Source of the DNA: Verrucomicrobiota bacterium | GTDB lineage: Bacteria; Auribacterota; JABMQX01; JAFGEW01 | Direction of reading: 5' to 3' | Assembly (NCBI GenBank): GCA_016931415.1 | Contig: JAFGEW010000061.1 | Span: 20,110 to 84,109, forward strand | DNA: 64,000 nucleotides | Part shown: piece after piece, positions 1-64,000 of the stretch | How the letters are laid out: the number at the start of each line of letters is the position of its first letter | How positions within the stretch are numbered: the stretch's first letter is position 1 | Position numbers and translations under genes: made by a program | Notes under the pieces: model-generated | What the model saw: only the letters and a program-made list of their open reading frames with translations | The model's database searches: none | Told to the model about the DNA's origin: nothing

Positions 1-1
1 C

Positions 2-484
2 GGGCCGGGCGATCCCGAGCGTTTCTTCATGATCTACAAGCGCGTGGCCAAGGGACGCTTTCTCATTTTCGGCGACGGTTCGACGACCTACCACCCGCTC
101 TACATCGACAACCTGATCGACGCCTTCGAGCTCGCATCGGAGGTTGACGCCGCCAGAGGCCAGGCATACCTCATCGCCGACGAGGAGCACGTGCCGATCA
201 AGCAGCTTGTGCTTGGCATCGCCGAGGCGCTTGGCGTCAAGTGCCGTGTCACCCACCTTCCGTTCTGGACCATCTACGTGCCGGCTCTCCTGTGCGAGGT
301 TGTGTTCAAGCTACTGCCGTGGGAGCCGCCGCTGTTCCGGCGCCGGGTGGACTGGTTCCGGCAGAACCGCGCGTTCGACATCTCGAAGGCCAAGCGCGAG
401 CTCGGCTACCGGCCGCGCGTCGACCTGCCCACGGGGCTGAAGCGCACGGCCGAGTGGTACCGCGAGAAGGGCTACCTGAAGTAA
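2..484 (+). CDS. NAD-dependent epimerase/dehydratase (extended SDR) family protein, C-terminal part; 5' end lies outside the window
   Basis: The frame is open from the window edge, in the same frame as ORF 29..484. The sequence ...GDPERFFMIYKRVAKGRFLIFGDGSTTYHPLYIDNLIDAF...AFDISKAKRELGYRPRV...WY follows the usual C-terminal pattern of sugar epimerases and 3beta-HSD-like SDRs. GC3 is high. Confidence 0.75.
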   Translation, partial: GPGDPERFFMIYKRVAKGRFLIFGDGSTTYHPLYIDNLIDAFELASEVDAARGQAYLIADEEHVPIKQLVLGIAEALGVKCRVTHLPFWTIYVPALLCEVVFKLLPWEPPLFRRRVDWFRQNRAFDISKAKRELGYRPRVDLPTGLKRTAEWYREKGYLK

Positions 485-649
485 GCACGGCGGTCGCCAC
501 GGACGCGGGCGCCTTGGCAGAAAGCGCTTGCGCGAGGCGGCCGATTCTGGCAGCGTTTGTGCTGCACACGGCCTGCGGGCCGACGTGGGCGTGTGCCCAG
601 GAGAGACTGACCCACATAGTGGACAGGGGATAGCTGAGGGAGCTTTCCG

Positions 650-1090
650 ATGCGGCGTGCAAGTGCTCTGATCTTCGCGGTTGTGGTGGCGGGTTTTGGC
701 ACCGTGTGCGGCTGCGGTGGCGGCGACGACGACAGCAATACTCTGAGCGGCGGGACGCCCGCCTACATCGTCGGCACGTGGACCGGCACAATGACCCACC
801 GCATTATTGACTACAACCACGGCACCGACGTGACCACAACGTACGGCATCGTGTTCTACATCCTGTCGCAGGATGGCACCCGGGTCAGCGGCAAGCTGCA
901 GCTCAAGGACAGCACACACGTCGGCGATCTGAGGGGCGTGATGGACGGCAACCACTTCACCGGCGTGCGAACGGGCCTGCACACGGTGCAGATCGAGTTC
1001 ACCGTCAACGGCAGCTCGCTGACCGGCACGTTCCGATTTGCGGGCGACGGCCTCGACGAGTGGGGCGACTACACCTGCACGAAGCAGTAG
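650..1090 (+). CDS. Secreted protein or possible lipoprotein, unknown function
   Basis: ATG start with a GAGGGA SD about 9 nt upstream. The N-terminal signal peptide is MRRASALIFAVVVAGFGTVCGCGG, with a possible lipobox Cys. I recognise no family. Confidence 0.6.
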   Translation: MRRASALIFAVVVAGFGTVCGCGGGDDDSNTLSGGTPAYIVGTWTGTMTHRIIDYNHGTDVTTTYGIVFYILSQDGTRVSGKLQLKDSTHVGDLRGVMDGNHFTGVRTGLHTVQIEFTVNGSSLTGTFRFAGDGLDEWGDYTCTKQ

Positions 1091-1247
1091 GGCCGTGTCG
1101 CGCGGCGCACGCGCATGCGAGGCCTGCGCGCATACCGAGCGCACACTGAAGGGCAAGTCGTTCACTTGCCCTATTCTTCTGCTTGATACGAACGCGCACG
1201 CGGCGCCCACGGGCAGACGGTGACACGGACCGCGCGCGGGGATCCAG

Positions 1248-3014
1248 ATGACGGAGCACGACACCACCTCAACGCAACCGCAGCGGCCCGCGTGGCGCGT
1301 CTGGCTCACGCGCCGGCACGCGTTCATCGTTGTGCTGCTGCTCATCGTGTTGTTCGTCCAGGCGGCGATCAGTGCGTGGCAGAACTCCGTCACCGTGGAC
1401 GAGTTCGCTCATCTGCCAGCGGGGTACATGTACTGGGCCAAGGGCAGCTTCGACATCTACCACCGCAACCCGCCGCTTGCGAAGCTCTGGGCCGCCCTGC
1501 CCCTGTTCCGCAGCAGCATGGACCGCGCCTTCATGAAGCAGAGCTTCATCTGGTCGGTGTCGTTCGAGTTCATGTACCGCAACGAGGCCGTGTACCGCAC
1601 GCTGTTCTGGCGCGCGCGGATCATGATTGCGTTGCTTTCGGTCGGTCTCGGATATCTCGTGTTCCGTTGGAGCCGCGAGCTGTTCGGCATCGCCGGCGGG
1701 CTGTTGTCGCTCGCCGTCTACGCGCTGAGCCCGAACGTCATCACGCACTCGAGCATCGTGAGCACCGACCTCGGCGCGGCGGCCACGTTCACCCTTGCCT
1801 GCTATGCGCTCTACCGGCTTGCCGCGAAGTGGACGGTCTGGCATCTCGTGTTCGCCGGCGTCACCGTTGGGTTGGCGATCCTCACCAAGTTCACCGGCCT
1901 CATGTTGCTGTTCGTGGCGCCCCTGGTGCTCGTGCTCGTTGCGCTGCTCGGGCGACGCGAGCCGGAGCTCGAGGCCGCACCGTGGAGGACGCACCTCGTC
2001 CGCGGCCTGATCACGCTCGGCGTCATCGTCGTGGCGAGCGTAATCATCGTCAATGCCGGCTACGCCTTCCGGGGCACGCTGCAGCCGTGGAGCGCGTACG
2101 CCGACGAATACGGCATCATCGGCGCGCTCGGAGAGTCGTTCCTCGCGCCGCTGGCGGCGCCGTTTCCCGAGGCGTTTGTGCGTGGGCTGGCCGAACAGCG
2201 TGCCGCCTCGGTCGAGGAGCAGTTCCAGTTTCTCTGGGGCACCGCGTCCGATCACGGCTGGTGGACCTACTACGCCGCCGCGTTCCTGCTCAAGGTCCCC
2301 ATCGCCACGATGGGCCTGCTCGTGCTTGCAGTCTATGCCGGGATGCGGCGCTTTGACCGGCGTGCGTTCATTTTTCTCGTCGTGCCCGCGCTGTTCTTCT
2401 TCCTCGTGTTCTCGTTCGGCACGCGCGTCAACATGGGCATCCGCTACATGCTGCCCGCGTTGACGCTTATGTTCATCTTGTTCGGCGCCATCGCGCGCGA
2501 CGATGCGCCGGCGCCGCTGTGGCGGCCCGCGTTCCTCCTCATGCCGGCACTCCTCGTCGTCTGGCTTGCCGTCGAAGCGGCGATCACGTGCCCGCAGTAC
2601 CTCGCCTACTTCAACGAGTTCGCCGGCGGCCACGGAGAACGTTATCTCATCGACTCGAACTGCGATTGCAGCCAAGACCACATCCGCCTGCGCCGCTATC
2701 TCGAACGCCACGGCATCGAAGAGCCGTACCTCGCCACGTTCGGCCGCGTCGACGCGAAGGTCTACGGCGTCGCCTACAAGCCGCTTGAACCGAACACGCC
2801 GGTGACCGGCGACGTGTTCATCAGTATCAACCTGTACAGCGGCTATCCCTACCTCACGCCGAACAACGGCGGCCACCCGATCCGCGTGCCGCGCGACGGC
2901 TACGCCTGGCTGCACGACCACAAGCCGCTCGGCAAGGTAGGCGGCTCCCTCTACCATTTCCGCATCGAGCCCGAACTCGACGCGCCCGGCCGAGACGCCA
3001 ACACCCATGGCTGA
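1248..3014 (+). CDS. GT-C fold glycosyltransferase (GT39/GT83, ArnT/PMT-like) polytopic membrane protein
   Basis: 588 aa with many hydrophobic helices. The first-loop motifs TVDEFAHLPAGYMYW and NPPLAKLW resemble the acidic loop of ArnT/PMT-type enzymes. The gene overlaps the next one by 8 nt. Confidence 0.8.
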   Translation: MTEHDTTSTQPQRPAWRVWLTRRHAFIVVLLLIVLFVQAAISAWQNSVTVDEFAHLPAGYMYWAKGSFDIYHRNPPLAKLWAALPLFRSSMDRAFMKQSFIWSVSFEFMYRNEAVYRTLFWRARIMIALLSVGLGYLVFRWSRELFGIAGGLLSLAVYALSPNVITHSSIVSTDLGAAATFTLACYALYRLAAKWTVWHLVFAGVTVGLAILTKFTGLMLLFVAPLVLVLVALLGRREPELEAAPWRTHLVRGLITLGVIVVASVIIVNAGYAFRGTLQPWSAYADEYGIIGALGESFLAPLAAPFPEAFVRGLAEQRAASVEEQFQFLWGTASDHGWWTYYAAAFLLKVPIATMGLLVLAVYAGMRRFDRRAFIFLVVPALFFFLVFSFGTRVNMGIRYMLPALTLMFILFGAIARDDAPAPLWRPAFLLMPALLVVWLAVEAAITCPQYLAYFNEFAGGHGERYLIDSNCDCSQDHIRLRRYLERHGIEEPYLATFGRVDAKVYGVAYKPLEPNTPVTGDVFISINLYSGYPYLTPNNGGHPIRVPRDGYAWLHDHKPLGKVGGSLYHFRIEPELDAPGRDANTHG

Positions 3015-5328
3015 ACTCGACGAGCCCCACGCTGATCAGCACAAGGAGGCGCGCGCAGCGGCCGAACGCGAGAGAACCGAACTGCGCCAGCGGCAGATGC
3101 GGCTCCAGCGCGAAGCGATCCGCAGCGCGGGCATCATCCTGCTGCTCGTGCCGGTGCTCGTCGTGCTGCTCTTCGCCACGCTGTGGCCGTGGCCCGCGTG
3201 GTTCGCCTCGGAGCTGCCCGCCGGCGCCGACGCTGCACGTGACGCCTGGCGCCTGTGCTGGCGCGCGCAACGCCTCGCCGAGGGCCGCGTGCTCCCAGCC
3301 TGGACCGCGCCGATGTACTACCCGCGCGCGGGCACCGCGTGCTTCGATGAGCCGCTGGTCGTCCCGGCATTGATCAGCCTCCCGGCGTACTACGCGACCG
3401 AGAACGCGGCACTGACGTACAATGCGACGCTCCTCGCGTTCTGGGTGCTTTCCGGCATCGGCATGTACCTGTTCCTCCGCGAGCTCGGCGTCGGACGCAT
3501 GGCGTGCGCCTTCGGCTCGATCGCATTTGTGCTCCTGCCGCTTCGCACGGCGCACCCGGGCGACCTGAGCCTGCACCTGTGCGCCGGCGTGCCGTTCGCG
3601 CTCATGCTCGTCACGCGCTGGCTGCGCACGCAGGAGCGGCGCTGGGCGTTTCTGCTCGCACTCGTCGTGTGCGCCCAGGGGATGGCCGTCGTCGGCACCG
3701 CGCTCGCGCTGGCCGTTGCGGTGCCCATGGTCATGCTCGTCGCGCTGGCGCGCCGGCGCCCGACCCCGTTCTTCGACCGCCCCCTCTACACCAGCGTCGG
3801 CATGATCGTCCTCATACCATTCGTTGTGCTCGCTGCATTTCTCGATCCGGTCGCCGCGCATCGAGCAGCGGATGAACGCCCCGCCGCCGACCAGCCCAAC
3901 GACGACGGCCTGCACCCCCTCGCCTACCTCAGCCCGGACGAGGGAAGCCTCGTTGATGCGTTCGCTTTACCAGGAGGCGCACAAGGCAAGAGCCTGTTCC
4001 CGGGCGTGGCCGTGCTCCTGCTTGCGCTCGCCTACGCCTTCTTCCAGCGCCAGATGCTGCGCCGCGTGCCGCCCGAGAGGCGCGTCCGTCAGACCATCAT
4101 CACCGTCCTCGGACTCGCGCGACTCTCGCTGTGGCTCGTCCTGGTTGTCGTTGTGGTCGGCAGCGCGGTGTCGCCGGGCGCATGGGAATCGCCGGCGCGC
4201 CTCATCGGCCCCATGCTTGTCGGGCTGCTCGTGCTTACCCTGCTGCTGGCGTTCCTCGCGTGGCGGCGGCCACGTGCCCTTGGCACCGCGCTCATGCACG
4301 GACTCGGCCTGGCGGCACTTGTCTGCTTCATCCTCAGCCTTGGCGCGGAGATCGCGCCGAGCGTCGCGTCGCCCCTGCCCCAGGCTGGCGACGCCAGCCA
4401 GCTTCTCGCGACACTTGTGCCGCCGGCGCGGTTCGCCATCGTGCCCATCGTCTTTCTCGTCACGGCGGCCGCGTGGATTCTCGACGAACTCGCTGCACAC
4501 CGCCGGTTCCGGTGGCTGCCGGTGCCCGTGCTGCTGCTCGTCTGCGCCGAGTCCCTTGTGCTTCCCAACGCGTTCCAGCCGGGCCGGCCCGACGAGCATT
4601 GGCCCCTCGGCGGACAAGTCCAGCTCGATCCGGGCCGCTTCACGCTGTTCGCGCTTCCCGGCGGCAACGTTGAGACTGATGCGCGCTGGCTGCTCAATTC
4701 GGTCGGTCGTTTCGATCTGCTCGTCAACGGCTCGTCGAGCGTCGAGCCCGCCTGGTACCGCGAGCTTGTCGACACGTTTGAGCGCGGCGACTTCGAGTCG
4801 GCGTCGGCCCTGCTGCAGGAGCTCTGGCCAACGCCCTATCTGCTCATCGACCGCGAGACGCTGCCCGAGCACGGGCACACGTTTCCCCTTGACGCGGCGC
4901 GCATCGAGAAAGAATGGTGGAGCGTATTCGACGACGGCCGCTACGTGCTCTACGAACCGGCGCTCAAACCGACAGCACCACCGGTCATCCGCAAGCGGGT
5001 TCGCGCTGACCTTGCGCGTACGCACCGGCTGCTGCGCCTCAAGGCGCGCGTGAAGTTCGCCGATCCCGAGCTCGAACCGTACGTCGTCGTGAGATGGAAC
5101 GGCCAGGGCGGCGACCAACCGTTCGCGCTCACTTCGACGTTTCAGGCGCTCGACTTCGATGCGCGCGAGCGCTGGGTCGGACGGCCCGAGGGCGACGTGG
5201 TGACGATCGCGCTCGTCCTCAAGCAGGGCGATGAGTTCGTTCCGCCCACGGAGGCGCTCGCGGCCCGAGGGATCGTAGACGCATGGGAAGTGGTCGACGT
5301 CGAGTTTTTCAGAGTCACCCGTCGTTGA
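3007..5328 (+). CDS. Large polytopic membrane protein, putative GT-C-like glycosyltransferase (paralogue of 61605..63920)
   Basis: 773 aa. The ATG overlaps the upstream stop (ATGGCTGA). A multi-TM N-terminal half is followed by a soluble C-terminal domain. LTYNATLLAFWVLSGIGMYLFLRELG is clearly paralogous to LTWNATMLFFWALSGVIMYLLLREL in 61605..63920. Confidence 0.7.
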   Translation: MAELDEPHADQHKEARAAAERERTELRQRQMRLQREAIRSAGIILLLVPVLVVLLFATLWPWPAWFASELPAGADAARDAWRLCWRAQRLAEGRVLPAWTAPMYYPRAGTACFDEPLVVPALISLPAYYATENAALTYNATLLAFWVLSGIGMYLFLRELGVGRMACAFGSIAFVLLPLRTAHPGDLSLHLCAGVPFALMLVTRWLRTQERRWAFLLALVVCAQGMAVVGTALALAVAVPMVMLVALARRRPTPFFDRPLYTSVGMIVLIPFVVLAAFLDPVAAHRAADERPAADQPNDDGLHPLAYLSPDEGSLVDAFALPGGAQGKSLFPGVAVLLLALAYAFFQRQMLRRVPPERRVRQTIITVLGLARLSLWLVLVVVVVGSAVSPGAWESPARLIGPMLVGLLVLTLLLAFLAWRRPRALGTALMHGLGLAALVCFILSLGAEIAPSVASPLPQAGDASQLLATLVPPARFAIVPIVFLVTAAAWILDELAAHRRFRWLPVPVLLLVCAESLVLPNAFQPGRPDEHWPLGGQVQLDPGRFTLFALPGGNVETDARWLLNSVGRFDLLVNGSSSVEPAWYRELVDTFERGDFESASALLQELWPTPYLLIDRETLPEHGHTFPLDAARIEKEWWSVFDDGRYVLYEPALKPTAPPVIRKRVRADLARTHRLLRLKARVKFADPELEPYVVVRWNGQGGDQPFALTSTFQALDFDARERWVGRPEGDVVTIALVLKQGDEFVPPTEALAARGIVDAWEVVDVEFFRVTRR

Positions 5329-5331
5329 CCG

Positions 5332-8300
5332 GTGGTGAGAAGCGTGACTGACAGCAAGAGCCGATTCCTGCACTGGAGCGTGCCGCTCGCCCTCGTGCTT
5401 GTCGGGCTGGCGCTCGGCCTTGTCACGAGCTGGCCTCTGCCGAAGCACTTCGCGACGGCTGTGCCCTATACGATGTCGGCCGCGCCCGATGCGCGTACGA
5501 TCGGCATGATCGAGGGCGATCACCTCCAGTACATCTACCACCTCGGCCAGCCTCGACTCGCCGTCGAGGGACGCGCGCCCTGGTTCCGCAACACATACGA
5601 GTTCGCCGGCCCGTACGGTTTCAGGGAGTTCTACGTCTACTTCCCGACGGCGCTGCTCTACTGGCCGCTCTCATACGTAAGCGACGCGTTCGCGTTCAAT
5701 GCGATCATCCTGCTGTCATTCGTCGGGTCCATGATCGCCGGCTACGGCCTGGCACGCGTCTGGGGCGCCAGCCGCCTGGGCGCCTTTTGTGCCGGCGTCG
5801 TGCTTACGCTCTTTCCCGCGCGACTTGCGGCGCTCTACGGGGGCCATCCCGGGGGCTCGGCTTTCTTTCTCTTCGCGATGGCGCTCTGGGGATTTGAGAA
5901 GAGCTGGGATCGCGGTCGTACCGGATGGAAATGGCTCGCGGCCTTGTCGCTCGTGTTGCTCGCGCGCCTCGACCCGCACTACCTCTTCTACCTCTGCTTC
6001 CTGCTGCCGTTCTGGGCGTTCTGGAAGCTCGCCGAGGCGGGTGCGTTTGCGCACCACGACAGCACGCCGCCGTCGAGAAAGAGGCGCGCGATCGACGCGC
6101 TTCCGGCGTTTGTCGCCGCGCTGATTGCCGCCGGTTCGGTCCATTTCAACCAGATCCGTCTCCACGTCATCGAAGGCTTCGGGCCACAGATTATCGCGCT
6201 CGCCGCGTTCTTCGTGTTCGTCGTGCTGGCAATGCGCTGGATCATCGCCCGCGTCGTGGATTGGCTCGGCGTCACCGATGAATCGTTCCGGCGCCTGTGG
6301 TTCACCGTGCCCTGGTTCGCGCTGTGGCTCCTTGCGTTCTACTTCCTGGCCGGCTACGTCGAGAAACCGCAGTTCGGCCTCCGGCTCGTGCGCGCTTGCG
6401 TCGGCCTGTTCGTCCTCGCGCAGGCCATCTTCCTCGTTGTGGCTGCAGAGCGCAGGCTGCTCTGTCCGGGCCGAATCGAGATCCCGTGGCGTCGCATCGT
6501 TGGGATGTGGCCCGTGTTTGCCGGGCTCGCCCTCGCCGTCGCGTACGCCATGTACCTCAAGCTCGCCGTCTTCGACGTGAGCGGCGTCAAGGGCGGCCGC
6601 ACCCTTCACGAGGTGCGGTTGTTCTCCGTGCCATTCGACAAGCTGTTCGCCCACACGCCGGGCAACGAGGCGTTCGTCGGGTGGATCCCGCTGCTTGTCG
6701 TCGTGGTGTTCGCCGTGGGGATCGGATTGCATCGAACGGTTTCGCTGGCTGAGCATCAGTCCCGTCGGCGATTCTGGATCGCCTCAGCCCTGTACTTCCT
6801 CGGGCTGCTGCTCACGTGCGGACCGTTGGTGAGCGCGTACTTCCCGCTGTACGAGTCACTCTACCGACTCGTTCCGTTTTTCAGCTTCACGCGCGCGACA
6901 ATGAAGTACGCCGTTTTCACGGCGACGTTCGGCGCCGTGGCAACGGGCTTGGCGCTCACGTTCGGCTCCAGGCCCAGTCGCAGGAGCCGTTTCAGCCGCG
7001 TCTTGAACGTGGCCTGGCCAACAGGCATCACCCTGGGTGTAGTGCTCGCTTCTGTCGTCGTTACGCGGGTCGGCGTCAGCATCCTGCCTCACGAGAACAA
7101 GGCGTACGCGCACGTCGCCGAGCACTCGCAGGGCGCGCCACTGCTCGAGTTGCCGATCTGGCCGGGTGACAGCGCCCACTCCGCCGTCTATCAGTACTGG
7201 ACGCTGCGTACACATGTACCGACGATCAACGGCTATTCGCCCACCGTGCCCGCCGGCTATATCGAGCACATCTCGTGGCCGCTCTACAATCTGAACTTCG
7301 GCCACTTCGGCCGGCGCGAGGTGACGCTGTGCAAGGAACTCGGCGTGCGCTTCATCAACTTCCACGAGGAGGTGTTCCCGCGACAGGTTTCGCCATTCCC
7401 CGCAACAACCTCGCTCAAGCTGCTTCGCCTCAATCCGAACCTCCGTCTCGTAATCGAAGACGGCCCCGTCCACCTCTTCGAGATTCTCGACGCGCCGGCG
7501 CAGGATGTCCCCATCGGGCATGCACCATTCCTCACGCGCTACGTGCCGCTCGACCAGCTCAAGAGGCAAGTCGGCCGCCTGATCGAGGACAACGAGGCAC
7601 AGGACGGGCAAGCGCTCATCTCAGACGGGCGCGAGGGCCAGCTCTTCTATGGGCCGTTTGCCGTGCTGCCGGGCGGGGACTACGTCGCCCTCTTCCGCAT
7701 CAAAGCGCACGCGTTCAAGCCCACTGACGAGATCGGCGTGCTCGACGTTTACGCGAAGCGCGACAAGACCCCGCCGCCCGCCGGACCGCTCGTGGTGCTC
7801 AAGCTCACCGGCGCCGATTGGCAAGAGGCGGACGGCTATCGTCTCGTCGAGGTGCCATTCTCGCTCGACGGCGCGCAGGTCGTCGAAACGCGCGGCTGGT
7901 TCTCCGGCACGCCCGGCGCGTCACTCGCCCTCGACTACGTCTTCATTCAGAGTGCACCACGCGGCAACACGATCCGCCTCGAAGCCGAGGAGTTCTTCCA
8001 CGCCCCCGCCCGGCTCGTGGAAGCACACGATGCGTCTCAGGGCCTTCTTCTCGAGTTTGACGAACAGGCGGAGACCGGTCAGGCTGCCCTGGAAGAGCGA
8101 TTCGTGCTTCTTGACGCGCAGACGTATTCCATGACATACGGGACCGCAGGTCTCGCCGACCGCCGTTTGTTGGGGGACTTCCAGATCCGACGAGCAGGCG
8201 GCGATGCCCTTGCCTGCGACGCCAAGGAGGCAACGTTCGAGGTCGAGCAACGTGCTGTCTACACCATCTCATTCCAGTCCGCCGGGCATCTCAAGCATCT

Positions 8301-8352
8301 CGACTACGTCGAGCTCATGCTTGTCGAAGCGCCTCAGCCGCCCGAGGAGTGA
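5332..8352 (+). CDS. Large polytopic membrane protein with soluble C-terminal domain, putative GT-C-like
   Basis: 1006 aa with a GTG start 3 nt after the upstream stop. About 600 aa are rich in TM helices (early loop GMIEGDHLQYIYHLG), followed by a roughly 400-aa soluble region. Coding-like GC3 throughout. Confidence 0.7.
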   Translation: MVRSVTDSKSRFLHWSVPLALVLVGLALGLVTSWPLPKHFATAVPYTMSAAPDARTIGMIEGDHLQYIYHLGQPRLAVEGRAPWFRNTYEFAGPYGFREFYVYFPTALLYWPLSYVSDAFAFNAIILLSFVGSMIAGYGLARVWGASRLGAFCAGVVLTLFPARLAALYGGHPGGSAFFLFAMALWGFEKSWDRGRTGWKWLAALSLVLLARLDPHYLFYLCFLLPFWAFWKLAEAGAFAHHDSTPPSRKRRAIDALPAFVAALIAAGSVHFNQIRLHVIEGFGPQIIALAAFFVFVVLAMRWIIARVVDWLGVTDESFRRLWFTVPWFALWLLAFYFLAGYVEKPQFGLRLVRACVGLFVLAQAIFLVVAAERRLLCPGRIEIPWRRIVGMWPVFAGLALAVAYAMYLKLAVFDVSGVKGGRTLHEVRLFSVPFDKLFAHTPGNEAFVGWIPLLVVVVFAVGIGLHRTVSLAEHQSRRRFWIASALYFLGLLLTCGPLVSAYFPLYESLYRLVPFFSFTRATMKYAVFTATFGAVATGLALTFGSRPSRRSRFSRVLNVAWPTGITLGVVLASVVVTRVGVSILPHENKAYAHVAEHSQGAPLLELPIWPGDSAHSAVYQYWTLRTHVPTINGYSPTVPAGYIEHISWPLYNLNFGHFGRREVTLCKELGVRFINFHEEVFPRQVSPFPATTSLKLLRLNPNLRLVIEDGPVHLFEILDAPAQDVPIGHAPFLTRYVPLDQLKRQVGRLIEDNEAQDGQALISDGREGQLFYGPFAVLPGGDYVALFRIKAHAFKPTDEIGVLDVYAKRDKTPPPAGPLVVLKLTGADWQEADGYRLVEVPFSLDGAQVVETRGWFSGTPGASLALDYVFIQSAPRGNTIRLEAEEFFHAPARLVEAHDASQGLLLEFDEQAETGQAALEERFVLLDAQTYSMTYGTAGLADRRLLGDFQIRRAGGDALACDAKEATFEVEQRAVYTISFQSAGHLKHLDYVELMLVEAPQPPEE

Positions 8353-11300
8353 ATCACGTCAATCCGGCCGATCTCGACAGCGTCGCGGTTGACAGGCAGG
8401 TCCGTTGTCGGCTTGAGACGCTTCCGGGTATTGCGCCAGTTCAATACGCCGAGGCGGATGATCATCTCACCGGAAGGGCAATCGGCGGATACGACAAACG
8501 TGTGCTCGTCGAGCAGGCGGCAGCGCGGCACATCCGTTGGCCCAAGCACTGGAAGGCGCACTGCATGATCGGCTTGGAACCGGATCGTCTCCTCGTCGAG
8601 GAAATGAACGAACACGGGGAGACGCGCTCCAGGCATGCTTCCCTCGAACTCCCACACGAGCTGGAGCGTCGCCCGCTCGCCCGCGACAAGCGTCGCCGGC
8701 TCGATCGAGTAGCCAACGAGCCTGACACTCCTCGAGAACCGGACCGGCGTCTCATGCTGTGGCGTGAGCTTCTCAAGTGTCGCTCGTGCTTCCGCATCGG
8801 TCGGCGCGAGTGTGTCGAGGTTGGCCGGGATTCCGGCAAAGGTCTCGAACGCGCGATGATAGTAGCGCCTCGCGCGTTCGGCATCTCCTTCGCGTTCAAG
8901 ACTCTCACCGCGCTGCTGGTACCACGCCGCCGTCGCGACACACGCCGTGCCGACAAGCGTGAAGCGGTCCCACTTAAGCCCGCCGAAGTCCGCGTACGCG
9001 CCCGGGCATGCCGTTACAGCAAGCGCGGTGTAATGCGGAAACTCGATGCGCTGCACTGACACCTCGCCGACCGTTGCCTCCTCGATCCGGCGCCCACATT
9101 CGTCCGCGTGCGCGTTCTCGACGACGATCGCGACGCCATCGCGAATTGAAACGGTCCGCGACACCATGGACTCCAGATGGAGCGAGTCGTAGTGCGGCAG
9201 TACGCCCGGCCGCGGCGGCGGGAGGCGCTCGATCCTGCGGCTCAGCCACTCATCGCAATAGGCGAATGTGACCCCGCACGCGGCCAGGGTCATGCTGATA
9301 TCGGCCGCCTCGTTCTCATCGGGCAAGCCCCGTTCGCCGGCCGGCGCGTAGAAATACGCCTCCTGGATGCCCCACTCCTCAATCTGCTTCTTGGGCGGCC
9401 GAAACCCGTCGAGCCTCAGATACCGCACCCGCACCGGTGAAAACCGGCATTCCATCGCCGGCAACTCCCCGCGATGGTAGAGCCGGTTGCCGGCGATGTA
9501 CGTGGACGCCTCTCGCGGTTTGACCGTTTCGACAGGCAGCCACGCCTCGTCGTCCTCTCGCGCACCCAGCGTGCCCATGATTTGCAGAGCGACCGGATAG
9601 TCCCACTCATGTTCGGCGACCAAGCGCAGGCCGCCGATCTCGACGGCCTCCCCGAAGTCCACGATGATCGTTCCCTTCGCGTCGAAGCGGTCGCAAACCC
9701 AGGTCTCCTCGTTCCGGTCGATCAGCCATTCGGCGCGGTCGGGGTTGAGCGACGCCGTTCCGTATGACACGCCCTTCGGCTCGACGACGCGCAACGTCTG
9801 CGTCGGCATCGCAAAGCCGTAGAACACCGCCTGCTTTGCGCCGACTATCGGCTCGGGCGCGGTCACGCCCAGTGTGCGCAGCGTCTCGCGGAACGCCGGA
9901 ATGCCGCCGGGGTGCTTGGCGATAGCCGTCTCGTCGGATGCTGCCGCGTCAACGGCGTACGGGTAGTAGCGCTCGCGATACGAATGGACGAAGATGGTTT
10001 TCTCGCGTGCAACAAACGTCAATGGGTGCCCCTCAAGGTCGTCGACCATGACGTAGCGCAGGCCGGCGCGTTCCACCTCGTTGACGAACGCCTCCATTTC
10101 GGCCATGCGACGCGCACCGGCGCCAGAGCCTTTGCCGTGGCCGACATGAATATGCGTGGCGATGTTGAAGGCGATCACTACGCCGGCGAGCACGCCGGCC
10201 GCCGTCGTGCTCCACATCCACCGCAACGCCAGCGGCGCGGCAAAGATCGCGCACACGCCGAGGTAGAACGGCACAAAGAAGCGCGGCCCGCGCGTCGCCG
10301 CCATCGGGCTCGGCAGGAACATCGCCGCGTAGACAAGCACGAACGCGAGCGGCACCAGCGTCGCCTTGAGCAACGGCGCGTACTTCGCGCGCGCACGTCT
10401 GCCGCGCACGCGTGCGCGACGGCCACGCACGGCACCCACGATGCCTACCACGAACGCGCCGACGAATCCCGCGGCCGCCAATGCATACGCCGCGATGCTG
10501 CCCGTTCTGCCCACCCCAAGCGGCGAGCCTTTGAAAAGCAGTTCTTCGACGTAGTAGGTGCCCACGAGCTCGACGTTCGTCTCGATGAGTCCCGAACGGT
10601 GCGCCCGGAAGCCGAACAGCGGTTTCACTCCGACTTGAAGAGCCGTCATGATGACGGGCGCAAGCGCCACGACAAGCACAACAGACGCGCCAAGAAGCTT
10701 GATGAGCAAGCCGCGTCTGAGATGCTCGCGCACGACGTGCGCCACAAGCAGCCCGAAGCCGATGACGAGGTAGGAGGCGCAGAGCGGGTTGTTCCAGATC
10801 GCGATTCCGGCGACCGCAGCCAGCCCGATGAGGCACCACGACTCCGTTCTTGGCGAGATGGGTCGCGCGTTGAGCCGAGCACCGAAGTAGACGATCAGCG
10901 TGCCGAATGCGAACGTCGTCGGGTACCCGAGCAACGGCACAACGGAGTACCACATCACGGTGAACGGCGCAAACGCCACCAGCGCAGCGGCGAGCACTCC
11001 GCCCCATCGCCCGACGAGCCGCCCGAACAGCAGATATGTCGCGAACACCCAGAGCAGCGCAAACGGCACCATCGCGAGGCACAGCGACTCCGGCGACATA
11101 CCGAACACGGCGAACATGAGCGCGCCGACGTACGCGCCGAGCGCCGCGACGTAGTGATACCCGTAGAAGTACAGGGGCGTTTCGCGTCCCTGCAGGATAT
11201 GCAGCGACATGAGCGCCGCCGTACCGTGGTCGTCCTTGAAGTAGTAGGCGCTGTGGATGAAGTCGACGCGGATGAGCAGCGCGCCCAGAAGCACGACGAC

Positions 11301-11429
11301 AAGCGCAAGCCTCGGCCACAGTCGGGCATGTGGCCGCGTCTCCCGCACGCTTGTCGGGGCGGTGGCTTCAGACGGCGTCACCGGTGTCACAGGTCCCCTC
11401 TCCTCACCGAGCCGAGAAGCGGCTGCCAC
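8334..11429 (-). CDS. Large membrane protein: N-terminal GT-C-like multi-TM domain plus C-terminal soluble domains
   Basis: 1031 aa with a GTG start 12 nt downstream of the GT2 stop. The loop motif FKDDHGTAALMSLHILQG sits after TM1. The C-terminal part has a possible discoidin-like stretch (TIIVDFGEAVEIGGLRLVAEHEWDYPV) and a TPR-like helix. Confidence 0.75.
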   Translation of the reverse strand: MAAASRLGEERGPVTPVTPSEATAPTSVRETRPHARLWPRLALVVVLLGALLIRVDFIHSAYYFKDDHGTAALMSLHILQGRETPLYFYGYHYVAALGAYVGALMFAVFGMSPESLCLAMVPFALLWVFATYLLFGRLVGRWGGVLAAALVAFAPFTVMWYSVVPLLGYPTTFAFGTLIVYFGARLNARPISPRTESWCLIGLAAVAGIAIWNNPLCASYLVIGFGLLVAHVVREHLRRGLLIKLLGASVVLVVALAPVIMTALQVGVKPLFGFRAHRSGLIETNVELVGTYYVEELLFKGSPLGVGRTGSIAAYALAAAGFVGAFVVGIVGAVRGRRARVRGRRARAKYAPLLKATLVPLAFVLVYAAMFLPSPMAATRGPRFFVPFYLGVCAIFAAPLALRWMWSTTAAGVLAGVVIAFNIATHIHVGHGKGSGAGARRMAEMEAFVNEVERAGLRYVMVDDLEGHPLTFVAREKTIFVHSYRERYYPYAVDAAASDETAIAKHPGGIPAFRETLRTLGVTAPEPIVGAKQAVFYGFAMPTQTLRVVEPKGVSYGTASLNPDRAEWLIDRNEETWVCDRFDAKGTIIVDFGEAVEIGGLRLVAEHEWDYPVALQIMGTLGAREDDEAWLPVETVKPREASTYIAGNRLYHRGELPAMECRFSPVRVRYLRLDGFRPPKKQIEEWGIQEAYFYAPAGERGLPDENEAADISMTLAACGVTFAYCDEWLSRRIERLPPPRPGVLPHYDSLHLESMVSRTVSIRDGVAIVVENAHADECGRRIEEATVGEVSVQRIEFPHYTALAVTACPGAYADFGGLKWDRFTLVGTACVATAAWYQQRGESLEREGDAERARRYYHRAFETFAGIPANLDTLAPTDAEARATLEKLTPQHETPVRFSRSVRLVGYSIEPATLVAGERATLQLVWEFEGSMPGARLPVFVHFLDEETIRFQADHAVRLPVLGPTDVPRCRLLDEHTFVVSADCPSGEMIIRLGVLNWRNTRKRLKPTTDLPVNRDAVEIGRIDVIHSSGG

Positions 11430-11441
11430 CCGGCCGGCCTC

Positions 11442-12134
11442 TCAGCGGAACACGTTGTACTTGAGAATGTACCAGAGCGCCCGGAGGCCGTCGCGCCACG
11501 TGATCTTCTTCCCCTGCGCGAACGTGCGTCCGTAGTACGAAATGCCGACCTCGTAGACGCGTACGCCGAGCCGCGCCACCTTGGCCGTCACCTCCGGCTC
11601 GAACCCGAAGCGATGCTCGGCGATTGTGATCCGCTGAAACACCTCTGCGCGGAAGACCTTGTAGCATGTCTCCATGTCCGTCAGGTTGAGGTTCGTGAGC
11701 ATGTTCGACAGCAGCGTCAGCCCCTTGTTCGCCAGCATGTGCCAGAAATAGAGCACACGGTGCGCCTCGGAGCCGACAAAGCGCGAGCCATAGACGACAT
11801 CGGCCTTGCCCCCCTCGATCGGCGCGAGCAACTTCGGGTATTCGGCTGGATTGTACTCGAGATCGGCGTCCTGGATGAGCACCACGTCGCCGGTCACGTG
11901 CGCTTGCGCGGTGCGAATCGCGGCGCCTTTGCCCCAGTTCATCTCGTGGTAGAACACGCGCACGCCCTCGACGCCATCGTGGCGAGCCAGGACGTCGCGC
12001 GTACCGTCCTGCGAGCAGTCATCGACGACGAGGATTTCCTTCTCATACCCAATGGGCGCCGCCTTGACCTGTGCGAGCAGCGTATCGAAGCTGTCGCGCT
12101 CATTGTAGACCGGGATGATGATTGAAAGTCTCAT
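11442..12134 (-). CDS. Glycosyltransferase family 2 (polyprenol-phosphate sugar synthase / Dpm1-like)
   Basis: MRLSIIIPVYNERDSF...EILVVDDCSQDGTRDVL...VVLIQDADLEY is the classic GT2 GT-A signature, including the DxD motif. 230 aa. Confidence 0.9.
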   Translation of the reverse strand: MRLSIIIPVYNERDSFDTLLAQVKAAPIGYEKEILVVDDCSQDGTRDVLARHDGVEGVRVFYHEMNWGKGAAIRTAQAHVTGDVVLIQDADLEYNPAEYPKLLAPIEGGKADVVYGSRFVGSEAHRVLYFWHMLANKGLTLLSNMLTNLNLTDMETCYKVFRAEVFQRITIAEHRFGFEPEVTAKVARLGVRVYEVGISYYGRTFAQGKKITWRDGLRALWYILKYNVFR

Positions 12135-12240
12135 GAGCCGCTATCCCATACCAGGATGAAAGCCACTGACGCGCCAAGCCTCTCCTGACCTATGATGCCC
12201 CGGCGGGCAAGTCAACACACACCGTGTAACGCTCGGCCGG

Positions 12241-13638
12241 CTACATTCCCTTGAAAACCCTGCGAAGCTTCTTCTTTGCGCGCGACAGCATGCCCACGAG
12301 CGCCACGCCCAACCGGCTGTACAGCAGCCAGTACGCGAGCGCCTTGAGCTTGTTGCGCCTCCAAAACACACGGAAACAGAACAAGCGATACGCCCGGTTC
12401 ACCACCTTGGCCGGAAATCCCGGCAGCTTCAGATAGCACGTCCGATACGCGATGTACCGCTCGGGCACATGCCCATCGGCCGGGACATACCCCTCGCGGA
12501 CGCAGAGGTCGTACAGCTCCGTGCCCGGATGCGGCCAGAAGACGCTGCAATTCGTCACGTCGGTCCGGAGCCGCTGGTTGAGTCGCACGGTCGCCATGTG
12601 CTTCTCGGGCGTCTCACCCGGCAGCCCGACCATATTGAGTGTCTTGACTTGCAGCCCGGCGCGCTGCGCGCACTCGATAGCGGCGATGATCTCGTCGTTG
12701 CTCATCGTCCGCTTGAGCACCGTGCGACGGAGTTCCTCGTCGCCTACCTCGACTCCGAAATCGACGCGCCGCGCACCCGCCTGCTTGAGCAACTGCATCG
12801 TCTCATCATTTGTCACCTCGACGCGCCCACAGCAGATGAACGGCACGCCGACTTCCTTCGGGTATCGCTCGGCGAACTCGCGCAGCCGCCGCCGGTCGAG
12901 CATGAAGATATCGTCGTCGAAAAAGATCTCCTCGAACGTAAAGCGCGCCTTGAGCATCTTGAGCTCATCGAGCAGGTTGTCGATCGAGCGGAAGCGCACG
13001 TAGCGCCCCGGTTGCGCCGCCGCGAGGATGTGGTTGGCGCAATAGGTGCACTTGTACGGACAGCCACGCGAGGCGAGCACACGCATCTGCCCCATGCCGT
13101 AGCGGTCGATGTTCTGCTGCACGTCGAACAGGTCCCAGTCCTCGACCGGCAGCTTGTCGATCTCGGCGATGAACGGCCGCGGCGGTGTCTTGACGATCTC
13201 GCCTTCGCGCTTGACCCAGAGCCCCTCGACCGTCGCCGGATCGCGCCCGCTCTCGAGTGCCTCGACGAGTTCGAGCAACGTCAGCTCGCCCTCGCCGATG
13301 CAGACCGCATCGAGCCGGTCGATCTTTTCGAGCATCTGTGGGAAGCACGTCGCGTGCGGCCCGCCGACGATCGTGAACGTGCCGTCGCGCGGCACGGCGT
13401 TGATGAGTTCGCCGACCTGCTCGGCCTGCTCGGCCGCTACGTAGAAGCCGACGACCTGCGGCCGCGCCTCGGTCAGTCGTGCGGGCCATTCGTCGAGCTC
13501 GTGCGCGCGGCTGAAATACGCCAGGGCCACCTCGTGACCGTGCTGCTTGAGCACCGCCGAGATGGACATAAGCCCATGCTGAAGTCCCAGCGCCCCGAAG
13601 CGCTGGTTCACCTCAACGAATCCGAGCAGGATCTTCAT
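12241..13638 (-). CDS. B12-binding domain radical SAM protein
   Basis: The N-terminal region is Rossmann-like and cobalamin-binding-like (MKILLGF...GLMSISAVLKQHGHEVAL...VVGF). It is followed by the CxxxCxxC cluster RGCPYKCTYCANH. 465 aa. Confidence 0.9.
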   Translation of the reverse strand: MKILLGFVEVNQRFGALGLQHGLMSISAVLKQHGHEVALAYFSRAHELDEWPARLTEARPQVVGFYVAAEQAEQVGELINAVPRDGTFTIVGGPHATCFPQMLEKIDRLDAVCIGEGELTLLELVEALESGRDPATVEGLWVKREGEIVKTPPRPFIAEIDKLPVEDWDLFDVQQNIDRYGMGQMRVLASRGCPYKCTYCANHILAAAQPGRYVRFRSIDNLLDELKMLKARFTFEEIFFDDDIFMLDRRRLREFAERYPKEVGVPFICCGRVEVTNDETMQLLKQAGARRVDFGVEVGDEELRRTVLKRTMSNDEIIAAIECAQRAGLQVKTLNMVGLPGETPEKHMATVRLNQRLRTDVTNCSVFWPHPGTELYDLCVREGYVPADGHVPERYIAYRTCYLKLPGFPAKVVNRAYRLFCFRVFWRRNKLKALAYWLLYSRLGVALVGMLSRAKKKLRRVFKGM

Positions 13639-13668
13639 CCGATGCGTCTCTCCAGAATGGATGCCCCG

Positions 13669-14415
13669 TCACGAGCCAAGCTCGGCCCGCAGAATCACGG
13701 GCGAGCCGAGCAGCCGCGTCAGCCCGAGCCGCCGCGCGACGTCCTCCGCACGCGCCGACCAGCCGGGCCGGCCGACGGCCCGATGGACGACCATCGGCAC
13801 GAGAAACTCGTCGACTCGTCCGGTCACCCTGTACCCCGCCGAGCGGAATGCCGCCCGCACGTCGTGTTCGAGAAATGTCAGGTAGTGGCGCGTGTTCTTC
13901 TCGACATTCTTCTTCACGTGGAACAGCAGCGGCGTCAGGACATTGGCGCTCGCGAGCGGCGCGTAGTCCACGACCACCGCATGCCGCGCCACCCGGCACA
14001 GTTCGCCCACGAGCCGCCGCCAACCGACGACGTGCGCCAGCAGGCGGAATGAGACAACGACGTCGAAACTCGCATCCGCGTACGGCAGCTCGACGACGCT
14101 GCCCGTCTCGAACGCCACCTCCACGCCCGCGCGGCCCGTTGCCCTGTCGAGCCGCTCGCGGCACGCCGGCGTACTGCCGAGGACGGTCACCGCATAGCCT
14201 TCCCGCGCCAGCGGCACAGCCACCTGCGCGTGGCCACCGCCCACGTCGAGCACGCGGCCACCGCGCCAGGGGCGCACGAGATCCAGACACGCGCGCTCCT
14301 GCACACCAAGGAACCACTCGCCCACCGGGCCTGAGAAACGCCGGGCATAGCCGTCAGACGACGTCTCCACGTCCGGCGCCGCGCCGGTGATGGCATGCTT
14401 CTGCCGCTCGACCAT
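13669..14415 (-). CDS. Class I SAM-dependent methyltransferase
   Basis: Motif I is VLDVGGGHAQVAVPLAREGYAVTVLG. I place the start at the internal ATG (MVERQKH...), because the longer ORF to 14562 would overlap the divergent gene at 14526. Confidence 0.8.
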   Translation of the reverse strand: MVERQKHAITGAAPDVETSSDGYARRFSGPVGEWFLGVQERACLDLVRPWRGGRVLDVGGGHAQVAVPLAREGYAVTVLGSTPACRERLDRATGRAGVEVAFETGSVVELPYADASFDVVVSFRLLAHVVGWRRLVGELCRVARHAVVVDYAPLASANVLTPLLFHVKKNVEKNTRHYLTFLEHDVRAAFRSAGYRVTGRVDEFLVPMVVHRAVGRPGWSARAEDVARRLGLTRLLGSPVILRAELGS

Positions 14416-14525
14416 GCGCAGGAGTGTAGCCGCCCGGACGGCACCCGTCAACGCAGCGGTGCGCACCGCCCACGGACAACTCGGCTGTTGACTCGACGAG
14501 GCAGACGCCGCATCCTCCGCCCGAC

Positions 14526-15572
14526 ATGGCAGAGACACCGCCCGACATAGCCGAGCCCACACCGCCGCGCCGCACGGCCCGCCGGGTCCTGCTCGTTGCC
14601 GTCAAGCTCACCGTGGCCGTCGCACTCCTCTACGTGCTGCTGCGCGACATGCAGTGGTCCGACTTCCGCGACGACCTTCGGGGAATCCGCTGGCCGTGGT
14701 TCGCGCTCGCCGTGTTCCTCCACCTGCCCGGCTACTTGATCAGCGCGTACCGGTGGCGCCTGCTGCTCGTTGCCCAGGGCGAACGCATTTCGCTCAGAAA
14801 GCTCGTCGAATCCTACATCGTCGCCACGTTCTTCAACTGCACGCTGCTCGGCACGCTCGGTGGCGACGTCGTGCGCCTGAGGGACACCGGCTTGGGCCGC
14901 AAGCGCGGCGCGCAAGCCGCGTCGTCCATCCTCGTCGAGCGGCTCACCGGCCTCATCACCATGGTGCTCCTGGCCGCCGCCGGCATGGGGCTGCTCGCCC
15001 TCACCGGCGGCATCTCGACACGCTTCGGCGTCCTCGTCTGGGGCGCGCTCGGGCTCTTTGCCGTCTCCTGCGCCGGCCTCGTTGTCCTCACCCATCCGCG
15101 CGTCGCGCGACGCCTGGCCGCCCTCCTGGGCCGCCTTGTGCCGCCCGGCGGGCGGCTGGGACAGAAGCTCGCCGATGCACTCGAGGTGTTCCGCACCAAC
15201 CGCCGGCCCGTCTACGCCAACCTCGCCTGGGCGTTGCTGCTCCAGGTCAACGTCGCCGCCCACTGGTTCTGCCTCGCCCTCGCGCTGGGCGTGCCTGCCG
15301 TGCGCGAGACGCCGCTCCAGTGCGCGTTCGCCTTCATGGCCATCGTGCCGCTGATCACGCTAGTCCTCATGCTCCCGCTCACACCCGGCGGCGCGGGTGT
15401 GCGCGAGCTCACGCTCAGGCAACTGCGGCAGGGATTGGGCTTCGCGGCGACACACGCGGGTGCGGCGTCTGTTGTCCTCATGGGATGGCTACAGGTCGTG
15501 TCCGTGCTTGCGTACGGCGCGGCGGGCTTCGTCATCTTCATCGCCCGCTCCTTCCGCGCGCGCAGACACTGA
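14526..15572 (+). CDS. Flippase-like / lysylphosphatidylglycerol-synthase TM-region family (UPF0104) membrane protein
   Basis: 348 aa, polytopic. YLISAYRWRLLL...LVESYIVATFFNCTLLGTLGGDVVRLRD matches the LPG_synthase_TM pattern. It is divergent from the methyltransferase operon. Confidence 0.8.
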   Translation: MAETPPDIAEPTPPRRTARRVLLVAVKLTVAVALLYVLLRDMQWSDFRDDLRGIRWPWFALAVFLHLPGYLISAYRWRLLLVAQGERISLRKLVESYIVATFFNCTLLGTLGGDVVRLRDTGLGRKRGAQAASSILVERLTGLITMVLLAAAGMGLLALTGGISTRFGVLVWGALGLFAVSCAGLVVLTHPRVARRLAALLGRLVPPGGRLGQKLADALEVFRTNRRPVYANLAWALLLQVNVAAHWFCLALALGVPAVRETPLQCAFAFMAIVPLITLVLMLPLTPGGAGVRELTLRQLRQGLGFAATHAGAASVVLMGWLQVVSVLAYGAAGFVIFIARSFRARRH

Positions 15573-15672
15573 AGAGGGGACCTCTCACAGACGCGCAGGC
15601 CCGCGGGGAAAACGAGAGAGAAGGACCTCCGCACGAACGCGCGTCTTTGCGGTTTCTGCGAGGGAAGCTGTC

Positions 15673-18600
15673 CTACAAGGGGGCACGTTTCACGACGCGG
15701 ACCGTCCCGATCGTCGCGCTGTTGTTCGTATGCGGCACACCCGCCGCGGCGATTCGGATCCGCTTGTCGTGCATGTTGATCAGAATGCCGACCTCGATCT
15801 CGTACGTGCCCGGCTCGACGTCCTCCGGAATATGGATGCGGTGCCGGTACAGCGGCCGGACGCGGTCGAGCCGCTCGTCGAAGCCGAAGTCCTGCACGAT
15901 CTCCGTGTCGCCCTGGAAGCCGTGCACGTCCTTGGGCCCACCCGCAGGCACAAAGTGGACGAACAGCCAGCGGCCCGCCAACTCGCTTGCCGCCGACGGC
16001 GCGGTGTCCCAGTGCAGCGTCAGCTCGACCGTGTCGCCCGGCGCGTACTCTCCGGCGCTCAGCCGCCAGCCCGTCAACTGCACGCCGTTCTTGAACCGCA
16101 CGGAGACCCGCGTCTCGTCGGGACGCGCGTGCGCTGTACGGGCCTCGTCGAGCCTCGCAAGCAGCTCGGCCCGCCGCGCCTCAGGCAGGTGCTCGCGTAT
16201 CCGCCACAGCAACTCGTACGGTCCGTATCCCCCGGCGTCCGCTTCGATCGCCTTCGCGCTGGCGTCTACCGCCAGTTCGACCTCGCCGCGCCCTTCGGCT
16301 TCATGCGCGAACGCGAGGAGCGCCTCGGCATCCTGAGGCACCGGCTTCAGGCCTGCGAAGTCCTCGTCGAGCATCGCCCGCACAAGCGCATCGCGCGCCG
16401 CGACCGTCGCCGCGAAGTCCGGCTTGATCGCCACCGTGTCAATCCGCAGCGGCAGCGTCGGGTCGGCCGCCAGCCGAAGCGCCACCGGCCCGCGCCGCTC
16501 GCCTAGGTTCAACGTGCACGCAACCTCGCCGTACGCGGGTCGCGTAAGCTCATCGAGCGTCAGCACCGCCTCGTCGTAGACAATCTCGCCCGTCACATCG
16601 ACAACCGCCACGCGCATCGTCGCCGGCGAGGCCCCCGCCTCATCGAGGCGCGCCCGGAGCGTGATTCTGTACGCTCCCGGCTCGAGGAAAAGCCCAGCCA
16701 AGCGCGCCGACCATTCGACGCCCTCGGTGGGCCCCGGCATCACGCACGTGTCACCCGAGGCCGTGCAGTCGTGTCGCGTGTATCGCCTTGCCACCTCGCG
16801 CGACATCGCTTCGGCCTCCAGGGCCATGTACGGCAGCTCGTCGAGGTAGAAGCTGGATATGCCGAACCGCTTGAAGAACGACTCCCCGCCGTGCGCCAGA
16901 TCCGCGCGCACGGCGTCCACGAGTCCTGCCGCCTTCTCGATCTCGTTGAGGTCGACGCCCTCGCACCGCGCCGCAATCAGCGCCATCTGCGCGAGCGCCG
17001 GTGACTTCGTTTCAGCCCACGCCGCGACGAGGTGCGGCACCGCCGCCTTGTACATCCCGGCGTTGAAGTAGAGCACACCCTTCTGCTCATCGGTGACGGC
17101 AACCTCGGCCCGGCACGCGTACGGCGCGCGCGCCCAGAACGCATAGAACGGCCGCCCGATCAGCCCGATGCGCTTCGGTCCTTCGATGCGGATCACGCGC
17201 GTCTCGAGCGGCGCGAGGCCCACCTCGCGCTTGGGTCCGCCCAGGGCCAGCGCCACGATGTTGCCCGTCTCGCCGTTGCGCAGCGCGACAACGACCTCCT
17301 CGGGCCGCTCGGGCATGATGTAGATGCGACGCGTCGCGCGCGGACGAAGATTCATCATCCGGCTCGTCCGCACGAACTCAGCCCCGTCGGGCACGACGAA
17401 CTCGTTGCCCGTTTCGGACGGCAGACGCTGATACACGGGCATCGTGAATCCGGGCCGCAGGTGCTTCGATGTCGGCACAAGCAGCACGTCGACGCGCGCC
17501 GGGTTGCGGAACCACGTGAGCGGCTCTTTCGCCTCGAACTCAAACGTCTTGAGCGGCACGCTCCCCTCGGGGATGTGCTCGGGCGTGCGTGTGCTGCTCG
17601 CCGCGATCGCGAGCGTCTCGACGGCCGCTGGCTTGCCGTCGCCGTCGGACGCTGTGGCGTTCGCGTGTTCGACCGACCGATTGGCCGAATGCAGCGCGTA
17701 CGGCCCCTCCTGCACGAAGAACGCCCGGGGGATGTTCTCGTTGATCCACTCGGTCGCCACGCGCCGCGAGCTCTGGTGCCAGAAGAAGAAGTCAATGCGC
17801 ACGACCTGGACAAGGCTCACGACGGCCATCACGCCTGCGAACGCCGCCCCAACGGCGATCCCCGGCACCCGCAGCTTCTTCGTCAGCCCCGCGAGCAGAT
17901 GCGTCGCCACGCCCGCGTAGAGGCAGAAGAACAGTGTCACAATCGAGAAGTAGTACGGCTTGACCACCTTCGAGCTGACGAGCAGCACGGCGAGGTACAG
18001 CAGCACGAACAGCCCCGGCAGCATATAACGCCGGGTGCGAAAAGCCGAGCCGATGAATCCCGCCGCCGCGCCGATCGCCACGATCCCGCTCGCCCGCCAC
18101 AGCACGGGGAAGTTTTCCGCGGCCGCGTGGCCAAGCAGCGACTGCTCGCCGCTCGCAACCGCCGCCGGCGCCTCGCGAAACTCCGACGCCCGCTGCATGA
18201 AGTCCGCAATGTCCTTGACGACGCGGTCCGGGTAAATGAGCAGCGACGGGATCGCCAGCAAGACGCCCACGATCGCCCCGGCGGCGATCAGCCCAAGCGC
18301 ACGGATCGCCTGCCGGCCCACGAGCCGCCGCGGCGACGCGTACTTGAGCACGTGCAGCACCAGCACGTAGATTCCGACGATCGCGCCGTTGTACTTCGCC
18401 GCAAACGACACCGCGGCGAGGACCCCCCCGAGTGCGGCGTAGACGAGCCGCGCCCTGGCGCGGTACATGCGCAGCCCAACAAGCACGGTGAGACACACGA
18501 AGAGGTCCATCACCGCGTCGGGCATCGCGTAGTGCGCCGTCTCGACCGTAAGCCACGAGAGCGCGGCCAGTCCGCTCCCAACAAGTCCCGCGATCGGCCC

Positions 18601-19110
18601 CCATACTTCCAGCCCGATCCGGTAGATCACATACACGGCCAGCGCCGACATGAGACACACGGTCAGCCGCGCGAGCGCGAACAGCTTCGTGGCGAGGTCC
18701 GCGTAGTCGTTCGGCGCTCGTATCTCGCGCTCCCAGCCCATCACGTACAGCACCGAGCCGTACACACCCGTGATCGCCCGCCACTCCCACTCGACCAGGT
18801 GCATCATGAAGTACGGATAGCCGTCGATGTTGAAATCGGGTGGTTTCGACCGGTAGTAGTAGTGCCCATCGAGAAACCGCTCGGCCATCTTGATCTGCTT
18901 CGGCGTGTCAGGATGGTAGATGCGGCCTTCGTCCAGATCGTTCGACAGGCCGGCGAAACGCACGACAAACGCGACCACCACGATCGCCAGCGCGCCGAGC
19001 CGCACGGCCCACCGCTGCGTTGGCCGCGCTGTCTTCTCAACGGCGACGCCTTTCACGCGCCGCCCGAACGAACCCGCCGTCCGTTGCCTGCTGTACTTCA
19101 CCGGTGCCAT
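15673..19110 (-). CDS. Large GT-C fold (GT39/PMT_2-like) membrane glycosyltransferase with long soluble C-terminal region
   Basis: 1145 aa with an ATG start 4 nt after the upstream stop. YHPDTPKQIKMAERFLDGHYYY follows TM1, then about 12 TM helices and roughly 650 aa of soluble sequence. Confidence 0.8.
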   Translation of the reverse strand: MAPVKYSRQRTAGSFGRRVKGVAVEKTARPTQRWAVRLGALAIVVVAFVVRFAGLSNDLDEGRIYHPDTPKQIKMAERFLDGHYYYRSKPPDFNIDGYPYFMMHLVEWEWRAITGVYGSVLYVMGWEREIRAPNDYADLATKLFALARLTVCLMSALAVYVIYRIGLEVWGPIAGLVGSGLAALSWLTVETAHYAMPDAVMDLFVCLTVLVGLRMYRARARLVYAALGGVLAAVSFAAKYNGAIVGIYVLVLHVLKYASPRRLVGRQAIRALGLIAAGAIVGVLLAIPSLLIYPDRVVKDIADFMQRASEFREAPAAVASGEQSLLGHAAAENFPVLWRASGIVAIGAAAGFIGSAFRTRRYMLPGLFVLLYLAVLLVSSKVVKPYYFSIVTLFFCLYAGVATHLLAGLTKKLRVPGIAVGAAFAGVMAVVSLVQVVRIDFFFWHQSSRRVATEWINENIPRAFFVQEGPYALHSANRSVEHANATASDGDGKPAAVETLAIAASSTRTPEHIPEGSVPLKTFEFEAKEPLTWFRNPARVDVLLVPTSKHLRPGFTMPVYQRLPSETGNEFVVPDGAEFVRTSRMMNLRPRATRRIYIMPERPEEVVVALRNGETGNIVALALGGPKREVGLAPLETRVIRIEGPKRIGLIGRPFYAFWARAPYACRAEVAVTDEQKGVLYFNAGMYKAAVPHLVAAWAETKSPALAQMALIAARCEGVDLNEIEKAAGLVDAVRADLAHGGESFFKRFGISSFYLDELPYMALEAEAMSREVARRYTRHDCTASGDTCVMPGPTEGVEWSARLAGLFLEPGAYRITLRARLDEAGASPATMRVAVVDVTGEIVYDEAVLTLDELTRPAYGEVACTLNLGERRGPVALRLAADPTLPLRIDTVAIKPDFAATVAARDALVRAMLDEDFAGLKPVPQDAEALLAFAHEAEGRGEVELAVDASAKAIEADAGGYGPYELLWRIREHLPEARRAELLARLDEARTAHARPDETRVSVRFKNGVQLTGWRLSAGEYAPGDTVELTLHWDTAPSAASELAGRWLFVHFVPAGGPKDVHGFQGDTEIVQDFGFDERLDRVRPLYRHRIHIPEDVEPGTYEIEVGILINMHDKRIRIAAAGVPHTNNSATIGTVRVVKRAPL

Positions 19111-19114
19111 CGCT

Positions 19115-19900
19115 TCACGAGCCCTCGACCGTCCTGTTGATCTTCGCCTCCAAGTCGCGCCGGTCGTGGACGACCTTCGCAGGCGAGCCTTTCGCCACCG
19201 CGTACGGCGGCACGTTGGTGATCACGACCGACCCCGCCGTCACGATCGCGTCGCGCCCGATCGTCACGCCGTCGAGAATCGTCGCGCCCGCGCCGATCCA
19301 GGCGTTGTCCTCGATGACGATCCCGCCGCGCAGATCGAGCGGCTGGTCCACGATCGGGACGTCCGTCCGCTCGGTCCGATAGCCCGCCGCCCCGGCCATA
19401 TAGCAGTATGGCGCGATAAGCACGCTGTCGCCCACCACGATCCGGTTGCCCGTATACACGTGGAATGTGCAGTTCGGGCCCACGCCCACGCGCCGCCCGA
19501 TCCGGATGCTCCCGCCCTTGCATGCGAGGATCGCGTTGCGCGACACGATTGTGCCGTCGCCGATCTCGATGCTCACGGCCTCGTCGCTACGGCCGTCGAG
19601 CGAGACGTTGTTGTCCACGAGCACTCGCGCTCCGATCGCAATCCGCCACGGCGAGCGCAGCGTCAGATGCTCGCCGAACACGGTGCCCCGGCCGATGCGG
19701 CGGAAGATGCCGCGATAGAGGAGACGGCGCAGCGCCATCCCGAGCGCGCCCGGGCAGCCGCCGGCGAGCATTGCGATCTCGTACTTGAGCAGGTAGCCGA
19801 ACCCGCGTCCGCCGAGCATGACGCTGCGGTATTTCGCCAGCGCCGACTGCCCCTCCTCGCGCATCAGGTGCCGCGTGCTCTGCAGCTTCGGCTCGCCCAT
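19115..19900 (-). CDS. Hexapeptide-repeat (left-handed beta-helix) acyl/acetyltransferase
   Basis: Repeated [LIV]-G-x4 hexapeptides (IGARVLVDNNVSL, IGDGTIVSRNAIL, IGRRVGVGPNCTF, IGAGATILDGVTIG). The start is uncertain. I prefer the ATG at 19900, which has an AAGGA SD. The alternatives at 19945 (ATG) and 19966 (GTG) fall inside a REP-like hairpin. Confidence 0.8.
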   Translation of the reverse strand: MGEPKLQSTRHLMREEGQSALAKYRSVMLGGRGFGYLLKYEIAMLAGGCPGALGMALRRLLYRGIFRRIGRGTVFGEHLTLRSPWRIAIGARVLVDNNVSLDGRSDEAVSIEIGDGTIVSRNAILACKGGSIRIGRRVGVGPNCTFHVYTGNRIVVGDSVLIAPYCYMAGAAGYRTERTDVPIVDQPLDLRGGIVIEDNAWIGAGATILDGVTIGRDAIVTAGSVVITNVPPYAVAKGSPAKVVHDRRDLEAKINRTVEGS

Positions 19901-19952
19901 AAGACAGTTATCCTTGTTCTTCCCCGCCCGCGCAGCGGACGACATGCTGTAG

Positions 19953-20120
19953 CCACGGGTGCTCACCCGTGGGCCACGTTCAAAACGTTCATCGAACCCC
20001 CGCAGGGGGTGACATCCGGCCCTCCCCTATACAACCCCTGCGGGGGTTCTACCATTCTGCAGCCCCTCACGAACCACGGTCCTAGGACCGAGGCTACAAG
20101 ATGCCGCCCGCTGCACGGGC
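19953..20120. repeat. Cluster of REP-like GC-rich hairpins in an intergenic spacer
   Basis: Hairpins are CCACGGGTG/CACCCGTGG (19953-19972) and an inverted pair GAACCCCCGCAGGGGG (19994-20010) / ACCCCTGCGGGGGTTC (20033-20049). There is also a perfect palindrome CGGTCCTAGGACCG (20077-20090) and GCCCG-CTGCA-CGGGC (20106-20120). Related motifs recur at 35.4-36.0, 37.7-38.3 and 43.3 kb. Confidence 0.55.
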
Positions 20121-20142
20121 TCAGAGCATCAAACCACCGAGA

Positions 20143-22116
20143 TCAGCCGCCGATCACTCGCACCGGTGATTTCGCGTGGAGCAGCCGATCGGTCAGCGCA
20201 CGCAGCTCGTCCACCGTCTGCCCCTCGAAGAACAACCTGTACCACATTTCCAGGTTGATCAGAATCCAGATTCGGAAGTTGTGGTCCGCTCTGCCGCCGA
20301 TGTGCTCGTCGAGCAGCCGCGCGATGGTGCCTCGCTCGAACAGCCCCAGGTCGACAAACCGCGACTCGGCCATCAGCCCGCGCACGTACGGCGCGAGATC
20401 CTGGCGCATCCACTGCGCCAGCGGGAATCCGAATCCCTGCTTACGCCGGGTGATGAGCTCACGCGGCAGGTAGCGCGACGCCACGCGCTTCAGAATGTAC
20501 TTGAGCGTCTTGCCCTTGAGCTTGAGCGACGCCGGAATCGACGCCGCGTATTCGACGACACGGTAGTCCACAATCGGCGGCCGCCCCTCCAGGCCGTGCG
20601 CCATCGCCATCCGGTCCAGGATCACGAGCAGATGGTCGGGCAGCCGCGTCATGAGGTCCGTGTACAACATCCGGTCGACGAGATCCTCGACGCAGCCGGC
20701 CTCGAAATGCTCGAGAACCTTGGCGGCCGAGTCCTCGCCCTCGACAGCGGCGCGCGCATGCTCTGTGTAGAGGTCGCGCTTGGCCTCGTCGGTGAAGCGC
20801 AGGAAGCTCATGCTCTGCGCGTAGCGCCGGCCGTGCGTGAGGAACGACATCTCGTTGGCCCACCGCGCCTTCTGCGCCAGGCTCTTGTAGCCGTACGAAT
20901 CCGGCACGAGCTTGACGAGCCGCCGCATGACCTTGTCGCGAAACCACCTCGGCAGGATGCAGTAGTAATCGACGAGCCGGTTGCCCGAGAACCGGTCGTA
21001 ACCCGCGAACAGCTCGTCGCCTCCGTCGCCGCCAAGAGCGACCTTCACCGTCTTCGCGGCGAGGCGTGAGACGAGGTAGACGCCCACCCCGAACGGGTCC
21101 GACGGCTCGTCCATGTGCCACACCATCGACGGGATCAAGTGGACGAGGTCGGCCTCGACCACCTCCTCGTGGTGCTCGGTGCCGTACCTGTCGGCCACCA
21201 TCTTGGCGTACGGCAGCTCGTTGAAGTCCATCTCCCTGACGCCGATCGAGAATGTCGGCACGGGCTCTCTGGACTGGCCGGCTTCGGCCGCAGCCGTGGC
21301 GGCCATCGCCGTGATCGTGCTCGAATCGATTCCGCCGCTCAAAAACGATCCGACACGCACATCGCTCAACATATGCATGCGGACCGTGTCGCGCAGCAGG
21401 TCGTGCAGGCCCTCTTCGATCGCGCGCTCGTCGTTCGGCAGTTTGTCGCGGTAGTCGGGCCGCCAGTAGCGCTCGATGGTCACCCGCCCGTTCTCGTAGA
21501 CCAGCGTGCTTGCCGCCGGCAGCTTCTGGACGCCCTCAAAGAGCGTCATCCGGTCCGGGATGAACCGCAGCGAGATGTAGTGCCACAGCGCACGCAGATC
21601 GGGCTTCGGCCGAACGAGACCGCTCTGCATCACGGCCTTCACCTCGGATCCGAACGCGAACCGCTCGCCGTCGTGGTGGAAGAACATCGGTTTCTGTCCG
21701 ACGTGGTCGCGCGCAAGCATGAGCCGCTTGCGGCGCGTGTCCCACAGCGCGAAGGCGAACATGCCGCGCAGGTGCTTGACGCAGTCGGCGCCGTGCTCGT
21801 CGTAGAGATGAAGGATGACTTCGACGTCGGTCTTGGTGCGGAACGGATAGCCGCGCGTCGAGAGGTCGTGCCGCAGCCCGGGCGAGTTGTAGATCTCGCC
21901 GTTGCAGACGAGCCACACCGTCTCGTCCCGGTTCGGGATCGGCTGGCGACCGCCTTCGAGGTCGATGATGCTCAGCCGCCGCTGGCCGATGCCCACGCCG
22001 GCACCGAACCAGAATCCTTCATCGTCCGGCCCGCGATGATCCAACACGGCCGCCATCTTGCGGACGACCATCTCGTCAACGGCGCCCGGTTGTATCAGTC
22101 CGCAGATGCCACACAT
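20143..22116 (-). CDS. asnB: Asparagine synthase (glutamine-hydrolysing) family amidotransferase
   Basis: The N-terminal MCGICGL is the Ntn Cys2 nucleophile. The PP-loop is SFLSGGIDSS. 657 aa. Confidence 0.92.
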   Translation of the reverse strand: MCGICGLIQPGAVDEMVVRKMAAVLDHRGPDDEGFWFGAGVGIGQRRLSIIDLEGGRQPIPNRDETVWLVCNGEIYNSPGLRHDLSTRGYPFRTKTDVEVILHLYDEHGADCVKHLRGMFAFALWDTRRKRLMLARDHVGQKPMFFHHDGERFAFGSEVKAVMQSGLVRPKPDLRALWHYISLRFIPDRMTLFEGVQKLPAASTLVYENGRVTIERYWRPDYRDKLPNDERAIEEGLHDLLRDTVRMHMLSDVRVGSFLSGGIDSSTITAMAATAAAEAGQSREPVPTFSIGVREMDFNELPYAKMVADRYGTEHHEEVVEADLVHLIPSMVWHMDEPSDPFGVGVYLVSRLAAKTVKVALGGDGGDELFAGYDRFSGNRLVDYYCILPRWFRDKVMRRLVKLVPDSYGYKSLAQKARWANEMSFLTHGRRYAQSMSFLRFTDEAKRDLYTEHARAAVEGEDSAAKVLEHFEAGCVEDLVDRMLYTDLMTRLPDHLLVILDRMAMAHGLEGRPPIVDYRVVEYAASIPASLKLKGKTLKYILKRVASRYLPRELITRRKQGFGFPLAQWMRQDLAPYVRGLMAESRFVDLGLFERGTIARLLDEHIGGRADHNFRIWILINLEMWYRLFFEGQTVDELRALTDRLLHAKSPVRVIGG

Positions 22117-22198
22117 AGTCCGCTAGCGAAAGGGAATGCCTCGTCGTGAGGCTGTAGGAAACACCAACCGCCCTCGCCCGTCAAGCGCTTCCTCGTCG

Positions 22199-24007
22199 TC
22201 ACGGCGCTCGCTCAGTCGTCTGGGCCGGCTCATCATCCGCCGTGTCGGGATGATTCGAGCAGATCACGTACTCGCCCACCTCGGCGACGAAGTGCACGAA
22301 CGGCTGCCCTTCTTCCATGAAGCTCGAGCTGATGTCCTCGTACGACGGGCGGTCCGTCACCACGAGCAGCCGTCGCCCTTTCAGGCGCATCATATGATCG
22401 AGCCGCTGTCTGCCGTTCCAGCGGTAGTAGCCGGCCTCGAGCGCCTTGAGCTCCGCCTCGGTGTAGAACGACACCTTCGTCTCGTCCGGCCGCGTGTAGT
22501 TGAACTCGACATCGCAGTCGAGACACAGCACCGGGTGGCCGAGGTAATACGGCAGCTCCTTGAGATACCTGCGATACATGACGGGTGCCACGCCGTCGCG
22601 GTAACGGCCCGCGTCTCGCTCCACTCGCTCCTGGATCAGCGCCGTCAGCTCGCGGCCCTCGTTGCCGATCCGCAGTTCGTCCTCATACCCGGCGACGAGT
22701 CGTGCCGTGAGCACCAGCGGAACCAGCATGCCCGCCGCGACGAGCATCAAACCCAACGCCCGACGATCCCGGTTTGCGGCCAGCACGGCCGTCGTGCCGA
22801 ACAGGAAGAAGCTCGCCGCCCCCACAACGTGCAACAGCACCACACGGTCCGCACGCGCCCACGCGAAGGTCGAAGGGGAGAACATCACCGCCCCCACGGC
22901 CATCGCCATGAGCATGATGCCGAGCCAGAGCACCGCGCGCGCCGGCCGCCCGCCGTCGAGCACCCGATCAAGCCGGTGCCCAACGAGCAATGCGAGCGCC
23001 GGAAACAGCGGCAGGCAGTACGTCGCCAGCTTCGACTTCGTCATCGAGATGAAGACGAAAACCACGATCACCCACACGACCGGCACAAGGACACGCCGTC
23101 GGCTCTCGCCCGATCCACCGATGCGCCGCTGCAACGACGCCCAGATCTCCGACGGCACCATAGCGACCCACGGCAGGAACCCCAACGGCACGAGCCAGAA
23201 GAAGAACCAGAACGGCGCCGTCCGCTTGTGGATTTCCGTCGTCACACGCTGCACGGTCTGGTACTTCAGGAAGTAGTCGAGCAGAACCGGATTGCGGACC
23301 GTGACGATGACGTACCACGGGAGGGCCACGACGAGAAACACGCCTATCGCCCCCAGCCACGGCCACACGCCGATCCCCCGCCACTGGTTCGTCATCACCA
23401 GGTACACGAGCATCGGCGCGACCGTCGCCATGAGCAGCACGGGCCCCTTCGTCATGAACCCGAGCCCCGCAAACAACCCGCCGAGCACGAACCACATCCT
23501 GGGCCGTCGCTCGCCGAACAGGCTGCGCACAAAGCACACCCACGCCCACACGACGAAAGCACACAGCAGCATGTCCGTGTTCGCCAGCCGAGCCACAGCG
23601 AAGAACAGCGGACTCGCCAGCAGCACCAGCCCCGCGAGGAATCCCGTCCGCCGACCGTGCATGGTCCGCCCGATCACCGAGACGCCCATCACGACCGCCA
23701 GCGCCGCCAGCGCCGACGGCGCACGCGCCGCCCAATCGTTTTGTCCGAGAACGGCGAATGACGACGCCATCAGCCAGTACGTCAGCGGCGGCTTGTGCCA
23801 ATGCTTGAACGCCAGGTTGTGCGTCGGCGTGAGCCAGTCGCCCGTTTCGCGCATCGACCAACTGATCGCCGCGTACCGCGTCTCGTCGGGCGACGAGAGC
23901 TCACGCGAGCCCAACGCGAAGCTCAGCACGAACACGGCCACCGCCGCGAGCACCCACGGCATCCAGCGCCCGTCCATCGCTGTCGCTTTGTCCGAGGTCT
24001 CAGTCAC
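22199..24007 (-). CDS. ArnT-like GT-C glycosyltransferase (GT83/GT39 family)
   Basis: SPDETRYAAISWSMRETGDWLTPTHNLAFKHWHKPPLTYWL is a textbook ArnT/PMT first-loop motif, followed by about 12 TM helices. The start is GTG at 24007, with an alternative ATG at 23977. Confidence 0.88.
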   Translation of the reverse strand: MTETSDKATAMDGRWMPWVLAAVAVFVLSFALGSRELSSPDETRYAAISWSMRETGDWLTPTHNLAFKHWHKPPLTYWLMASSFAVLGQNDWAARAPSALAALAVVMGVSVIGRTMHGRRTGFLAGLVLLASPLFFAVARLANTDMLLCAFVVWAWVCFVRSLFGERRPRMWFVLGGLFAGLGFMTKGPVLLMATVAPMLVYLVMTNQWRGIGVWPWLGAIGVFLVVALPWYVIVTVRNPVLLDYFLKYQTVQRVTTEIHKRTAPFWFFFWLVPLGFLPWVAMVPSEIWASLQRRIGGSGESRRRVLVPVVWVIVVFVFISMTKSKLATYCLPLFPALALLVGHRLDRVLDGGRPARAVLWLGIMLMAMAVGAVMFSPSTFAWARADRVVLLHVVGAASFFLFGTTAVLAANRDRRALGLMLVAAGMLVPLVLTARLVAGYEDELRIGNEGRELTALIQERVERDAGRYRDGVAPVMYRRYLKELPYYLGHPVLCLDCDVEFNYTRPDETKVSFYTEAELKALEAGYYRWNGRQRLDHMMRLKGRRLLVVTDRPSYEDISSSFMEEGQPFVHFVAEVGEYVICSNHPDTADDEPAQTTERAP

Positions 24008-24037
24008 CGCTGTCGAATCCCTCTCGGACCGGTGGCC

Positions 24038-25330
24038 CTACTTCACCGCAACTTGCTGTGCGTGCGTCGTCTTGTCGTGACGCTTGAACGTCACACGGCT
24101 GGTCGCCCACACGTTTGGCCCGCGTCTCACGCGCACCTCATAGGTCCCGAAGAACCCGCGGAATCGCACCGCGCCATCGTCACCGGCTCTGAGCACAAGC
24201 TTCGTCGTCCACGTCGTGTGCACCAGCTTCATGAGCTCCTCGCACGCCGGTTTCGGCGTCCCGTCGGCGCGCAGCAGGCCCGCCTTCGCGTCGAGCCACG
24301 CGCCGCGATCCGAGAAGTCCCACCACGTGATCGCCTCGACCGCCGGATGGCTGAACAGCAGCGTGTAGAGGTCGGCCACGTATCGCGCCGTCTCCTTCTC
24401 GCCCAGTTTCTTGTCCGGGTACTCGCTCAGCACGGTGACCTCCGTGAAGTGCAGCGGCCCGCCCAGCTTAGCGAACCGCTCGCACACGGCCCATATGTCC
24501 TCGAGCGGCCGCGGCCCGCCGTGCATGTGCGTCTGGAGGCCGATCGCGTCGAACAGCGGCGTGCCCTCGTCATCGCGAAGCTCGTCGAGCACGGCGTAGA
24601 ACTCGTCCGAAGTGACGTAGTCATTGACGAGCAGCGTCGCCTTCGGGTTCGCCGCGCGCGCACGCCGCAGCGCGTCCTTGACCGCCTCGATCTTGCCCGG
24701 GGCCATCAGCGCCTTCGTCGTCCTCGGCGCCTGCTTCTCGTTGCGTTCCCAGTCCGTCGGCTCATTGACCACGTCCCAGACGTCCACCGTCCCGGCAAAC
24801 GCCTTGACGAGCGCATCCACACGCCCGAACGTCAGCGCGCGCACCTTCGTCTCGTCGTCGGGCAGCCACACCGGATCTGCGTGGTTCCAGACGAGCGGAT
24901 GGCCCTTGAGTGCGATGCCGCGCTCGGCGCACCACGCCGCGATCCGCCGCGCGCGCGCCTCGTCCGTCTTGCCCGGCTCCGGCTCGTACGCCCACCAGTA
25001 GAACGGCAGCGTCGCGTAGTTGAGCAGGGCTTCGTACCGGTCGCGATAGCGCCCGCTGAACTCGTCGCGCCCGTCCGACCACATGAAGATGTTGCAGCCG
25101 AACAGAAACTCGTGTCGCGTCAGCTCGACCTCCACTTCCGCCCCGCGCAGCGGCCGCCCGCCGGCATCATTGAGCACGAGCGCGAAGTCGCCCTTGCGGC
25201 ACTGCTCGATGCGCTCCGGCGCGCCGTCGAGCACACCCGGTCCATCCCCCGCAGCCGCCCAGCTTGCCGGAACGGCAACAGCCCAGCAAGCCACAACCAT
25301 GACGATCAGGCGCATACCGAGACCCCGCAT
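24038..25330 (-). CDS. Glycoside hydrolase family 10-like (endo-beta-1,4-xylanase fold), secreted
   Basis: Signal peptide MRGLGMRLIVMVVACWAVAVPASWA. GH10-type motifs are LKGHPLVWNH, WDVVNEP (acid/base Glu) and LHFTEVTV (nucleophile Glu). Confidence 0.75.
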   Translation of the reverse strand: MRGLGMRLIVMVVACWAVAVPASWAAAGDGPGVLDGAPERIEQCRKGDFALVLNDAGGRPLRGAEVEVELTRHEFLFGCNIFMWSDGRDEFSGRYRDRYEALLNYATLPFYWWAYEPEPGKTDEARARRIAAWCAERGIALKGHPLVWNHADPVWLPDDETKVRALTFGRVDALVKAFAGTVDVWDVVNEPTDWERNEKQAPRTTKALMAPGKIEAVKDALRRARAANPKATLLVNDYVTSDEFYAVLDELRDDEGTPLFDAIGLQTHMHGGPRPLEDIWAVCERFAKLGGPLHFTEVTVLSEYPDKKLGEKETARYVADLYTLLFSHPAVEAITWWDFSDRGAWLDAKAGLLRADGTPKPACEELMKLVHTTWTTKLVLRAGDDGAVRFRGFFGTYEVRVRRGPNVWATSRVTFKRHDKTTHAQQVAVK

Positions 25331-25450
25331 GGAAACCGCACCAGCCTAGGGGTTTCGCGCCCGCACCGCAAGTGATTGTCCAGCCAACACGCCGTTGCCG
25401 TCTGGGCCACATCCGTGCTAGCCTTGGATCGAGGGAAAGGGGAGCGATCC

Positions 25451-26374
25451 ATGCGCCAACCACGCGTCGTCGTCGTCGGAAGCATCAACACCGACATCAT
25501 CGTCCACGCCAAGCGTCTGCCCGCGCCCGGCGAGACCGTGCTCGGCGGCGACTGGATCATGGCCGGCGGCGGCAAGGGCGCAAACCAGGCCGTCGCTGCC
25601 GCACGCGCCGGCGCGCACGTCACCTTCGTCGGACGAGTCGGCGCCGACCTCTTCGGCCGCGAATCACTCGCCCGCCTCCGGGCCGAGGGCATCGACACGC
25701 GCCACGTTGTTGAGGATACGACCAAGGGATCCGGCGTCGCCCTCATCATGGTCGGGCCCAACGGCGAGAACATCATCGCCGTCGCCCCGGGCGCCAACGG
25801 CGCCGTCATGCCCGCGGACGTTGACGCCGCGGCCGACGCCATCGCCCACGCCGACGTGCTCGTCGCCCAGATGGAAGTTCCTCCCGCCGCCATCGCCCAC
25901 GCCATCGGGGCTGCCCACGCGCGCGCCACGGCCGTGCTGCTCAATCCAGCGCCCGCGCCCGCCGAGCCGATCGCCCAGAAGATCCTCGGCATGATCAACT
26001 ACCTTGTTCCCAACGAAGTCGAGGCGACACACCTCACGGGCGCGAGGAGTCTTGACGCCGGCGTCAAGGCGCTCCTCGACCGGGGCGTCGGCCACGTGAT
26101 CATCACGCTCGGCGCCAAAGGCGCCGCCGTGTTCGACATATCCGGCCGCGTGGACGTCCCCGCCCACACGGTCAAGGCCGTCGATGCCGTCGGCGCCGGC
26201 GACGCTTTCTGCGGCGTACTCGCCTGCGGCATCGCCGAGGGCCTCGACCTGCTCGATGCCGTCCGCCAAGCCAACGCCGCTGCCGCCCTGAGCGTCACCC
26301 GCCGCGGCGCCCAGCCCTCCATGCCCACACGCGACGAGATCCACCGCCTCCTCAACGGCCGACAGCCAGGCTGA
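25451..26374 (+). CDS. rbsK: Ribokinase (PfkB family)
   Basis: ATG at 25451 preceded by GGAAAGGGGAG. VVVVGSINTDI, GGGKGANQAVAAARAG and DAVGAGDAFCGVLACG are PfkB/ribokinase signatures. Confidence 0.9.
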   Translation: MRQPRVVVVGSINTDIIVHAKRLPAPGETVLGGDWIMAGGGKGANQAVAAARAGAHVTFVGRVGADLFGRESLARLRAEGIDTRHVVEDTTKGSGVALIMVGPNGENIIAVAPGANGAVMPADVDAAADAIAHADVLVAQMEVPPAAIAHAIGAAHARATAVLLNPAPAPAEPIAQKILGMINYLVPNEVEATHLTGARSLDAGVKALLDRGVGHVIITLGAKGAAVFDISGRVDVPAHTVKAVDAVGAGDAFCGVLACGIAEGLDLLDAVRQANAAAALSVTRRGAQPSMPTRDEIHRLLNGRQPG

Positions 26375-26459
26375 AAAGTCCCCCTTGTTTCCCCTGCACC
26401 CCGTGGTGAGGGAGTAAGACAGGAAGAGACAATCACGGGGAACACGGGGAGAAAGAGGG

Positions 26460-27050
26460 CTACCTGGCCGCCCGCACGATCGGCTCGATGAAACCGGCCA
26501 CTTCGCGCCCGACGGCACGGTAGGCCTCCGGCGTCAGATGCACCCCATCGTCGCTGATCGAGGCTTCGAGCCCGCGCTCGACAACAAACGCGTGCAGGTC
26601 GTCGATCTCCACGCCCGCCTCACGCATCACGCGCAACGCCGCCTCATTGTAGGCCTCCACGTCGCTCGCGAACCGCCGGAAATCGCGCCCCGCCTCGTTA
26701 TGCCGTTCTTCGACGATGGGCGTGATCGTCGCCCACACGAGCCGGGCGCGCGTCGCGCTGAGCAGTCGCATCACGACCGTGTAGACGTTCTCCTCGAAGC
26801 GTTCCAAGGGCACCTGGTGGATCCCCATCTCGAGATCGAACTTCAGATCGTCAAGGCCGCAGTTGACGTGCACTACGTCCCACGCCGTCTCGCCCAGCCA
26901 CTGGCCCAACCGCGCTACCACGTTCTGCGAGTCGCCCCCGCTCTCGCCGATGAACTCGACGCGCGCCACGCCCTCGAGCGCCTCGACCACCGCCGACGCA
27001 TACCCCTGCGCAATCGAGTCGCCGATAAGCAATACGTTGGGAAACCCCAT
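26460..27050 (-). CDS. SGNH/GDSL-family hydrolase
   Basis: Block I is VLLIGDSIAQGY and block V is DDGVHLTPEAY (DxxH). The internal ATG at 27050 lies 4 nt after the stop of the upstream gene. Confidence 0.8.
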   Translation of the reverse strand: MGFPNVLLIGDSIAQGYASAVVEALEGVARVEFIGESGGDSQNVVARLGQWLGETAWDVVHVNCGLDDLKFDLEMGIHQVPLERFEENVYTVVMRLLSATRARLVWATITPIVEERHNEAGRDFRRFASDVEAYNEAALRVMREAGVEIDDLHAFVVERGLEASISDDGVHLTPEAYRAVGREVAGFIEPIVRAAR

Positions 27051-27054
27051 GGCT

Positions 27055-28056
27055 TTAGAACCAGGAGTAGACGATGGGCTTGGCCCACTCCTCGACAAGG
27101 AAGTAGATACGGTCCACAACGAGTCCCATGCGGGTCCCGACCACGGTGGCAAACACGACACCGAACGAAATCATCATGAAAAGGCGGGCGACCCAATGCA
27201 CCCGTTGCCCGAGCGGATGCTCCCCGACCCGAAGCGTGAACACGAAGTAGAACAGCACAACGAAAGCGACAATGACGAACACCACGCCGCCGAAACCCTC
27301 CCACAGCGCCGCCCCGAGTCCGTCCTCCGCGTATACGCTGGCTTGCCATACCGGCTTCAGCGTCCCGTGGAGCTGGCTCAGCAGATTGGCGAAGAGCTGC
27401 TGGAATGCTTTCCCGATGCCGGCGCCGATCAACACCACGATCAGGAGGCGGTTAAGCCATATATACCGCTTCGAGTAGATCAAGTACCAGAACGAGCCAG
27501 GGATCACCGCCAAGGTCCAGAGCAGCTTCGTGTTCCACGCGCCATCCGTAATGCGCCGGATGTGCTCGACGTACACGACTCCGCCAACGAAGAGAAGCAG
27601 CGACACGATCCAACCCACAATCGGAAGGCGTAACGTGTAGAAGACGAAGATCAGCAGGAATCCCACAGCGGCGATCCCGACGCCCCAGTAGACTCGCCCG
27701 TCGATGACCGATACCGGGTCGATGCCGCCTCCAGTAACCAGGGCGAGTCCTTGCCCGATGGGCTTGAACCAGTAAGGCTTGAACATGATCTCAAGCGTCA
27801 TGGCAAACCCCGTGGCCGCTGCGACGCCTACGATCATATGCTCCAGGAAGCGGTAGATCTCATTGTCGCCAAACAGAAAGGAATACAGCGCCAGTGTTGC
27901 GACGGCGCCGATCGCGGCCGCCAAGCGGTTGAGGGGCACCCCGTGCATCTCGGACGACCTGTCCCGGTCCAGCACGAACGTGATCAATAAAACCGCCCCG
28001 AGCAGACCAAGGTAGATCGCCCACTTGCCGGCAACGCGCTTTGCCTTACTGCTCAT
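27055..28056 (-). CDS. Polytopic membrane protein, unknown family (gene 4 of a 4-gene operon)
   Basis: About 333 aa with roughly 8-9 hydrophobic helices. The ATG at 28056 overlaps the upstream gene end by 11 nt. Coding-like GC3. Confidence 0.7.
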   Translation of the reverse strand: MSSKAKRVAGKWAIYLGLLGAVLLITFVLDRDRSSEMHGVPLNRLAAAIGAVATLALYSFLFGDNEIYRFLEHMIVGVAAATGFAMTLEIMFKPYWFKPIGQGLALVTGGGIDPVSVIDGRVYWGVGIAAVGFLLIFVFYTLRLPIVGWIVSLLLFVGGVVYVEHIRRITDGAWNTKLLWTLAVIPGSFWYLIYSKRYIWLNRLLIVVLIGAGIGKAFQQLFANLLSQLHGTLKPVWQASVYAEDGLGAALWEGFGGVVFVIVAFVVLFYFVFTLRVGEHPLGQRVHWVARLFMMISFGVVFATVVGTRMGLVVDRIYFLVEEWAKPIVYSWF

Positions 28057-29200
28057 TGACACCGGCCTGCCCCCTATCGCTCAGCTTCCTCCAGAGCGTA
28101 CACAGGTTGCCCAATACAATGACAAACAGGACAAACAGCACCCCCATGGAGTACGGATTCGCGCGGGCCGCGACACCCGCGCGGCTTGGCCCATCACCAT
28201 ACTTATCCTTCAGAAGCTCGGAGTACTCAGCCGCCCCCTGGACCCCTGCGAGAATCCCACTCAAGTCGCCCGAGTCAAAGAACGGCAGCATCTGGTTCAC
28301 GACCATGTTCACCGTACCAAGCGCAACGCGGATCTGCGGTTTCCCTTCCGGCCCCTCGAGCTCCTTGTCCAATCGGACCAGACCGATGATCTCCTGGGAA
28401 GCCCCTGAGGTAAAATGGATCTCCAATACCAAGCCGAAATCCCCGAGCTGAAGGTAGTCGTCCGTGTTGACTTCCTGTGTCCCGGTCTCCGTCTCGACAT
28501 GAGCTGTGTCGGTCTCGGCGTTGCTCGGAGCTCTCCCGGCGCTGCCGCCGTTGGGGATCTCAACGGCCCCGCTCGATTCATCGTTCGAGGTGGTCGATTG
28601 ACCTGTCTCCTGTGGCGCAGTGGGCTGACCACTCGGCTTCCCCCGAACTGCGCCCTCTGGCCGCTCCATGATCGGGTACTTCCACAGGTCCACACCTTGA
28701 TAATCGGTCCTGAACGTCCCGACGATCCCTTTCTCCTTCATGTTCGGCACCCAGATCGGCCATCCCCCGGGCAATATCCGGTATCCGAGCATGAGCCAAT
28801 CGCGGCCGTACTCGATGTAGTCCTCGCCGAACTCCTGCTTGAAATACTGCTCCGACTTCTTGCAGAGATCCGCGCCGACCAGCGACGTGTCTACAAACGT
28901 TGACAACATGATGAATTTGACGCGCCGCCGCATCATGTGCTCGACAACCGCCTCGAACTGCGGTTGGTTCTCGCCGCGCGAGTCCATGATCCACGAATTG
29001 AGCAGCAGCACGGGCTTCCCCTCCTCGGCGCACTGCTCGATGGCGTCGAACATGCCTCGTGTAATCGCCCGAGGACGGGGCTTTGATTCCCAATTCCCCA
29101 CGATGTACGGCAGCGCGAGCAGCAACGCGAGGGAGATGTATACGATCCGGTAGTTGAGCCGGTCCAAGTAGTCCACTATCTTGTGAATTGCGGCAACCAT
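28046..29200 (-). CDS. Membrane-anchored protein with soluble domain and disordered S/T/E/G-rich insert, unknown family (gene 3)
   Basis: N-terminal and C-terminal TM helices flank a soluble region (GKPVLLLNSWIMDSRGEN...) reminiscent of gene 1 (GRPVFFVPGIGGMSEP...). The start is ATG at 29200, with an alternative TTG at 29236. Confidence 0.65.
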   Translation of the reverse strand: MVAAIHKIVDYLDRLNYRIVYISLALLLALPYIVGNWESKPRPRAITRGMFDAIEQCAEEGKPVLLLNSWIMDSRGENQPQFEAVVEHMMRRRVKFIMLSTFVDTSLVGADLCKKSEQYFKQEFGEDYIEYGRDWLMLGYRILPGGWPIWVPNMKEKGIVGTFRTDYQGVDLWKYPIMERPEGAVRGKPSGQPTAPQETGQSTTSNDESSGAVEIPNGGSAGRAPSNAETDTAHVETETGTQEVNTDDYLQLGDFGLVLEIHFTSGASQEIIGLVRLDKELEGPEGKPQIRVALGTVNMVVNQMLPFFDSGDLSGILAGVQGAAEYSELLKDKYGDGPSRAGVAARANPYSMGVLFVLFVIVLGNLCTLWRKLSDRGQAGVNEQ

Positions 29201-29204
29201 CGAA

Positions 29205-29879
29205 TCACGTCGACTTGAAAAGTCCACCTTGTTCAATACCGAGCCACATGCGCATCTGCACAGTGATCCCGCCCAGGATCATGCCGAACGTGAGTGCGCG
29301 GAACACGGCCGTGTTGATCTTCGCATCGATCCAGTCGCGGACATTGGAGAGCGCGGGGAAAGAAGTCTCCGGGGCCATGGACAAGAGCACGATCACGGCT
29401 GAGACCATCATGACGGCACTCTCGAGACCACGAACGCGAAAGGCACGCAGGGCCGCTGAGGTCGCATAGAACGCCAGGAACGAGTAGATGGTCGAGTTCA
29501 TGTGGATCATGATCTTCGTGACCACGTAGTCGAACAGATACCCGGCCCCTTCGTACGGTTGCCCCGGTGCGGGCTGCGGCCCCGTCCACCTGAGAATCGC
29601 AAACGTCAGCATGGTAAAGAACCCGGCAAAGAGCACAATGCTGTGCTCCCAGTTCGGCCGGAGCCGGATGATGCGATGCGCGTGCAGCATGAAGATGTTC
29701 ACCAGGCCGACGCCGAACGAGAAGATACCGATGACGATCAGCACATCGGTGAAAACGGGCGTCACCTTGCCGAAGAAGCCCGTGTCAATGCTCGCCGAGG
29801 TGCCCCGGATCAGGAACTCGAGAACGAAGTAGATCCCCGAGACGAGGATAGCGGTCCGTATGATGCGTCCCTTATTCAT
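29205..29879 (-). CDS. Polytopic membrane protein, unknown family (gene 2)
   Basis: About 224 aa with 5-6 TM helices. The ATG at 29879 shares a TGATG overlap with the stop of gene 1. Confidence 0.7.
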   Translation of the reverse strand: MNKGRIIRTAILVSGIYFVLEFLIRGTSASIDTGFFGKVTPVFTDVLIVIGIFSFGVGLVNIFMLHAHRIIRLRPNWEHSIVLFAGFFTMLTFAILRWTGPQPAPGQPYEGAGYLFDYVVTKIMIHMNSTIYSFLAFYATSAALRAFRVRGLESAVMMVSAVIVLLSMAPETSFPALSNVRDWIDAKINTAVFRALTFGMILGGITVQMRMWLGIEQGGLFKST

Positions 29880-30730
29880 CAGATGCCCCGGAACCACTCG
29901 ACCGGTTTATGGAATACTTCGAGGAATCGCTCGATGACGTCCACACCAATGACCTTCGAAGAATACAGCGTTGCCGAGATGACCCCAAACACCATGAGCA
30001 CCATCATCGCCGCCTTGAGCAGGTCCTGTGTCCGAATGCTCGACAGGTGTACGGGCTCGCGCACCAGGTAGGCGTGTGCGGCCAGGTACTCCTCAACGAT
30101 CAGCACGTAGTCGCACGTGGCGATCAGGAACGGGATCTGCATCGGCTGCTCCGTTCCAGAAATCTGCACCGCCCCGAGCTGCTGCGCTGTCTCGCTGAGC
30201 ATCAGCGCCTCGGCGAAGAACGAACCGAACAGAAGCGATGCAGCAACGCGTTCACGACGCATCCAGCCCATCGTGGCCACGGCAAAGTAGAACTGCCCGC
30301 CCGGCATGAACCGGATGTCGTCCTCGTTGAACTCCTCCTGCTTCCCCTCCGAGCGGTAGGCCTCCCGGACAATGTTCACCAATATCGGGATCATCTCCGG
30401 GTAGAGGGTGGGCACGCACAAACGAACGCTGTACCGCGCGCAGAGCCGCGCCGTCCGATCAAGCAGGCCGAACGCTGTCAGGGTCGCCGGCTCCGACATG
30501 CCGCCGATGCCGGGAACAAAGAACACCGGACGCCCCATCTCGACCGCCCGGCCTACCGCCTCATCGATCTTGTCCAGCCCCGCGATCCGGCGCATGAACA
30601 CTTCACCGCCGCGACGCGTCCTGCTCAAGTAGAACAGCAGGCCGGCACCGAACAGGAAGAAGACGAGCCGCTGAAGCCAGGGATCAGGAGTGATGGATAG
30701 GAAGAACAATCCGTTTGTCAGGACGGCCAC
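29879..30730 (-). CDS. Membrane protein with cytoplasmic/soluble core, unknown family (gene 1)
   Basis: 283 aa. GTG start preceded by GGAGAAGG. Two N-terminal TM helices are followed by a conserved-looking soluble segment and C-terminal TM helices. Confidence 0.65.
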   Translation of the reverse strand: MAVLTNGLFFLSITPDPWLQRLVFFLFGAGLLFYLSRTRRGGEVFMRRIAGLDKIDEAVGRAVEMGRPVFFVPGIGGMSEPATLTAFGLLDRTARLCARYSVRLCVPTLYPEMIPILVNIVREAYRSEGKQEEFNEDDIRFMPGGQFYFAVATMGWMRRERVAASLLFGSFFAEALMLSETAQQLGAVQISGTEQPMQIPFLIATCDYVLIVEEYLAAHAYLVREPVHLSSIRTQDLLKAAMMVLMVFGVISATLYSSKVIGVDVIERFLEVFHKPVEWFRGI

Positions 30731-30940
30731 GCTGCCTTCTCCACTGCGTTGCGCGGCATCCTAGGGAACCATCCCCGGCAGCGCAACAAGAAACTGTGCG
30801 CCGTACGCCATTCTGGACGATCTTCCCCTGAAACGCCGATCTGTCCTTGACCTCCACGGCCCGCTGCGCGTACGGTGATACCCGCTGACTGCTGAGCGGA
30901 TGGCCGGCGCGGGGAGGTGTCCTTTTCGTGTTATTTTCGC

Positions 30941-30970
30941 TTGACACCACATCATAGCGCGTCGTAATCT
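30941..30970 (+). promoter_or_regulatory. Candidate sigma70-type promoter for dcd-nrdJ
   Basis: TTGACA (30941-30946), an 18-nt spacer, then TAATCT (30965-30970). An AT-rich stretch TTTCGTGTTATTTTCGC lies just upstream. It sits about 130 nt before the dcd ATG. Confidence 0.45.
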
Positions 30971-31101
30971 GGACCGTCCTCCGGATATTGGGGTGTGGAC
31001 GGTCGCGCGGTGACCGCAGCAGCGACCGCAGAAGGAGTCCTTTTCACCAACAGACACAGGCCGGGGCCAACGTCTCTCCGGCCATCGTGGGACGCGGAGA
31101 C

Positions 31102-31647
31102 ATGAGCGTACTGCCCGATCACCTCATCAGACAGCAGATCAAGATCGAGCCATTCGACGACGGTGGCCGCCATCCGGGAAGAGTCTCCTACGGGCTGAGC
31201 TCCTACGGCTACGACGTTCGCGTCGGCACAAGGTTCAAGGTTTTTTGTGACGTGCACTCTCAAGTTGTTGACCCGAAGCAGTTTTCGGAACGCACGTTCG
31301 TCAACGTCGAGGGCGACCATTGCATCATTCCACCTAACAGCTTCGCCCTCGCCGAGACGGTCGAGGAGATCGAGGTCCCGCGTGGCGTCATTGGCATCTG
31401 CGTCGGCAAATCGACCTACGCCCGTTGCGGCATCATCGTCAACGTCACCCCGCTCGAGCCGGAGTGGCGCGGCCGGATCACACTCGAGATTTCGAACACA
31501 ACACCTCTTCCGGCCAAGATCTACGCAAACGAAGGCATCGCCCAGATCCTCTTCCTCAAGGCCGAAGCTCCTTGCCAGAGGAGTTACCGTGACAAGAAGG
31601 GCAAGTACCAGGACCAGGAAGGCATCACCCTCCCCTTCGTGGAGTAG
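31102..31647 (+). CDS. dcd: dCTP deaminase
   Basis: [13 protein letters not shown]...[11 protein letters not shown]...[33 protein letters not shown] matches the Dcd/dUTPase-fold signature. The ATG at 31102 follows a GGAGA SD. Confidence 0.9.
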
Positions 31648-31764
31648 AGCGCTGAGCAGTTGCGGTGCGGGGCTGCGCGGCCCCGCCGAAGCCCTGAAGG
31701 GGCGACAGACGTCCTGGCGACAGGCCGGGGGCGACTGAAACAGATCATTCGAAAGGCCACAACA

Positions 31765-35406
<3,642 letters not shown>

Positions 35407-35428
35407 GAAGAAGAAATCTGACAAAGGA

Positions 35429-35925
35429 GCCCGTTCCAACGGGCTTCTCGACCGTGATCCACAGCGCCTAAGCCCTACGCGCGCACAACAAAGCACGTTG
35501 AAACGCGCTCCAGGCAGCATAACGCCTACCGATGAACCAGCGCTGAAGCGCTGGCCTATGCCAAAAGGAGAAGCCCGTCACGACGGGCTCGTTGATATTA
35601 GAGAAAGCAAGGCTGCGGCGGGCAGCTCATCTTCGAAACACTGCGGGCGGGGCGACTGGGAGTAGCCACGGGCGCCGGTTCTGCGTAGCCTTGGCGAAGC
35701 AGGACAAGCCCGTGGAACGCGAGGCGACCACCCCATTCTCAAAGAGCCCCTTCAGGGGCGACTGATCTCTCCTCCCTCGACGAGGATTTCTGAGAGCGGC
35801 GCCAATGCGTCGCCCGAGCTGTTCTTTCCGGAACGGCCATCGCCCCTGCGGGGCTCCGGATGTCACCCGAATCACCTGATCCACAGGCTTGGCCCGCTCT
35901 GCAGGTTCGCGCCTGTGGCTACTCC
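35429..35925. repeat. Copy A of a ~490-bp hairpin-rich non-coding repeat (upstream of paralogue 1)
   Basis: It aligns by eye with 37663-38145. A core of about 200 bp (35431-35628 vs 37664-37862) is near-identical. It is built of short stem-loops (GCCCGTTCCAACGGGC, CCAGCGCTGAAGCGCTGG, GCCCGTCACGACGGGC, GCCCCTTCAGGGGC, GCCCCTGCGGGGC). Confidence 0.8.
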
Positions 35926-35997
35926 CCGACGCCCCCGATGGAGCTAGGCTTCTGTCTGCCCGACCCGCAAATCGCAGCCAGGGGTCTTGGTCGCGTC

Positions 35998-36026
35998 TTG
36001 ACGCCAGCGTGCTTCCGATGTAGACT
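35998..36026 (+). promoter_or_regulatory. Candidate promoter of paralogue 1
   Basis: TTGACG (35998-36003), a 17-nt spacer, then TAGACT (36021-36026). The CTTGACGCCRGCGT box is conserved at 38266-38279 upstream of paralogue 2. Confidence 0.35.
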
Positions 36027-36097
36027 ATATGCACGGTACATGGAGACCAAGGGGACAAGTTCCTGACGCTCGGTGACACGAAACGAGGAGAGACGTC

Positions 36098-37048
36098 ATG
36101 AAGCATGCATTGACCTTCCTGACTGCCCTTGCCATTGTGGCAACCGTCGCCGTCCTGGTAACCTTCGCCAGCCCGGCCTTGGCGGGGATGGCCCCGGCCA
36201 ATCGCGCCGGCGGAGATCAGGCACAACCGCTCAGCCTGGCCCTCCACCTGCAGAAGGGCGACACGCACCAAATCATCAGCTCGACGCAGGAGTCATGGCA
36301 TCACGCCAGCATCCAACCTGCCGATCCTGTTATTGAAGAGCTGACCATGACGATGGAGACCCTCGACATCGACGAAGAAGGCAACATCACGGCCAAGATC
36401 ACTTACGACCGCTACACCTTCAGGAAAGGACCCGTCAGCTTCGACTCGGATGATCCGAACGGGAAGCCCGACATCTTCCTCGCGGCCAAGTCCGCCATGG
36501 TCGGGCAATCTTTCAAGGCGAAGCTGTCTCCCCGAAACGAAGTGCTCGAGATCATGGACACCGACATGCTCCGGCAAGCCATCTTAGCCAAGGTAGGCAG
36601 CAAGGACGCGGCCATTGACGGCACCCGCGCTCTGAGCGTCATGGGCCTGCTGCGTGACGAAGACACCAAGGAGCATCTGGAATACTTCCTCCCGCCGTAC
36701 TCCGACAAACCGCTGAACGTCGGCGACACCTGGGTTCAACAGGAAGAACTGTCCGGGTCGGTATCCGATTGCACCTACACGCTCGAGTCCCGCCAGGACG
36801 GCATCGCCACACTTCGCGTCAAGGGCGATGTGACTGAGGGCAACACGCAGCTCGGTACGATGAAGGAAGTCTTCAATATCGATGAGGCATCTGGCACCAT
36901 CGTGGAGGCCGTTCTCTGGACGGAAACCACCAGCGAGTCAACCTCGATCAGCATGAACGACAGACATGAGGAGACCCGAAGGGAGATCGTCCCCTTTGTG
37001 CACGGAACCACGACGAAACTCACCTGGCGGAAACTGACCAAGGAATAG
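36098..37048 (+). CDS. Secreted protein, paralogue 1 of a 5-member tandem family (unknown function)
   Basis: GAGGAGAG SD and a signal peptide ending ALA. Shared family motifs are LxLxLxxGDT, (F/Y)DSDxP..., VGQSFKAKLSPRNEVLEI and GDTW. Confidence 0.85.
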   Translation: MKHALTFLTALAIVATVAVLVTFASPALAGMAPANRAGGDQAQPLSLALHLQKGDTHQIISSTQESWHHASIQPADPVIEELTMTMETLDIDEEGNITAKITYDRYTFRKGPVSFDSDDPNGKPDIFLAAKSAMVGQSFKAKLSPRNEVLEIMDTDMLRQAILAKVGSKDAAIDGTRALSVMGLLRDEDTKEHLEYFLPPYSDKPLNVGDTWVQQEELSGSVSDCTYTLESRQDGIATLRVKGDVTEGNTQLGTMKEVFNIDEASGTIVEAVLWTETTSESTSISMNDRHEETRREIVPFVHGTTTKLTWRKLTKE

Positions 37049-37072
37049 GCTTCAAGCAGCCTGTGACAATAC

Positions 37073-37105
37073 CCTTCCCGTGTCCTCGGCGAGGACACGG
37101 GAAGG
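37073..37105 (+). terminator. Stem-loop after paralogue 1 (terminator-like, no T-tract)
   Basis: CCTTCCCGTGTCCTC-GGC-GAGGACACGGGAAGG forms a 15-bp perfect stem 25 nt after the stop. No U-run follows. Confidence 0.4.
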
Positions 37106-37185
37106 AACCCCATTCGTCGGACAACAGATGCACCTGAGGAAGCGAGGCGAACAGGTTCTGACGCGCGAAGCGGAGAGATACCGTG

Positions 37186-37537
37186 ATGCGCATACGCATG
37201 GTGCTCACGACGCTCGTCCTCCCCGATCCCGCGCAGATCTGTGCGGCCCTCATCGGCCAACCCCCCAAAGTAGAGCTCTATCGAGGCGATCGAGAGGGCG
37301 CTGGACGAAGACAACGCGGCCACCACCATCGGCAACAACCTCGATGGCGACGCGTTGGAGACGCTCAATGGAGGCTTCCCCGGCATCGGCGTTCCCACTG
37401 AAAGACGTGTCCTCGGAGACTCTTTTGATCTTGGAGATGCACAGCGCAAGAAAACTGAGGATAAATGGGAGATCATCCTTCTCAAGGATCGCAGCAAGAT
37501 CCACGAGTTCCTCAAAGAGCACGTGACGCTGGCTTGA
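37186..37537 (+). pseudogene. Small gene interrupted by a single-nucleotide frameshift (or assembly error)
   Basis: A GGAGAG SD precedes the ATG at 37186, giving a GC3-rich frame MRIRMVLTTLVLPDPAQICAALIGQPPKVEL. Near 37270-37280, just after a C6 run, coding signal switches to the +1 frame: ...IEAIERALDEDNAATTIGNNLDGDALETLNGGFPGIGVP...KDRSKIHEFLKEHVTLA*, which ends at 37537. Confidence 0.4.
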
Positions 37538-37662
37538 CCCCACATGGTGAGGATATTCGAGCACGCAATCCAGTCATGGAGCGCACAGGAAAGGGAATTC
37601 GCGGCGCATCCAAGACCTCCACGTAATCACACCCGCGTGGAATCCTGAAAACAAATAGCAGG

Positions 37663-38145
37663 GCCGTTTCAACGGGCTTCTCGACCGTGATCCACAGCGC
37701 TTAAGCGCCTACGCACGCACAGCAAAGCACGTTGAAACGCGCTCCAGGCACAATGGGGCCTACCGATGAACCAGCGCTGAAGCGCTGGCTTATGCTAAAG
37801 AGAGAAGCCCGTCACGACGGGCTTCTTGATATTATAGTAGGTAAGGCTGCGGCGGGCAGCTCGCCCTCCAAGCGCTTGGGGTGGGGAGACTGGCAGGAGC
37901 CACCGACGCTTCGCTTCGGGAAGGTGCCGGTCCTGCGACTTGTCCTCCGTAGCCCAGCGGAAGAGGACGCCCTTGGCGAAGCAGAACAAGTGCGTGGAAT
38001 GCAGAACGGCCAAACCATGCTCGAAGAGCCCCGAGAGGGGCGACTGATCACTCCTGCCTCGACGGGAATCCCTCAATCGCCCCTGGCGGGGCTCTGATTG
38101 TTCCGGCCCGGCGCAGACCACGGGATCTCGCCCGTGGCTACTGCC
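37663..38145. repeat. Copy B of the ~490-bp hairpin-rich repeat (upstream of paralogue 2)
   Basis: See copy A. Extra GCCCCTGAGGGGGC hairpins follow at about 38147-38168 and 38250-38269. Confidence 0.8.
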
Positions 38146-38341
38146 AATCGCCCCTGAGGGGGCTTCGGAAGAGCCTCTCGCGTCAAGGAGTTGCACGATG
38201 ACCAGCATTCGCGCCATCACGCTACTGCGGGGAACGCGGGCTACCATCAGGCGCCCCTGAGGGGGCTTGACGCCGGCGTTTCGTCCTCCGATTCCTGTCG
38301 CCCTGTGCCTTGGGGTCCTGTGGTTGTCATCTCCGCACTCA

Positions 38342-38368
38342 TTGGGCGCACCGCCCATGTGCTATACT
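38342..38368 (+). promoter_or_regulatory. Candidate extended -10 promoter of paralogue 2
   Basis: TGC-TATACT (38360-38368) with a weak TTGGGC -35 at 38342-38347, about 45 nt before the ATG at 38413. The alternative is the conserved TTGACG box at 38267-38272. Confidence 0.3.
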
Positions 38369-38412
38369 TCTGTCGGTTGGAGTACCTACGTCCACACACA
38401 GGGAGACATCCG

Positions 38413-39408
38413 ATGCACAGATTGTTCGCAACGACCGCCCTCGTTCTGCTTGCCCTGCTGCTGGCCGGCACGGCGCCCGCCGCCGACACCGTGGAGCTCA
38501 AGCTCCGCCTCGACGAGGGCACGACGTACAAGATGACCATGGCCGTGACGCAGGCAATCACCCAGACGGCCATGGGCCAAGAGCTGAACATCGACCAGAC
38601 GATGGGCTTCGGCATCTCATTCAGAACCACGAAGGTTGACGCCGACGGTGCCATGACGGTCGAGGTTAGGTACGACTCCGTCTCCTTCGAGCAGGACGGT
38701 CCGATGGGCTGGACCGAGTACGACTCGGCCGATCCGCCCGACGAAGTCCCCATGCAGGCCAGAGCCTTCGCGGGGATGGTGGGCCGCGGCTTCAGCCTGA
38801 AGCTCTCGCCTAGGGGCCAAGTCCTTGACATCGAGGGTGTAGATAAGTTTTTCGACGCGGTCATGGAGGCTATGGACCTGCCCGAAGGCCCGATGCTCGA
38901 CCAGATGAAGGAGCAGCTCAAGCAGCAGTTCGGCGAGGACGCCATGAAGCAGCAAGCTCAAATGATGTTTGCGATGCTTCCGGACAAGCCCGTCGGCGTC
39001 GGCGACTCCTGGACCGACAAGATCGACATGTCCGGCATGCTGCCGATGACCGTCGAGAACACCTGCAAGGTCACCTCGATCGACGACGACGGGATCGCGA
39101 TCGATGTGGAATCCACGATTTCGCCCGTCGAGGGGAGTGAACCGATACAGATGGGCGGGGCCTCGATGAAGATGGACCTCAGCGGCACGCAGAAAGGCTC
39201 CATGGAGCTCAGCCGGCAGTCGGGTCTGCCGATCAAGGCCGTCATCGACCAGGATATCGAGGGCACAATAACAGTATCCCAGCCCGGCTCTGCCGAGCCG
39301 ATGTCCATCCCGATCACCATCAAGTCCAAGACCACGATAGAGGGCGGGATCGTCGAAGGCGACACCGCTCCGGCGGAAACAACAGACGCGCCTAAGGACG
39401 CTGAATGA
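38413..39408 (+). CDS. Secreted protein, paralogue 2
   Basis: GGGAGA SD, signal peptide MHRLFATTALVLLALLLAGTAPAA. Motifs are LKLRLDEGTTY, YDSADPPDEVP, VGRGFSLKLSPRGQVLDI and GDSW. Confidence 0.88.
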   Translation: MHRLFATTALVLLALLLAGTAPAADTVELKLRLDEGTTYKMTMAVTQAITQTAMGQELNIDQTMGFGISFRTTKVDADGAMTVEVRYDSVSFEQDGPMGWTEYDSADPPDEVPMQARAFAGMVGRGFSLKLSPRGQVLDIEGVDKFFDAVMEAMDLPEGPMLDQMKEQLKQQFGEDAMKQQAQMMFAMLPDKPVGVGDSWTDKIDMSGMLPMTVENTCKVTSIDDDGIAIDVESTISPVEGSEPIQMGGASMKMDLSGTQKGSMELSRQSGLPIKAVIDQDIEGTITVSQPGSAEPMSIPITIKSKTTIEGGIVEGDTAPAETTDAPKDAE

Positions 39409-40361
39409 GCCGTTCCGTGCGCGTAGTTGCTCTGGCCGTTGTCGTCGCCGTCCTGATACCCGCCGTGGGCCGGGCCGGCGACGACACGGCCGATCTGCGT
39501 CTTCACTTCGAGCAGGGGAAGACCTACACGCTTGTCGTCACCGTCGAGCAGAAGATCCGTCAGCTCGTCCAGGCCGACGGGACGCCGGGCGAGGAGCAGG
39601 TCATCGCCCAGACGGTCACGGTCGGCCAGACGCTTGACGTCGAGAAGGTCGACAAGGACGGCGTCGCCACGGTCAAGGTGACATTCAGCTCGCTCGCCAT
39701 GCGCACGGAAATGGGCGAGTTCAGCATCGAGCACGACTCGGCCGACCCGCCGGACGAGGTGTTGCCCGCGGCCCGGCCGCTCGCCGTCATGGCCGGCCGT
39801 TCCTTCGTCATGAAGGTCAAACCCGACGGCACGCTCGTGGCGCTCGAAGGCGTCAACGAGATGCTTGAGGCCGCCCTCAAGTCGATCGCCCTGCCCGAGG
39901 CCTCCCGGGAACGCCTCCGCGAGAGCCTCGAGCAGCAGTTCGGCCGCCAAGCGCTTCGCGAGTTGATCGAAGGGCATCTGAGCCACATCCCCGGCAAGCC
40001 GGCCGGCATCGGCGACACGTGGTCGCACACGCTCGACGTCGAGAGCGGCTACGCGGCCACGTTCGAGGCGCAGTACACGCTGCGCGAACGCGAGCACGGC
40101 GTCGCCACGATCGGGACTCGGATCAAGCTCACGCCCAACGCCGCTGCCCCGCTGCAGAAGCTGGGCGGCGCCATGGTCCGCTACGAGCTCGAAGGCACAC
40201 AGGAAGGATCGTTCCGCATCGACGAGGCGAGCGGCTGGTACATCGACGGTGCGCTCACCCAGAGGCTCAAGGGCGACATGCTCGTCACCGATCCGCGGAA
40301 GACCAAGACGCTTCGCATCCCCATGATCATCGAGAGCACCATCACGCTCGCGACCGAGTAG
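39405..40361 (+). CDS. Secreted protein, paralogue 3
   Basis: ATGA start/stop overlap with paralogue 2, plus a signal peptide. Motifs are LRLHFEQGKTY, HDSADPPDEVL, AGRSFVMKVKPDGTLVAL and GDTW. Confidence 0.88.
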   Translation: MSRSVRVVALAVVVAVLIPAVGRAGDDTADLRLHFEQGKTYTLVVTVEQKIRQLVQADGTPGEEQVIAQTVTVGQTLDVEKVDKDGVATVKVTFSSLAMRTEMGEFSIEHDSADPPDEVLPAARPLAVMAGRSFVMKVKPDGTLVALEGVNEMLEAALKSIALPEASRERLRESLEQQFGRQALRELIEGHLSHIPGKPAGIGDTWSHTLDVESGYAATFEAQYTLREREHGVATIGTRIKLTPNAAAPLQKLGGAMVRYELEGTQEGSFRIDEASGWYIDGALTQRLKGDMLVTDPRKTKTLRIPMIIESTITLATE

Positions 40362-40379
40362 ACACAGCGCGCACAACAG

Positions 40380-40420
40380 ACGGCCGCCGCATCCCCGAGG
40401 ATACGGCGGCCGTTTCGCAT
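40380..40420 (+). terminator. Intrinsic-terminator-like hairpin after paralogue 3
   Basis: ACGGCCGCCG-(14-nt loop)-CGGCGGCCGT followed by TTCGCAT, which is a weak U-tract. Confidence 0.45.
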
Positions 40421-40502
40421 GAACATTGCTCCCCCCGCGCCGTAGAAGAGGATAGCGTTTCAGGACAGCCGAGAAGACACACGCCGGCACGGGAGGATTC
40501 CG

Positions 40503-41531
40503 ATGAGACAGGCCTTCACACTGCTTGCTGCGCTCACCGTGGCGGTCTTCTTGACCACGGCAATGGCGGCTGACAACGACGCCCTCGACTTGCGCCTTCG
40601 CCTTCAGCCAGGCGACACCTACAAGGCGACCGCCACGATCGAGAGGACCTACGCCGACTGGATCGAAGACGTGGAGACCACCGAGGTAACCGTTGTCGAG
40701 CTCACGTTGACTATGACAACCCTCGACGTGGACGAGGAAGGCAACGCCACGATCGAGATCACGTACGACCGGTACGCCGTCTCGTCGAACGGTGACAAGG
40801 CCGAACGGTTCGAGTTCGACTCGGACAGCCCGCCCGATGAGCTGAACGGCCCGGTCGCCGTAACCGCGGCGCTCGTGGGCCAATCATACAAGGCAAGACT
40901 CTCGCCTCGAGGCGAGGTCCTCACCATCGAAGAGGCCGATGAACTGCGACAGGCACTCGCCGACGCGACACGGCAGGCCGGACGCCTGATGCCGCGCGCA
41001 AGCGCCGAGGTGCTGACCCTACTCGACGACGAGGGGCTTGAAGAGCATCTCCCTTACTGCCTCACCGTCTACCCGGACAAGCCGGCGACAAGCGGCGACA
41101 CCTGGATCCGGCAAGTGAAGCAATCCGTGCTCCTCGCCACGCCTGATAGCGCCACAGCACACAAGGAGTTCCAGGTGAATGTGCCCGCGCTATCCATTCC
41201 CGTGATTGCCGACGCGGCCTACACTCTCGAATCGCGCCACAACGGCATCGCGACGATCAACGTCAAGGAGACCTTCACGCTGGACAAAGACAAGCTGCGC
41301 CCCAGCTTCGCCAGAGGAAACGAGAACGCTGAGAACGCAGGTGAAGGCGAAGCGACCATCGTCATCGACGAGGAAACCGGCGTTCCTGTGGAAGCTGATC
41401 TGCGTCGTGTGATCGACGGCCAGAGGAAGACTGTGCTGGTCGGGCATGATGGCCGTCTCGAGCTAGCGCCGACCCCCACGACGTTCGAGACCACCATAAG
41501 CGTCAGGTGCGAGAGGGTGGCGACGGAGTAG
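40503..41531 (+). CDS. Secreted protein, paralogue 4
   Basis: GGAGGA SD and a signal peptide ending AMA. Motifs are LDLRLRLQPGDTY, FDSDSPPDELN, VGQSYKARLSPRGEVLTI and GDTW. Confidence 0.88.
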   Translation: MRQAFTLLAALTVAVFLTTAMAADNDALDLRLRLQPGDTYKATATIERTYADWIEDVETTEVTVVELTLTMTTLDVDEEGNATIEITYDRYAVSSNGDKAERFEFDSDSPPDELNGPVAVTAALVGQSYKARLSPRGEVLTIEEADELRQALADATRQAGRLMPRASAEVLTLLDDEGLEEHLPYCLTVYPDKPATSGDTWIRQVKQSVLLATPDSATAHKEFQVNVPALSIPVIADAAYTLESRHNGIATINVKETFTLDKDKLRPSFARGNENAENAGEGEATIVIDEETGVPVEADLRRVIDGQRKTVLVGHDGRLELAPTPTTFETTISVRCERVATE

Positions 41532-41552
41532 AACTCGACGTCAACGATCATC

Positions 41553-41598
41553 GAGCGGCCGCCGCATCCTACAGGGTGTGGCGGCCCGTCTGTTTTTG
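41553..41598 (+). terminator. Rho-independent terminator after paralogue 4
   Basis: A GGCCGCC...GGCGGCC stem followed by CGTCTGTTTTTGCGTTT. The stem sequence is related to the hairpin at 40380. Confidence 0.55.
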
Positions 41599-41690
41599 CG
41601 TTTCACGTGGAACCGCGCTGAGGGCTTCTACGTATTCGGGTGCAAGGAACCGCGCTCAACCTGGTACACGGAAGAACGAGGAGAAACAGA

Positions 41691-42779
41691 ATGCGGCACA
41701 CACTCACCCCCCTCACAGTGCTCCTACTCGTCGCCCTGTCACTGGCGGCTCCGGCCGCCGATGACGGTGAGAACACGCTCGACCTGCGACTGCGCCTCGA
41801 GAAAGGCGACACGTACACGTTCACCACGCAGATCCAGAGCACCGTTGACCGCTGGCTCACCGACGGTGAGGTGAGCGAGACGACGACATTGGCCTTGGCG
41901 CAGACGGTCAAAGTCGTTGCCGTCAAGGACACCGGCGCGGCCACCCTCAGCGTCACCTATGACCGCATCGCCCTGAAGATCGAGTCCGACGCCGGCGTCT
42001 TCGAGTTCGACTCGGCCAACCCGCCCGACGAGCTCGAGTTCCCGCTCAATGTCTTGGATGCCCTTGTCGGGCAGTCGCTCATGGTGAAGGTCTCGCCCAC
42101 GGGCAAGATCACCAGCATCACAAACAGGCACACGGTCCGCATGGCGCTCACGGAAGCACTGGAAGGCGACAGCGAGGAAGAGGACGAGGACGACGAGGAT
42201 GGAACCAGCCGTCGCGTCACGCGCGTCATCAGCATCATGGCGCAGGGCGACAACGCCTCCACCCTTGCGAACTACTACGATGGGATGCGCTTGCTTACCG
42301 ACGACAAGGTCTTCTATGAGCACCTGGCCTTCCTCGCCGTGCTGTATGCCGACGCGCCCGTAAAAACCAGCGAGACCTGGAACAAGACCACGAAGGAGAC
42401 CGGCCGCTACGCCGGGACGTGTGAGACCACCTACAAGCTCGTTTCTGGCGGCAACGGCACGGCCGAAATCCAGCTCGCCGGCACCATCAAGGGCGATCCG
42501 GACGCCAAGCCGCTCAAGACGGGAATCAGCTTCGGTCCGACAGCCCCCATGACTGAACTCGAAGGCACCCACAAGGGCGCAGTCACGATCGATGAGAACA
42601 CCGGCCTTGTGCGCGAAGGCACGCTGATACGCAGCATCAAGGGCAACACGTCGACCTTCAACCCGATGGATCCTTCAAACATGATGCCGGTCCCGACCAC
42701 GGTCGATACGACAATCAAGATCAAAGGCGGCAGACCTGCCACGGCCACGAGCAAGGAGACAGCCGCTTCCGCAGACTAA
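41691..42779 (+). CDS. Secreted protein, paralogue 5 (with acidic insert)
   Basis: GAGGAGAA SD, signal peptide MRHTLTPLTVLLLVALSLAAPAA. Motifs are LDLRLRLEKGDTY, FDSANPPDELE, VGQSLMVKVSPTGKITSI and SETW. It carries a unique insert, EGDSEEEDEDDEDGT. Confidence 0.88.
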   Translation: MRHTLTPLTVLLLVALSLAAPAADDGENTLDLRLRLEKGDTYTFTTQIQSTVDRWLTDGEVSETTTLALAQTVKVVAVKDTGAATLSVTYDRIALKIESDAGVFEFDSANPPDELEFPLNVLDALVGQSLMVKVSPTGKITSITNRHTVRMALTEALEGDSEEEDEDDEDGTSRRVTRVISIMAQGDNASTLANYYDGMRLLTDDKVFYEHLAFLAVLYADAPVKTSETWNKTTKETGRYAGTCETTYKLVSGGNGTAEIQLAGTIKGDPDAKPLKTGISFGPTAPMTELEGTHKGAVTIDENTGLVREGTLIRSIKGNTSTFNPMDPSNMMPVPTTVDTTIKIKGGRPATATSKETAASAD

Positions 42780-42815
42780 CTGCCGCCCGTTTCAAGGACC
42801 ACCGAGCAGCATTCG

Positions 42816-42863
42816 GGCCGGCCATTGGGCTCCCTCTGGGATGCGAATGGCCGGCCGTTTTCT
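42816..42863 (+). terminator. Rho-independent terminator closing the paralogue array
   Basis: GGCCGGCCATT-(19-nt loop)-AATGGCCGGCC followed by GTTTTCT. Confidence 0.6.
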
Positions 42864-42991
42864 CCCCCACCCATCCTGCTAATCGCCCGGCGTCCAGTCT
42901 TCTTGCATGGTTCTTGCTCCAGCTCAGGGCAGCGAGTCATGCAACAGCACAGGCGAATGCTTCTGCGGCGCATTCTGACAGAGAACCTGCC

Positions 42992-43249
42992 ATGGCTGAC
43001 ACAGTTTGGGGCGAGGTCCAGAGGGTTCTTGGACCCGACACATTCGAAATGCTCGTCACTCGCGAAGGCAACGGCAACGCGTTCCGGTACGGCCCCATGG
43101 AGCGCATCCGTATCAGCGCGCTCATCGACGACGGAGCCACGCGCGTCCCCGATCCGGATCGCAAGCGGCTGAGCGACAAGCACGTGCGCTGCGCCATCCT
43201 GGGCCGCGACTCGCGCAGCACGCTGATCGCGGACGTCACGGTGCTGTGA
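42992..43249 (+). CDS. Small hypothetical protein (85 aa)
   Basis: ATG at 42992 and GC3-rich codons (MADTVWGEVQRVLGPDTFEMLVTREGNGNAFRYGPMERIRISAL...). I recognise no family and the SD is weak. Confidence 0.5.
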   Translation: MADTVWGEVQRVLGPDTFEMLVTREGNGNAFRYGPMERIRISALIDDGATRVPDPDRKRLSDKHVRCAILGRDSRSTLIADVTVL

Positions 43250-43293
43250 GCGCCTGCCGCAAGCCGTCCTCATAATCTGTATCAAACGCGTAG

Positions 43294-43344
43294 CACGGGC
43301 ATCTTGCCCGTGGACCCCCCTGGCCACCCGGCAGAATCTGCCGG
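43294..43344. repeat. REP-like hairpins
   Basis: CACGGGCA-TCT-TGCCCGTG (43294-43312) and CCGGCAG-AAT-CTGCCGG (43328-43344). The first resembles the GTAGCCACGGG motifs at 19.95 and 35.66 kb. Confidence 0.5.
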
Positions 43345-43457
43345 TCGTCCGCGCGACCCGGCAGGATCGGCCTTGCATTCCCCCGCACGTGGCGCGATTC
43401 TTGCACCCTGCCGCTCGACGGGCCACCATGTACGTTGCCGAAGTCGGAGCATCCCGC

Positions 43458-44300
43458 ATGGGTTTTCTGCGCACACTCTGGCTGGCGATCAAGATGCGGA
43501 TCGCCTGGTTCCTGCTGACCGCCGCCGTCATCGGCGGCGCCGTGCTTGTCTTCGGCCCGCGTTCCGACAAGGTGGACACCCTGCGCCGCGTGCTGGCCGA
43601 TCGCGTGCTCGACGAGGTTATCCGCGACGTCGAGCGCCGGGTCGTTGCGCACGAGATCCGCAAGCGGCTCGCCGTGCTCGACTTCGACGGCGAGCACGGA
43701 CGGTTCATGGCCGACCTGTTGCGGCAACGCCTGCGCCGCAAGGGCCTGCTCGTCGAGCAGCGCCCGTCAGCACTCAACAAGACGCTCGACAGGCTGGGCC
43801 TTGCAGGCACCGCACAGACCGCGGGGGACGCGGCCAAGATCGCCAGGGAGGTTGGCGCCGATGCGGTCGTCTATGGACGGGTCGCTGAGTTCTCGCGCGA
43901 TGGCAACAGCGGAGCCGTCCGGATCGAGGTCGCGCTGGCCGACGCCGGTGCTGCCGAGGACCTCTCACGCGACTCCTACGCGGCCGTCTGGCCGGCACAC
44001 GTGCTCGACCGGATCACTGCCTTCGGCGCGGGCTGGCGGCTGCTCATCTGGCTCGGCGTGGTCGTCGTCGTGCCGCTCGCCGCGTACCCGATCGCGCGTG
44101 CCACACTCGATCGCGAGTCGAACGCACTGACCTTCCTGCTGCTCTTCGCGCTCACAGCGCTCGACCTCGCGGTCGCCTTGCTCTTGCTGGGTTTTTCGGT
44201 CCGCACCGTATGGGCCGCGCTGCTGGTATGCGGCGCGTTCGGCGGCGCGGGCGTGTACAACTACCTCGTCATGAACTCGTACGAGAAGATGAGAGCTTAG
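43458..44300 (+). CDS. Membrane protein: N-terminal TM, about 130-aa soluble domain, C-terminal multi-TM bundle (unknown family)
   Basis: ATG at 43458 with a GGAG SD. The soluble part (LAVLDFDGEHG...AAKIAREVGADAVVYGRVAEF) looks like the small alpha/beta fold of CsgG/LpoB/FlgO-type proteins. Three to four TM helices sit at the C-terminus. It lies immediately upstream of the ESCRT-III-like gene. Confidence 0.65.
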   Translation: MGFLRTLWLAIKMRIAWFLLTAAVIGGAVLVFGPRSDKVDTLRRVLADRVLDEVIRDVERRVVAHEIRKRLAVLDFDGEHGRFMADLLRQRLRRKGLLVEQRPSALNKTLDRLGLAGTAQTAGDAAKIAREVGADAVVYGRVAEFSRDGNSGAVRIEVALADAGAAEDLSRDSYAAVWPAHVLDRITAFGAGWRLLIWLGVVVVVPLAAYPIARATLDRESNALTFLLLFALTALDLAVALLLLGFSVRTVWAALLVCGAFGGAGVYNYLVMNSYEKMRA

Positions 44301-44361
44301 ATTCAGACAGAGACAACGGAATCCCGTGGATCCTGTCCAAACGAGATCGAGGATGCGTGCC

Positions 44362-44961
44362 ATGGCCCTGTTCAAATCGCAATCGAAGCGCAAGATGGAG
44401 CGCGAGATCGCCATCCGTCGCGCCGTCAACCACATCAGGAAGCAGGTCGGCTCGCTCGAACAGAACGAGCGCGCTTACGCCGAGAAAGCCAAACGCGCGC
44501 TCCAGATGGGCTCGGCCGACCAGCTCGAGTTCCTCAAGAAGACGCTGAAGAAGACGGCGTCCCAGCGCCGGCTCATGGAGCGCCAACTGCTCAACATCGA
44601 GACTGCCGTCCAAATCAAGAACCAAGCCGAGGCCCACGCCGGGTTCGCCAAGGCGATGACGGCGCTCAGCCGCTCGATCAGCGAGATGTTCGCCGCCACC
44701 GACATGGCCAAGACCCAGCGCGCCTTCGAGAGCGCGCTCGCCAAGGCGCAGACGATGGAAGAGCAGATGGACGTCTTCCTCGACGCGAGCGCCGAGGCGA
44801 TGTTCGGCTATGAGCCTGCCGCCGCGAGTGACGGACTGGTGAGCGACGCCGAGATCGAGCGCATGATCACGGGCGAAGTCGTCCAAGCCGAAACGGCCGG
44901 CCTCGACGCCGACATCGAAGCCGGCCTCAAAGAGGTCGAGAAAGAGCTGAAGCGAGAATAG
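44362..44961 (+). CDS. ESCRT-III (Snf7/CHMP superfamily) protein, Vps2/CHMP2-like, with C-terminal MIM1-like helix
   Basis: About 199 aa, all helical. The start is ATG at 44362 (alternative 44326). The basic N-terminal hairpin (MALFKSQSKRKMEREIAIRRAVNHIRKQ...) is followed by NQAEAHAGFAKAMTALSRSISEM...TQRAFESALAKAQTMEEQMDVFLD. That segment parallels human CHMP2A SNNSMAQAMKGVTKAMGTMNRQ...KIMMEFERQAEIMDMKEEMMNDAID (sequence recalled from memory). The acidic C-terminus LDADIEAGLKEV parallels CHMP2A DADLEERLKNL. Confidence 0.75.
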   Translation: MALFKSQSKRKMEREIAIRRAVNHIRKQVGSLEQNERAYAEKAKRALQMGSADQLEFLKKTLKKTASQRRLMERQLLNIETAVQIKNQAEAHAGFAKAMTALSRSISEMFAATDMAKTQRAFESALAKAQTMEEQMDVFLDASAEAMFGYEPAAASDGLVSDAEIERMITGEVVQAETAGLDADIEAGLKEVEKELKRE

Positions 44962-44968
44962 TCCAACC

Positions 44969-45031
44969 TCTGCGAGCTCTGCGCCTCTGCGAGAGAGAAG
45001 AAGTATCTCGCAGAGGCGCAGAGCTCGCAGA
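44969..45031 (+). promoter_or_regulatory. Perfect 26-bp inverted repeat (intercistronic stem-loop) between the ESCRT-III-like and AAA+ genes
   Basis: TCTGCGAGCTCTGCGCCTCTGCGAGA (44969-44994), an 11-nt loop, then TCTCGCAGAGGCGCAGAGCTCGCAGA (45006-45031). No U-tract follows. It ends 13 nt before the AAA+ ATG. Confidence 0.7.
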
Positions 45032-45044
45032 ATGGCAATCAACC

Positions 45045-46151
45045 ATGAATGCCGCTGAGTTTCTTCTCCACAGCTTCGAGGCGCACAAGGCGAAGGGGCT
45101 GGCCGCGTATCGCGGCGGCGAGCGCCGTGCCGCGCGCCACAACCTGCTCAAGGCCGCCGAGTACCTCTTCCTCCTCGCCGCGAAATCACGTGAGCCGCTC
45201 CGGTCGACGAGAAAGACGCACGCTCGCACGCTGCTCGAGATGGCCAAGAAGCTGCCGCTTGACCCAGCCAAAGTGCTCGACGGTGAGCCGGGCGGCACCT
45301 CGGCCGACGCGGCGCGCTGGATCGTGACGGAGAAGCCCGGCGTCTCGTTCGACGGCGTTGCCGGACTCGACGACGTGAAGGACGAAATCCGCCGCCTCGT
45401 CATCCACCCCTTCCAGCATCCCGAGGCAACCGAGCGTTTTCGCAAGCAGGCCGGCGGCGGCGTGCTGCTCTACGGCCCGCCCGGCACGGGCAAGACGATG
45501 ATCGCCAAGGCCATCGCCGCCGAGATCGACGCCGTGTTCCTCACCGTCCGCTGCTCGGACATCCTGAGCAAATGGTTCGGCGAGGCCGAGCAGAACCTCA
45601 AGGCGTTGTTCGCCGAAGCCCGCTCGCACGATCGTGCCGTCATATTTCTCGATGAGGTCGAGGCCATCGTCGCCCGGCGCGGCCAAGGCTCGACCGTCAT
45701 GGACCGCGTCATCCCCGAGTTCCTCTCACAGCTCGACGGGCTCGGTACCGAGTCCGCCTGCCTGCTCGTGCTCGGCGCTACCAATCGCCCGTGGGACCTG
45801 GACGAGGCGGCCCTTCGCGCCGGACGGTTCGGCCGCACGATCTACGTCGGTCTGCCCAACCTCGCCGCCCGCCGCGCCATCCTCGCACAAACGCTCGAAG
45901 ACGTGCCCGTTGCCGACGACGTGAACCTCGACGCACTCGCCGAGCAGCTCGACGGCTACAGCGGCGCCGACATCGCCGGCCCGCGCGGCCTCATCGATAC
46001 TGCCACCGACTTCCCCTACGAACGCGCCATCGCCGGCGACGAGAACGCCGTGCTGATCCGCAATGACCTCCAGCGCGCCCTCGGAATCGTCAAGCCCACC
46101 GTTTCCAAGCAGATGCTCGCACGCTATAGTGCCTTCGCGCACGCCGGCTGA
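45045..46151 (+). CDS. MIT-like domain AAA+ ATPase (Vps4/spastin/katanin-type), copy 1
   Basis: The N-terminal ~80-aa helical domain follows the MIT pattern (A..KA...Y..G....A...L.KAAEYL...A). Walker A is LLYGPPGTGKT, the pore loop is SKWFGEAEQ and Walker B is VIFLDEVE. The SRH is GATNRPWDLDEAALRAGRFGRTIYVGLP. The C-terminal helix is KPTVSKQMLARYSAFAHAG, comparable to the Vps4/spastin C-terminal helix. Confidence 0.8.
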   Translation: MNAAEFLLHSFEAHKAKGLAAYRGGERRAARHNLLKAAEYLFLLAAKSREPLRSTRKTHARTLLEMAKKLPLDPAKVLDGEPGGTSADAARWIVTEKPGVSFDGVAGLDDVKDEIRRLVIHPFQHPEATERFRKQAGGGVLLYGPPGTGKTMIAKAIAAEIDAVFLTVRCSDILSKWFGEAEQNLKALFAEARSHDRAVIFLDEVEAIVARRGQGSTVMDRVIPEFLSQLDGLGTESACLLVLGATNRPWDLDEAALRAGRFGRTIYVGLPNLAARRAILAQTLEDVPVADDVNLDALAEQLDGYSGADIAGPRGLIDTATDFPYERAIAGDENAVLIRNDLQRALGIVKPTVSKQMLARYSAFAHAG

Positions 46152-46227
46152 CGCGGCGGCACAGAAACGCAATGTGCCGGAACGGCTCGGGATGACCGGG
46201 ATATGGCGAACAGCACGGGAGAGGCCG

Positions 46228-46542
46228 ATGTTTGAATTCTATGGCATCCAAATCGCAAGTTATTTGGCCTTCGCAATGATCCTTGTTGCTTCCATTCTCA
46301 GGGCTCGTCGGGAAGGGGGTGTTGGGGCGTGGATGAGCGCCGGGGCTGCAATGCTGATCATTGTATTCATGCTTGCCAACGCTCTTTTATGTCGCCCCCA
46401 AGTTGGCGCTCCTCAGAGGGACGGGACCGTTCAGGTAGTCTGGTCGCCCACATGGGTCCACCTCAATGCCATCGTCCCTCCCGTTGCCCTTCTTACCTAT
46501 GGCGTTGGTCTGCTGCTAAGCTGCTCCACAAGGAGGCGATGA
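46228..46542 (+). CDS. Small integral membrane protein (104 aa, ~3 TM)
   Basis: GGGAGAGG SD then ATG at 46228. The three hydrophobic segments are IASYLAFAMILVASIL, GAAMLIIVFMLANALL and VPPVALLTYGVGLLL. GC is locally lower. Confidence 0.6.
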   Translation: MFEFYGIQIASYLAFAMILVASILRARREGGVGAWMSAGAAMLIIVFMLANALLCRPQVGAPQRDGTVQVVWSPTWVHLNAIVPPVALLTYGVGLLLSCSTRRR

Positions 46543-46666
46543 AAGATGCCGCCTGTTGAGCGTCCTCAAAGCGAATGGCAGGGGCGTCTTGCCCGTGAGA
46601 AGCATGGGGTGGAAGACCACGCCACACGGCGAATGGACGGCGCCCTCTGCGAGGAATAGTTTCAGC

Positions 46667-47548
46667 ATGAAGATCAGCGGGTTCACCTTCGTCCGGAACG
46701 CCGTGCGCCTCGACCTACCCGTCGTCGAGGCGATCACGTCCGTGCTGCCCGTGTGCGACGAGTTCATCGTTGCGGCGGGCGACTCGGACGACGCCACAAC
46801 CGACCTCGTGCGCGCCATCGGCGATCCGCGCATCCGCATTATCGAGACCGTGTGGGATCCGCAGCACTTCGTCCGAGGCGCCATCTACGCGCAGCAGACC
46901 AACGTCGCGCTCGCCGAGTGCACGGGCGACTGGTGCTTCTACATCCAGGCCGACGAGGCCGTGCACGAGGACGACCTGCCGCGCGTCAAACAGTGCATGG
47001 AGCAGAACCTCGACCGGCCCGAAGTCGAAGGCCTGCTCTTCCGCTTCCTCCACTTCTGGGGCGACTACGAGCACTACCATCGCGCGCACAACTGGTACGA
47101 CCGAGAGATCCGCATCGTACGCAACCGCGTTGGCGTCGAGTCGTGGCACGACGCCCAGGGCTTCCGCCGCCACGGGCAGAAGCTCAAGGTTGTGAACGCC
47201 GGCGCGTCCGTCTACCACTACGGCCACGTGCGCCACCCCGAGATCGTCGCGCAGAAGCAGACCGTCATGGACGCCGTGTACCGCACCCAGCTCAACGGCG
47301 CCAATCACCGCCCGCCGTTCGACTACACGCCCCTCGAGCGCGTCCCGCGCTTCACCGGCACGCACCCGCGCGTCATGCGCGAGCGCATCGCCTCAAAGAA
47401 CTGGGACGCCGCCGACTACCGCGGCTCCGGCAACCCGAAGCAGCACAAGCACGATCGCCTCTCGCAGCGCCTCCTGACCTTTGTCGAGAACAACCTCCTC
47501 GGCGGCCACCGCATCTGGACCCGCCGCAACTATGTCCTCATCCACTGA
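46667..47548 (+). CDS. GT-A fold (GT2-like) glycosyltransferase-like protein
   Basis: MKISGFTFVRNAVRLDLPVVEAITSVLPVCDEFIVAAGDSDDAT...FYIQADEAVHEDD fits the SpsA-like/GT2-like pattern seen in many uncharacterised glycosyltransferases. The internal ATG at 46667 was chosen as the start. Confidence 0.6.
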   Translation: MKISGFTFVRNAVRLDLPVVEAITSVLPVCDEFIVAAGDSDDATTDLVRAIGDPRIRIIETVWDPQHFVRGAIYAQQTNVALAECTGDWCFYIQADEAVHEDDLPRVKQCMEQNLDRPEVEGLLFRFLHFWGDYEHYHRAHNWYDREIRIVRNRVGVESWHDAQGFRRHGQKLKVVNAGASVYHYGHVRHPEIVAQKQTVMDAVYRTQLNGANHRPPFDYTPLERVPRFTGTHPRVMRERIASKNWDAADYRGSGNPKQHKHDRLSQRLLTFVENNLLGGHRIWTRRNYVLIH

Positions 47549-47827
47549 ACAAACGCGCGACGCTATCGTTCCTTCTTGTCCGCGGCCCGATCCATGGCGC
47601 ATTGTCTCTGGTCAGTAAGATGGACACGTTGTCCACGGAGGCAAACGCAATGTGGACCAGACAGATCTTCACTGATTTGCGGTTCAGCGTTTCCCGCCCC
47701 GTCCATCTGTTTCGCTTCACTGAGGGTTGGCATGGCAACGCGTCAAGCGCCGGTATGGCTGCATTGATCGTGCCGGCCACCTTGTCTGGCAGCCCATCAG
47801 GTTGAGCATTGCCCCGTGCCTTCGCTC

Positions 47828-47856
47828 TTGGAGTGGTGCCCCTGCCGCGCTACAAT
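47828..47856 (+). promoter_or_regulatory. Candidate sigma70-type promoter for the WG-repeat / Vps4-like-2 transcription unit
   Basis: TTGGAG (47828-47833), a 17-nt spacer, then TACAAT (47851-47856), about 44 nt before the ATG at 47900. A 350-bp lower-GC spacer precedes it. Confidence 0.45.
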
Positions 47857-47899
47857 CCCCCCAAGATCGTCCGGCAATACGCCACACAATGGGGTATCC

Positions 47900-48982
47900 A
47901 TGAGCCAATGTCGATACCGCCGCGCACGGTGGGCGGCCTTGCTGTTCGCGCTCATCGTTGTTGCGGCGATGATGATCCACACGGTGCCGCCGCGCGCCTC
48001 GGGCTGCCCCGTCCAGGAAGCCGGCCAAGAACCGACGCAGGTCGTCGAGTCTGTGCTTGACGCCTCGGGTCCTCTCTTCCCCGTCCAGATCAACGGCCGC
48101 TACGGCTACATGGACAGGACGGGCCGCCTCGTCATCGAGCCGCGGTACAGCAACGCGTTCTTCTATCGCGAGGGTCTCGCTCTTGTCGGCGATAACGAGC
48201 TCTATGGCGTGATCGACGCCTCCGGCCGCACCGTGATCGAGCCGCGCTTCGAGCGGTTCGCCGACCGATTCGCGGAGGGTCTGCTCGCCGTGGCGGCCGG
48301 CGACGTGTGGGGTTACGTGGACCGCAGGGGCACGTGGGCCATCGCCGCCCGGTTCAACTTCGCCGGGCAGTTCTCCAACGGCCTCGCCCCCGTCCAAATC
48401 GGCCCCAAGTGGGGCTACATCAACCGTGCCGGCGAGATCGTGATCGAACCACAGTTCGACATGGCCTACACCTTCGCTGAGGGCCTCGCCGTTACGGTCA
48501 TCGACGGCAAGCACGGGTACGTCGACAAGACCGGCAGGACAATCATCGAACACAAGTTCGAGGCCGCCGGTTCCTTTGGCGAGGGGCTCGCCCCCACACG
48601 CACCGAGAACAAGTGGGGCTACATCAATCACAGCGGCCGCTTCGTCATCAAACCGAAGTTCCACTTCGCCCAGTCGTTCACTCACGGCCGTGCCGTCGCC
48701 TCCATCGAGCAGGACGGACGCTTCAAGTGGGGCTACATTGACCGCACCGGCACGTTCGTCATCCTGGCCGATTTCGACAGCGTCCAGGCCTTCAGCGACG
48801 GCGCCGCTCCCGTCATGATGGGCGGCAAGTGGGGCTTCATTGACACCGCGGGCCGCTTCATCATCGAACCGCGCTTCGACTACGTCCAAGCCTTCGAAGA
48901 CGGTCTCGCCCGCGTCGTCATCGAGCAGAAAAGCGGCTACATCAACACCAAAGGCGAGTACGTCTGGGAGCCATCGGAGTGA
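47900..48982 (+). CDS. WG-repeat (KWG-type) containing exported protein
   Basis: N-terminal hydrophobic signal or anchor. It has about 9 tandem repeats of the form (K)WGYIDRTGRxVIEPxFDxAxxFxEGLAxV. Confidence 0.85.
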   Translation: MSQCRYRRARWAALLFALIVVAAMMIHTVPPRASGCPVQEAGQEPTQVVESVLDASGPLFPVQINGRYGYMDRTGRLVIEPRYSNAFFYREGLALVGDNELYGVIDASGRTVIEPRFERFADRFAEGLLAVAAGDVWGYVDRRGTWAIAARFNFAGQFSNGLAPVQIGPKWGYINRAGEIVIEPQFDMAYTFAEGLAVTVIDGKHGYVDKTGRTIIEHKFEAAGSFGEGLAPTRTENKWGYINHSGRFVIKPKFHFAQSFTHGRAVASIEQDGRFKWGYIDRTGTFVILADFDSVQAFSDGAAPVMMGGKWGFIDTAGRFIIEPRFDYVQAFEDGLARVVIEQKSGYINTKGEYVWEPSE

Positions 48983-49033
48983 CGAGTCACGCTGGCGCAC
49001 CACGAACAGACCGGTTACACTCGCATCACAATC

Positions 49034-50221
49034 ATGGCCGTTGACTTGAGCGGACAGATCTACCGGGCGCTCCAGGGAGCGCTCGACAAGGCGCGGCGTG
49101 CGAACGTCGAAGGGCGCACGGCCGAGGCCCGCGCGACGTACCGCGAGTGCGCGCGCCTGATGCAGGACTACGCCAAGTACGCGCCGACGCTTGCTGAGAA
49201 AGTCCGCCGCCTCAACACGGCAAAGGAGTACCTCGCCCAGGCCGAGGGCAAGACCGAGCGCGCCGAGCCGGCGCCTGCCGTGCCACCTGCTTCCGCGCCG
49301 GCCGCCAAACCGTCGTCCGCCGCGGCCGAACGCCCGCGCGACGCCTATTCCGACGCGATCGAGGCACTCGTCTACCGCGCGCGCGTCACCTGGGCCGACA
49401 TCGGCGGCCTCGACGAGACCAAGCGCGAGATCCGCAGTGCCTTCGCCCTCGGCGTGGTCAAAACGCCCGCCGGCCTCAACATCGAGGGCTGGCGCAATAT
49501 CCTTCTCTACGGCCCGCCCGGCACGGGCAAAACGCTGCTTGCCGCCGCCGCGTCGAACGAAATTGCCGCGACGTTCCTCAACGTGCGCGCCGGCGATGTG
49601 CTCTCGAAGTACTTCGGCGAATCGACCCGGCTCGTTTCGGCCCTCTTCGCCTATGCCGCCGCCCACGAACCGTGCGTCGTATTCCTCGATGAGTTCGACG
49701 CGCTCGGCATCCCGCGCGACCAGAGCGACAGCGGCGCCGAGCGCCGCATGCTCTCGGCCATCCTCACCGAGCTCGACGGGCTGAGCGGCAAGGGCGCGCG
49801 CCATGCCGTGCTCACCATCGCCGCCACGAACGCGCCCTGGGCGCTCGACGCCGCCGCGCTGAGCCGATTCGACAAGCGCATCTACGTTCCCCTGCCCGAC
49901 CGCGCCGCGCGCGCCGCCGTGCTGCGCATCCATCTCGACGCGAAAGGCTATCGCCTCGACGGCGACTACGGTGCGCTCGCCGCTGCCACGGACGGCACCA
50001 GCGGCCGCGAGCTGGCCCGCCTGTGCAAAGAGGTCGCCAACCGCATGATCCACGAGGCGAACCCCGACCTCATCGACCGCAACGTCGAGGCGCTCAAGGC
50101 CTATACGCTGCACACGCGGCCTTTGACGATGGCCGACTTCGAGCCGGTGCTCGCGAGTCTCAAGGCCGAGACGCCGCCGGCCGCCGTGCGCCGATACGAA
50201 GCCTTTGCCTCAACGACCTGA
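49034..50221 (+). CDS. Vps4-like MIT-domain AAA+ ATPase, copy 2
   Basis: The MIT-like N-domain is QIYRALQGALDKARRANVEGRTAEARATYRECARLMQDYAKY...RRLNTAKEYLAQAE (compare Vps4 A..KA...D..G.YEEAL.LY......F.....Y......K.....EYL.RAE). A Pro/Ala-rich linker follows. Walker A is LLYGPPGTGKT, the pore loop is SKYFGESTR and Walker B is VVFLDEFD. The SRH AATNAPWALDAAALSRFDKRIYVPLPD is very close to Vps4 GATNIPW.LD.A.RRRFEKRIYIPLPE. The C-terminal helix is VRRYEAFA. Confidence 0.85.
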   Translation: MAVDLSGQIYRALQGALDKARRANVEGRTAEARATYRECARLMQDYAKYAPTLAEKVRRLNTAKEYLAQAEGKTERAEPAPAVPPASAPAAKPSSAAAERPRDAYSDAIEALVYRARVTWADIGGLDETKREIRSAFALGVVKTPAGLNIEGWRNILLYGPPGTGKTLLAAAASNEIAATFLNVRAGDVLSKYFGESTRLVSALFAYAAAHEPCVVFLDEFDALGIPRDQSDSGAERRMLSAILTELDGLSGKGARHAVLTIAATNAPWALDAAALSRFDKRIYVPLPDRAARAAVLRIHLDAKGYRLDGDYGALAAATDGTSGRELARLCKEVANRMIHEANPDLIDRNVEALKAYTLHTRPLTMADFEPVLASLKAETPPAAVRRYEAFASTT

Positions 50222-50260
50222 TCGGCTATACTACGCGCAACCGAATGCGGGAGAACAGCC

Positions 50261-50890
50261 ATGGGCGTAACCGACCTGCTGAAAAGCCTCTTCGGCGGCA
50301 AAGCGAAGACCCTCGAATCGATCTCCAGCGACGAGCTGCGGCGCGAACGTATCCGCATCGAACAGGAGGAAGCGCGCCACATCAAGAAGCTCGATGAGCT
50401 GGAACGCGACAAGCAGTCGCTCTTCGAGAAGGGCACCGACGAACCGTCGCAGCGCCAGCAGATCATCGTCGCGCGCAAGATCAAGGAGCTCGACCAGCAG
50501 GGGCGCAACTACGACCAGACGCTCAAGCTGCTCTCGCGCCAGCTCCGCATCATCTCCGGCTTCCTCCACGTCAAGGAGAACAAGGCGCTGCTCGAGAAAA
50601 CCGCCGTCTCCAGCCTCCTGGCCAAGATGGACCTCGCCGACCTTCAGCGCTTCGTCGAGGCCGCCACGGTCGAGGGCCAGTTCCAGATGGACAAGTTCGA
50701 GCATATCCTCACCACGCTCGAAGACTACGACCTCGACTCGACGGCTGCCTCCGAGGATACCGACACCATCGCCATCGTCGAGGCGATGAACCGCGCCCGT
50801 AGCGCCAAGAACGTCAACCCCGAGGCCGCCATCAGGGAAGGCGTCGCCGAGATCGACCGGATCCTGCGCAAGGACCAGGAGCCGGCTTGA
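50261..50890 (+). CDS. ESCRT-III (Snf7/CHMP4-like) coiled-coil protein, copy 2
   Basis: GGGAGA SD. The N-terminus MGVTDLLKSLFGGKAKT resembles the Snf7/CHMP4 N-terminus (M..FGKLFGGGGK). A long basic helical hairpin (RRERIRIEQEEARHIKKLDELERDKQSLFEKG...QQIIVARKIKELDQQGRNYDQTLKLLSRQLRII) is followed by an acidic region and a C-terminal amphipathic helix, GVAEIDRILRK. Confidence 0.7.
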   Translation: MGVTDLLKSLFGGKAKTLESISSDELRRERIRIEQEEARHIKKLDELERDKQSLFEKGTDEPSQRQQIIVARKIKELDQQGRNYDQTLKLLSRQLRIISGFLHVKENKALLEKTAVSSLLAKMDLADLQRFVEAATVEGQFQMDKFEHILTTLEDYDLDSTAASEDTDTIAIVEAMNRARSAKNVNPEAAIREGVAEIDRILRKDQEPA

Positions 50891-50986
50891 GCCGCGTCTC
50901 GGGCCGAAACGTCCACCGCGCCTTGTCCCGCTGTCCCGCGTGCCTCATCCTGTTCAACGCGCTCGCGTTCTGGTATAGGAGGCGCC

Positions 50987-52381
50987 ATGAGCAAGCTTGC
51001 ACGATACCTCGATCCTGACGCCGCCGCCGCCGAGTTCGCCGCTGTCATCGAACAGGTTGGCGCACACGAAGTCGCCGTCGTCCGCAACCTCGACTACGTC
51101 TACTCGCCCGTCGAGCTTTACCCGCTCGCGCCGCGCATCCTGCCGCCGCTCGATCGCGTCGTCGCCTATGCCGTGGACATGGACGGCACCTCGACCACAA
51201 CCGAGCCGCTGGCGCTGCACGCGCTCGAGTATATGGTCCGCAGGTACACCGGCTGGATGAGTCCCCACGCGTGGCCCGGCCTCGACGACGAGAAGGACCT
51301 CCCGCACGTGATCGGCAACTCGAACTTCCGCCATACCGAGTTCCTCCTCGGCCGCTACCCGCACGACGAGGCCGCCCTGCGCCAGGGCTTCATCGAGGCG
51401 CTCGCCTGGACGCTGGCGAACATGGACGACGCTCAGCGCGTGCGCGACGTCCGGCTCGACGCCGCCAACTGCGGTCTCGCCGGTCTGCTCAAGGACGCCG
51501 CCTTCATCGAGACGACGTCGAAGCCGATCGCCTACGACACGAGCGCTGCCGCCGTGGAGCCGTTTGTCGCCCGGTACGGCGCGGCCTTTTGCACACCCAC
51601 GCCCAGCGCGCTCGTGAGTGCCGCGCTCGACATCTATTACACGCGTTATCACCACATCCTCGGTCAGATGCGGCAAGGCCGCGGCGACGAGCTGGCCCGG
51701 AAGCTCGTCCATGGCTCCGCCCATCTTGTCGCGCCCATGCCGGGCTACGCGATCTTCGTCGCCCTCATCAAGGGCTGGCTTGGCCAGGATGCGAGCCTGC
51801 TTTTCGAACCGTTGCGCGACCTCCTGCTCAAGGACGAGCGCGCCGCCTTCACTCCAGAGGACATCGATGCCCTCCGGCCGCGACTCGCCAGGCTCGGCCG
51901 CCACTTCGAGCAACACCCCGCGAAGATCGCGCTTGTCACGGCCTCGATCGCCTACGAGACGCACGCGGTGATGCACGAAGTCATCCGTCTTGCCCGCGAG
52001 GAGGCACACTCCTGGCCGCTGCCGGACGCGCGCAAGGCCCTCCTCGACGAGAGGCTCGCCGACTACCACGCCGTGTTCGACGGCTTCGTCTGCGCCTCCG
52101 ACGCCCACGAGGCGCGGCTCAAACCGCACCGCGATCTCTATGGCATCGCGCTCTACCAGATGGCTGTCGCGAAGGCCGACTACCCGTACTGCGTGGGCAT
52201 CGAGGATACCGAACCGGGCATCATCTCGCTGCGCGCCGCCGGCATCGGCTGCGCCGTCGCCCTCCCCAACCGCGACACGCATCGTCAGGACTACGCGATG
52301 GCGAGCCGCATCGTGCACGGGGGCCTGCCGGAAGTGATCCTCGTCCACAACGCATTTCTCGACGACAAGGCGCCCAGCTAG
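50987..52381 (+). CDS. HAD-superfamily hydrolase/phosphomutase-like protein with large cap insertion
   Basis: Strong AGGAGG SD. HAD motif I is AVDMDGTSTTTE, motif II is IALVTAS, the motif III Lys is in RLKPHRDLY, and motif IV is GIEDTEPGIISLRAAG. At 464 aa it is about twice the length of beta-phosphoglucomutase. Confidence 0.75.
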   Translation: MSKLARYLDPDAAAAEFAAVIEQVGAHEVAVVRNLDYVYSPVELYPLAPRILPPLDRVVAYAVDMDGTSTTTEPLALHALEYMVRRYTGWMSPHAWPGLDDEKDLPHVIGNSNFRHTEFLLGRYPHDEAALRQGFIEALAWTLANMDDAQRVRDVRLDAANCGLAGLLKDAAFIETTSKPIAYDTSAAAVEPFVARYGAAFCTPTPSALVSAALDIYYTRYHHILGQMRQGRGDELARKLVHGSAHLVAPMPGYAIFVALIKGWLGQDASLLFEPLRDLLLKDERAAFTPEDIDALRPRLARLGRHFEQHPAKIALVTASIAYETHAVMHEVIRLAREEAHSWPLPDARKALLDERLADYHAVFDGFVCASDAHEARLKPHRDLYGIALYQMAVAKADYPYCVGIEDTEPGIISLRAAGIGCAVALPNRDTHRQDYAMASRIVHGGLPEVILVHNAFLDDKAPS

Positions 52382-52390
52382 GAGATCCCC

Positions 52391-54733
52391 ATGGTCGCCC
52401 GACGCGTTTGTGCCATCGTCAAGAAGGAGCACGACGCCGAATCGCGCCGCGCGCACGCAAGCGTCTTCACCATCGCGAACGGCTACATGGCATTCAAAGG
52501 CGACCTCGCTGAAGAGCGAGGCCTGCTCGAGGAGCGCAACGGCCGCCATGCCGCCACGCTGATCAACGGCGTCTTCGACACGGCCGATATGATCGGCCAG
52601 ATCCCCGTCAGCAAACATGAGCGCCGCTACCTCGACGAGGACTACTTCGACGGCGCCGGCCCGAGCCCGTCCGTCGCCAACCTGCCCAACCCGCTTGCCG
52701 TGCGCGTCTTTGTCGGTGACGACGAGCTCGTCTTCGAGCGCGGCAGGATCACGCGCTTCTCGCGCACCTACGAGCTCGATCGCGGCCTCTACGGCTACGC
52801 CTACACCCACACCGACTGCCGCGGCCGCAAGACGCGCATCGCCATGCAGCGATTCTGCGACATGGCCAACGTCCACCGCGCTTTCATGCGCTACTCGGTC
52901 ACGCCGCTCAACTACAGCGGCACCGTCCGCATCATGAGCGGCATCGACGCCGCCGTCCGCTCAAACCTGACCGGCGACCGCCAGATCGACGTCGTCGGCG
53001 GATGGCCTGTGTCACGCGACAAGGCCTCGCTGCTCATGGAAGCTCGCACCGCGCACACGGGCATCCACGTCAAGCTCGCCGTCCGAAACGTCTTCGCGCG
53101 CAAGCCGTTTGCCTCGCCCCTGGTGCTCTCGTCGGCCGACTCGCTGTTCGCGCTGTACGAGTTCCGCGCACGGCCCAACAACGAGATCCGCCTCGACAAA
53201 ACCGTCATCGTCGCCTGCGAACGCGACACCGATCTCGCCGTCTATCGCGATGCGGCCGCCAGCCTGGGACACGCGCAGTCCGACCCCGTCGGCTTCGACG
53301 CCGTGCTCGACGCCAACGCCGGGTGGTGGCGCGACACGTGGAAGCGGCTCGACGTGACAATCCATGGCGACAAGAAAGCCCAGCTCGCGCTCCGCTTTTG
53401 CCTGTTCCACCTCATGTGCGCTGCCCCGCGTCACGCCGACGCGGCGAGCGTACCGTGCAAGCTGCTCACGGGCGAGCATTACCAGGGCACGACGTTCTAC
53501 GATACCGACCTTTACATTGAGCCGGTCTTTACGTTCACGTTTCCCGACGTGGCGCGCCGCATGCTCGCCTACCGCCACGCCGGCCTCGGCCCTGGCCGCG
53601 CGATCGCGACGGACCTTGGCTGCAAGGGCGCCAAGCTCGCGTGGCAATCGGGCCCGGACGGCATCGAGGCGCTCGGTAAGTGGTACGTCTTCACGCACAC
53701 AAACATCCACATCAACAGCGACGTCGCCTACAGCCTCATGCAGTATCTCGACGCTACCGGCGATTGGCGCTTCATGCGCGAGCGCGGCGCCGAACTGCTC
53801 GTGGAGACCGCGCGCTTCTACGCCTCGCGTGCCCGCCGCAACACCGACGGCTCGTACAGCTTCCTTGACGTCGCCGGCCCCGACGAGGGTCATTGCCACA
53901 GCACCGACAACGTCTACACGAACCTCTTGGCGCAGAAGAACCTCCGCGCCGCAATCCGCATGCTGGGCGCGCTCAGGCGCGACCATCGGGAGGACTACAC
54001 CCGCCTCGTCAATGCCCTTGCCATCGGGCAACGCGAGCCCGCCGAGTGGAGGCGCGTCGCCAACGGCCTCCGTATCCTCTATGACCCGGAGACGAAGCTC
54101 TATGAGCAGTACGACGGCTTTTACGAGCTTGAACCCGCGCCGGCCGACCTGCTCGAGGGCCGCACGCAGTGGTTCGCCACCGTCGCCCCGTACCAGGCGC
54201 TCAACCAGCCCGACGTCGTCATGGCCCACGTCCTGCTGCGGGACGAGATACCTGACGACGTCAAGCGCGCCAACTGGGCCTACTACCGCCACAAGAGCAT
54301 GAACTTCTCGTCGATGAGCTTCGGCATCAACTCGATCATGGCGGCGATTGTGGGCGAGATGGACGAGGCCTACCGCAGTTTCATGCGCTCCGCCGCCATG
54401 GACCTCGACCCCACGCTCACCGGGCGCGGCGACACCGGCGACGGCCTCCACGGCACGGCGATGGGCGCCGCGTGGATGGCGGCCGTCTTTGGTTTCGGCG
54501 GCATCACGCTCTCGAACGGCAGGTTGCTCGTCGAGCCGCGGCTGCCGAAGCACTGGAAGTCGCTCGCCTTCACGCTCCAGATCCAAGGCGAGAGCTTCCG
54601 TTTCACGATCACGCCGAAGCGCGTCCTCATCAAGGCGGGCAAGCGCCGGTCGGTCACACTGCCGGCTCGGATCATGGGCAGAAACACCGTGTTGCGAAGC
54701 GGCTGCGCTTTCTCGTTGGAATCTGCCAGGTGA
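52391..54733 (+). CDS. Glycoside hydrolase family 65 protein (disaccharide phosphorylase-type)
   Basis: 780 aa. The N-terminal motif is SVFTIANGYMAFKGDL. The (alpha/alpha)6 catalytic-domain motifs are GEHYQGTTFYDTDLYI and HINSDVAYSLMQY. The start lies 9 nt after the HAD gene. Confidence 0.85.
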   Translation: MVARRVCAIVKKEHDAESRRAHASVFTIANGYMAFKGDLAEERGLLEERNGRHAATLINGVFDTADMIGQIPVSKHERRYLDEDYFDGAGPSPSVANLPNPLAVRVFVGDDELVFERGRITRFSRTYELDRGLYGYAYTHTDCRGRKTRIAMQRFCDMANVHRAFMRYSVTPLNYSGTVRIMSGIDAAVRSNLTGDRQIDVVGGWPVSRDKASLLMEARTAHTGIHVKLAVRNVFARKPFASPLVLSSADSLFALYEFRARPNNEIRLDKTVIVACERDTDLAVYRDAAASLGHAQSDPVGFDAVLDANAGWWRDTWKRLDVTIHGDKKAQLALRFCLFHLMCAAPRHADAASVPCKLLTGEHYQGTTFYDTDLYIEPVFTFTFPDVARRMLAYRHAGLGPGRAIATDLGCKGAKLAWQSGPDGIEALGKWYVFTHTNIHINSDVAYSLMQYLDATGDWRFMRERGAELLVETARFYASRARRNTDGSYSFLDVAGPDEGHCHSTDNVYTNLLAQKNLRAAIRMLGALRRDHREDYTRLVNALAIGQREPAEWRRVANGLRILYDPETKLYEQYDGFYELEPAPADLLEGRTQWFATVAPYQALNQPDVVMAHVLLRDEIPDDVKRANWAYYRHKSMNFSSMSFGINSIMAAIVGEMDEAYRSFMRSAAMDLDPTLTGRGDTGDGLHGTAMGAAWMAAVFGFGGITLSNGRLLVEPRLPKHWKSLAFTLQIQGESFRFTITPKRVLIKAGKRRSVTLPARIMGRNTVLRSGCAFSLESAR

Positions 54734-54866
54734 TGGGAACGGCCCGTCGGCCGGTGCGTCCATAGACGCAACAGACTGTGTCCATACGGCACCGCACGCC
54801 GTCCCAGGAGAACGCATTCGCTTGGCCCCGAACAGAAGAAAAATCACTTGAGACAGGAGAGGAAAG

Positions 54867-55763
54867 ATGGCGTTCCGGTCTGCTTTCGTCACACTCATCG
54901 CCTGCCTGATGATGGGCTCGGTGCCCGCGCGCGCAACGGCCGGAGAGGAGCCTGTCTGGAAGTACGACGTGATCGTCACCGACCCGGGGACGAGAAGCGA
55001 GGCCCGCACGGGCGTGCTCACCTACGGCGACGTGACCATTCTCCCCTACTTCACCGAGCTCGTTACCCCCATCGGATGTTTCGTCTACAGCGCGCGCATC
55101 TTCAGGTGGGGTGATGCCGGGTGGGTCGAGCAGGAGCACAACGCGCTCGATCCCGTGGATCTCGACGAGGCGATCACGGCCGAGGAGCTTGATCGCGGCT
55201 GGTACTCGTGCGAGGCCGGCACCAGCAAGCCCGGCACGCCCGAGCACTGGTTCTGGACCCCGACGTTCAACCTGCGTGTCGATCCGGCCAAGCTCGACGC
55301 CTTCGTCGCTGACCACTTCAGCAGAGCCCACTGGTCGTACGTACTCAAGCAGGGCTCCGCCGGCGCCGTTGTTGGCTCGCTGACTTACAGGGACACGCCC
55401 ATCCCGCATTCAGTGGAGAAGATCCTTACGCCCATCGGCGAGTTCTACGTTCCAGGCATGCAGGATGGTGCGGCCGGCAGGCCGGTGTGCTGGATGCTGT
55501 TCAGCAACAAGGTGCTCGACAAGGTCCCCGCCGGCAGCAATCCGATCAACGAGGCCACGATCGCCAGAGGGCTTTTTGACGAAAGTGTCGAGCTGCTCGA
55601 CGTGGCACTCCCGGAGCACTGGGTCTACCTCCCCGATAAGCGTTGGTGGATTGACCCCACCAAGATCGGCGAGCACTTCAAAGACCCGACCCCGATCCGT
55701 CCTGCTATCCAGGTCGACAGCAAGCTCATCTCCAAGGACGAAGAGCCCCCGCAAGACCGATAA
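54867..55763 (+). CDS. Secreted protein with internal duplication, unknown function
   Basis: AGGAGAGG SD, signal peptide MAFRSAFVTLIACLMMGSVPARA. Two related segments are GVLTYGDVTILPYFTELVTPIGCFVY and GSLTYRDTPIPHSVEKILTPIGEFYV. Confidence 0.7.
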   Translation: MAFRSAFVTLIACLMMGSVPARATAGEEPVWKYDVIVTDPGTRSEARTGVLTYGDVTILPYFTELVTPIGCFVYSARIFRWGDAGWVEQEHNALDPVDLDEAITAEELDRGWYSCEAGTSKPGTPEHWFWTPTFNLRVDPAKLDAFVADHFSRAHWSYVLKQGSAGAVVGSLTYRDTPIPHSVEKILTPIGEFYVPGMQDGAAGRPVCWMLFSNKVLDKVPAGSNPINEATIARGLFDESVELLDVALPEHWVYLPDKRWWIDPTKIGEHFKDPTPIRPAIQVDSKLISKDEEPPQDR

Positions 55764-55844
55764 AGCGCAGTACGTCGGCGCCGCGGCGACCCAAGAAACA
55801 ACGCGGACCGATAGCGTGCCGAGCATCGAGCGCGACGCCGCCCG

Positions 55845-58800
55845 CTACTCGTCCTGGTCCGCCTTCGCCTCGATCCCGGCGAGCACTTCCCTGATCGCTG
55901 AGTCGAGTTGCGCGTCCGTCCCGTTCAGGTCATCGAGCGGGGAGCGATCGACAAGCACGTCGGGCGGCACGCCGTAGTTCTCCAGGTTCTGCCCGTCCGG
56001 CGTCCAGAATCCCCAGACCGGCATCCGCACCGTTGAGCCGTCGATGAGCGTGAAAGCGCCTGTGCCGATCACACCTCCGTGCGTCGGCTCGCCCACCAGT
56101 TTGCCGTGGCCGAGGCGTCGAAATCCGTCGGGGAATATCTCGGCATCACTGAACGAGAACGCATTCATAAGCACAACCTTGGTGCCGTAGAACGCCTCCT
56201 CCGGCCGCGGCCGCTTCCGGCTGGCCCCGCGGTAGCGCGTGTGGTTGTAGGCGCGCCGGTTCAGGATATCGAGCAGCGGCTCGTCAATGAGCCCGCCGCC
56301 GTTATGCCGCACGTCGATAATAAGCCCTTCGCAATGGCGTACCCGCTGCAGGTCCTTCTTGAACTTCGCCAGCGAAGGCGTGTCCATCCTCCGGATATGC
56401 AGGTAGCCGACGCGCCCGTCCGACTGCGCCTCGACGGTGCGCTCATTCTGCCGCACCCACTCGTCGTACCAAAGCTGTCTCTGCTCGCCGAACCGGATAT
56501 GCGCAATGCGCACGTCGTGCGCTGTCGCGGGGTCGGCCTCGCGGCCCACCCGCAGCGTCACCTTGTCGTTGAGCGGGTTGATGAGCAACCGCTCATGGTC
56601 CTCGCCGGCGCGCACGTCGCTTCCCTCGATCGAGAACACGTAGTCGCCCACCTTCAGATCGAGCCAGCTCTTGTCGGCCGGACCGTCCGTGTAGATGTGC
56701 GACACGCGGTAGCGGCCGCTCGCGTCGTCGGGCTCGAGCCTGAGCCCAAGCCGGCGTGCATCCTCGTAGGTCCATGTCTGGTCGCTGCCGCCCTGCCAGG
56801 CACCGCAGTGCGAGGCGTTGAGCTCGCCGATCATCTCGATAATGAGGTCGAGCACCTCCTGCTTGGCGACGACCGAGCCGAGGAATGGCTCGTACCTGGC
56901 GCGCGCGCCGGCCCAGTCCACGCCGTGCATCGTCTCATCGTAGAACCCGTCGCGCAGTGCGCGCCACGCCTCGAGGTACATCTGCCGCATCTCGGCGCGC
57001 AGATCGACGGCGAACCGGAGCGAGAACTGGACCGTCTTCACCTCGCCGCCGTCGACCGGCACCTTCCTGACCTGTCCGCCATCGAGCACGTAGATCGTCT
57101 TGCCCTCCTCGGCAAGCTGCAGCTTCCAGAACTCGAGCCGCCCGATCTCCTTGAGATCCTCGTCGGACTCCTTCGCCCACTCGATCCGCGCCGTGTAGAC
57201 GATGCCCACCCGCTCGCGGCCGCGCGTCTCTTCGACGCCGAACACGACGCGCTTGCTGTCGCCCGTCACGTAAAGCGGGCTCCGAATGCCTTCGACCATG
57301 TGTGTGATCCGCCGCGTCCGCTGGTCAACGTTGTCGAAGTCGATCTCGACGCGCAACGGCTCGGCCTCCTCCTCTGCCCCGGCGGCCTCCTTCTCTTCCC
57401 CCTCGCCCTCCTCAACCTCCTGCTCGGCGTCCGGATCCTTCGGCTCATCGGGGTCGGCTTGCTCTCGCTGGAGCGCAAGTGCGTAGATCTCCGGCTCAAT
57501 GGTGTCACAGCCGTCGTCCTTGCCCGTCTCGCGCTTGGCGAGGAACAGCAGGTACTTGCCGTCGGGTGAGAAGACCGGATTCCACTCGCCGTACGTGTCG
57601 TTGTAGAGCTGGCGCTCCTCTTTCGTCTCGAGCGAGTAGACCCAGAGATGCTCCTCGCAGTCGTGATCGTTCTTCGCGTACGCGAGCCACCGCCCATCAG
57701 GCGACCACGCGCTGCGGCCGATCGACCGGTCCGGGGAATCCGTGATCCTGGCCGTCTCGCCTGATTCGAAGTCGTACAGGTACAACCCGTGTCCCGCTTG
57801 GTATGTGAGCGCTTTGCCATCGGGCCGGAATGCAGTCCGGTCGCTGAGCCACGTCCACAACTCCACGGCCAGGAGCGACTCGGGCGGGACGATCTCCGTC
57901 ACCGCCCCCGTCGCGAGGTCCTGCACGTAGATGTGCTCCTCGCCGCTTCGGTCCGAGATGAAAGCGAGCTTGGTCCCGTCGGGCGAGAATACCGGCACGT
58001 GGTCACGGCCGGGCTCGGCCGAGACGCGCACGCGGTCGCCTCCCTTTTCCGTCGGCACGGTGAACAGGGCGCCGCGGCACGACACGGCCAGGCGCTTCCC
58101 ATCCGGCCGCACGGCGAACTCGTCGCAGCGCGAGTCGTACGTCACCCACGTGGAAAGCTCGCGCTTGGGTTCGGCGGCCATCGTGACCGGCACTTGCCGG
58201 GCCGTGCCGTCCCGCGTCGAGACCGCCCAGATCGCGAAGTTGCACTGGTAAACGATCGTTCGGCCGTCGGGCGAGATCGCCGGGTAAACCACACCGGGCC
58301 CGTCGTGGTGTGTGACCTGCTGCGCGTCACCACGCCCGCGCCGCAGGCGGAACAGGTTCTTCGGGCCGTTGCGCTCGGAGACGAAGTAGATGTCGCCGTT
58401 CGGCGCGAACAGCGGCCACGAGTCCGGCCCGGCGAAGTCGGTGCGCTTCTCGAACGTCCCCGCCTCGAGGTCGGCCACCCACACGTCCGAATTGCCGCTG
58501 CCAAGATAGCCCTTGCGCCACGAATCCCCGATCTGCCGGCGGTTGAACGCAAACTGCTTCCCGTCGGCCGAGAACGTGCCGAATCCCGCCTCCCCGATGC
58601 GCAGCAGCTCGGCCTGCCCGCTTTCGACCGCAATCGTGTACAGCCACGATCCCCATGTCCCGTTCGGCTCGCCGCGGAACACGATCCGCTTCCCGTCGGG
58701 CGTCCAGGTCACCGGCTCCTGTGTCGTGCTGCTCCACGTGAGCTGCCGGGCCTCGCCGCCCGTCGCCGGCACAACGAACACGTTGGTCGGCCCCGTCCGG

Positions 58801-59069
58801 TCGCTCGCAAACGCAACCAGCGATCCATCAGGAGAGAGCACCGGGTGCACGTCGCGCCCCGGATGGTCCGTGATCCGCTTGAGCGCCGAGCCGTCCTCGC
58901 GCACCGTCCAGATGTCGCCGAAACACGAGAACGCGATGATCCCCTTGCTGATGCTTGGATGGTAGAGCAGCCGCGGCGGAAGCTCGCCCGCCTCGTCGGC
59001 CGCCAACGCGGGGACCGCCAGAACAACAAGCAGCAGCGCAAGGACTCTCAGAGTAATGGACTCTGCCAT
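55845..59069 (-). CDS. Tricorn protease homologue (beta-propellers + PDZ + S41 peptidase domain)
   Basis: ATG at 59069 with a GGAGGAG SD, then a signal peptide. Repeated TolB/WD40-like PD40 motifs (SPDGSLVAFASDRTG, SPDGTKLAFISDRSG, SPDGRWLAY, SPDGKYLLF) are followed by a C-terminal S41-like region (LIIDVRHNGGG...VVLMNAFSFSDAEIF). Confidence 0.85.
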   Translation of the reverse strand: MAESITLRVLALLLVVLAVPALAADEAGELPPRLLYHPSISKGIIAFSCFGDIWTVREDGSALKRITDHPGRDVHPVLSPDGSLVAFASDRTGPTNVFVVPATGGEARQLTWSSTTQEPVTWTPDGKRIVFRGEPNGTWGSWLYTIAVESGQAELLRIGEAGFGTFSADGKQFAFNRRQIGDSWRKGYLGSGNSDVWVADLEAGTFEKRTDFAGPDSWPLFAPNGDIYFVSERNGPKNLFRLRRGRGDAQQVTHHDGPGVVYPAISPDGRTIVYQCNFAIWAVSTRDGTARQVPVTMAAEPKRELSTWVTYDSRCDEFAVRPDGKRLAVSCRGALFTVPTEKGGDRVRVSAEPGRDHVPVFSPDGTKLAFISDRSGEEHIYVQDLATGAVTEIVPPESLLAVELWTWLSDRTAFRPDGKALTYQAGHGLYLYDFESGETARITDSPDRSIGRSAWSPDGRWLAYAKNDHDCEEHLWVYSLETKEERQLYNDTYGEWNPVFSPDGKYLLFLAKRETGKDDGCDTIEPEIYALALQREQADPDEPKDPDAEQEVEEGEGEEKEAAGAEEEAEPLRVEIDFDNVDQRTRRITHMVEGIRSPLYVTGDSKRVVFGVEETRGRERVGIVYTARIEWAKESDEDLKEIGRLEFWKLQLAEEGKTIYVLDGGQVRKVPVDGGEVKTVQFSLRFAVDLRAEMRQMYLEAWRALRDGFYDETMHGVDWAGARARYEPFLGSVVAKQEVLDLIIEMIGELNASHCGAWQGGSDQTWTYEDARRLGLRLEPDDASGRYRVSHIYTDGPADKSWLDLKVGDYVFSIEGSDVRAGEDHERLLINPLNDKVTLRVGREADPATAHDVRIAHIRFGEQRQLWYDEWVRQNERTVEAQSDGRVGYLHIRRMDTPSLAKFKKDLQRVRHCEGLIIDVRHNGGGLIDEPLLDILNRRAYNHTRYRGASRKRPRPEEAFYGTKVVLMNAFSFSDAEIFPDGFRRLGHGKLVGEPTHGGVIGTGAFTLIDGSTVRMPVWGFWTPDGQNLENYGVPPDVLVDRSPLDDLNGTDAQLDSAIREVLAGIEAKADQDE

Positions 59070-59222
59070 GGCGATGGGTTCTCCTCCGTCGGTGATCAAG
59101 GCTCTGGCTGCGGCCCGGACACGCATGGCCCGGCGCCATTTATGGAAGTGGACGCTTGACCCCGCGCGCCGGTTCCCTCGATCCGGACTTCCGCACCGCC
59201 CGCCGCGGCAGGATCGTTCGCC

Positions 59223-59975
59223 TCATTCGTCGTCGCGCTGGAAGATCCGCGGCCGGAGCAGTCCGAGCCTGGCCAGATAGAGCTGCACGACCGTCTCGAG
59301 CGTGCGCAGCCCATACGTCAGGCTGCGCACGAAGTTGATCGACGACGCCTCGGCCATGTAGCGCACCGGAACCGGTACGTCGCCGATCCGGAACCCGAAG
59401 TACACGGCCTGCATGAGCAACTGGCTGTCGAAGACGAAGTCGTCCGAGTTCTTGTGATACGGGATCGTCCGCAGCACGTCGGCCGTGTAGGCCCGGTAGC
59501 CCGTGTGCCACTCGCCGAGGTTCTGCCCCGTCAGGAAGTTCTCGATGATCGTCAGCACCCGGTTGCTGAAGTACTTGTACACGGGCATACCGCACGCCAG
59601 CGTTTCCTGCCGGGTCCGGATCCGGTTGCCGAGCACCACGTCGCAAATGCCCGCATCGAGAAACCCCGCAATGTGCGGTGCGAGCCGGCTGTCGTACTGA
59701 TAGTCGGGATGGATCATAATGACGATGTCGGCGCCGCGTTTGAGCGCTTCGTCGTAGCAAGTCTTCTGATTGCCGCCGTAGCCGCGGTTGCGTGCGTGCT
59801 CGATCACGGTCAGACCGAGCCGCCGGGCGATTTCGACCGTGTTGTCCCGCGACACGTCGTCAACGAGGATGATCTCGTCGACGCTCCCGGCCGGGATGTC
59901 GCGCACGGTCGCCTCGATCGTCGTCGCCGCGTTATACGCGGGCATCACAACGATGACTTTTGTTCCCCTCGGCAC
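59223..59975 (-). CDS. Glycosyltransferase family 2
   Basis: [21 protein letters not shown]...[13 protein letters not shown]...[13 protein letters not shown] place the start at GTG 59975 (GGGAGA SD 5 nt upstream). The ORF-track start at 60329 would overlap the divergent gene. Confidence 0.85.
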
Positions 59976-60240
59976 GGTTTTCTCCCTGTCTGTTGGCTCG
60001 ACCTGCGGCAAGCAAGCCGGTGCAGTGTAGACGAAAACCAGCGCCCACCGCCAGTGCAGAGACGCGCCGGTCGCCCCTTGACCATGCCCGCGCCTTCGGC
60101 CACACTGGCGTCGTATCTTCACGGGAGGTCCTGAGCCGTTCAAGGCGCCCCGGACGGAACGCGTGTTCCTGTCTGTCCGCACCTCGGCGGCCTCCTGCGC
60201 GTCCCGCGCCGCGACCCCGGTGTGCCCAAGGAGAGGTGAT

Positions 60241-61569
60241 ATGCACCAGATAGCACAGCCCAGCCGCGTCGACGGCCTCGACGTGCTGCGCGCGCTCGCC
60301 GTGCTCCTCATCCTCGGCTTCCACGCCACCGACGTCAGCGGTTGGCAGCCCGGCGAATGCGCCTGGCACTTCGGACAGACCGGCCGGCGCCTCTTCCTGC
60401 TGCTCTCGGCCTTCCTGCTCTTTCAGCCATATGCCCGCGCCGCCTACCGCACGGGGCCGGGCAGGGGCGCCATCGACGTAACCGCTTACGCGCTCAAGCG
60501 CGCCCTTCGCCTGCTCCCGCTCTACGTGGCAACCGTGCTCGCATTGACTCTCTTCGGATACCTCATGCGGTGGCCGGCCAACGCCAAGAACCTCCTCTAC
60601 CACCTTCTGTTCATCCACACGTTCGACAAGGGAACGCGCTTCGGCTTGATGGGGCCCCTGTGGTTCATCGCCCTCATCGCCCACTGGTACATGCTTCTCC
60701 CGTTCGTTGGCTGGATCTGGTTGAAGCTTAGACGCCCGCTCGCGACCTGGGCTCTCGCCAGCCTCGTCCTCGCCGTCGCCTACGCGCTGGCCTGGGCGTG
60801 GCCTCCATTCTCCAGGGAGACCTTCTCGCTTCTGGTCGACCGGAGCCTCGTCGGCGCGCTCCCGTACCTTTTCGTCGGCATGACCGCATCGGCCTGGTTC
60901 GCTCGGGAACGCGAGCGGGCGATCACGGCTCACCGCACCTTGCCCATCGCGCTCTGCCTTGCAGTGACCGGTGTCGTCATCGGCACACTCAGCGTCTTCG
61001 CCAACGAGGGCGGCCACCATGTGAGCCCGCTGGCGCTCGGCACGATCACTCTCGGGCTTGCGTACGCGTCGCCGAGCGGGAGGGCGCTGGCGCCCCTCCA
61101 GGCGTTCGGCAGAATGTCGTATTCGGTCTACATCTGCCACTCGCCCGTGTTCGTCGCCGTAGCGTGGCTCGGCATCTTCGACACGGTCACAAACGGCCCC
61201 GCCAGAACGGCGCTGCTCTTCGCCGCAGCTCTGCCGCCGCTCGTCCTGGCCTCCGCCATCTCCTACCGGCTGCTCGAGCGGCCCTTCATCGGCCTCAAGC
61301 TCGCCTCTCCACGCCGCACGGTCGCCCAACTGGGCGCCGTCTACGCGGCCGTCATCGCCGCGAGCGCCATCCTGTTCGCACTCGAGAAACCCGCCGCGCC
61401 CGGCAAACAACGCCCCACCTTCGTCCCACGCCGCGAGGCACAGGAACCCGTCAAGCAGCCTCATAGCCGGCCGCGCGCCGCAGAACAGGGCACAGGCTGG
61501 CCTGAAGCGACACTGCGGCGCACGGCAGTTGCCCCGACACCGCCGCACTGCTATGATCAAGATTCGTAA
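60241..61569 (+). CDS. Acyltransferase family 3 (OafA/YrhL-like) membrane protein
   Basis: AAGGAGAGG SD then ATG at 60241. [17 protein letters not shown] is followed by about 10 TM helices, and [10 protein letters not shown] sits near the C-terminus. Confidence 0.85.
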
Positions 61570-61604
61570 GGAGGCCGTGTCACTCCGGTTGGAGGGTCCG
61601 TGGG

Positions 61605-63920
61605 GTGCGGACGTCTGGCTCCATCCCGACAGAGATCCCGGTTGTGGAGGCGCACGTGCGTACGGGGCATACAGCAGGACAGCACCTGTTCCATGCCGTG
61701 GGCTACCTGGCACTGCTCCTGGCGCTTGCCGTGACGATCCTCTTCGTCATCCACCCCTGGGCCTGGTACTTCACCGGCGGCCTGCCCACGCACTGGGACC
61801 CGCCAACCGATGCCGCCCACATCTGCTGGAACGCGCACAACATCCTTCACGGCTCGGTGCTGCGCCCCGTCTATAACGCCAACCACTTCTATCCGCACGC
61901 CTACACGATGGCGTTCTCTGAGCCGATGTGGCCGCCGTCGTTCTTCGCCGCCATCATCTACGGGCTCACGGGCAACCCGGTGCTGACCTGGAACGCCACC
62001 ATGCTGTTCTTCTGGGCGCTCTCCGGCGTCATCATGTACCTCCTGCTGCGTGAGCTGCCCGTCTCGCGCAGCGTCGCCGTCCTCGGCGCGGCGCTTTGCT
62101 GCCTGATCCCCTACCGGCTCGGCTACTACGTCGAGCTGAACATGGTGCTCTGCTTCGTCATCCCGCTCGCCTATCTCTTCCTCATCCGCTGGCTGCGGCG
62201 CCTCGGCCGGCTCGATGCCGTGCTCTTCGCCGTAGCGCTCTGGATTGCTGCCACGACTTGCCTCTACTACACAGCCATCATGCTCGTGCCGATGCCGTTC
62301 GTCGTCATCGCGTTCCTTGCAGGCAACCCGGCCATGCTGCGCAGTCGCCGCTTCCATGCCACGGGCATTCTGGCGACCTTTCTGGCGATGCTGCTCTGCG
62401 CTGCCACGCTCTACCCCTACGTGCTCCTGCGCTCGATCGGCAAGTACGAGCGCAGCGTCAGCCAGCAGGCGCGCAGCTCCGTCCAACCGCTGAGCTACCT
62501 GCGTCCATCGAAAAACAGCCTTATCCACCGCTTCGCGCCCAAGGCCGATCTCGGCGAGACCACCGTCTTCCCGGGCATCGCGCTGTCGGCCCTCGCGTGC
62601 CTCTACTGGGTGCGCCGGCGCATCGTGTTCAGGCGCTGGCGCGGCGTGTCGCCGCGCGGCCAACGCCGCCAAGTGCTTGCGTACATCCGCGCCGCGCTCT
62701 GGTTCCTCTTCACCGGGCTCGTCGTCTACGGCGCCTATCATACGCACGCGAGCAGCTTCATCGCGGTCAAGCACCTCATTGTGCCCGCCGTCAATCTCGT
62801 CTTCTGGATCTCGCTCGTCCTGCTCTTCATGCCCGTCGAGCGCGACGCCACCGGCCCCGCGCCTGTCCTGGCCGGCCTCGGCGTGGGCGCTGTCGCCTGC
62901 TTCATCCTCAGCTTCGGCCCGACGGTCATGGTCGGCCATATGCACGATATCGAGGTTGTCGGCCACAACGTCACCGAGCGCCTGCACGACGCCGTGCCCA
63001 TCTTCAGCATGGTGCGCGTCATGACCCGTTTCAGCATCATGGTGCTCTTCTTCATGATCACCGCCGGCTGCGTCGCCCTCGACGGCGTGCTACACAAAGT
63101 CCCGCGCCGCCTGCGTTGGCTCTGGGTACTACCGCTCATTCTCCTTGTGATCGAGACCTATTCGCGACCGTACGAGTTCGCCGACCAGCACAAGCGATTC
63201 GACTCGCCGGTCCAACGCTACCTGCGCGAGCTGCCCGACAAGGTCAGCCTCGCCCAGATCCCCTACGGCCTGCGCGACTTCGACGGTCCCGCCATGCTGG
63301 CCACCGTCGGCAAGTGGCACTACCTCGTCAACGGCTGGTGCGGCTTCGAACCCAGACAGCACTACACACTCAAGGCCCATCTCTCCTCGGACCAAGCTAA
63401 GGCCGCTGACTGGCTCCGCGAGATCTGGCCAGAGCCGTACCTCCTCGTCGACCGCGAAGGCGTTCGGCACTGGAGCGCGCTCAAGCAAACGACGTTCACA
63501 GAAGGAGACCTCAAGCCGTACTGGGACAGGGTCATGAGCGACGACCGCTTCACCCTCTTCCGCCTTCGACCCCTCGATGCGACACCCGCCCACCTCGTGC
63601 GCCGCCTCCGCAGCGACGTGCTCCTGCGCCATCCCGTGCTCTCGCTCCGCGCCCATGCAGTCGAGCTGCCTGACGGTGCAACGGCCCGCCTGTGCGTCAC
63701 CGTCAACGGGAGGGAGGTCTCCGAGATCGAGCTCACCGCCGAGCCGGTGCGCTACGATGTGACGATCCCCAGCCGCGTTGTGGGCAACATGTGGGGGGAG
63801 GAAGTGATTCTGACGCTCAAGTACGTCTTCGCTGACCGTACCGTCACCGTCAACGAGGAGGGATGCTGGGTGCTCGATGGCCTGACTTTCCTCACGAAGA
63901 AAGCGGCAGCGACACCGTGA
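61605..63920 (+). CDS. Large polytopic membrane protein, putative GT-C-like (paralogue of 3007..5328)
   Basis: GTG start with a GGAGGG SD. The N-terminal segment WDPPTDAAHICWNAHNILHG...LTWNATMLFFWALSGVIMYLLLREL is paralogous to 3007..5328. The protein is multi-TM with a soluble C-terminal domain. Confidence 0.7.
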   Translation: MRTSGSIPTEIPVVEAHVRTGHTAGQHLFHAVGYLALLLALAVTILFVIHPWAWYFTGGLPTHWDPPTDAAHICWNAHNILHGSVLRPVYNANHFYPHAYTMAFSEPMWPPSFFAAIIYGLTGNPVLTWNATMLFFWALSGVIMYLLLRELPVSRSVAVLGAALCCLIPYRLGYYVELNMVLCFVIPLAYLFLIRWLRRLGRLDAVLFAVALWIAATTCLYYTAIMLVPMPFVVIAFLAGNPAMLRSRRFHATGILATFLAMLLCAATLYPYVLLRSIGKYERSVSQQARSSVQPLSYLRPSKNSLIHRFAPKADLGETTVFPGIALSALACLYWVRRRIVFRRWRGVSPRGQRRQVLAYIRAALWFLFTGLVVYGAYHTHASSFIAVKHLIVPAVNLVFWISLVLLFMPVERDATGPAPVLAGLGVGAVACFILSFGPTVMVGHMHDIEVVGHNVTERLHDAVPIFSMVRVMTRFSIMVLFFMITAGCVALDGVLHKVPRRLRWLWVLPLILLVIETYSRPYEFADQHKRFDSPVQRYLRELPDKVSLAQIPYGLRDFDGPAMLATVGKWHYLVNGWCGFEPRQHYTLKAHLSSDQAKAADWLREIWPEPYLLVDREGVRHWSALKQTTFTEGDLKPYWDRVMSDDRFTLFRLRPLDATPAHLVRRLRSDVLLRHPVLSLRAHAVELPDGATARLCVTVNGREVSEIELTAEPVRYDVTIPSRVVGNMWGEEVILTLKYVFADRTVTVNEEGCWVLDGLTFLTKKAAATP

Positions 63921-64000
63921 ACGTCGTCCCCTCGCCGACCGTGCTCTCGAACGTGATCGAACCGCCCAACTGCTCGACGATCTTGCGCGCGATCGACAAC
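63892..64000 (-). CDS. Sensor histidine kinase, C-terminal end only (rest outside window)
   Basis: The reverse strand reads ...LSIARKIVEQLGGSITFESTVGEGTTFTVSLPLSS*, the G2-box/C-terminal strand of an HATPase_c domain. The stop is at 63892-63894. It is too short to appear in the ORF track. Confidence 0.7.
   Translation of the reverse strand, partial: LSIARKIVEQLGGSITFESTVGEGTTFTVSLPLSS

Follow-up and report, generated by a model that had tools for sequence, protein, structure and literature searches.

Recent reviews treat the pairing of ESCRT-III with an MIT-bearing ATPase as confined to archaea and eukaryotes, a Vps4-like ATPase being apparently absent in bacteria (PMC7619361). Vps4 has been proposed to have arisen from Cdc48, and adjacency to ESCRT-III genes serves as a criterion for Vps4/CdvC (Makarova et al., 2024; PMC10936438). 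MIT-type Vps4-like AAA+ proteins have nevertheless been described in bacteria, including Planctomycetes, and read as transfers from archaea (Ravi et al., 2024; PMC11237479, supplementary text 2.2); the operons reported there hold an unrelated TPR-6TM gene in place of snf7 (PMC11237479).

The stretch of bacterial DNA analysed here, 64,000 nucleotides in all and referred to as the window, carries two neighbouring genes, E3 and AAA1, that are likely to encode the core components of an ESCRT-III/Vps4-like module for membrane remodelling in a bacterium. A limited literature search found no published description of this operon. A conserved bacterial operon that joins a Snf7-family gene to an MIT-AAA gene would revise the view of Vps4-like ATPases as absent from bacteria, and E3-AAA1 would offer a bacterial model of the coupling between an ESCRT-III polymer and an unfoldase; the combination in AAA1 of an MIT domain with a Cdc48-D2-like core also bears on the proposed descent of Vps4 from Cdc48. 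FtsZ is missing in many Planctomycetota, and the division machinery of these FtsZ-less bacteria is, to our knowledge, unknown; the E3-AAA1 locus is therefore a concrete candidate. The carriers of the locus are so far uncultured.

A conserved gene pair and its neighbours

Five genes of the window matter to the argument:

43389..44300, + strand: TMup, a 303-aa polytopic membrane protein immediately 5' of E3, a candidate accessory protein or membrane anchor
44362..44961, + strand: E3, a 199-aa ESCRT-III-like (Snf7/CHMP family) protein, stop codon included
45045..46151, + strand: AAA1, an AAA+ ATPase of 368 aa with one cassette and an MIT-like N-domain; its architecture is Vps4-like and its core Cdc48-D2-like
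49034..50221, + strand: AAA2, a 395-aa second MIT-AAA ATPase of the same system, with a Vps4-type SRH
50261..50890, + strand: CC2, a 209-aa coiled-coil protein, a probable divergent ESCRT-III-like paralogue, with the tail EAAIREGVAEIDRILRKD

The gene positions that an earlier note on this DNA gave for the 199-aa protein and the AAA+ ATPase are both confirmed, and the sequences it quoted are found in the ORFs: E3 starts with MALFKS and ends in ...LDADIEAGLKEVEKELKRE, and ALRAGRFGRTIYVGLP is present in the AAA1 translation. A longer GTG start at 44326 is unneeded for E3, because its orthologues begin at the same Met. A gap of 83 nt separates the two genes, which share a strand, and the + strand of this gap contains no terminator-like site.

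How widespread is this arrangement? All relatives come from metagenome-assembled genomes, and the 49 informative species-level loci among them belong to Planctomycetota, Sumerlaeota, Hydrogenedentes and MAGs labelled Acidobacteriota. An AAA1-type gene follows E3 on the same strand, at most 1.3 kb downstream, in 42 of the 49, and an adjacent AAA1-type gene is missing in six; E3 and AAA1 are a conserved same-strand gene pair, and the adjacency used by Makarova et al. (2024) is thus found for the AAA1 type in these 42 loci. TMup has relatives inside the fetched E3 flanks of 11 of 62 loci, and in L007, a close relative of the window locus, the position is directly upstream; TMup has no family match reaching its cut-off.

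The pair does not stand by itself. The earlier note had split the region into two separate modules, a division that gives way in L007, where E3, AAA1, AAA2 and CC2 are contiguous; the two modules are therefore one system. Elsewhere, AAA2 usually lies directly upstream of E3, and CC2-type genes are present, in one to three copies, in 44 of 56 loci. E3-AAA1 is half of a larger system that also comprises AAA2 and one to three CC2 paralogues. Alignment of the CC2 and E3 families by hhalign (probability 68.8%, E=4.5e-5, 146 columns), together with architecture, suggests that CC2 is probably a divergent ESCRT-III-like paralogue; its family profile finds nothing relevant among solved structures. CC2 ends in a tail similar to that of E3.

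A distant operon (55% G+C) holds three E3-family paralogues and an AAA protein with the same N-domain, and in Clostridiales the E3 domain is fused to an FtsK/SpoIIIE motor, the tail being degenerate in the fusions. A small ORF separates E3 from AAA1 in many loci and encodes 145 aa in loci such as L005; L005 also has, as a separate gene, a true Cdc48 (753 aa). Recurrent members of the loci are membrane proteins and a Band_7 (SPFH) protein; in loci other than that of the window, the flanking genes are housekeeping genes, mutL, hisS, ruvB and miaA among them.

The ESCRT-III-like subunit and its C-terminal helix

To which branch of the superfamily does E3 belong? Searches of solved structures with the E3 family profile return CHMP3 at E=4e-4 (E3 residues 13-168 against 14-165), CHMP2A at E=0.024 and Snf7 at E=0.68. 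Pfam Snf7 (PF03357) is matched by 22 of 35 E3 orthologues at E<=0.01 (best E=1.5e-9), and the window protein itself falls below the gathering score (14 bits, E=0.041, vs 27.3). The AF2 model, of moderate confidence (pLDDT 65.9), is all-helical, with helices at residues 7-49, 52-109, 116-149 and 162-198, an arrangement that agrees with the ESCRT-III hairpin of long helix 1 and helix 2-3 and the helices 4 and 5 behind it; its top Foldseek match is CHMP2A (E=3.2e-3, probability 1.0), the first eight matches are CHMP2A, CHMP1B, Asgard ESCRT-IIIB and CHMP3 (probability 0.97-1.0), and CHMP2A, CHMP1B and CHMP3 rank above Snf7, whereas Vipp1 and PspA reach a probability of just 0.1-0.5. The matching solved CHMP2A chains are truncated.

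Profile, Pfam and Foldseek results agree with the earlier proposal of a CHMP2/Vps2-like subunit: the 199-aa protein is ESCRT-III-like and closest to the CHMP2A/CHMP3 (Vps2/Vps24) class. Judged by sequence and predicted structure, the E3 fold is that of ESCRT-III, in the Snf7/CHMP rather than the PspA/Vipp1 branch, and profile E-values together with Foldseek rank place it nearer the CHMP2/CHMP3/CHMP1 class than the Snf7/CHMP4 class. A PspA/Vipp1 identity for E3 is rejected: PspA_IM30 (PF04012) is absent from the Pfam matches of the 35 orthologues, and the family-profile matches at E<=1 include no PspA/Vipp1 chain.

Three elements of the protein deserve attention:

44362..44379, + strand: the N-terminal MALFKS (MGLFKS in the family consensus), which may insert into the membrane as helix 0 of ESCRT-III does
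44842..44868, + strand: the acidic-hydrophobic motif SDAEIERMI (family SDxEIDRMI), which starts the last long helix, a candidate helix 5
44905..44958, + strand: the C-terminal amphipathic helix DADIEAGLKEVEKELKRE, a MIM1-like tail with 4/6 consensus positions

Across the 35 orthologues, F4, K5 and S6 of the first motif are invariant, and known ESCRT-III N-termini make it a candidate for a membrane role; in SDAEIERMI, D162 is invariant, and conservation reaches 90% or more at E164 and I165.

Scored against the MIM1 consensus (D/E)xxLxxRLxxL(K/R), the tail of the window protein fits at D182, I185, L189 and V192, while the two basic residues of the consensus are replaced by G188 and E193, just as had been read from the sequence: an acidic residue, then hydrophobic ones at +3, +7 and +10, with both basic positions lost. 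The stretch TAGLDADIEAGLKEVEKELKRE includes I185, G188 and L189, and the family pattern is D..I..GL..[IV]..EL. Poor conservation of this helix in orthologues had been named as a possible refutation; in the 35 orthologues, down to 47% identity, conservation is 90% or higher at D182, I185, G188, E195 and L196. In most of them, the MIM1 Arg position is an almost invariant Gly. Two loci, one labelled 'Ca. Kuenenia stuttgartiensis' (L044) and a similar one from Planctomycetota (L050), have the tail FDDEIAERLKKLEKEL, which matches 5/6 MIM1 positions, the Arg-Leu pair among them, and so lie near the consensus (DDEIAERLKKLEK). The tail helix is modelled at pLDDT 70-73, exceeding the preceding linker.

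How much weight can such a short pattern bear? In relaxed form, it turns up in 6% of shuffles when the last 40 residues of E3 are permuted at constant composition, and 3 of 44 window proteins have it in their final 22 residues, two of these being E3 and its module-2 counterpart. By itself the pattern exceeds chance only weakly; conservation among orthologues is what lifts it. The solved structures that a tail profile finds are all coiled-coil peptides of de novo design (KEIAKGLKEI), with no MIM peptide among them, so the MIM1 label is without sequence-search support, and the tail may be a generic amphipathic helix that serves, for example, auto-inhibition or subunit-subunit packing. Of the MIM1-like tail put forward in the earlier note, the acidic/hydrophobic spacing stands, whereas MIM1 identity, with 4/6 positions, Arg replaced by Gly and no MIM peptide match, stays putative. 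Comparison of tail position 7 (G/R/D/E/A) with the MIT columns in 43 non-redundant E3-AAA1 pairs reveals no charge-complementary co-variation: three D-type tails pair with AAKYL instead of AAEYL, which hints at charge complementarity, but the pattern breaks down in the remaining D, E and R types.

The system could be ESCRT-III/Vps4-like and its tail still not be an MIT ligand. The helix would then act in auto-inhibition or filament packing, like helices 5 and 6 of other ESCRT-III proteins, and AAA1 would be recruited via another surface, such as SDxEIDRMI, or by an adaptor, such as the product of the small ORF between the two genes. Besides the coiled-coil matches and the nearly invariant Gly, this reading can draw on SDxEIDRMI, which is conserved at least as well as the tail and is retained in the Clostridiales E3-FtsK fusions whose tail degenerates, and on the 145-aa ORF of loci such as L005. 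It is nonetheless unlikely: the conserved helix (i) sits at the extreme C-terminus, as MIMs do; (ii) has the same helical a/d hydrophobic spacing as MIM1; (iii) regains the Arg-Leu pair in two loci; and (iv) is of the same kind as the tail that ends CC2, the partner of the second MIT-AAA. Recruitment of the AAA1 MIT domain by the E3 tail is plausible.

An ATPase with an MIT-like N-domain

By sequence and model, AAA1 is built from an MIT-like bundle of three helices, a linker of ~30 residues, one AAA cassette and a C-terminal helix:

45051..45248, + strand: MIT-like three-helix bundle, AAA1 residues 3-68 (AF2, Foldseek, profile)
45462..45854, + strand: AAA1 core, with Walker A GPPGTGKT, pore loop SKWFGEAE, Walker B FLDEVE and sensor-1 GATNRPWDLD
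45807..45857, + strand: AAA1 SRH, AALRAGRFGRTIYVGLP, of the classical Cdc48 type
46059..46139, + strand: C-terminal helix region (KPTVS..LARYSAF), with a weak Pfam Vps4_C match (E=0.018, residues 339-365); some AAA1 orthologues have a precomputed PF09336 match

The N-domain is modelled with high confidence (pLDDT 94.2; helices 3-24, 27-46 and 52-68) and has the layout of an MIT domain, which is an asymmetric N-terminal three-helix bundle spanning ~70-80 residues. Its top Foldseek match is 2w2u_A, a Sulfolobus Vps4-like MIT domain with a bound CdvB peptide, and many Vps4/CdvC MIT domains follow at TM 0.70-0.77; over 2w2u, 2v6y, 2v6x, 4niq, 5fvl, 4u7y, 1yxr, 2jq9 and MITD1, TM ranges from 0.65 to 0.77. 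The E-values are weak, 0.03 or worse, as is usual with a domain of this size. Pfam MIT (PF04212) matches 1 of 31 AAA1-type N-domains (E=0.007), the window protein not being that one. At E=0.009, the N-domain profile reaches the MIT-type chain 2mpk_A (chitin synthase 1, 74 aa). A second route leads through AAA2: hhalign aligns the two N-domains with a probability of 95.8% (E=6.8e-9), and the AAA2 N-domain profile finds the MIT domains of VPS4A and VPS4B at E=0.003-0.02 and 1wr0 at E=0.0026. The AF2 bundle, the Vps4/CdvC matches and this alignment bear out the earlier description of the domain as MIT-like.

The core matches Pfam AAA at E=6e-38 over residues 140-270, and its motifs are invariant in 40 orthologues. 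An SRH of the Vps4 type (meiotic clade) is without the two-residue insertion of the classical clade. The best 60 structure matches of the AAA1 SRH fragment are all Cdc48/p97/AFG2/NVL-type chains, with no Vps4 among those 60, a list filled by many p97 entries; the AAA2 fragment scores 59.8 bits against VPS4B vs 38.8 bits against p97 D2. The NCBIfam CdvC model (NF041006) aligns with AAA1 over positions 12-365 of 370 and gives 210 bits vs its cut-off of 650, and the CDC48 model gives 221 bits on the ATPase part. By these sequence scores, the AAA1 core is nearer Cdc48 D2 than Vps4. The SRH-fragment searches uphold the earlier reading that the AAA1 SRH looks more classical than that of copy 2 (AAA2), the former being of the Cdc48 type and the latter of the Vps4 type. 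The accompanying claim that the two ATPases are not recent duplicates also holds: they are old paralogues, whose 42% identity is confined to the core and whose orthologues fall into two distinct groups found together in different phyla.

If the core is so close to Cdc48, could AAA1 be a Cdc48-derived general unfoldase, with E3 as its soluble coiled-coil adaptor or substrate, engaged in protein quality control without membrane remodelling? The core and SRH do score best against Cdc48/p97 D2, and AAA1 orthologues are annotated 'transitional endoplasmic reticulum ATPase'. However, AAA1 lacks both the CDC48_N double-psi barrel and a second AAA cassette, having 368 aa, one cassette and a helical N-domain that is MIT-like; E3 is a specific ESCRT-III homologue with a conserved hydrophobic N-terminus, and the loci repeatedly include membrane proteins and a Band_7 (SPFH) protein, all of which makes this explanation quite improbable. 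Least probable of all is a PspA/Vipp1-type envelope-stress system or anti-phage defence with an incidental AAA+ partner: PspA and Vipp1 are indeed ESCRT-III superfamily members and are found further down the Foldseek ranking, and the AAA domains do match IetA (defence ATPase) at 113-125 bits, but E3 relatives give no PspA-type match in the searches above, AAA1 has neither the sigma-54 activator nor the HTH domain of PspF, the loci lie among housekeeping genes, E3, CC2 and the neighbouring membrane proteins match no PADLOC defence family, and the AAA domains score about half as high against IetA as against Cdc48/CdvC, the defence reading being rejected because PADLOC gave generic AAA matches only.

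A possible mechanism and its closest relatives

How might a membrane-remodelling module of this kind work? E3 would polymerise on the cytoplasmic face of the inner membrane via its conserved MGLFKS N-terminus and helical hairpin. AAA1 hexamers would dock on the polymer via their MIT domains, the likeliest contact being the conserved C-terminal amphipathic helix of E3, and the AAA1 pore (loop KW[FV]GE) would thread E3 and pull out subunits. The filament would thereby be remodelled or disassembled, and the membrane constricted, cut or repaired.

A broader version of this idea is tentative, perhaps even doubtful: Planctomycetota and several other phyla may hold a multi-subunit ESCRT-III/Vps4 machine, composed of a Snf7-family subunit, its 1-3 paralogues and two MIT-AAAs, for membrane scission in FtsZ-independent division or budding, in vesicle formation or in the invagination of internal membranes. 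The Clostridiales E3-FtsK/SpoIIIE fusion would fit a role at closing membrane necks. If this were true, the ESCRT-III/MIT-AAA pairing would be no archaeal innovation: it would be older than the divergence of bacteria and archaea, or else have passed from one domain to the other.

Several described systems resemble the locus. PspA/Vipp1 (IM30), accompanied by PspF in Proteobacteria, are likewise bacterial members of the ESCRT-III superfamily that form helical-hairpin polymers at the inner membrane, sometimes beside an AAA+ gene. Unlike them, E3 falls in the Snf7/CHMP branch, with no PspA_IM30 match, and AAA1 is an MIT-bearing classical AAA rather than a sigma-54 activator. The locus also departs from the operons of Ravi et al. 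(2024), in that the conserved neighbour of the ATPase gene here is a Snf7-family gene.

In the archaeal CdvB/CdvC system of Sulfolobales, too, an ESCRT-III gene adjoins the gene of an ATPase with an MIT domain and a single AAA cassette, and each system has several ESCRT-III paralogues; in structure, the AAA1 N-domain comes nearest to the CdvC MIT domain with its CdvB peptide (2w2u), and the CdvC model aligns end to end with AAA1. In contrast, the AAA1 score lies far under that model's cut-off, its SRH is Cdc48-like, the host is a bacterium, and no CdvA-like gene is found among the genes examined here. CdvB relies on a MIM2 rich in proline and also has a winged-helix domain (PMC5840170), whereas the E3 tail is helical and proline-free and E3 is without a winged helix.

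Eukaryotic and Asgard A-type ESCRT-III proteins (CHMP2A/Vps2, CHMP3/Vps24 and CHMP1B) provide the best sequence and fold matches of E3, at an identity to CHMP proteins of just ~15-22%. The likeness extends to a length of ~200 aa, an MGLF-type N-terminus and an acidic C-terminal half that ends in a short amphipathic helix with hydrophobic spacing equal to that of MIM1; the basic residues of MIM1, by contrast, are missing in most E3 orthologues. Unlike eukaryotic and Asgard ESCRT, the loci pair their subunits with two different MIT-AAA ATPases instead of one, and no ESCRT-I, ESCRT-II or Vta1 is seen here. The larger system, with its second MIT-AAA and one to three CC2 paralogues, is reminiscent of archaeal and eukaryotic ESCRT-III polymers, which are composite and are taken apart in sequence.

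An ESCRT-III-like gene and its neighbour

In the window, which has a G+C content of ~65% and in which third-position G+C shows the coding frames clearly, two open reading frames lie 83 nt apart on the same strand; no terminator-like site was found on the + strand between them:

44362-44961, + strand, E3, ESCRT-III-like protein of 199 aa
45045-46151, + strand, AAA1, ATPase of 368 aa with an MIT-like N-terminal domain

The E3 start codon placed by the earlier note holds, as M-[GA]-L-F-K-S begins at the same Met in all orthologues, and both strings quoted there are found, one in the C-terminal amphipathic helix, or tail, of E3 (LDADIEAGLKEVEKELKRE) and the other in the second region of homology (SRH) of AAA1 (LRAGRFGRTIYVGLP).

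Alone, the E3 of the window scores 14 bits against Pfam Snf7, below the gathering score of 27.3, and has sub-threshold matches (E=0.03-0.16) to Snf7, CHMP2A and Heimdallarchaeial ESCRT-IIIB. Homologues number 291, most of them ~200 aa long and encoded in MAGs of Planctomycetota and “Candidatus Sumerlaeota”, and Pfam Snf7 matches 22 of the 35 orthologues that were aligned (best E=1.5e-9). The profile of these 35 finds CHMP3 over nearly the whole core (13-168 vs 14-165; E=4e-4) and CHMP2A (E=0.024), and matches no PspA or Vipp1 chain. The AlphaFold2 model, of moderate confidence (pLDDT 65.9), has helices 7-49, 52-109, 116-149 and 162-198, as expected; ESCRT-III proteins fill the first eight places of its Foldseek list (CHMP2A at E=3.2e-3, CHMP1B, Asgard ESCRT-IIIB, CHMP3), with Vipp1 and PspA ranking lower at low probability. 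Searched exhaustively with the profile, 1.84 billion representatives yield a compact family of 548 clusters (E<=1e-3). Family profile and predicted fold place E3 among the ESCRT-III proteins, with the CHMP2/CHMP3 type, in agreement with the CHMP2/Vps2-like identity first suggested for it.

Some distant members are fused at the C-terminus to FtsK_alpha and an FtsK/SpoIIIE motor (six clusters, two of them labelled “Clostridiales bacterium” MAGs: P0322, P0381, P0379, P0388, P0390 and P0356), the ESCRT-III-like domain replacing the usual N-terminal membrane domain. One fusion (L063, 6001-7863) comes from a bacterium with 55% G+C; its operon further encodes a pair of unfused E3 paralogues, a Band_7 protein and an AAA protein with the same MIT-like N-domain. 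FtsK and SpoIIIE work at septa as these close, so the fusion offers no more than a hint that E3 polymers might mark membrane necks. Separately, P0340 (603 aa) carries, in a single protein, a complete RuvB after an E3 domain, which could reflect either an error of gene calling or a genuine fusion; at locus L001, ruvB is on the opposite strand from E3, ~5 kb upstream.

The two ATPases

The first 78 residues of AAA1 are conserved among 40 orthologues and are modelled (pLDDT 94.2) as three helices, 3-24, 27-46 and 52-68. The top structural match is a Sulfolobus Vps4-like MIT domain with bound CdvB peptide (2w2u), followed by the S. solfataricus MIT (2v6y) and the yeast Vps4 MIT with Vps2 (2v6x), then by many VPS4A/B MIT domains, MITD1, spartin and katanin; TM scores are 0.65-0.77, and the E-values are weak, as expected of a 70-residue bundle. 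Pfam MIT matches one of 31 N-domains; the best sequence match of the N-domain profile is 2mpk_A (chitin synthase 1, 74 aa; E=0.009), which we take for an MIT domain. Homology also links the N-domains of AAA1 and of AAA2, a second MIT-AAA ATPase (hhalign, 95.8%, E=6.8e-9), and the AAA2 N-domain directly matches the MIT domains of VPS4A and VPS4B (E=0.003-0.02). By predicted fold, then, the AAA1 N-domain is MIT-like, as proposed earlier.

The architecture of AAA1 is Vps4-like but, by sequence, its core is not. The NCBIfam CdvC model covers residues 12 to 365 with 210 bits (cut-off 650); the CDC48 model reaches a marginally better 221 bits from the ATPase part by itself, and p97/Cdc48 D2 ranks first among solved structures. 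A fragment of 74 residues, reaching from sensor 1 to the lid, has only classical-clade chains (Cdc48, p97, AFG2, NVL) among its top 60 matches and aligns with Cdc48 in a single stretch (78 bits), whereas the equivalent AAA2 fragment prefers Vps4 proteins (55-60 bits) to p97 D2 (38.8 bits) and requires a two-residue gap at the SRH to align with p97. The earlier note was thus right to place the AAA1 SRH nearer the classical clade than that of AAA2, and to regard the two as other than recent duplicates: they share 42% identity, over the core only, and fall into distinct orthologous groups found together across phyla, the comparison identifying them as old paralogues. Because both the SRH and the equivalog score fail, AAA1 is not placed in the Vps4 family and is best described as a MIT-Cdc48-D2-like ATPase. 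Its catalytic and pore-loop motifs are intact (GPPGTGKT, SKW[FV]GEAE, DE, NRPW and two SRH arginines), and it probably works like Vps4.

Operon organization

Around the pair, the window contains:

43389-44300, TMup, polytopic membrane protein
46225-48982, 105-aa membrane protein, GT2 glycosyltransferase and WG-repeat protein (8 repeats, E=3e-93)
49034-50221, AAA2
50261-50890, CC2, coiled-coil protein, probably a divergent ESCRT-III-like paralogue

Context was scanned in one genome per species, at 56 loci from Planctomycetota (including Phycisphaerae, Tepidisphaerales and a MAG labelled “Ca. Kuenenia”), Sumerlaeota, Hydrogenedentes, and MAGs labelled Acidobacteriota or Proteobacteria. Among the 49 with at least 1.5 kb downstream of E3, 42 have an AAA1-type gene <=1.3 kb downstream on the same strand; of all 56, 27 carry an AAA2-type gene and 44 a CC2-type gene. 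The common order is CC2 (1-3 copies), AAA2, E3, in some a small ORF, and AAA1. CC2 proteins start with MG[FIL][LF], have ~200 aa and show a weak but consistent relation to E3 (hhalign, 68.8%, E=4.5e-5, 146 columns).

The division of these genes into two separate modules, as originally drawn, does not stand: in the nearest relative (L007, 88% identity) TMup-E3-AAA1-AAA2-CC2-HAD run without gaps as one operon, hence E3, AAA1, AAA2 and CC2 form one system. The two ATPase genes are 4 nt apart in L007 and 2.9 kb apart in the window (46.2-49.0 kb); because L007 lacks the intervening stretch, it looks like an insertion splitting the operon. TMup-like proteins occur near E3/AAA1 in 11 of 62 fetched loci (relatives at L007, L008, L025, L031, L039, L041, L043 and L052). 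TMup, which has no family assignment, starts with a single TM segment, followed by a soluble domain of ~150 aa and, at the C-terminus, a bundle of TM segments; it might serve to anchor or nucleate the system.

Neighbours in other loci are housekeeping genes, and E3, CC2 and the neighbouring membrane proteins matched no defence family. In one Planctomycetota clade (L005, L023, L027-L029, L040, L042, L047) E3 and AAA1 are ~0.4-0.7 kb apart; in L005 the gap contains a called 145-aa gene, absent from the window, with no Pfam match. Band_7 (SPFH) proteins recur close by (L003, 1667-3682; L063, 8513-9268); Makarova et al. 2024 (PMC10936438) noted an SPFH-ESCRT contextual link in archaea. A short way upstream of the locus, five tandem paralogous genes (36098-42779) code for proteins, 316-405 aa long, that look secreted or lipoprotein-like; a family scan of one of them (41640-42779) gave DUF6263 (E=7e-29), and none was found beside E3 in the other loci. 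Farther upstream, judged from the sequences themselves, are an apparent class II ribonucleotide-reductase-like gene (31660-35406) and, at 1-30000, an apparent large region for envelope or glycan biosynthesis, its predicted products mostly glycosyltransferase-like and very large polytopic membrane proteins, with an asparagine synthase, a radical-SAM-like protein and a methyltransferase.

The E3 tail and known systems

Is the E3 tail a MIM1, (D/E)xxLxxRLxxL(K/R)? The last 18 residues of the main clade read [LV]-D-x-[DE]-I-x-x-G-L-x-[DE]-[IV]-x-x-E-L: of the MIM1 positions, 1, 4, 8 and 11 are retained, an almost invariant Gly stands in place of the Arg at position 7, and position 12 varies (E, R or Q). 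The four positions kept in the single protein are kept across the main clade, where the C-terminal helix proved conserved on checking. In L044, labelled “Ca. Kuenenia stuttgartiensis”, and in the similar L050 the sequence is FDDEIAERLKKLEKEL, which restores the Arg-Leu pair and so agrees with MIM1 at five of the six scored positions; Phycisphaerae E3 ends differently, in leucine-rich ...LRAELDALKRQ. The CC2 of the window ends in EAAIREGVAEIDRILRKD, with the spacing of the E3 tail. From its conservation, the tail is clearly under constraint, and it is located where MIMs sit. Weighing against a specific MIM1, 6% of composition-matched shuffles yield the relaxed pattern, the tail profile matches designed coiled-coil peptides only and no MIM peptide, and tail and MIT domain show no consistent co-variation. 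MIM1 is a helix filling the helix 2/3 groove (Vps2/Did2 class), and archaeal CdvB has a proline-rich MIM2 (PMC5840170); since E3, unlike CdvB, has no proline-rich segment, a putative helical, MIM1-type contact with the MIT domain is the most economical hypothesis.

Profiles, models and gene maps establish the fold families of E3 and AAA1, the conserved pairing and the intact catalytic and pore-loop motifs. In the mechanism that we propose, E3 would polymerise on the inner membrane; hexameric AAA1 would dock via its MIT domains on exposed E3 tails, then thread and pull out E3 subunits, remodelling the polymer; and CC2 paralogues and AAA2 would make the polymer composite and supply a second disassemblase, of the Vps4 type.

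According to a 2025 review (PMC7619361), a Vps4-like ATPase appears absent in bacteria. Ravi et al. 2024 (PMC11237479) describe Vps4-like ATPases from bacteria, among them Planctomycetes, whose partner is a TPR-6TM protein displacing snf7, as well as a divergent, membrane-anchored Snf7 that accompanies PspA and a double-AAA protein. We found no description of the E3/AAA1/AAA2/CC2 operon in the literature searched; it differs from the systems of Ravi et al., in which the Vps4-like ATPases have TPR-6TM in place of snf7.
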